Shown here piece after piece: positions 1 through 34,543 of a stretch of 34,543 nt of DNA; the first letter of the stretch is position 1, and each line of letters opens with the position of its first letter. The DNA comes from Candidatus Woesearchaeota archaeon (GTDB lineage Archaea > Nanobdellota > Nanobdellia > Pacearchaeales > GW2011-AR1). The notes under the pieces were generated by a model. That model ran no database searches. It was not told the origin of the DNA and worked only from the letters and a program-made list of their open reading frames with translations. The DNA lies in assembly GCA_964450135.1 (NCBI GenBank), contig CAYVCF010000002.1, positions 1-34,543 on the forward strand. Direction: 5' to 3'. The position numbers and the translations under genes were made by a program.

Positions 1-100
1 CGTCGTAGTTTTGCTAATTTTTAAGCTTTTTTGGTGCTAAAATGTCTCAATCACCAAAATTAATATCAAAAGAGAGAGAATAAATCTTCCCCAAAAATAA

Positions 101-205
101 GGTTTAAACTGTGGTTATGTTCACGAAGGCGAAGAAGCTCCTGCAAATTGTCCTGCTTGCAAACATCCTCAAGCATATTATGAAGTATTGGAGGAAAATT
201 ATTAG
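101..205 (+). pseudogene. Rubrerythrin C-terminal rubredoxin-like fragment (34 codons, no start codon)
   Basis: The frame reads GLNCGYVHEGEEAPANCPACKHPQAYYEVLEENY-stop, which matches the rubrerythrin C-terminal Cys4 knuckle. An in-frame TAA lies at 98-100. Gly replaces the first Cys of the first CxxC. No ferritin-like domain lies upstream. Confidence 0.4.
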
Positions 206-290
206 TTTTCTATTTTTACCGACGAGAAAATCAATTGCAAAATATAATTTGGTTTGTTTCATAAACTTAGAAAGAAAATAATAATACAAC

Positions 291-420
291 TGGTTTCGCT
301 GAAAATCTTAATTATTGTTAATTGCAAAAAACTTTGTTCACGATTTCAAAACCAATAATCAAAAGTGAAAATTTCGTTTTGCATTAATAATCTCTTAAAA
401 AATTTTTCGTCAGTGAATAC
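291..420. repeat. Intergenic repeat module X, copy 1
   Basis: Aligns by eye at about 70-80% with 2444-2570. The shared string is tggYttcgcYgaaaat..ttaatt..ttgcaaaaaa..tttg..cacg..ttcaaaa ... ttttcgtc. Confidence 0.5.
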
Positions 421-569
421 AAGAAAAATTTTAATTTTCTCGCGACTTCGTCGCGCAATTTATTTAAAGTTATTAATCTTTAAAATTCTGAATTAAAGTT
501 TGTCGCGATTTGCAAAATCTTCATTCAACAATTTGTCGACGATAAACTCGATTAAAAAATTGCGTCGCA

Positions 570-1085
570 TTAATTATTTTTCAAAAAATTTTTTAATTCA
601 GAAATTTGTTCTTCAGTTAATTGTATTCTATAAACTTTTATTCTCGGAGAAGGAGCAGAATGTTCAACTGCATATTGTTTTCCATCTTCACATTCATATA
701 AATTAATTGAAGTATAGATTGGGAGATTGATAAATTGCGGTTGAAAAGAAGTTTCAGAAATAATTTTACATCCTTTCACTATTGCTTGACATTCTTCATA
801 TTTTGAATAATCAAAAATATTATTACATTCTTCAACACCCCTTAAATTTTTTATAATTTCTAATTTATCAAAAATCTCTTGTTCGGGAAGTTCAGAACAA
901 AAACCAAAACTCGGAGTAATTCCTTTAGTCTTACATTCATTTAATTCATTTAAATATTTTTCAAACCCTAAATCTTTTTCTTTAGTTCTATCATATGAAT
1001 CTTTTTGCGGATTAAAAATTAAAAAAATTAGAGCACCAATGAAAACAAGTAATATAACACAAACCCAAATAATTTTTTGTTTCAT
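570..1085 (-). CDS. Hypothetical membrane-anchored Cys-containing protein
   Basis: 171-aa ORF with an N-terminal hydrophobic helix (IIWVCVILLVFIGALIFLIF). I recognise no family. Confidence 0.55.
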   Translation of the reverse strand: MKQKIIWVCVILLVFIGALIFLIFNPQKDSYDRTKEKDLGFEKYLNELNECKTKGITPSFGFCSELPEQEIFDKLEIIKNLRGVEECNNIFDYSKYEECQAIVKGCKIISETSFQPQFINLPIYTSINLYECEDGKQYAVEHSAPSPRIKVYRIQLTEEQISELKNFLKNN

Positions 1086-1132
1086 ATCCTAAAATAACTT
1101 TTCTTGTTTAAAAATCTTTTCCTTAAAATTAT

Positions 1133-2128
1133 TTACACCACACAATTAGCAGCAGTAGTTGAAGCAGTTGCAGTAGAACTCAATGCAGTTCCGCATTGAC
1201 TTGGAGCAGTGTTAAATGCAGAACAAACAGATGTCTTGAAAGCATCAGCAGTTCTTGCAGAATTTACTTTTACTCCATTAACCACTAAAGTTGGTGAACC
1301 AGAAACTCCGCTTTGTTGTGCTTTGTCTGAATATGCTTTAATTAATGCTTCTCCGTCGCTGTCAACACAAGCCAAAACTTTTGTTGAGTCAATTCCAAGC
1401 GACTTCATTAATTTCACTGACTCATCTTTATCGCAAGCAACATCTCTTGAAGAACTGCATTTTGGATAAATTGTTTTTACAAATTCTGCTGCATAGTCCC
1501 AGTATTTATCTTTTGCAAGTTTTTGAATGCACGCTTGAATTTTATTTTGCTGTGTCTCAAATGCGCCGTGTCCGTCGTAATAAAGAATTGTATTGAACTC
1601 TGCTTTATCTTTTAATAATTTTGCAACTTCAGCTAACGGCCCTTGAGCTTGAACTCCATAAGGACAATAAGACCAAATAAATAGTTCCACAACTGGCTTG
1701 TCTGATTTTGTAATTTCTGCGGGGGTTTGAGAATTTTGTTGAGAAGCATCAGGAGAAATATCTTCATTAATCGGGTTTAAACTTCCTGCTAAATTTCCGT
1801 CTTTAGTCATATAAAGAGGAATAGTATTATTTTGATATTCAAAATTAACTTTGTAAACTGAACCTATATCTTCAACAGAATCCAAGGTAAGTCCTTCAAC
1901 CCCTGATGACTGGTAAAACGCTAAAAGTTTTTCACCAGCTTCATTTTCAGAAATAATATTTCCAGTTAAACCGCCAGAAAAATTAGTAATTAATAAAACC
2001 AAAACAAAAAGTCCAAGAACAAAAGTTGAAGCAACCCAAGGATTTTTTCTCATAACATCAACCAAACTTTGTTTAGGTTCTGAAACTGAATTTTCCAACG
2101 GGGTTATTGCCTCTTTGTTTTCTTCCAT
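1133..2128 (-). CDS. Membrane-anchored DsbA-like thioredoxin-fold protein
   Basis: N-terminal TM (WVASTFVLGLFVLVLLI). The thioredoxin-like core has FIWSYCPYGVQ, a CPYG site with a single Cys, and a C-terminal GSPTLVVNG motif typical of the DsbA family. Confidence 0.7.
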   Translation of the reverse strand: MEENKEAITPLENSVSEPKQSLVDVMRKNPWVASTFVLGLFVLVLLITNFSGGLTGNIISENEAGEKLLAFYQSSGVEGLTLDSVEDIGSVYKVNFEYQNNTIPLYMTKDGNLAGSLNPINEDISPDASQQNSQTPAEITKSDKPVVELFIWSYCPYGVQAQGPLAEVAKLLKDKAEFNTILYYDGHGAFETQQNKIQACIQKLAKDKYWDYAAEFVKTIYPKCSSSRDVACDKDESVKLMKSLGIDSTKVLACVDSDGEALIKAYSDKAQQSGVSGSPTLVVNGVKVNSARTADAFKTSVCSAFNTAPSQCGTALSSTATASTTAANCVV

Positions 2129-2443
2129 AGAAAGTTGATGAAAAAATCATTTATAAATATTTTGGTTTGGAAGAATATATTTGGAAAAGAGATTATCATT
2201 GATTTTAAAAAACTTTAAAATTATTTTTTAAGATGTAAAATTATGAATTAGGTTTCGTCAGGGTTTTTTATTTTTAATTTATTTCTTTTTTTCTTTTTCC
2301 GAAGATAAACTTTATTTTTTTAACTTACAAGAACTCCTTCAAAAAATTACGAGCAAGAAAAATTTCCAAATCAATTCGTGATTTTGTCGCGCAAATAAAA
2401 TTTTTTCGCTTCGCGAAAATTTATTTTTTATTAATAATAAATT

Positions 2444-2570
2444 TGGCTTCGCCGAAAATTTAATTGATTGTAACTTGCAAAAAATTTGCACGCAACTTCA
2501 AAAACATATCTTTGATTAAAAATTTTCTCTTTTATTAATTTTTTCAAAAGATTTTTTCGTCGAGTTAAAT
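2444..2570. repeat. Intergenic repeat module X, copy 2
   Basis: See 291-420. The adjacent module Y (caagaaaaattt...gtcgcgca) occurs at 2352-2400 and at 418-465, in a different order relative to X. Confidence 0.5.
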
Positions 2571-2769
2571 CTTGAGTTGAAAAAACCTTAGGTTTAACTT
2601 TCATGCGATATCAACCGGAGGCCGAAGGTTTACACTTTCAATCGCATCACAATAAAAAAGAAAGTGTGGGCCTGAGTAGGGAGTTTTCGCGAAGTCGCAT
2701 CAAAAATTAGAGCGAGGGCTCGAGTTAAAAAATATCACACACCGGAACAAAGAGGGAAAATTCTAAAAG

Positions 2770-2802
2770 ACCCAGAAAATTTGCCAAAAGAATTTTCTGG
2801 GT
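2770..2802 (-). terminator. Perfect 12-bp inverted repeat hairpin downstream of the phosphoesterase gene
   Basis: acccagaaaatt / tgccaaaag / aattttctgggt. On the minus strand it sits about 55 nt after the stop at 2857 and is followed by a T-rich run. Confidence 0.4.
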
Positions 2803-2856
2803 TCCAGAAATTTCAAACCAATTAAAAAAATTTCCGGAAAAACCGCAAGGTTGTCT

Positions 2857-3498
2857 TTAAATTTCAAATATCGTTGGAGTTCTTGAAACATTTATCACAA
2901 AAGTATTATTTATTTTTTCTTGAAGCCCGCCTGCTTCGTGAATATGCGCTGAAATTAAAACATCGGGATGAAGTTCTTGAATTGCCTTTCTAACTGCTTT
3001 TGAACCCTTGAAACCAAAAATTTCTGCCTTGCTTCCTCGAGGGTGCATGTGAGTAACCATAATTTTTTTGTCTTGATCTTTTACATATCTAAATCCTTTT
3101 CTTAATAATTTTAAAATTTCATCAGAGTTTTTCCCCTCTCTTCCCCAATCAACTGTTCCTGCTCCGAAAATTCCAATATCATTTTTTTTAAATGCATAAC
3201 CATGAATATTTGTTGCGTTGTCATAAACTTGCGAGAGAAAATCTGTTGTATCTCCTCCCTCATGATTTCCTGGAATTAACAAAACTGGTTTGTTTATTTT
3301 TTGAAACGGGGCAATAATATTTTTCATCTCGCGATTTCCCAAAGTAATGTCGCCTGCAAAAATTATCAAATCAACATTTTCTTGTTCTGCTTTTTTCGCG
3401 AGTTTTTTCACAAGCCCAGAATCGCCGTGAATATCTCCGACAGCAAGAATCCTTGTTTTCTTTTCTGATTTTTTTTCAAATTCTTTTTTTGTTTTCAT
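2857..3498 (-). CDS. Calcineurin-like metallophosphoesterase (YfcE/MJ0936-like)
   Basis: Motifs ILAVGDIHGD, AGDITLGN, LIPGNHEG, VTHMHP and SAHIHEAGG appear in the canonical order. Confidence 0.85.
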   Translation of the reverse strand: MKTKKEFEKKSEKKTRILAVGDIHGDSGLVKKLAKKAEQENVDLIIFAGDITLGNREMKNIIAPFQKINKPVLLIPGNHEGGDTTDFLSQVYDNATNIHGYAFKKNDIGIFGAGTVDWGREGKNSDEILKLLRKGFRYVKDQDKKIMVTHMHPRGSKAEIFGFKGSKAVRKAIQELHPDVLISAHIHEAGGLQEKINNTFVINVSRTPTIFEI

Positions 3499-3557
3499 AA
3501 TTATTATAGGATATAAATGAATATAAATCTTTATAAATAATTTGTCTATGAAATTTT

Positions 3558-4199
3558 ATGGAACAATTTGACTGGACACATTTAAACTTGATATTTCCAG
3601 AATTTATTAGTACAGGAAGTGATTTTTGGAAAAATTTTCAAGAAACTCCGAAATTTCAAATGGGGATTGTTGATTTCAAATTAAAAGATATCGGAGTAGA
3701 AATATATTTGCCAAAAATTCCTGATTGGTTGGGGGCAAACGTAATTGTCAACAAAAAAATTGTAAAAGGATTTTATGAACGGCTTTCAAAAATAGTTTAT
3801 GAACAAGTGCGTGGAGAATTAACAAGATGTCTTCCTGTTTTTGCAAGATGGAAACCAAATGTTTACAGATATCAAAGAGCAATTAAAGAATGGGCAGGAG
3901 AAATCCCAAATCAGTTAGAATTTACAAATGGTCTCAAATCTGTTTCTGTTGGGGATTATTCTCATATGCGAAAAGGAGTAAGAAGATTCAGTTTGACAGA
4001 TGTTGTTTTACGACTTGGAAAAATTCCAGAAAAAATGCTCGTCAATGAATTAAGACGTTACAGAACTTTTTCAGATTTTGTTATAGAAAATAATAGAGGT
4101 TGTAATTCAGTTACTGGAAAAGGTTTAGTTGATTGTGTTAAAAATTTAGATTTAGTTTATTCTGCCCTCGGAGGATTAAGAGATTTAAAATTTGAATAA
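3558..4199 (+). CDS. Hypothetical protein
   Basis: 213-aa ORF of non-repetitive composition. No family recognised. Confidence 0.5.
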   Translation: MEQFDWTHLNLIFPEFISTGSDFWKNFQETPKFQMGIVDFKLKDIGVEIYLPKIPDWLGANVIVNKKIVKGFYERLSKIVYEQVRGELTRCLPVFARWKPNVYRYQRAIKEWAGEIPNQLEFTNGLKSVSVGDYSHMRKGVRRFSLTDVVLRLGKIPEKMLVNELRRYRTFSDFVIENNRGCNSVTGKGLVDCVKNLDLVYSALGGLRDLKFE

Positions 4200-4462
4200 G
4201 AATATAATTTTAGTTTTATCTCTACTAAATTAATTGATAAATAAAAATCTGGAGAAATAACTGCAATTAATTATCCTCCAAGATTTTCATTTAGAAGAAT
4301 CCCACTTATTGCAAAATTTTGTGAAAGGCATGGTATTAATTAATTTTTAAAAAAGATTTTATAAATTTGCTCTATTAATTTTGTTCAACTCCTTTTTTCA
4401 TTAAATCTTCTATGAAGGATTTTTTTTAAATATTATGGAACAGAAATATTTTTTTGTAATTT

Positions 4463-4711
4463 TTATTTTCCAAAAAAATTATTTATCCATTGATTTGTCT
4501 TTTGTCGTCGGAGATTTCGTTTTTCTTCTTCTTTTTTCTTAAGCATGCTCAATCTGGAATTTGATTGCGAAATTCTTTCCAATCTTTTTTTATCTCTTTC
4601 AGCCAACCTTTTTTGTTCTTCTCTTTTCAACAAATTAATATTTTCAAGAATCGAATCAACTGTCTCTTTTTTTTTCTCAATTTTTTTTGGCTCAAGTTTT
4701 TTAATAATCAT
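4463..4711 (-). CDS. Small Lys/Glu-rich coiled-coil protein (shortened from the 4463..5068 track ORF)
   Basis: The ATG at 4709-4711 (MIIKKLEPKK...) is preceded on the minus strand by TTTATAAA at 4733-4740. The longer upstream extension is low complexity and overlaps the topA start. Confidence 0.4.
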   Translation of the reverse strand: MIIKKLEPKKIEKKKETVDSILENINLLKREEQKRLAERDKKRLERISQSNSRLSMLKKKEEEKRNLRRQKTNQWINNFFGK

Positions 4712-4818
4712 AAAAGAAAATTCAATTTTAAGTTTATAAATATTGTTGCAAAATTTAGCATACAACGAGAAAATATAAAAACACTTAGATATATAAAAAC
4801 CAAGCCCCTTAAAATAAA

Positions 4819-7224
4819 ATGTCCAAGAGACAAAAAAAATCAAAAGAAGAATTAACTGCTGAAAGTTATTTTCCAGTAGATAAACTTGATGTTGAAAGGG
4901 CAACAGAAAAAGAAATAAAAAAATCTTTGCCACGAGAAGAAATTTTAAAGAACACGATTGAGATACCTGCAACAAAAGAAACCCCTTCTGCAGATCTGCT
5001 GAAAAAAAGCATTGAAAAAAAATATTACAAACCAACGATTTTAGAGAGAGAAACAATTGAGAGAGCAATTGAACCTGTTTTGAAAAAAAGCAAATCCTCG
5101 TCGAGAAAGTCCTCTAAAAATAATAAAAAAGAATATTTTCCGGAAAAAATTTCTCTGAAACAAAACGGATATGAAATGATCATCACAGAAAAACCACAAG
5201 CAGCATTTAAAATCGCGTCGGCGTTGGGAAAAATTACAAAAAAAGAAAACTTGAATGTTCCGTATTATGAGTTGGAAAAAAACAAGAAAAAAATTATAGT
5301 AACATGCGCAGTAGGACATTTGTTCACTCTGAAACAAGAAAATTCAAAAGAGCAGTCGCCGGTTTTTAATATTTCATGGATTCCAAATTATTTAGCAAGA
5401 AAAAAAGATTTTACAAAAAGATATTATGACACAATTTTGAAAATAGTGAAAAACGCAGGAAGCATAACAATCGCAACTGACTACGATATTGAAGGAGAAG
5501 TTATTGGACTAAATATTGTAAGATATTTATGCGGACAAAAAGACGCTTCAAGAATGAAGTTCTCAACCCTGACTGAAAAAGAATTAGAAGAAGCGTATGA
5601 AAAAAAATCACCGACGATAAATTGGGGACAAGCGATCGCAGGAGAAACGCGCCACTATTTAGATTGGTATTATGGAATAAATTTATCTCGGGCATTAATG
5701 GAAGCAATTAAATCAACAGGAAAATTTCGCCTAATGTCTATCGGCAGAGTTCAGGGCCCTACACTAAAATTAATTGTTGACAAAGAAAAAGAAATTTTAA
5801 ATTTCAAATCAGAAAATTATTGGCAGGTTTTTATAAAAATCAACGACGATAAAAATGTTTTAGAGTTAAAATATGTCAAAGATATTTTTGACAAAAGCGA
5901 ACTGGAAAAATTCAAAGGACTGAATGGAAAAACTGCAAACGCGATGACTGAAAAGAGTGAGCAAAAACTTCCGCCACAACCTCCGTTTAATTTAACAACT
6001 CTTCAAACAGAGGTCTATAAATTTTATGGAATCACTCCGTCAAAAACTCTGCAAATTGCTCAATCGCTTTATCTTGCAAGTTTGATTTCTTATCCCAGAA
6101 CCTCGTCGCAAAAATTGCCTGCTTCAATTGGTTATGAAAAAATTTTAAATGAACTTGCAAAAAAATACAAGGTTCAAAAATTAATAACAAAAAAAATTCC
6201 ATTAGAAGGAAAAAAATCAGACCCTGCGCACCCGTCAATTTATCCGACGGGAAATTCGCAAATTCTTTCTGGCGACGAGGAAAAAATTTATAACCTCATT
6301 GTAAAAAGATTTCTTTCTCTTTTCTGCGACGACGCGATAATTGACAACAAAATTGTAAAAGCAGAAATAAACAATCTTATATTTTCTACTCGCGGTTTTT
6401 CAATAAGAAAAAAATCTTGGCTTGAAATTTATCCAAGCAAATTAAAAGAAAATCAGATTCCCGACATGAATGGAAAAGTGAAAATTACAGATTCAAAAAT
6501 TGAACAAAAAGAAACTCAGCCCCCAAAAAGATTTTCTCAGGCATCAATAATTTCCCAATTAGAAAAAAAAGATTTGGGAACAAAATCAACTCGTGCAAAT
6601 ATTCTTGAAACTTTATACGACAGAAATTATATTAATGGACAACAAAGCATCTCTGCAACTCCGTTCGGAATTTCTTTAATACAAAGTTTGGAAAAACACT
6701 CGCCAATAATCATCGACGAGAAACTCACGCGCCAGTTTGAGCAAAAAATGGAATCCATTCAAACAGCAAAAAAAGAAATTGAAAAAAAAGAAAAAGAAAT
6801 TTTAGAAGATGCGAAAAAAACAATTGTAAAAATTATAAAACAATTTAAGGAGCAAGAAAAAGAAATTGGAAATGAATTAGTTAAAGCCCAGGAAGAATTA
6901 AGAGAACAGCAAAAAAAAGAAAACACACTTGTCCAATGTCCAAAATGCAAAAAAGGAAATCTTGCAATAAAATATTCTCCAAAAACCAAAAGGCAATTTA
7001 TTGCGTGCGATTCTTATCCTGAATGCAAAACAACCTTTTCTCTTCCGCCAAATGGAATTATAAAAAAGACAAATAAAATTTGCGAGAAATGCAATTTCCC
7101 GACGTTGATGCGTCTTCAAAAAGGAAAACGCCCTTGGGAGTTTTGTTTTAATACTGAATGTGAGACAAATAAGGACTGGGTGAAAAAAAGAGAAGAGAGA
7201 TTAGAGGGAGATAAAAATATTTAA
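4819..7224 (+). CDS. topA: Type IA DNA topoisomerase with C-terminal zinc ribbons
   Basis: Toprim motifs (ITEKPQAA, TDYDIEGE), GRVQGPTL, active-site ISYPRTSSQ, and two Cys4 ribbons (CPKCKKG...CDSYPEC; CEKCNFP...CFNTEC). The first roughly 110 aa form a K/E-rich extension, so the true start may lie downstream. Confidence 0.9.
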   Translation: MSKRQKKSKEELTAESYFPVDKLDVERATEKEIKKSLPREEILKNTIEIPATKETPSADLLKKSIEKKYYKPTILERETIERAIEPVLKKSKSSSRKSSKNNKKEYFPEKISLKQNGYEMIITEKPQAAFKIASALGKITKKENLNVPYYELEKNKKKIIVTCAVGHLFTLKQENSKEQSPVFNISWIPNYLARKKDFTKRYYDTILKIVKNAGSITIATDYDIEGEVIGLNIVRYLCGQKDASRMKFSTLTEKELEEAYEKKSPTINWGQAIAGETRHYLDWYYGINLSRALMEAIKSTGKFRLMSIGRVQGPTLKLIVDKEKEILNFKSENYWQVFIKINDDKNVLELKYVKDIFDKSELEKFKGLNGKTANAMTEKSEQKLPPQPPFNLTTLQTEVYKFYGITPSKTLQIAQSLYLASLISYPRTSSQKLPASIGYEKILNELAKKYKVQKLITKKIPLEGKKSDPAHPSIYPTGNSQILSGDEEKIYNLIVKRFLSLFCDDAIIDNKIVKAEINNLIFSTRGFSIRKKSWLEIYPSKLKENQIPDMNGKVKITDSKIEQKETQPPKRFSQASIISQLEKKDLGTKSTRANILETLYDRNYINGQQSISATPFGISLIQSLEKHSPIIIDEKLTRQFEQKMESIQTAKKEIEKKEKEILEDAKKTIVKIIKQFKEQEKEIGNELVKAQEELREQQKKENTLVQCPKCKKGNLAIKYSPKTKRQFIACDSYPECKTTFSLPPNGIIKKTNKICEKCNFPTLMRLQKGKRPWEFCFNTECETNKDWVKKREERLEGDKNI

Positions 7225-7246
7225 ATTACATTTTCCAAAATATAAA

Positions 7247-7405
7247 ATGACAAAAGAAGATATTGAACTTGCAGAAGAGCATCTTGAAATTGCAGAAGAA
7301 ATTGTTTTGAGTGAAGCAAAAAATTCTAAAAAACCTCTTCTTGAAAAAGTAGCGTTGCTGATTGAAAATGCTGAAGCAGATTTAGAAGAAGCGGAAAAAG
7401 ATTAA
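7247..7405 (+). CDS. Possible 52-aa acidic helical protein
   Basis: The ATG..TAA ORF (MTKEDIELAEEHLEIAEE...) falls below the track cutoff. A tataaaa string lies immediately upstream. Evidence is weak. Confidence 0.3.
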   Translation: MTKEDIELAEEHLEIAEEIVLSEAKNSKKPLLEKVALLIENAEADLEEAEKD

Positions 7406-7511
7406 TCAGGCGTGTTAACTTAAAATATAAAACCTCGTCGGAAAAAAGAGATTTATGCGTAAAAAATAAAAAACAGCAAACTTTAAATCCATAAAAATAT
7501 TTTACCATATT

Positions 7512-7649
7512 ATGAAAAAAGAAATTAAAATCAAACTAAAAAGATGTCCTGTTTGCAACAGCTCGAGAGTTACGCAAAGTAAAAATGGATTTGAATGCAA
7601 AAGATGTGGGTATGTAAATAAAGAATTTAAAGAAAAAACTTTCTCATAA
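7512..7649 (+). CDS. Possible 45-aa zinc-ribbon protein
   Basis: MKKEIKIKLKRCPVCNSSRVTQSKNGFECKRCGYV... contains CPxC-x13-CxxC. Confidence 0.45.
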   Translation: MKKEIKIKLKRCPVCNSSRVTQSKNGFECKRCGYVNKEFKEKTFS

Positions 7650-7804
7650 TTTTTTAAACAATTTAATTTTAGTACTATTGGCTCTGACTCGAAGCCCCAC
7701 TCACTTTTATTTTTTGAGGCGACTGCTCGTAAAAATTCTCGGTAGCTCACACTTGGTTCCCTCGCTTCGCATAATTTTTTAAACAATTTATTTCTATTAT
7801 TTAT

Positions 7805-7904
7805 GGCTCTGTAGCTCAGCTTGGTTAGAGCACCAGACTCTTAAAAGAAAATAAAATAAATTTGAGAAATCTGGGTGTCGAGGGTTCAAGTCCCTTCAGG
7901 GCCA
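7805..7904 (+). tRNA. tRNA-Lys(CUU) with a 25-nt canonical intron (7844-7868)
   Basis: Hand-folded cloverleaf. Acceptor is GGCTCTG/CAGGGCC with discriminator A. D arm is GCTC-AGCTTGGTTA-GAGC. Anticodon stem is CCAGA/TCTGG with loop CTCTTAA once the 25 nt after position 37 are removed. T arm is GAGGG-TTCAAGT-CCCTT. No CCA is encoded. Confidence 0.85.
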
Positions 7905-7940
7905 TCTAATTTATTTAATTTTTATTTTTGAATCCGAGAC
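7897..7940 (+). repeat. Direct repeat copy 1 (tRNA-Lys 3' end plus trailer)
   Basis: tcagggccatctaatttatttaatttttatttttgaatccgaga recurs at 8099-8142 with 2 mismatches. Confidence 0.75.
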
Positions 7941-8098
7941 AAAGTGTCGAGTGAGTTCTTTACTTTTTTAATAAATAAAAATTAGAAAAACAAAAAATTA
8001 ATTTGAAAAAGTAAGGGACGAATAAGCTCAAGTCCCGAGAGTTTACGCGAGAAATATTTGCTTGCGAAATATAAAAATCCGAGCGTGGGCTCGAGTTT

Positions 8099-8142
8099 TC
8101 AGGGCCATTTAATTTATTTAATTTTTATTTTTGAACCCGAGA
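8099..8142 (+). repeat. Direct repeat copy 2 (att-like duplicate of the tRNA-Lys 3' end)
   Basis: tcagggccatttaatttatttaatttttatttttgaacccgaga. It overlaps the last codons of the 8125..8511 gene. Confidence 0.75.
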
Positions 8143-8511
8143 ACTTTCAACATCTCTTTTCATTTCCTTAAAATTAATTCCAAATCTTCCAGATAAACAA
8201 ACAGACCAACCAGCAGAAATTCTCTGACCAATTAAAATTTTTTCAGGTTCATGAATTCCTTTTTCTCCTTGATAAGTTCTGCAAGCAAGACCCTCTAAAT
8301 TTCCGTCGTCAGTAATCTGATACATTTCATCAACAATTCCTTGATTAGAAGTTCTTATATGAAATCCACTTCGCAATAAATTTTTTTCAAAAAGATAACG
8401 AAAATCTGCAAAATCTTTAAAACAAATCCAAGGAACATTTCCCTCAATACTTTGCTGAATATAATCTTCTAATGAAATATATTCTTCGCCTGAAAAAGAT
8501 ATATAACTCAT
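8125..8511 (-). CDS. Hypothetical protein
   Basis: 128-aa ORF of non-repetitive composition. No family recognised. Confidence 0.5.
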   Translation of the reverse strand: MSYISFSGEEYISLEDYIQQSIEGNVPWICFKDFADFRYLFEKNLLRSGFHIRTSNQGIVDEMYQITDDGNLEGLACRTYQGEKGIHEPEKILIGQRISAGWSVCLSGRFGINFKEMKRDVESSRVQK

Positions 8512-8595
8512 AAAGTTTATTTTTTAATCTTGTTTAAATATTTTTGCAACTTGGTTGAATAATAAATCTTTTTAGTCATCTCAATTTTATTTATC

Positions 8596-8615
8596 AAAAA
8601 ACCCTGCGGGTTTTT
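8596..8615. terminator. A-tract/GC-stem/T-tract hairpin
   Basis: aaaaaaccc tgc gggttttt. It is symmetric, so it could act in either direction. Confidence 0.35.
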
Positions 8616-8867
8616 ATTCTACACTAAAGTGTGGAGTTTGTTTTGGTTTTTTGATTCCCAAAAAAATACGCGTATAAATCAACCACAACATAAATGTCGC
8701 GGATTTTTTTTAGGATTAAGAATATCTTTACAAGAAAGTTGAATAATAAATTTATGTGACATCGTCGGAGGTGAGCGATTTCGCGAAGTAGCATCAAAGA
8801 AAAGAGCAAGGTCGCGAATAATAAAGAAATGTCGCTTAACCGCAAAGGAATTTTTTCTACCAATTTA

Positions 8868-8890
8868 GTTTCTTTTTGTGAAAAAGAAAC
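8868..8890 (-). terminator. Perfect 10-bp hairpin just downstream of tfs
   Basis: gtttcttttt gtg aaaaagaaac lies 13 nt after the tfs stop at 8903-8905. Confidence 0.45.
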
Positions 8891-8902
8891 CCAAGGTTCT
8901 TT

Positions 8903-9223
8903 TCAAGAATAATCTCTGCTTGTATGCCCGCACTTCGTGCATTTGAAAAATTTTGTTTCTGCCTCGTCGCTGGATCTGGTTTGAACAGTCCAAAAATAAC
9001 AAGTCAGGTTTCCGCATTTTTTGCATTTTTCTGCGACAATCGGAAGAATTTCTTTTTCTTTTTCTTTAACAACTGCGATTTGCTCTTTCTCGTCGAGAAT
9101 TTCAGAGGTCTTTAATTTTATTTTTCCTTTTACAGAATAATTACATCTGGCACATCCGTCGTTTTTTCTTTTTTGTATAAGAACTGCTCCGCACTTTGGA
9201 CAAAATTCCATTCTAAGTTTCAA
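8903..9223 (-). CDS. tfs: Transcription factor S / RNA polymerase subunit M-like
   Basis: N-terminal ribbon CPKCG...CARCNY. The C-terminal TFIIS-type ribbon is CKKCGN...YFWTVQTRSSDEAETKFFKCTKCGH. Confidence 0.9.
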   Translation of the reverse strand: MKLRMEFCPKCGAVLIQKRKNDGCARCNYSVKGKIKLKTSEILDEKEQIAVVKEKEKEILPIVAEKCKKCGNLTCYFWTVQTRSSDEAETKFFKCTKCGHTSRDYS

Positions 9224-9298
9224 TCTTTATGGTTTTTAAATCTTTTTTAATTATTTATTTCTTTTGAATTCTTCCACATAAAATCAAAATACAAATCT

Positions 9299-9697
9299 TT
9301 ATTTCAACTTCATCTCAACAGCTTTTGCAAGTTTAAAAAAACAGGACTTTGCAAATGAAACAGCGTCGTCAGAATCTACTTTCTTTGGACTAAATCCATA
9401 ATAATTTATATTGTGTCTCATTCTTCGCAGATTATCAACTAATTGCAGTGGTCTATCTAATTTGACATTTAATCTTTCAAGCGTTTTAATTTGTTCAACA
9501 TGTTGTTCTGAAATTTGCCCGCGACTGACAAGCAAAGAATCTCCGAGCATTCTAAAACATTCGTAGATATTTCTTATTATGTTGAATGCAGAATCGTCGT
9601 CGGATTTTAATTTAAGTGTATAATTCATTTGTCTGATTGAAGATTCAAAAATACTTTTTGCGTTTTTGTTGTCAGGATATTTTATTCTTTCTATCAT
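9299..9697 (-). CDS. HEPN-domain protein (putative toxin of the MNT-HEPN pair)
   Basis: 132-aa helical protein with an Rx4-6H-like motif (NLRRMRHNINYYG). Its ATG overlaps the stop of the upstream nucleotidyltransferase gene (ATGA at 9694-9697). Confidence 0.7.
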   Translation of the reverse strand: MIERIKYPDNKNAKSIFESSIRQMNYTLKLKSDDDSAFNIIRNIYECFRMLGDSLLVSRGQISEQHVEQIKTLERLNVKLDRPLQLVDNLRRMRHNINYYGFSPKKVDSDDAVSFAKSCFFKLAKAVEMKLK

Positions 9698-10284
9698 GGC
9701 CTAACCTCTAAAAATCCGTCGAGAACAATGCCATTAGAAATATTTGCAAACAGATTTGTATCTATTTTATTTCTTGAAAAAACATAAAGATTTACTGGAA
9801 CATTTTTTCTATATCCTAATTCAGAAATAATTCCCAATTGAATAATTTTTAATTTTTCATTTCCAGAAATTTCAACTGCAATATCTATATCGCTGTTTTC
9901 GTTGTCATCCCCTTTTCTATAACTTCCAAATAAAATTATTGCTTTTGCATTTGGGATTATTTTATAAGTTTCAGTTAATATTTCAGAAAGATAAATTCTT
10001 TCTAAGTTAGAAGTAATCTTTAAAGTTTTATTGTAGATGTGTTCAAAATTGCAAGATATTCTCCAAAGTTTTCCAAGTTCTTGTATTTTTAAGAATCCTT
10101 CATTTACCAACCTATTCACGATTGATTTTGCAGTTGTTTTTGAAATTTTTATCGATGCTGACAAATCATTTAAGCTCATTTCTTTATTTGGGAATGCGAA
10201 AAACCAAGATAAACATTTTCTATATGCTTCATTTAATTCTATTTTATTTGATTTTATTTTAAGGACTTTATTCTGATTTGTCAT
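9694..10284 (-). CDS. Winged-helix plus minimal nucleotidyltransferase (MNT) protein
   Basis: The NTase signature is ILFGSYRKGDDNENSDIDIAV. The N-terminal part looks like a wHTH (SKTTAKSIVNRLVNEGFL). Confidence 0.8.
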   Translation of the reverse strand: MTNQNKVLKIKSNKIELNEAYRKCLSWFFAFPNKEMSLNDLSASIKISKTTAKSIVNRLVNEGFLKIQELGKLWRISCNFEHIYNKTLKITSNLERIYLSEILTETYKIIPNAKAIILFGSYRKGDDNENSDIDIAVEISGNEKLKIIQLGIISELGYRKNVPVNLYVFSRNKIDTNLFANISNGIVLDGFLEVRP

Positions 10285-10351
10285 CTTATTGGTGACGAAT
10301 AGAACTATTTAAACTTTTTGTAAACCATTTGGTCTCAAATAAAACCGGTAA

Positions 10352-10978
10352 TTAATCGCAAAATCCCCTTTCACCTTCAGGTCTAAAAGGTTCAAAAAAT
10401 ATTAATTTTACCCAACCCGCATACGGCATAATTTTGAAAACTGCTTTTCCAATTAATTGCTCTTGTGAAATTTTTTTCTCAACTCCGAGCTGTCCTGCGT
10501 TGTTGTCGCCCATTGTTGAAAAATAAAATTTTTCATTTTCTTTGGTTATATTTACAATTCTGTGAATAATTGGATTTTTTGTTCCTGCTTGAAAAATTAT
10601 CACATCTCCGATTTCAAGTTTTTCTGGCTTCGCACCGACGATAAAAAGGATATCTGCTTTGTTAAACCCTTTTTTAAAAATAAATTCTGAAAATTCTGTT
10701 TTGTTTAATTTGAATAAAAAATATTTTGAATCTTGATTTTCCCACCAGTTATTGTAATTAGAAAATAAATTTCCTTGATGATACATTGAGCACGACTCAA
10801 CAATCGCGAGAGGGAGTGAAGTTCCAGTTACAAAACTCAACAAAGGAAAAAAAATAAATTTTATAACGACAAATAAAAAAATCAGAGAAATTAACCAACC
10901 CTTCGGCGAGTCATCTTTCCAGACAATAAACCAGAATTTTTCAAAAAACTTTTTCACACTCTCTTTATTCATGAACAC
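10352..10978 (-). CDS. Signal peptidase I, archaeal/Sec11 (S26B) type
   Basis: TM anchor followed by the boxes VESCSMYH, GDVIIF, IIHRIV and MGDNN. Confidence 0.85.
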   Translation of the reverse strand: MFMNKESVKKFFEKFWFIVWKDDSPKGWLISLIFLFVVIKFIFFPLLSFVTGTSLPLAIVESCSMYHQGNLFSNYNNWWENQDSKYFLFKLNKTEFSEFIFKKGFNKADILFIVGAKPEKLEIGDVIIFQAGTKNPIIHRIVNITKENEKFYFSTMGDNNAGQLGVEKKISQEQLIGKAVFKIMPYAGWVKLIFFEPFRPEGERGFCD

Positions 10979-11155
10979 TAAAACAAAAAAGGTTTTATTA
11001 ATGTTTTGAAAATTGTTTCCGCAAAATTGTAAGAAAAATTTTAAGAAAGTTTTTAATCTCTGAAATTCTTAGATGAAATTAGTCGCGAATTTTTCTTGGC
11101 TCAACTTTTTTGATTTTCTCGTCGTAAAATTGTTTTTAAAAAAATATTTTTCAAC

Positions 11156-11365
11156 TTAATTTTCCAGCATTTCAATAAGAGAATTCAAAAGCGAAATATG
11201 TTTTTCCTCGTCAATCTTAATTGTTTCTATCGTTGTTTTCAATCTCATATTCTTGAATATTTTTATGTCTTTAATATAATTATCTCTCGCTATTTTTTCA
11301 ACTGCGAGTATGTCTCTTAATCTTTCAATAAAATATTTTTTAGTAATTTTGTTCTCCATTTTCAA
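11156..11365 (-). CDS. Small helical protein, possible C-terminal ferritin-like half
   Basis: Helix pair ending in IDEEKHISLLNSLIEML (ExxH). It overlaps the upstream ORF by 26 nt in another frame. Confidence 0.4.
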   Translation of the reverse strand: MKMENKITKKYFIERLRDILAVEKIARDNYIKDIKIFKNMRLKTTIETIKIDEEKHISLLNSLIEMLEN

Positions 11366-11588
11366 GTATAAAATCCATCAACCCCCCGAACATCAGCGAA
11401 TGTTTTCTTGACTCATTTGCAATTATTTTTAAAAATTCAATCAATTTATTTTTTTGTGCTTCTGAAATTTCTTTTATCAATCCTTTTTCTAAACAACTAA
11501 TAAAATAAGAATTTAGTTCATCAATTAATTTATCTTCATATTCTTTTTCGCGGTTCAAGATCTTGATTGTCTGCGTTTGATTTGTCAT
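11340..11588 (-). CDS. Small helical protein, possible N-terminal ferritin-like half
   Basis: Helix pair containing IANESRKHSLMFGGL. Confidence 0.4.
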   Translation of the reverse strand: MTNQTQTIKILNREKEYEDKLIDELNSYFISCLEKGLIKEISEAQKNKLIEFLKIIANESRKHSLMFGGLMDFILENGEQNY

Positions 11589-11733
11589 TTTTTAAATATT
11601 TTATTTTCTCGTCGGTGTTTAATTTCTTTGCATTATATCTTCTCCCTCAAAGAAATTCTAAACGCTTTTTCTTTTTTTGTCAAATCAAGAATTTCTTTAT
11701 CAACCTCCATTTTAATAATTGCAGGACTTAACT

Positions 11734-12081
11734 TTAAATATATTCAAGGACATTATTGAGTGGTTTTATGCCTTGAATAGATAGGAAAAGAAAAAAGTTA
11801 CAAAATTTATTTATTCTTTTACTAGAATTCACAGAAGAAAATTTTTCATAAAGACCTTTTTTCTTAATCAGTTCAACTATTTCTGTTTTGTCGTCGGGAA
11901 AAATAACTTTTTCATATTCTTTAATCAAACATTTTTTATTGATTCCAAAAAGAACATTTGTATTTTTTTCTTTTGCCAACTGAAAAAGTTTATTTTTTAA
12001 TTCAATTTCTTTTTGTTCAATTTCTTTTTTCTGAATCGCAAGTTTCTCGTATTCATCTACTAATCCATTATCGTTTGACAT
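11734..12081 (-). CDS. Hypothetical coiled-coil protein
   Basis: 115-aa ORF. The C-terminal approximately 25 aa are low complexity. Confidence 0.4.
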   Translation of the reverse strand: MSNDNGLVDEYEKLAIQKKEIEQKEIELKNKLFQLAKEKNTNVLFGINKKCLIKEYEKVIFPDDKTEIVELIKKKGLYEKFSSVNSSKRINKFCNFFLFLSIQGIKPLNNVLEYI

Positions 12082-12090
12082 TTTAGGAGT

Positions 12091-12549
12091 TTATTCGATT
12101 TTATTCTCATCTTCAAAGTTTAAATGATCTTCTTTTAAAACAATAAAACCTTCTTTATTCATCATAAATTGATCAAAGGGATTGTTTTTCATAATCTCTT
12201 TTTTACAAAATCGTTCATCCCAAGACCTTATCTTAAGAGCATTTATTATTTTAAATGTTGCATCTCCAACGGTTTTAGGATTTGCATCAAATAATTCTGA
12301 TAAATTTTGTCTTGCCCAATTTTTATTTCCCCCCCATAAAAAATTAGATTTTGAATATGCCCATAAAAAAGCGCAGGCCATAGTGTTTGTGGCAGAATTA
12401 GAAATTCCCGCTCTTTTTCTATAATAAGATGCAATTAAATTATTTATCAAAAACAAATCTTCAGACGAAGGATTTAATGAAATTATTTTTTCCGTAATTA
12501 ATGAACTTACTTCAGCCATTATTTTTTTATTGTCCATATTATTTCCCAC
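12091..12549 (-). CDS. Hypothetical protein
   Basis: 152-aa ORF lying 9 nt upstream of the next minus-strand ORF, in operon-like spacing. Confidence 0.5.
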   Translation of the reverse strand: MGNNMDNKKIMAEVSSLITEKIISLNPSSEDLFLINNLIASYYRKRAGISNSATNTMACAFLWAYSKSNFLWGGNKNWARQNLSELFDANPKTVGDATFKIINALKIRSWDERFCKKEIMKNNPFDQFMMNKEGFIVLKEDHLNFEDENKIE

Positions 12550-12842
12550 TCTCTTTAACTAATTTTTTTACTTTTTCTTTTGCTTCTTCTTTATCAAACA
12601 TAATCGTTCTAAGAATTTATTATTTTTAATTCTTTGTTCTTATAATTTTGTCTTCTATGCAATACCAACTTCTTTAAAATTTTTCAAATTTCCTAATTAA
12701 TGCCCCGGGTTTTTAACAAAAGCCAAATTAAAATTTCTGCGATAATTATCAAGCAAAAATCTCCCAAAAACCAAATATCTTTTTCATATTCTTTAAACTT
12801 ATTAAAAATCTAAAAATGTTTTAAATTTCTCGTCGTCAAAAC

Positions 12843-15800
12843 TTAAATACCCTCAATTTCTTTTTTGATTGAATCAATTTCTCTTTTTATTCCAGCAGAA
12901 TCTTTTTCAGGAATTTTTCCTTTGAAGGGTCTTAGTCGGTCTTCTAAACTTTTTATTTTCAATTCAACATTTGATGTCTTCTTTCCAAGTTTTTTCTTTT
13001 CTTCAAGCGCCTTTTTCAAACCGCTAAGTTCTTCGTTCAAAGATAAACTTTTTTCAGGATTTTTTAAAACATATTTTTCTCTTTCAATTTTTGCTTTTTT
13101 AATTCCTTCAATAACTTCTGCTCTTTGAATTTTTTCAACAACTCTGTGCATTGGTGCTTTTCCTAATCTTTTCCATTGCTCGGCAACTCTTGGAACAAGC
13201 GACTCAAGATACATATCGGCCATTTGGAATTGTCCTTCTTTAACTTTTGATTTTGTAAGTTTTAATTCAAGTTGCAAATCAAGAACATCAATTTTCAAAC
13301 TACTCAACTGAACAATCTGGAATTCCAAGTCCTCAATTTGCTCAAAGTATTTTTCATATTTATCTAATTCAACATTTGTCAATCTTCTTGTATTGTGCAA
13401 GACAGGTCTGAATGAAACAAAATAAGGACGACCATTGTTGTATTCTGCGTTGACTGCCATTCCTGTTCCAACTGGTTCTTTAACAACTGATTTCAAAACA
13501 TCTTCTCCAAATTTCATACTGACTCTTTCTAAATCGCCTTCGTAACGAGTGCCCATTTGAATTTCAGTTCCAATGTTTGCTTTAATTTCTCCAATAAAAT
13601 CGCTCAAGACCTGCGAAATTAAAACTAAACCAATTCCCCATTTTCTGAATTCTCTTGCCCCTCTTTCAAGTTGTATAAATCCCTGTCCACTTCCTCCGAA
13701 TTTTGGAAGCAATCTATGAACTTCGTCGTAAACAATTAATGTTTTTAATTCCTGACTTTCTTCTGGCTCTGATTTGAAGACCTGCTCAATTGTCGACGCT
13801 ACAACCACATCAATTTGTTGCGGAGTCAAATGACTAATGTTAAAAATTGTAATTTCTCCTGGACGATTCATATATTCTCTTAAATTAATTAATTCAAACG
13901 GATCCCTAATTGTTTTTATTGAACCATTGAACGCTCTTGCATCAGTCGGTTTCATATCAAAATATTTGTAACGCTTTATCATTTCTTTATCTTCTGCTTT
14001 TCTTAAAAATCCTGTCCACTGCGCAGTTGGATCAAAAATAATCACACTTTTATTATGAAGCAACGCGCCCTCAATAATATCTTGCGCGCTGATTGTTTTT
14101 CCGCTTCCTGTTGAACCCGCAATCAAAGTATGCATTTGCAATTTATTTAAATCAACAAAAGTTCTTATTCCTGTTTCTGCAACCTTGCCGACAAACGCAG
14201 AGTGTGGAGTAACTTGCGGAAGTTTTCCTAAATCAACTGCTGTCTTAAATCTTTTTCCCTTGAACTGAAGATATCTTATGTAAAGATAGCCCGCGAACAA
14301 TAATCCTGCAAATAAAATTATTGACAAATATACCCACATAGGAATACCAAACAAGGTGCGTTTAAAAAATGGCCAGTTAACACTTACATAAGCAATTGAC
14401 GACGCCTGCATACTTTGTTCAACATTAGAATAATAAGCAGTTGCCTTAACCATATATTTTCCTGTCGGGGTCTCTGCAGGGATTTTTAATTCTTTAACTG
14501 TGCTAATTGTTGTCTCAACTGCAAAGGCCTCTTCATTTCTTGCAAAAATTTCTCCAGTATTTACATCCAGCAATTGCAAATCAAATTGAACATCAACTTT
14601 TTTTGTCTTTCCAAGATTCAACAAATCTGTCTGCAATCTTAAAGTTCCCCCAGGAGAAACCCTTGTAGTTAATGGCTGAATTTTTACATCAAGAAGTTTT
14701 CCTTCAGGAGATAAAATTCTAATTGTCGTCGGTATTTTTCCGCTGTTCTCTCCAGAAGAAATAATTAAATCACCGTCATAATTTCCTGCGTCAACAAATT
14801 TCGGAGCAACAATTTTTATCAAAACATCTCTAATTTCATTTGGCTCTAATTCAACTAAAGAATTTTCAAAGAAAATAAATTCAACAATGTCTCCTTCTGC
14901 GCTAAGTGTGATAGAATTTTTTTGATTTAAAGTATTCGCCAATCTTATCCTTACAGAAGTTGTCTCTCCTGCAAATAATTCTTTGTAAATTGAAGTTGTT
15001 TCTAATTTTACTCCCCCAATATTTATTGAACCCTTTAATAATTCTTCAATTTTTTTCAATGTCTTTGAACTAATTCCTCCGCCCCCTCCTCCGCCTCCGC
15101 TCGTTGTCGTAGTTGTTGAACCAGTTGAACAATCTGTTGAGCAACTTGAAGTTGTCTCGCCATAAGCGGTTTCGCACAAACCATTTCCGCATTTATTTTC
15201 TGCTAAGAAATACGACGAGAAACCAGTTGCATTTCCTGTTAAAGTCAAATTATTTATATCCCGAGTTGTGTAAGATAATTCAGACCAACTTCCGTTGCAA
15301 CTTCTGTTTGCATAAATCCAGTCAGAACATTTTATAATCGCAAGCCGACTTGCAGAATCATAATCATAACCAGTATAATTAAATGTAATATTCATACCTC
15401 TTGAACTAAAGCCAGTTGAGTTTGAAGCAAAACCAATAAATGGATTGTAAGCCACGATTGTTTCAGCAACATCTCCCCCGCTAATTCTGTAAAGATTTAA
15501 ACTAATATTATTTTGAGAAAGATTTGTGAAATTCACATTAAACATTCGTATCTCGTCGTAACTTGCTTTTACAATTATGTCATATGCTCTTTTATTTACA
15601 TTTAGTCGGATTCCTCCTGTCGCGTTTGTGTAATTGCTCATTAAAATTGTTGTAGTATTTGGCCTGAACAAACTTACATTCATATTTGTAACAGCAGATG
15701 AAACATAATCCACAATTTTGAAAATCCAATTATAATTGTCATAAACTTCAAACCAATCAACAGAAGAATTTAAATTTCCAATCGTGTCATTCGCAGAATA

Positions 15801-18800
15801 ATTTACAAGATATTCTCCTGCATTTGTCAAAGCAAAACTATTATTAATGTAATATCCAGCAGAATAAGTAAATGTTAAATTAAGTTGCGAAGTATTTGGA
15901 TAAGTTAAAACCCCGCTCACACTTCCAACAGCAACATTATCTGTCACATTAAATTGCAAATTAATATTATCGTTGAGGTTCACGCTATTTCGCGTAATTG
16001 AAAAACTCGGAGAAGAAACATCTCTTGAAGAAATTGAATTTTCTGAAACAGAAGTTATTTCCCCATAAGTTGAATGAGTTGCTGAAACACTTAAATTATG
16101 ATCCATCCCTCCATAAATTGTTGGAGCAGTGCAATTAATATTCCATAATAAAGTTGAAGAACTATAAGATGAATTTACATTTGAACAAGAACTTCCATTA
16201 GTTGTGACACTCCAAGTTGCTCCAGAAGTCACAGCAGAACCTCCGTAAGTTAAATTTGCTGTAAAATTAATTAAGCCCCCAGCAGTCACATTTGTGAGTT
16301 TTGACGACGAGGTTGGCCAAACAATTGAAAGATTAAATGCAGTTGTTGTAAGCGAGACAGAAACATTTCTTTGAGTCGGATTCGCGCTTGAATTAGTTAT
16401 TGAAATTGTTACATTGTAAGTTCCTTCAACACTCGGAGAAGTGTAATTAATCATAAAGCTCGTGTTAAAACCTTTTTTCACAAGAAGGGTGCTAACATTT
16501 GTTCCAATTATTGACGCGTTTGTCGACGAGAAAACAAAAGTTATGTTTGTATTTCCTGAATTATTTATTGTGACTGCTTCTAAATTTCCTGTCTGACTTG
16601 TTGCTTTTGTATAACTTATAGAAGTTGTGGAGGCGGTCCAAGTCAATGTTTCTGGAACCTGAACATAAACAGTTGTTAAATTAGATTTATTCTGATCTGA
16701 AATATTTAAAACCCCTTGATAATTTCCGCTGAAAAATCCTGTTGAAGTTGTGACGCTGACATTAACTCTTCTTGAAGAATTTGCATCAATTGAAAATGCA
16801 GAATCATTTGCAGAAAAAGTCATTGAGTCGCAAACTTCTCCGCTTAAACAAGAGATGCTCATATTTGAGAGTTCGTCATTTCCTGTATTATTTATTTCAA
16901 CAACTGTTGAATCCACAGAACCAGAATCTACTGATAAATTAACAATTCCAGGAATATGAACAAAAGATTTATTTGACCCAACCGCGATTGTGATATTTAA
17001 TCTTAATCGTGAAATAGTGTTGTCTGGTTCTCTCCAAGTTAAAGTCGCGGTTAAATTATAGTCCCCAGAATGAGTCATCTTTGAAACATTCACTTGGAAG
17101 ACCTTGCTTGTGTTTGTTCCTGCTAAAATATCACTGAACAAATTATTTGTTGGAACAACGACGATGCTTCCATTAGAACTAAAAGTTATATTTGGAGAAT
17201 ACGCAGTAACATTTCCAATATTGCTAAGAGAATAATTTACATAAAACATATCTTGGTTATCCAGATTTATTTTTGCTGTGCTAAAAGAAGTTCTGTTCTG
17301 AGAGAAATTTAATGTTGCAGTTCCATAAGCAGTGAAAGAATAATTTTGCGAAGTAAATGTATTTCCATATTTATCATAAATTAAAACGCTTGCGTTATAC
17401 ATTCCTGCAGAAGTTGAAGAATAATTTCCAGTAAAGTTCGCAACTGTCTTGTCTGTTCCTCCAATGCACTGACCAAATTGTCCGCACAAACTTGTTGCAT
17501 TAATTGATTCAACAACTGCCTTGCTTGAGTTTGTAATATTAATAATTGTTGTTGTCAAATTTATTGAAATATCGTCGGTAGTTCTGACTTTTATTGTAAC
17601 ATTTTTATTTACTTCTGCAATTGTTCCATAAATATTGTCAAGCAAGAAATAAACATCTGTTACATTTGGTCCTTGTTCATAAATCCAGAATTTTTCTAAA
17701 ATTGAACGAGTTGTCGGAGAAGTTGTTGAGTTATAAAAAGTTGTCTTGACAATTGCATTATCCAAACTCAAAGAATAGCCCTTTTGATAAAGCGTGACAT
17801 TGGTAGTATTTCCGAGAGTAACATTAACTAAAGTTGGATTCATAGTCATTGTATTTACAACATAATTATTTTCAAACAATTGAGTTCCATAATCAGAATA
17901 ATTTGTCTCGCTTCCAGCAATACGATCAATGTAAGAAATATTAATTGTCAAATTTGTATTTCCAATATTATAAATTGTGTAATTCGCAAACTCGCCTGCA
18001 GTATTTAATGAAAAACTTTTATTAAAAGTGTAATTTGTCGCTGTTGTAAAATACCAAGAATAATTATAAGGAACTTCAATTGTGATATTAAATTGTTTAT
18101 ATCCGTCGTTTTCAGATGTGACATTTATAAAACCAGAATAATTTCCAGGAAGAGTTTGCGCTGGAACAGAAAGATTAACATTTATATCTTGATTTTGTCC
18201 TGACGCCAATCCAACTATTGAAGTAGGAGAGATATTTACCCAAGTGCTTGAAATATTATATGTCTCTGTTGTTAAATTTCCCTGAATAAATGAAGAAACA
18301 ATTCCTGTTATTGAGTCAGTCCCAATTGACTGAACTTGAAACATAAATGAATCGTTTTTATTATGATGAATTGTTTTTGTGACATTTGTTGAATTAATTG
18401 AAAGAGTTGCGTTTAATGCAATGTTTACAAACATATCTGTATCTGTAATATATTCATTACCGCCTGTTACACTTCCGTCATTGTCTGTCCAATTTGCTCT
18501 CCATGCAACATATTTTTGTCCGTCGCTCGCAGTTCCTTTTACAACAATTAACATTGAAACATTGCAAGATAATCCTGGATAAATTCTTGAGCAAGGAGTG
18601 ACTTCTGTTACACTTTGAATATCTGTATGTGTCGCAGCCATATGCGCGTAAACATGCGGACTTAACATGCTTGAATGTCCTGTATTTGTCAAAGTCGCGT
18701 TCCAAGAAAATTCATAATTTGTTCCTGCAACTAAATCTGCAATTGATTTATTCAAAACATTTAAAGTTCCTGAAGTATTTTTTTCTTCAAGATATTCTAA

Positions 18801-30800: not shown

Positions 30801-33800
30801 CCAAATTGTCGACGAGAAAGTCCAGTTTTGATTATTTCCAGAATTCACGCTTTGATATGCAATTAAATTTGAAACACCAGCAGAATTATTTGAATCCATA
30901 ATATCTGCTCTATCTATATCCATCCAAGAACCAGAAAAATTTATGAACCACTGAGTTGCATCAACCTGACTTCTAAGATAAGTTGGATGAGTAGAATTTC
31001 CCTTAACTGCAAGCCCCCCTGTAATATTAAAATTAACTTTTGTTTTGTTCCCGCCTTTTTCAAAAAATAAAGTTGCTCCTGGTTTTGTAATATTCAAATT
31101 ATAAAAAGAAGAATTCCCATAGATTGTTGCGTTTGAAGTTCCTGCGAAAATAATTGTTGAATTTACTCCTGCAGTAAAAGTTCCATTTGAAATATTTAGA
31201 TCTCCATAAATTGTTAAAGTTGGAAATATTCCGAGAGAGGAATTAAATGCACTCACATTTAGGATTCCACTATTTCTAATTATTACGTCTCCGACAAGCG
31301 TGTCGGTTACGTTTTCTGAGATAAGGGTTGTAGCTGTTGTACTTGTCAATTGATTATCTATAATTAATTTTCCATAAGTGTCTGTGGATTTTTTTAAGTA
31401 AATTGTGCCAGCAGCACCTTCGTCAGTAGCTGTGCCTCCATAAGCAGTTATATTTAAACTTCCAAAACTTACTCCATTAGCTAAAACAATCGCTATTCTT
31501 CCGCCACCGCCACCACCACTACCGCTCGGATAATCTAAAGCTCTTCCTCCAGTAGATTCTATTTTTCCATTTCCGTTTATAACATTCGCAAGAATAAATA
31601 CTGAACCGCCGGAACCTGCACCATAACCATTAGAACCCCCGAGGTTACCATTTGTTTCGATAATTCCATCAAGGGTAACATTTCCTGTAACATTCAACCA
31701 TACTGCTCCTCCCCCATAAAGAGGATAACTTGCGGGCGAACCACTTCCCAAATTTGTTGGACTTTTAACAGAACCATAAGTAGTACCTGCTGTTCCTCCA
31801 TTTCCTTGTCCGCCCATTCCTCCATATCCACTTCCACTTCCCCAACCAGCAGCACCTCCTATAAGTCCAGCTTTACCCGGCCCATATCCGCCGTCATACC
31901 CCAACCCAGTAACATTAATCATTCCCCCACTTTCCAAAGTAAAATTACCCCCAACAATCATATTTAATCTATATGTTTCTGCATTACTATTATCTCCGTG
32001 CGTTAAAGTCCCGTTAGAAACAATCACATTTTCTGTCACATTCAAAGAATTATTCCACGCAAGTCTAGATTCAATTGTTCCACTATAGCCGATTGAAACA
32101 TTTAAAGAATAAATTGCACCTGCAAAAGTTGAATTAATTATTGAATTATTTAAATTACCCTCGTCAAAGACAACTGCAGTTGTCTCGTTTGGAATTCCAA
32201 TTCCTCCTGCTCCTCCTGAAGTCGCAGACCAAGAACTTGCATCTGTCCAGTTTCCGTTGTTCAAACCAACCCAATAATAAGTTGCAATCGCAGAATTTAA
32301 AGTATAAGTCACAATCAGTGTCGGAGAATAACTTAAATTTTCTGATGTGTCAAAATACATATTTGGCGGAGTTCCCAAACCACAGCTCATATTTGTGGGA
32401 ATTCCAATGCCGGCCCAACCGCTTGATGAATTAAATATTGAAGTCTGTGTTGCGTTTGTTCCCAAATTAATTAATTTAAAGCCAGCTGTCTGACAAAAAT
32501 CAGAATTGCTTACAAAATTAGTTCCGTTTCCTATATCTGTCCATAAGTCATCTGCATCAGTTGAAGAATTTGAAATTTCCAAACTCCAAATATCACAGCT
32601 TGTAGCAGAACTCACAGAATCAACTGAAATATTTAAAGTAACATTTGTTATAGTCACCCCTGCTGGAATTGAAGAAATATTGAAATAATAATATGCGCTT
32701 TTTGGTGTTCCAGGAGAGCCCCCAAGTCGCCCTGTCATTGCTGTGCTTCCTGTTTTAGAAGTTGTGTTAGCAGAACAAGATGAAGTTTTCTGGGATTCTC
32801 CGTCGTCAAAAATAGAAGATATTGAAGTTGTAATAGATAAAGGGTCCACAACATAATCGTATTCTACATTTCCAAAAGAACGCAAATCAAAAGTTGATTG
32901 AGAATAATTATTTGAATTTCCTGACCAAACTCCGCAGTTTCCGTCGTCAGATTCATATTCAAAAATTTCTCCTGAAATATTTAAAGAACAAAAATTGTTT
33001 TTTGAATCTGTTACGCTGGAAGTGAAAGTTTTGACTTCACTATCTTGATTATTATTTTGAAGATCAAGGCTTGAGTTAGGAATTGGACAAGAAACATTTA
33101 AATATTTCGTATTATTAGAAATATTACAATCCGGTATCAACTTATTGCGGGCTATTCTGTTTGAGCCCACTTTGTTTTTTTGTTTTTCTAAATTATTTTC
33201 TTTTAACTCATTTTCCAAATTTTCGTCGCCAAAATTTTCTTCTAAATTATTTTTCTCCCTTCTCACAAGAATAATATCATTTTCAACATCAACGTCGTAA
33301 ATTTTTCCAGAATAATTTTCTTTTGAAATTGAAATTACTTTCACTGGTTTGTTTTCCGAGTTTAAGAAATAAATTTCTTTTCCATTTTCAAAATCAGAAT
33401 AAACTTCTGCAATTGGTTGAAGAGAGAAATTAAATGTAGTGGCGCCGTAGCCGAGAATCGAACTCGGAATTCCGGTGAAGGAACCTTGTTTATCAGACAA
33501 GTGCCTTACCATTAGGTCTACTACGGCATCCACTACAAAATCATTATTTGTAGAAAAGTTTATATAGTTATTGTCATTCAAATAATTATATCCGGTGAAG
33601 GAATGTTCATCAGATTGGAGTCTTACCATTAGGGCTAACTTATCACTAGTCCATTTATTTTTTTCTGCAGAATAAACTTTATGTTTTTCGCTCACAACTA
33701 AATTTCCTTCTTCAGTTTCAATCACAAACATTTCTCCGTCATAATCAAAAATTTGTTTTTCAGTTGGAATTTGAAATTCTATTTCTCCAGTTTTTTGATT

Positions 33801-34181
33801 TAATGTCGCGACTTCTTCTTTCCCATTTAAGTCAGCAAAATATTTCCAACCATTTTCAGTTAAAATTTTTGTTTCATTATCATAACACTCGCTTAAATTA
33901 TTCAAAAATATTTTATACATTTTATTTTCAGAAATATTTTCAAACTCTGCAATTTTTACCTCGGAGTCCTTTTCATAAACTTCAACCCGAGAAAAATTTT
34001 CAACAACACTCGCGTTTTCTAAATCCAAATCTAAAAGCCAATCATACCCAGAAATATTTAATTCATTTTCTAATTGATTTAATTCTTCTTCAAGTGTCTG
34101 CGACTGCACAAATACAAATCCAGCAATTGCTAAAACAATTGCAATTATTAAAAATAGATTGATGAAATTTTTAGTTTTCAT
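12843..34181 (-). CDS. Giant (7112 codon) surface protein. It has a signal anchor, LamG/beta-helix/Ig-like repeats interrupted by 4 inteins, a TM helix, a cytoplasmic HerA/DUF87-like ATPase and a coiled coil.
   Basis: The 21.3-kb frame is uninterrupted in about 30% GC DNA. GAGGT lies 8 nt upstream of the ATG. N-terminal helix is FINLFLIIAIVLAIAGFVF. There are hundreds of N-x-S/T sequons. LamG signatures (WxFDE...FDGDGDYV...NGSxDEVMIFN) are repeated. A CARDB-like segment is present (NISNEGP...VDPSNSILEKNETNN). C-terminal TM, Walker A and Walker B are listed separately below. Confidence 0.85.
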   Translation of the reverse strand: MKTKNFINLFLIIAIVLAIAGFVFVQSQTLEEELNQLENELNISGYDWLLDLDLENASVVENFSRVEVYEKDSEVKIAEFENISENKMYKIFLNNLSECYDNETKILTENGWKYFADLNGKEEVATLNQKTGEIEFQIPTEKQIFDYDGEMFVIETEEGNLVVSEKHKVYSAEKNKWTSDKLALMVRLQSDEHSFTGYNYLNDNNYINFSTNNDFVVDAVVDLMVRHLSDKQGSFTGIPSSILGYGATTFNFSLQPIAEVYSDFENGKEIYFLNSENKPVKVISISKENYSGKIYDVDVENDIILVRREKNNLEENFGDENLENELKENNLEKQKNKVGSNRIARNKLIPDCNISNNTKYLNVSCPIPNSSLDLQNNNQDSEVKTFTSSVTDSKNNFCSLNISGEIFEYESDDGNCGVWSGNSNNYSQSTFDLRSFGNVEYDYVVDPLSITTSISSIFDDGESQKTSSCSANTTSKTGSTAMTGRLGGSPGTPKSAYYYFNISSIPAGVTITNVTLNISVDSVSSATSCDIWSLEISNSSTDADDLWTDIGNGTNFVSNSDFCQTAGFKLINLGTNATQTSIFNSSSGWAGIGIPTNMSCGLGTPPNMYFDTSENLSYSPTLIVTYTLNSAIATYYWVGLNNGNWTDASSWSATSGGAGGIGIPNETTAVVFDEGNLNNSIINSTFAGAIYSLNVSIGYSGTIESRLAWNNSLNVTENVIVSNGTLTHGDNSNAETYRLNMIVGGNFTLESGGMINVTGLGYDGGYGPGKAGLIGGAAGWGSGSGYGGMGGQGNGGTAGTTYGSVKSPTNLGSGSPASYPLYGGGAVWLNVTGNVTLDGIIETNGNLGGSNGYGAGSGGSVFILANVINGNGKIESTGGRALDYPSGSGGGGGGRIAIVLANGVSFGSLNITAYGGTATDEGAAGTIYLKKSTDTYGKLIIDNQLTSTTATTLISENVTDTLVGDVIIRNSGILNVSAFNSSLGIFPTLTIYGDLNISNGTFTAGVNSTIIFAGTSNATIYGNSSFYNLNITKPGATLFFEKGGNKTKVNFNITGGLAVKGNSTHPTYLRSQVDATQWFINFSGSWMDIDRADIMDSNNSAGVSNLIAYQSVNSGNNQNWTFSSTIWCDEGDRSTDCLLNHTYYFTDNETLPSFNNLILGTNGSIVNYSTNVNNHGAGFVMSVLGNFTMLTNSNITGGNISISVGKNFTMYSNATINASGLGYGSGSGPGKPSGAAACSGGFYGGMGGSGDWPSTGVSGITYGSIINPKDFGSGGSSSSGGGAIFLNITGITNLSGIITSMGTNYGGSGSGGSIYLISNSIVGIGSINVSGGTNSGAIGCGGMGGGGGGRIAVILTNGTDFNNINFYTFGGKGANAGGAGTIYLKTANQTYGQLIIDNNNATSATATTLISENVTDTIVGDVIIRNAGKLNISAFNSSLGIFPSLTIYGNLNKTSSGNFSAGVNSTIIFAGTSNATIYGNSSFYNLNITKQGSYVFFEAGGNLTKPNFNVTGALNIQGSASAPVYLRSQVDATQWFINFSGSSQDIDYVDVKDSNNIGTILNANLSFDVSNNDGWLFVQDEDRQLTNTSHYLMNVTEEMFNKTENNTHLTISTRGRPYNYLVGYWSFDGDKENTQGFNASDLAVNNEGTAYGNAVVNETNAIFGDALQLDGDGDYVSATTTQNNNSVSLWYKTNVSNWIHVVYNSTYNYNGGTGIEFPFNRTDNTILIGVNGTQFFNGSLDEVMIFNTSLTASEILDIYNNQSARFKSTGNQIVKQFNISSGFDNLNLTADIEKNKATNVSTRIGTWDISKDYRNYDLGEHWGEFDGDGDYVSATTTQNNNSVSLWYKTNVSNWIHVVYNSTYNYNGGTGIEFPFNRTDNTILIGVNGTQFFNGSLDEVMVFNSSLNSSEIKRLYEMGRDIVGYEHANLVSWWGFNTNSTIGIDNKGLNNGTANGNAKVNSTFNGLVGYWHFDDLVANNFSDSSGYCYDNETKILTENGWKYFSDLNGKEEVATLNQKTGEIEFQIPKERQEFNYNKEMYKIILEDGSDLVVSDKHKVYYAEKNKNNFQEKNSLEFSTSQEKINSVENKKGSNRMVEPNLLIPSYENCKEEKYLNISANSNDCVGVAEWLLQLVDTKCPSGFVGSIPTPGVINFSLQPITEVYENYLDGEEIYFMDSENKLVKVKSISKENYSGKIYDVDVENDIILVRREKNNLEENFGDENLENEKDKDAIDNVASMVRHFVYPDFNNLNDNSYINFSENNNFVVDAVVASMVMHSPDERGLSRHPSSILGYGATTILNSQNTDDKNNFCSLNVSGEIFEYESENGNCGVWSGNSNNGTLTMTGAGPNLTSGVFDDAVSFDGNGDYVQLNNVLSDTRNNNTISVWFNANKNNTLMTLVDADSWQGNTIDIDANGKLVYTRHTGTIANEATCSRSITTGEYHLVTATMNGSEGMKIYLNSVLCGNNSYNVSIPYSFQFFGKRQNNINFFNGSIDEVMIFNRSLSEAEIKELYVKGRAKFTIPEFRNYTIGMQVAIPTATTNVLPEFKFLSDANNFYTPYIIGGISSSSATTTDTIFPTISYAPPTLENNTGLNSNSVFVNVSVTELNPANISFNLYNTTNTFTLVNSTTYTLSDTISNLSINFTALSDTTYHYNVTITDVANNKNTTPLRTQIVDTIFSNISLVSPTFENGSYLNSNSIYVNVSTTDTNEHSAFIDFNGSLVGWWKFDEMNSSGDVYDNSSYCYDNETKILVREEINCWENFNEENLEKEFDDDEFENNLGNKFGAFGAYKSALARELANFSENTDENLENSLNEKNKKGSNRMVEPNLLIQSYDNRKEEKYLNISVNSNDCVGVAEWLLQLSDTKCPSGFVGSIPTPGVINFSDDKIKNSKTCYNYSWKYFSDLNGKEEVATLNQKTGEIEFQIPKEKQEFDYNKEMYKIILEDGSDLLVSEKHKVYSLGLNKFSGYEINLNKDITNNLPLNSDEFTFSSSLDNNENVVSINGGEILNTTIPKCSSGGNNLLLRKCLSNVNKTLDSDLAILDTCLSVEFDGTSFTSCPSCISKSLTAFGKFSSERNFSLFLEKSMLFFSDEFRSICQNRENSIFCERWKIILENFINSNSCSEQLHNLPDHNSCVIENWDASANFTICNNEIINSNSHNKISNQELYKSFSLQPITEVYENYLDGKEIYFLNSENKPVKVKSISKENYSGKIYDVDVENDIVLIKRDAKNYEEENFGDDENKNKEGSNRMVEPNSLILSNNNCREEKYLNISVDSDNLDAGMVEWLLQLTDPECPSGFGGSIPSARVLGFSDDKNKFCSLNISGEIFEFESDDGNCGVWSGNSNNGISYGNANQTASGKRGKAFAFDGDGDYVDVGTGNSLNISNEISLGIWIKPAVIINNTNSNIRLINKNVAYYLAFDYPSQNGKLKLIIYNGSYIDLSSATSNWNADSWYNIFSTRNSSGYSAIYINGVLENNSIISGAIVTSTSSIEIGRSNSATSYFNGSIDDVMIFNRALSASEIKSLYNASAPNYGVENNFTNLPDGTYNYTAYVQDVAGNVNKTTIRHIFVDTSQPFTQFETPTPANGSQQGGNQNSIFINATSNDTQANISTFVDWDNSLVAWWRMDDVNSSGDVVDYMGRCYDNKTKILVREEISCGENNFVGVNNLENIEDKNNENKNYKEENLKKEFVAFGADESVLARERTNFSEVSDDKNKKCYNYSWKYFADLNGKEEVATLNQKTGEIEFDKPIEYQTFDYDDEMFAIETEKGDLVVSPKHKVYSNLNNFNKSFVDKILILSCLRNAFSSDQIGQFEKSASAKYGESFLELCGEILSASDKNEKYSELLTEIISDDNSEYRKSNSDLSIPENFNILDFEFINSSKTNLGEINSQSEFSNSSIKYLLNDLCWKNENKIFASMTNFFGIDSIFQSPCFSATCSFSSDASSDICSSVNLLLDNKLSAKENCILLVNCLTTLVNADLNSSLSSEGTSILTTISSMIENNYKEYLNFSVNDFGLQPITEVYSDFLNGKQVYFLDENKNLIKVKNIRKENYSGKIYDVDVENDILLVKRNNLIVWSGNSNGTKFGNAQQNASGRLGKSFSFDGAGDYVSATTTQNNNSVSLWYKTNVSNWIHVVYNSTYNYNGGTGIEFPFNRTDNTILIGVNGTQFFNGSIDDVMIFNRSLSAEEIAMLYANTSSRYFNKNFTELSDATHTFRVYTQDIFGNVNYTDKRYVSVDVTPPVVTAIQPVSSGNYYAPAMDFNVSASDSLGIDTCLYSLDNTTNVTMTAFNSTWFNYSYTGLLHGFHNLTFACNDTMGNIGTATALNFNVVFTDLRIESVVFPLTTYSNSTIIYVNISNEGPPPAYLINVTCSLAGAIFDSHEIPSIGVNESYLTNCTKIFTSGLNQVVNVTVDPSNSILEKNETNNENLTYVNVSELTTMDAYDLEDDDENKFFWFDAEDEPLPDETNTYFFANFTQDNSSASVLNANCNITLSGGNETGTASVNLSYNSTAKFYYYNKTFNYAGNYSWETKCSKDFYEMLNYSGIARIRIPLYNQTSWGNTTSKTFVNYNELANLTLNVSEMGIDTAKIGYNVSLVWVQISIPNSTKINKSLSGSPTGGIWNLTYNPNGVLGEHWLIYFANLTNGHNVVKTITGNFSVQNTSISIATLSVANTTNEINMNGIINRFNGSNYYPIENNLFNIKLNNVLVSSDTYNYSANNLTLGYGDGNANISSSIKLNLTSQGVAHSYIDSFSGSTYATDSEEYNNLGKVDGTSGRIFEGDQMNLTTGNITYRFDSMTAFYNATIYATTQASQDEPGANTSVWYSLNNSTWIILGSSISQGAYVGGVLPVDRYSVFYVRLQSDHTAGLENPIDNFEVNYTHYNYSNLGIYYSQNITLPNVSYTVLKWSRNLNEGTIKIQLRESDDGIAWGSWSANYTNYLDNDISSFTNDYLQFRAILETTNLSKSPELLEVDLRFFNASTNSTGGYNYTITIPTDNLGSLPLEVSVVENSVTGIVGLNTTYITIWTLTSLPYVSSSIYSGSATNHSVVANFTRSDTGGLINGSINISIWNGTGVNFSVQKSKVCNTTDNCLASWIVPADLSYGNYTIYINGSNETGYYRNGSATILEYLEEKNTSGTLNVLNKSIADLVAGTNYEFSWNATLTNTGHSSMLSPHVYAHMAATHTDIQSVTEVTPCSRIYPGLSCNVSMLIVVKGTASDGQKYVAWRANWTDNDGSVTGGNEYITDTDMFVNIALNATLSINSTNVTKTIHHNKNDSFMFQVQSIGTDSITGIVSSFIQGNLTTETYNISSTWVNISPTSIVGLASGQNQDINVNLSVPAQTLPGNYSGFINVTSENDGYKQFNITIEVPYNYSWYFTTATNYTFNKSFSLNTAGEFANYTIYNIGNTNLTINISYIDRIAGSETNYSDYGTQLFENNYVVNTMTMNPTLVNVTLGNTTNVTLYQKGYSLSLDNAIVKTTFYNSTTSPTTRSILEKFWIYEQGPNVTDVYFLLDNIYGTIAEVNKNVTIKVRTTDDISINLTTTIINITNSSKAVVESINATSLCGQFGQCIGGTDKTVANFTGNYSSTSAGMYNASVLIYDKYGNTFTSQNYSFTAYGTATLNFSQNRTSFSTAKINLDNQDMFYVNYSLSNIGNVTAYSPNITFSSNGSIVVVPTNNLFSDILAGTNTSKVFQVNVSKMTHSGDYNLTATLTWREPDNTISRLRLNITIAVGSNKSFVHIPGIVNLSVDSGSVDSTVVEINNTGNDELSNMSISCLSGEVCDSMTFSANDSAFSIDANSSRRVNVSVTTSTGFFSGNYQGVLNISDQNKSNLTTVYVQVPETLTWTASTTSISYTKATSQTGNLEAVTINNSGNTNITFVFSSTNASIIGTNVSTLLVKKGFNTSFMINYTSPSVEGTYNVTISITNSSANPTQRNVSVSLTTTAFNLSIVWPTSSSKLTNVTAGGLINFTANLTYGGSAVTSGATWSVTTNGSSCSNVNSSYSSSTLLWNINCTAPTIYGGMDHNLSVSATHSTYGEITSVSENSISSRDVSSPSFSITRNSVNLNDNINLQFNVTDNVAVGSVSGVLTYPNTSQLNLTFTYSAGYYINNSFALTNAGEYLVNYSANDTIGNLNSSVDWFEVYDNYNWIFKIVDYVSSAVTNMNVSLFRPNTTTILMSNYTNATGGIRLNVNKRAYDIIVKASYDEIRMFNVNFTNLSQNNISLNLYRISGGDVAETIVAYNPFIGFASNSTGFSSRGMNITFNYTGYDYDSASRLAIIKCSDWIYANRSCNGSWSELSYTTRDINNLTLTGNATGFSSYFLAENKCGNGLCETAYGETTSSCSTDCSTGSTTTTTSGGGGGGGGISSKTLKKIEELLKGSINIGGVKLETTSIYKELFAGETTSVRIRLANTLNQKNSITLSAEGDIVEFIFFENSLVELEPNEIRDVLIKIVAPKFVDAGNYDGDLIISSGENSGKIPTTIRILSPEGKLLDVKIQPLTTRVSPGGTLRLQTDLLNLGKTKKVDVQFDLQLLDVNTGEIFARNEEAFAVETTISTVKELKIPAETPTGKYMVKATAYYSNVEQSMQASSIAYVSVNWPFFKRTLFGIPMWVYLSIILFAGLLFAGYLYIRYLQFKGKRFKTAVDLGKLPQVTPHSAFVGKVAETGIRTFVDLNKLQMHTLIAGSTGSGKTISAQDIIEGALLHNKSVIIFDPTAQWTGFLRKAEDKEMIKRYKYFDMKPTDARAFNGSIKTIRDPFELINLREYMNRPGEITIFNISHLTPQQIDVVVASTIEQVFKSEPEESQELKTLIVYDEVHRLLPKFGGSGQGFIQLERGAREFRKWGIGLVLISQVLSDFIGEIKANIGTEIQMGTRYEGDLERVSMKFGEDVLKSVVKEPVGTGMAVNAEYNNGRPYFVSFRPVLHNTRRLTNVELDKYEKYFEQIEDLEFQIVQLSSLKIDVLDLQLELKLTKSKVKEGQFQMADMYLESLVPRVAEQWKRLGKAPMHRVVEKIQRAEVIEGIKKAKIEREKYVLKNPEKSLSLNEELSGLKKALEEKKKLGKKTSNVELKIKSLEDRLRPFKGKIPEKDSAGIKREIDSIKKEIEGI
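13400..14150 (-). other. HerA/DUF87-type P-loop ATPase domain of the giant ORF (cytoplasmic side)
   Basis: Walker A is LIAGSTGSGKT (about 14094-14120). Walker B is LIVYDEVHRL (about 13712-13741). GIGLVLISQVLSDF sits at the HerA QRPS-like position. Confidence 0.7.
14280..14355 (-). other. Single C-terminal transmembrane helix of the giant ORF
   Basis: FGIPMWVYLSIILFAGLLFAGYLYI is followed by RYLQFKGKRFK, which fits positive-inside topology. Confidence 0.7.
21664..21863 (-). repeat. LamG core repeat, copy a (about 200 bp, 1 mismatch versus copies b and c)
   Basis: ggagccgttgaaaaattgcgttccattaactcc...gttgctgaaacataatcccc encodes GDYVSATTTQNNNSVSLWYKTNVSNWIHVVYNSTYNYNGGTGIEFPFNRTDNTILIGVNGTQFFNGS. 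Confidence 0.85.
22156..22163 (+). promoter_or_regulatory. TATA box for the antisense PIN operon
   Basis: TTTAAATA ends 22 nt before the ATG at 22186, a leaderless-type spacing. Confidence 0.5.
22186..22395 (+). CDS. Putative antitoxin (69 aa) of the PIN module, antisense inside intein 4
   Basis: MEEIVVKIDVPSELNEEF...LLSKSKLTDEQISELASELK. It ends 3 nt before the PIN gene. The track ORF begins at an upstream TTG (22174). Confidence 0.6.
   Translation: MEEIVVKIDVPSELNEEFKSALTKVVKQFTRRMQFSLADNLLSKSKLTDEQISELASELKEQVAEKHGL
22399..22839 (+). CDS. PIN-domain (VapC-like) ribonuclease toxin, antisense inside intein 4
   Basis: KLVIDANILFSFF (first acidic residue), FVFEEL, and SPYFALALFSNCPIWSDEKAF, with PIN-like spacing of D/E residues over 146 aa. 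Confidence 0.7.
   Translation: MESIPKKLVIDANILFSFFQHKSFRRYLIEELLNSDCELISPKFVFEELMNSKSKILKFSGIDKSEFDFLYSLLSSEIISVKSSEYFSFLSEADKISPHSSKKDSPYFALALFSNCPIWSDEKAFLKQDKIRILSTKDLLKLLRLE
23052..23113 (-). repeat. GC-rich double-hairpin module in the block A loop of intein 4
   Basis: The minus strand reads GTCGCCTTCGGCGCTGATGAAAGCGTGCTTGCACGCGAGCGC. It is homologous to 25771-25832 and related to intergenic module X (aaatttggcttcgcc...ttgcacgcaactt). Confidence 0.55.
24257..24338 (-). tRNA. tRNA-like gene B (family 2), type II body with GAU at the anticodon position
   Basis: Hand fold gives GCGGGCA TG GTAG-AATGGTTA-TTAC A ACTCA-CTGATCC-TGAGT GCCCTTCGGGGTTT GGGGG-TTCGATT-CCCTC TGCTCGC G. TATTTAAATA lies at 24365-24374, 27 nt upstream. 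An oligo-T run follows. The sequence is in frame within the giant ORF. Confidence 0.65.
24365..24374 (-). promoter_or_regulatory. TATA box of tRNA-like B
   Basis: The minus strand reads AAGTATTTAAATATTTCG, translated as KYLNIS in the intein frame. This string is conserved in cassettes B, C and D. Confidence 0.5.
24672..24679 (+). promoter_or_regulatory. TATA box for the antisense DUF433/DUF5615 operon
   Basis: TTTATATA ends 22 nt before the ATG at 24702, the same spacing as at the PIN operon. Confidence 0.5.
24702..24941 (+). CDS. DUF433-family antitoxin-like protein, antisense inside intein 3
   Basis: CGGVPVFNNTRIMVWQVMELLGAGITIDEVLQNYFPSLTKNAILSVLTYA matches the DUF433 consensus (CGG.P...GTRI.V..I......G.S.eEI...YP.Lt...I.aAL.YA). 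Confidence 0.8.
   Translation: MRIAINDFIVTDSEICGGVPVFNNTRIMVWQVMELLGAGITIDEVLQNYFPSLTKNAILSVLTYASKLVGEEKHALLQE
24922..25308 (+). CDS. DUF5615 / Mut7-C-like PIN-fold toxin-like protein, antisense inside intein 3
   Basis: KFLSDENFPKAVRDLLMQEGHDVKEV...DKQVSKIAKSESRVLLTFDKHF...GIVVFKI. It overlaps the DUF433 gene by 20 nt. The track ORF begins at 24892. Confidence 0.75.
   Translation: MLFSKNKLKFLSDENFPKAVRDLLMQEGHDVKEVPSNSTDKQVSKIAKSESRVLLTFDKHFLNKRLFPPEEHFGIVVFKISPPLIETTFSLLSKLLEKVNSSEFKGRLFVISLFRFISYPENLFKPKE
25541..25622 (-). tRNA. tRNA-like gene C (family 2), type II body with GAU
   Basis: GTCGGGG TG GCAG-AATGGTTA-TTGC A ACTTT-CTGATAC-AAAGT GCCCTTCGGGGTTT GTGGG-TTCGATT-CCCAC TCCCGGC G. TATA lies at 25646-25655. 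Confidence 0.65.
25646..25655 (-). promoter_or_regulatory. TATA box of tRNA-like C
   Basis: TATTTAAATA lies 24 nt upstream of the tRNA-like 5' end. Confidence 0.5.
25771..25832 (-). repeat. GC-rich double-hairpin module in the block A loop of intein 3
   Basis: The minus strand reads GGCGCCTTCGGCGCTTATAAAAGCGCGCTTGCACGCGAACTCGC. The GCGCC/GGCGC and GCGYGC/GCACGC stems are conserved with 23052-23113. Confidence 0.55.
27293..27377 (-). tRNA. tRNA-like gene F (family 1), type II body with GAU and encoded CCA
   Basis: GCCGTAG TA GCAT-CAATGGTA-ATGC A CTCGC-CTGATGA-GCGGG GTCTATCCAGACAT CCGAG-TTCGATT-CTCGG CTACGGC G CCA. TATATAAA lies at 27409-27416, 32 nt upstream. Confidence 0.7.
27409..27416 (-). 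promoter_or_regulatory. TATA box of tRNA-like F
   Basis: The minus strand reads AGCTATATAAACTTTTC, translated as SYINFS. The same string precedes tRNA-like A. Confidence 0.5.
27731..27812 (-). tRNA. tRNA-like gene D (family 2), type II body with GAU
   Basis: GTCGGGG TG GCAG-AATGGTTA-TTGC A ACTTG-TTGATAC-CAAGT GCCCTTCGGGGTTT GTGGG-TTCGATT-CCCAC TCCCGGC G. TATA lies at 27836-27845. Confidence 0.65.
27836..27845 (-). promoter_or_regulatory. TATA box of tRNA-like D
   Basis: TATTTAAATA lies 24 nt upstream of the tRNA-like 5' end. Confidence 0.5.
28497..28706 (-). repeat. LamG core repeat, copy b
   Basis: Identical by eye to copy c. The two are tandem with a 468-nt period. Confidence 0.85.
28965..29174 (-). 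repeat. LamG core repeat, copy c
   Basis: See copies a and b. Confidence 0.85.
29500..32110 (-). repeat. Tandem duplication (period about 1371 nt, 457 aa) of a Gly-rich beta-helix-like module
   Basis: Both units contain GLGY..G.GPGK, GGGGGGRIA(I/V), TIYLK...YG(K/Q)LIIDN...ATTLISENVTDT(L/I)VGDVIIRN...SAFNSSLGIFP(T/S)LTIYG...STIIFAGTSNATIYGNSSFYNLNITK...YLRSQVDATQWFINFSGS. Long identical DNA strings occur, for example at 29571 and 30942. Confidence 0.8.
32990..33170 (-). other. Degenerate family-2 cassette E (upstream hairpin and TATA retained, cloverleaf lost)
   Basis: The GGGCT-CAAACAGAAT-AGCCC hairpin and AAATATTTAAATG are retained. The downstream part folds only into two simple hairpins. 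Confidence 0.4.
33440..33527 (-). tRNA. tRNA-like gene A (family 1), GAU, encoded CCA, weakened D arm (possibly decaying)
   Basis: GCCGTAG TA GACC-TAATGGTA-AGGC A CTTGT-CTGATAA-ACAAG GTTCCTTCACCGGAATT CCGAG-TTCGATT-CTCGG CTACGGC G CCA. Only 2 of 4 D-stem pairs form. TATATAAA lies at 33559-33566. Confidence 0.5.
33559..33566 (-). promoter_or_regulatory. TATA box of tRNA-like A
   Basis: The minus strand reads AACTATATAAACTTTTC, 32 nt upstream of the tRNA-like 5' end. Confidence 0.45.
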
Positions 34182-34543
34182 TCTTCAACCTCTTTTTTTA
34201 ATGGGGCGTTATCAAAATCTTCTTTTATCAGTTGAACATATCTAGAAACGCTTTTCAACAAATCATTGCTTCTCGAAAAAGAGCTTTGTCTTTTTTTAGA
34301 ATAATAAGTGTAAAGAATAGATTCTATTCCTAAATCATTTAACTTCAAAACTACCGGAACAAAATCACTATCATTTGCAATTAAAATTATTTTTTTTACT
34401 TCCTTATAATATAGAGGAACTATCATTAAATCAATTATAATTAATGAATCAACGCCTTTTTGCCCAAATACAAATTTTCCATCAACTTTTAATCTTTGAC
34501 ATCTTCCTTCTCTTACAATAACCCCCTTATCTCTCAATTTTAT
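34178..34543 (-). CDS. NYN/LabA-like (PIN-fold) domain protein, 5'-truncated by the window edge
   Basis: FGQKGVDSLIIIDLM...IILIANDSDFVPVVLKLNDLGIE matches the NYN consensus (QKGVD...D.....lvSgDsDF.P.v..l...G..V). The track start at 34537 is a TTG and the frame is open to the window end. The TGA stop overlaps the giant ORF ATG. Confidence 0.7.
   Translation of the reverse strand: MKLRDKGVIVREGRCQRLKVDGKFVFGQKGVDSLIIIDLMIVPLYYKEVKKIILIANDSDFVPVVLKLNDLGIESILYTYYSKKRQSSFSRSNDLLKSVSRYVQLIKEDFDNAPLKKEVEE

Follow-up and report, generated by a model that had tools for sequence, protein, structure and literature searches.

A SPEARE-type giant surface protein of a Woesearchaeota/Pacearchaeota-like genome ends in a HerA-like ATPase behind a single transmembrane helix

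Why should a surface protein of some seven thousand residues end in an ATPase on the inner side of the membrane, and what might the ATPase do there? The window, by which we mean the whole 34,543-nucleotide stretch of DNA that was analysed, contains an uninterrupted minus-strand ORF of 7,112 amino acids plus stop, as given by the ORF list and its translation (Table 1), and the last 477 amino acids of its product make up an ATPase of the HerA clade, lying in the cytoplasm with its catalytic motifs intact, and a helical tail behind it. DPANN archaea rely on their hosts for nucleotides and lipids, among other things, and the genes for SPEARE-type proteins, among which we place this one, are some of the most striking in their small genomes. 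The ATPase is the only enzymatic domain detected in SPEARE-type proteins, both here and in earlier work (PMC10266531).

Table 1. Layout of the giant ORF and its product (nucleotide positions in the window; residues numbered along the protein)
Feature	Position	Strand	Basis
SPEARE-type giant surface protein ORF	12843..34181	-	ORF list, translation, Pfam domains in the ectodomain
N-terminal signal peptide/anchor, aa 1-28, hydrophobic core aa 7-25	34098..34181	-	Kyte-Doolittle 2.97, the top hydrophobic stretch of the protein; basic MKTK before the core
Extracellular region, ~6,580 aa	14352..34097	-	no further hydrophobic segment; sequons 2.2-fold over expectation; Cys 1.1%
Cys-rich knot and Thr/Gly-rich linker, aa 6331-6369	15075..15191	-	inspection of the sequence
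Two membrane-proximal Ig-like beta-sandwich domains, aa ~6386-6601	14379..15026	-	AlphaFold, Foldseek, homologue alignment
Single TM helix FGIPMWVYLSIILFAGLLFAGYLYI, aa 6611-6635	14277..14351	-	Kyte-Doolittle 2.14, sole internal hydrophobic segment; a single long helix in the AlphaFold model
Cytoplasmic HerA-clade P-loop ATPase core, aa ~6661-6925	13407..14201	-	profile and fold matches
Walker A AGSTGSGKT, aa 6688-6696	14094..14120	-	string located in the translation
Walker B LIVYDEVH, aa 6815-6822	13716..13739	-	string located in the translation
HerA-type motif ERGAREFRKWGIGLVLISQ, aa 6839-6857	13611..13667	-	aligns with the HerA/FtsK arginine-finger and sensor-Gln motif
C-terminal helical, coiled-coil-like tail, aa 6936-7112 (177 aa)	12846..13376	-	seven modelled helices; 39 K/R and 33 D/E

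A Kyte-Doolittle scan of the whole protein (19 residues) found segments above 1.6 only at aa 7-25 and aa 6610-6628, and as there are just two hydrophobic segments the chain is predicted to cross the membrane once after the signal/anchor, leaving most of its length, the ~6,580 aa between the signal/anchor and the sole internal TM helix, extracytoplasmic. The 20 residues after the TM helix hold six K+R, as against two in the 20 residues before it, which fits the positive-inside rule. The ectodomain has 5.4 N-glycosylation sequons per 100 aa and the cytoplasmic part 0.6, and cysteine makes up 1.1% of the former and 0% of the latter, an enrichment that, judged from sequence, is that of a surface glycoprotein. 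As the charge, sequon and Cys biases agree, we assign the P-loop ATPase to the cytoplasm. The preliminary description of this DNA had proposed one crossing after about 6,600 residues followed by basic residues, then Walker A, Walker B and a HerA-like motif inside the cell, and about 180 aa of coiled coil at the end; the TM helix and the basic residues behind it lie as it said, all three indicators put the P-loop domain inside, every motif string was found at its position, and the terminal region proved to be a 177-aa coiled-coil-like tail with seven helices in the AlphaFold model.

The ectodomain is built of LamG, Ig-like and beta-helix-like modules. Pfam finds several copies of Laminin_G_3 (7.6e-52) together with matches to CARDB, NPCBM_assoc, Big_13 and Hint/intein families, and four Hint/intein-like inserts are present. 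Near-identical internal repeats are also seen within the giant ORF. The first ~4,200 aa vary, whereas aa ~4200-6610 are kept in close relatives, with collinear HSPs that begin at aa ~4200-4660, extend to the C-terminus and show ~50-53% identity (loci L008, L010-L013, L024 and L065). The Cys-rich/Thr/Gly linker marks the border between the giant part and a conserved C-terminal module of ~740 aa, and stand-alone homologues begin just past the equivalent point with a signal peptide of their own. Between linker and membrane the AlphaFold model m46a3902b782e predicts two all-beta domains (block pLDDT ~65-90), for which Foldseek returned RbmA and WxLIP-type tandem Ig/FnIII folds. The Ig-like pair is common to fused and stand-alone members of the family and aligns across 40 homologues.

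This layout closely resembles that of the SPEARE proteins of Nanohaloarchaeota, which are likewise very long and mostly extracellular, carry laminin-G and Ig-like adhesion domains and a C-terminal TM helix, and have the cytoplasmic P-loop domain as their most conserved part, followed by a coiled coil. The 2023 re-annotation of SPEARE gives the same order of signal peptide, giant ectodomain, TM helix, cytosolic ATPase and coiled coil (PMC10266531). The link runs through RLG14629.1, the ORF of our locus L039, which was named as a SPEARE match by Hamm et al. 2019 (PMC6642349) and which is 44% identical to the C-terminal module of the window protein over residues 2-741 and 58% identical in the ATPase core; the archetypes themselves are NAR1_1133, AOV94740.1 and SVXNc_0300, and a search seeded with the nanohaloarchaeal C-terminus returned short proteins only and none of these named archetypes. 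The nanohaloarchaeal protein NOQ55491.1 matches at 52% identity (E=5.5e-153), and collinear homology of at least ~1,300 aa, spanning ectodomain, TM helix and ATPase, is found in a member of Nanohaloarchaea (L049), of Aenigmatarchaeota (L040) and of Micrarchaeia (L059). The window protein differs from SPEARE in its host lineage, its closest loci being Pacearchaeota/Woesearchaeota MAGs (the window has ~31% GC), in its four Hint/intein-like inserts, and in having neither an adjacent second ATPase nor a coiled-coil partner gene. It also lacks a detectable serine-protease or toxin-like domain, a Pfam scan of the whole protein finding no such domain and no peptidase family. Laminin-G and adhesion domains were required of all SPEARE members, whereas the serine protease from which the family takes its name was reported in the protein of Nha. 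antarcticus alone (PMC6642349), and both protease and nuclease domains were argued in 2023 to be absent from the archetypes (PMC10266531). As the protease is not family-wide and is disputed, its absence here is not disqualifying, and we are nearly certain that this is a SPEARE-type protein of the topology described, in a Woesearchaeota/Pacearchaeota-like genome. Since the architecture and the functional speculation attached to it have already been published as SPEARE (PMC6642349, PMC10266531), they are no discovery of ours. Makarova 2014 counted HerA-like (arCOG00280) and DUF95/SpoIIM proteins among the frequent contents of genomic islands and did not describe a giant fusion with a TM helix and ATPase, and a full-text literature search for DUF87 with DPANN retrieved no papers.

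Across the species genomes of DPANN archaea no fewer than 586 loci encode relatives (at E<=1e-30 there are 369 matching cluster representatives), and the design turns up in Woese-, Pace-, Aenigmat-, Micr-, Nanohalo- and Altiarchaeota as well as in Hadarchaeales. Among 143 cluster representatives 103 are longer than 1,000 aa and 49 longer than 2,000 aa; these 49 always carry the C-terminal ATPase. The fusion, which the preliminary description proposed to look for in DPANN giant genes, is recurrent. Other members are stand-alone short forms (~700-840 aa) encoded in operons directly behind secreted-protein genes. From such an arrangement a frameshift or misassembly could have fused a giant surface-protein gene to a separate TM-ATPase gene of ~780 aa, a reading to which the near-identical repeats inside the ORF lend some weight, as does the homologous region of L001, which is called as four genes. 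The window ORF, however, is open throughout, more than 30 independent genomes have uninterrupted collinear ORFs in which over 2,000 aa, and in the longest more than 3,500 aa, precede the TM helix, all complete relatives placed beside the window protein in a neighbour-joining ordering of ATPase cores are long, and the breaks checked in L001 sit at T7 and T5 homopolymers, typical of sequencing error. On account of the collinear uninterrupted ORFs in dozens of independent genomes we do not regard the fusion as an assembly artefact; the misassembly reading was rejected, its probability being negligible.

The class of the ATPase bears directly on its possible function. Pfam assigns it to DUF87 (E=2e-13, 51 bits), PADLOC to HerA (1e-17), and when the family profile was compared with the PDB only HerA proteins reached E<1e-3 (4d2i, 7.7e-10). 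As the rmsd of the 743-aa multi-domain model was inflated because of its domain arrangement, Foldseek was redone on the cytoplasmic part alone (model m598b958dd261, pLDDT 88), and here HerA 4d2i was again best (E=7e-11), with FtsK (1.7e-8) and TcpA (2e-8) next. The motif ERGAREFRKWGIGLVLISQ aligns to ...EGRKYG(I/V)G..L.SQRPS of solved HerA proteins and is almost fully invariant. By sequence and model, then, the domain is best classified in the FtsK-HerA superfamily and nearest to HerA/DUF87, as the preliminary description had supposed and as came out of all profile and fold searches, with VirB4/TraG and type III restriction enzymes fitting less well; SPEARE had previously been read as VirB4/TraG or ResIII, whereas the ATPase here is nearer HerA. 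HerA translocases (archaeal HerA-NurA, anti-phage Sir2-HerA and DUF4297-HerA) share with it Walker A, Walker B and the 'ARE.RK.G...SQ' motif and are its best profile and fold matches, yet identity to them is only ~14-16%, and the window protein, unlike them, is membrane-anchored, has a long coiled-coil tail and lacks the N-terminal HAS beta-barrel. The NCBIfam HerA models, whose cut-offs are 800-970, reach 23-32 bits. As the HAS barrel is absent and no NurA, Sir2 or DUF4297 partner was found among the window neighbours or the conserved neighbours, we call the domain HerA-like and do not consider it a bona fide HerA orthologue.

One older interpretation can be set aside at this point. SPEARE was originally taken to break down imported DNA with a module resembling type III restriction enzymes (PMC6642349), and Pfam ResIII does match the window ATPase above its cut-off (27.5 bits, E=3.4e-6, against 22.5 bits). 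The match, however, covers the generic Walker A-Walker B region (query aa 71-217) and is weaker than that to DUF87, no nuclease domain or motif was detected by Pfam, NCBIfam, PADLOC or fold search, and the same conclusion was reached for the SPEARE archetypes (PMC10266531). With a ResIII match confined to the P-loop and no nuclease domain, this reading was rejected, and we give it hardly any chance of being correct.

All catalytic residues are invariant across 47 aligned homologues (A, G, T, G, G and K of Walker A; D, E and H of Walker B; plus R), and Walker A is separated from the TM helix by only ~50 aa and a short beta-hairpin, the median distance from TM helix to Walker A in the family being 77 aa. 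With the DUF87 score and the 369 matching representatives, this invariance takes the observation well out of the reach of chance. The invariance of the motifs makes an active, energy-using domain likely, which upholds the suggestion of the preliminary description that the protein is energy-coupled and renders a passive anchor less likely. All characterised FtsK-HerA ATPases work as rings, and we hold with good confidence that the domain is an active, oligomeric ATPase.

If the ring is a motor, the genes that accompany it might reveal what it serves. A gene for a conserved, soluble coiled-coil protein lies 3' of the ATPase gene in 58 of the 86 loci compared, in many of them within ~50 nt; tblastn did not find it in this window, and searches of the partner protein with Pfam, NCBIfam and profile-PDB gave generic coiled-coil matches only. 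By a crude test that combined hydrophobicity counts with BLAST clustering within 6 kb, neither a second ATPase (Walker-A) neighbour family nor one with at least three TM segments is shared by over three of the 86 loci. SpoIIM/DUF95 was considered as a conserved channel partner and rejected, being present in three loci only. The window itself has no adjacent second ATPase gene and nothing T4SS-like in its 34.5 kb, and no T4SS-like partner is conserved across loci. As neither a conserved polytopic channel nor a T4SS partner exists in this survey, the ring with its own TM helices would be the sole conserved membrane element.

These neighbourhoods weigh on the proposal, made for nanohaloarchaeal giant proteins (PMC10266531), of a T4SS-like secretion role, in which a VirB4/TraG-like ATPase would export effectors to the host by way of a T4SS-like apparatus. 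VirB4 and VirD4/TraG do share the FtsK-HerA superfamily, a VirB4-like ATPase was reported as the next gene in two cultivated nanohaloarchaea (PMC10266531), and the window ATPase gives weak local matches to Pfam TrwB_AAD_bind (27 bits), AAA_10 and T4SS-DNA_transf, to NCBIfam VirB4_plasma and TraC, to IcmO/DotL in the profile-PDB comparison (0.004) and to TcpA in Foldseek. HerA nevertheless ranks above VirB4/VirD4 in all comparisons, and the 50 best fold matches include no VirB4 structure; VirB4_plasma reaches 31 bits where its cut-off is 590, and TraC 29 where 567 is required, T4SS-DNA_transf stays below its cut-off (16.3 against 20.1), and TrwB_AAD_bind passes on 44 residues around Walker A only. 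Pfam shows neither a VirB4 N-terminal domain nor a CagE/TrbE/VirB N-terminal domain. Taken with the lack of any recurrent second ATPase or polytopic family among the 86 loci, these results leave a type IV secretion-like export motor distinctly unlikely.

The coiled-coil tail and the partner gene are as suggestive of a part in anchoring or in a cytoskeleton as they are of transport. HerA in anti-phage systems is a scaffold or regulator and an assembly platform, not a transmembrane pump, and it is conceivable that here too the ring acts as a mechanical or organisational hub without transport, anchoring the adhesins to a cytoplasmic coiled-coil scaffold and spending ATP on building, tensioning, retracting or renewing the attachment structure. 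The conservation of the coiled-coil tail, the frequency and closeness of the downstream coiled-coil gene, the lack of a conserved channel partner and the platform role of the anti-phage proteins would all suit such a hub. The partner gene is, however, not next to this gene, its product gives generic coiled-coil matches only, and we know of no force-generating anchor among FtsK-HerA members, so that a hub without transport seems to us unlikely.

We favour, as a somewhat probable account of the whole, a SPEARE-family member whose ring ATPase moves a polymer across the symbiont membrane at the contact with the host. The ATPase domain would work as a ring, probably a hexamer, and so gather six TM helices, each with its giant arm, at a single site; the ectodomain would bind the host cell, and the ATP-driven ring would drive a polymer across the symbiont membrane where the two cells touch, the substrate being most likely host nucleic acid taken up by a symbiont that depends on it for nucleotides. 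The function of the window protein is inferred, and so are the DNA or substrate transfer and the force generation named in the preliminary description. DNA is suggested as the substrate because the nearest solved relatives, HerA (4d2i, 9x1m), FtsK (2ius, 6t8b) and the coupling protein TcpA (6o1w), are dsDNA translocases, and because the top curated NCBIfam match is CedD, a DNA-translocating ATPase, albeit far under its cut-off. FtsK/SpoIIIE, T4SS coupling proteins and Ced-type DNA-import ATPases act at the septum or at cell-cell junctions, and FtsK/SpoIIIE, TrwB/VirD4/TcpA and Ced-type ATPases resemble the window protein in placing one or more membrane segments before a cytoplasmic RecA-like motor. 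These membrane DNA pumps differ from it in having two to four TM helices and no giant ectodomain, whereas it has one TM helix and a giant ectodomain; their partner channel, relaxosome and pilus genes are not conserved near the window family, and all scores against them fall under the family cut-offs (for TrwB_AAD_bind see above). Nucleic-acid translocation as the job of the ATPase is accordingly put forward tentatively, as one possibility.

A bolder form of polymer movement would make the TM helix and HerA-like module a self-contained, contact-dependent import pore for nucleic acid, in which six copies conduct host DNA or RNA through their own TM helices. We consider this improbable, as we do its two extensions, namely that the Ig-like collar and six adhesin arms cap the ring on the outside with the nucleotide-auxotrophic DPANN cell as recipient, which is an equally doubtful proposition, and that the downstream coiled-coil protein serves as a cytoplasmic stator or regulator, which is a long shot of the same order. 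To our knowledge DNA-sized pores made from single-TM hexamers alone have no precedent, which counts against the transport account favoured above as well. Were such a pore to exist, it would constitute a class of membrane DNA translocase distinct from the T4SS, Ced and Com systems.

What the survey adds to the published picture is that the design is pan-DPANN, that its motor is HerA-like, and that its company is a coiled-coil partner and not T4SS genes; the new details are the operonic stand-alone forms behind secreted-protein genes and the frequent coiled-coil partner. It narrows the hypotheses for the few cultivable systems, sharpening an existing question and opening no new one. With regard to the joining of adhesin and motor in one chain, peptides of the ectodomain and peptides of the TM/cytoplasmic part were recovered by Hamm et al. 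in different gel size fractions (PMC6642349), and the two parts may thus be separated after synthesis.

The giant ORF is an instance of the already described SPEARE design, here in a non-halophilic DPANN lineage. SPEARE proteins were defined in Nanohaloarchaeota by Hamm et al. (2019, PMC6642349) as mostly extracytoplasmic proteins of at most 8,553 aa that combine laminin-G and adhesion domains with a TM helix close to the C-terminus and with a conserved intracellular region interpreted as a type III restriction enzyme, and resembling sequences were noted in Woese-, Aenigm- and Micrarchaeota and in Altiarchaeales. A later re-annotation (2023, PMC10266531) gave a Sec signal, an Ig-rich ectodomain, a TM helix, a cytosol-facing "VirB4/TraG-like" ATPase and a coiled coil, and T4SS-like effector secretion was proposed for these giants. 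The ORF of L039, a related locus on contig QMVA01000037, is RLG14629.1, a SPEARE match according to Hamm et al. (PMC6642349), and as the C-terminal module of the window protein (two Ig-like domains, TM helix, ATPase and tail) aligns with it over residues 2-741 at 44% identity, and over the ATPase core at 58%, the window protein is tied directly to this family. The function suggested in the preliminary description, energy-coupled transfer or force generation at a cell-cell contact, matches proposals made by specialists.

The ORF is uninterrupted, and the sequence strings on which a single membrane crossing followed by Walker A, Walker B and HerA-type motifs had been claimed were all located within its last 505 aa. 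As a hydrophobicity scan of the whole protein yielded only two segments above threshold, an N-terminal signal/anchor (aa 7-25) and the TM helix, the protein crosses the membrane once. Lysine and arginine number two in the 20 aa preceding this helix versus six in the 20 aa following it, the ectodomain has 5.4 N-x-S/T sequons per 100 aa (2.2-fold over expectation) versus 0.6 in the cytoplasmic part, and cysteine makes up 1.1% of the former and 0% of the latter. These three independent biases in the sequence place the P-loop domain, by prediction, in the cytoplasm, as had been proposed, and the helical tail agrees with the announced coiled coil of about 180 aa. A Cys-rich knot and Thr/Gly linker (aa 6331-6369) separate the giant part from the C-terminal module. 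Since ectodomain and TM/cytoplasmic peptides of SPEARE proteins fell in separate gel size fractions (Hamm et al., PMC6642349), it is conceivable that the window protein is cleaved near this boundary.

Positions of features in the window and in related loci
Feature	Sequence	Position (nt)	Position in giant protein (aa)	Strand
Giant ORF, 7,112 aa	window	12843-34181		minus
TM helix, FGIPMWVYLSIILFAGLLFAGYLYI	window		6611-6635	
Walker A, AGSTGSGKT	window		6688-6696	
Walker B, LIVYDEVH	window		6815-6822	
HerA-type motif, ERGAREFRKWGIGLVLISQ	window		6839-6857	
Helical tail, 177 aa	window		C-terminal end	
Hint/intein-like insert 1	window	32916-33887	99-422	minus
Hint/intein-like insert 2	window	27174-28223	1987-2336	minus
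Hint/intein-like insert 3	window	24150-25952	2744-3344	minus
Hint/intein-like insert 4	window	21942-23255	3643-4080	minus
Laminin-G segment, 198 nt, three copies	window	28965-29162, 28497-28694, 21663-21860		minus
HTH-nucleotidyltransferase (NTP_transf_2), overlapping a 132-aa ORF	window	9299-10284		minus
TFS	window	8903-9223		
801-aa ORF	window	4819-7224		
DsbA/thioredoxin-like	window	1133-2128		
Likely signal peptidase	window	10352-10978		
Coiled-coil partner gene	L008	12333-13652		
Coiled-coil partner gene	L039	6384-7427		
Coiled-coil partner gene	L049	12779-14278		
Coiled-coil partner gene	L003	19043-20080		

The HerA/DUF87-type classification held in every comparison. The best Pfam match of the ATPase is DUF87, the HerA central domain (E=2e-13), with weaker local P-loop matches to HerA_C, TrwB_AAD_bind, AAA_10, ResIII and FtsK_SpoIIIE; PADLOC returned HerA (1e-17), and NCBIfam matches to CedD, VirB4, HerA and TraC models (E 1e-9 to 1e-5) all lie far under the curated cut-offs. 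A profile made from 40 family members and run against all PDB sequences found at E<1e-3 only HerA proteins, led by Sulfolobus HerA (4d2i, 7.7e-10), the sole other FtsK-HerA superfamily member listed being IcmO/DotL (0.004). The AlphaFold model of the 477-aa cytoplasmic part (mean pLDDT 88, pTM 0.82) likewise matched 4d2i best (E=7e-11, TM about 0.44), with anti-phage HerAs next, ahead of FtsK motor domains at 1.7e-8 and TcpA, a coupling protein, at 2e-8; VirB4 was absent from the best 50 fold matches. As these matches favour HerA, and as Walker A, Walker B, the Arg-finger region and a conserved Gln are invariant in 47 homologues, the domain belongs to the HerA clade of the FtsK-HerA superfamily and is, judging from these residues, probably active. 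It does not count as a HerA orthologue, since the N-terminal HAS barrel of HerA proper is missing and no partner of the NurA, Sir2 or DUF4297 type was found for it. The original restriction endonuclease reading stems from the ResIII-type P-loop similarity, seen here as the Pfam ResIII match, but this is limited to the P-loop region and a nuclease domain was looked for and not found, making a restriction enzyme extremely improbable.

The same fusion recurs among DPANN giant genes, a survey of which had been called for. When 1.84 billion cluster representatives were searched exhaustively with HMMER, 914 relatives were found, 369 with E<=1e-30. Among 143 new top representatives 103 exceed 1,000 aa, 49 exceed 2,000, 31 exceed 3,000 and five exceed 5,000; the ATPase is C-terminal in every case, at a median of 77 aa from TM helix to Walker A. 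In a scan of one genome per species at least 586 loci carry relatives. That the fusion is an assembly artefact has next to no likelihood. Nearly all the loci listed are labelled DPANN (Pace-, Woese-, Nano-, Nanohalo-, Aenigmat-, Micr- and Altiarchaeota) or plain "archaeon", and a few bins Methanosarcinales or Methanobacteriota. With the reading frame walked upstream, many hold complete ORFs of 2,500-3,700 aa and in others the ORF is still open where the 10-kb flank ends. Homology extends past the ATPase: collinearity with the window protein runs from aa ~4200-4660 to the C-terminus in close relatives (~50-53% identity) and over ~1,300-1,900 aa in nanohaloarchaeal, aenigmatarchaeal and micrarchaeal proteins (29-35%), leaving the N-terminal ~4,200 aa as the variable part. 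TM-ATPase relatives are also annotated in non-DPANN Hadesarchaea/Hadarchaeales bins (the P0237 protein cluster, with members P0267, P0270, P0271 and P0272), one being a 7,818-aa "PGF-pre-PGF domain-containing protein"; either the family is not confined to DPANN or the bins hold contaminating sequence.

Short forms of 690-840 aa carry their own signal peptide and the same conserved membrane-proximal Ig-like pair, TM helix, ATPase and tail. Directly before 10 of 12 such genes, or overlapping their start, lies an ORF on the same strand, and the complete ones among these upstream ORFs encode large secreted proteins (733-1,347 aa) with Big_9 or PKD domains; stand-alone TM-ATPase genes of ~700-840 aa adjoin a secreted-protein gene in this way in loci L003 (JAAGZO010000387), L004, L005, L078 and L079. 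As the short forms directly follow or overlap these ORFs, the giant gene looks like such a pair of genes joined into one. A neighbour-joining ordering of the ATPase cores puts the short forms into a few groups, and all complete relatives that it places next to the window are long. A pair of ATPase paralogues (764 and 1,653 aa) and a membrane protein of the SpoIIM/DUF95 type are also encoded in L003, with giants of 5,949 and 7,246 aa on the flanks. Locus L001 (JGI Ga0645779_06394, a 55.7-kb contig), tabulated with the 12 short-form genes, is counted apart from them as a broken long form: its orthologous giant gene is called as four genes (>3,037, 187, 332 and 545 aa), collinear with the window ORF, in frames shifting 2 to 3 to 1 to 2. 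Since the two junctions inspected (8395-8454 and 8950-9009) sit on T7 and T5 homopolymers, sequencing error or slippage is suggested rather than real gene boundaries.

Downstream of the ATPase gene, 58 of 86 loci encode a soluble, TM-free, highly charged coiled-coil protein of 215-788 aa, frequently within ~50 nt and conserved across DPANN phyla; it has only generic coiled-coil matches in Pfam, NCBIfam and PDB, and its gene is absent from the window. The ATPase may serve as an organisational or mechanical hub tied to such a coiled-coil scaffold, a reading we consider unlikely. As a motor for T4SS-like effector export it is more doubtful still: this model is weakened because no polytopic membrane protein or second ATPase recurs in more than three of the 86 loci, and in the window the giant gene is accompanied by small, unrelated genes (DUF6398, nucleotidyltransferase, TFS and others). 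These are ordinary archaeal genes, and at other loci none of them is linked to the giant gene. The HTH-nucleotidyltransferase overlaps a 132-aa ORF, possibly as a toxin-antitoxin pair; TFS is a Zn-ribbon TFIIS/RPB9 protein, the DsbA/thioredoxin-like protein is membrane-anchored and, by eye, the 801-aa ORF reads like a type IA topoisomerase and an SCSMYH motif points to the signal peptidase.

We propose that the ATPase would form a hexameric ring, that six TM helices and six ectodomains would cluster together, and that ATP would drive movement of a polymer at the host contact. To our knowledge, FtsK/SpoIIIE, the coupling proteins and the Ced-type ATPases, the membrane-anchored members of the FtsK-HerA superfamily, all transport DNA at a membrane or across it, and DPANN cells are generally nucleotide-dependent. 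For these reasons, and because the nearest characterised relatives are DNA translocases, nucleic acid is the substrate that we favour, tentatively and by analogy; the remaining probability falls to something else. The value of the survey lies in the recurrence of the design across DPANN, the assignment of its ATPase to HerA, the existence of split as well as fused genes, and the coiled-coil partner, which make an existing open question on SPEARE-type proteins somewhat more testable.

The ectodomain is interrupted by four Hint/intein-like inserts of 324-601 aa, each with a Cys start (CYDN[EK]TKIL), an S-x-x-H block-B-like motif and a block-F-like IYDVDVENDI, ending in WSGN followed by Ser and containing odd low-complexity insertions. 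As three of the four split laminin-G domains at the identical point, excision would rebuild the usual "DSSG..NNGT" strand. Singly they score 17-27 bits against Pfam Intein_splicing, under the 35.8 cut-off, and the N-terminal 3,700-aa piece scores 44 bits. Similar elements occur in five related giant genes (L010, L011, L015, L016 and L029), and if an exported protein carries inteins or BIL-type Hint domains, this could matter for its processing. The three laminin-G segment copies are identical at 196-197 of 198 nt, which indicates recent internal duplication or gene conversion, and such repeats may also mislead the assembly of the variable ectodomain from short reads.
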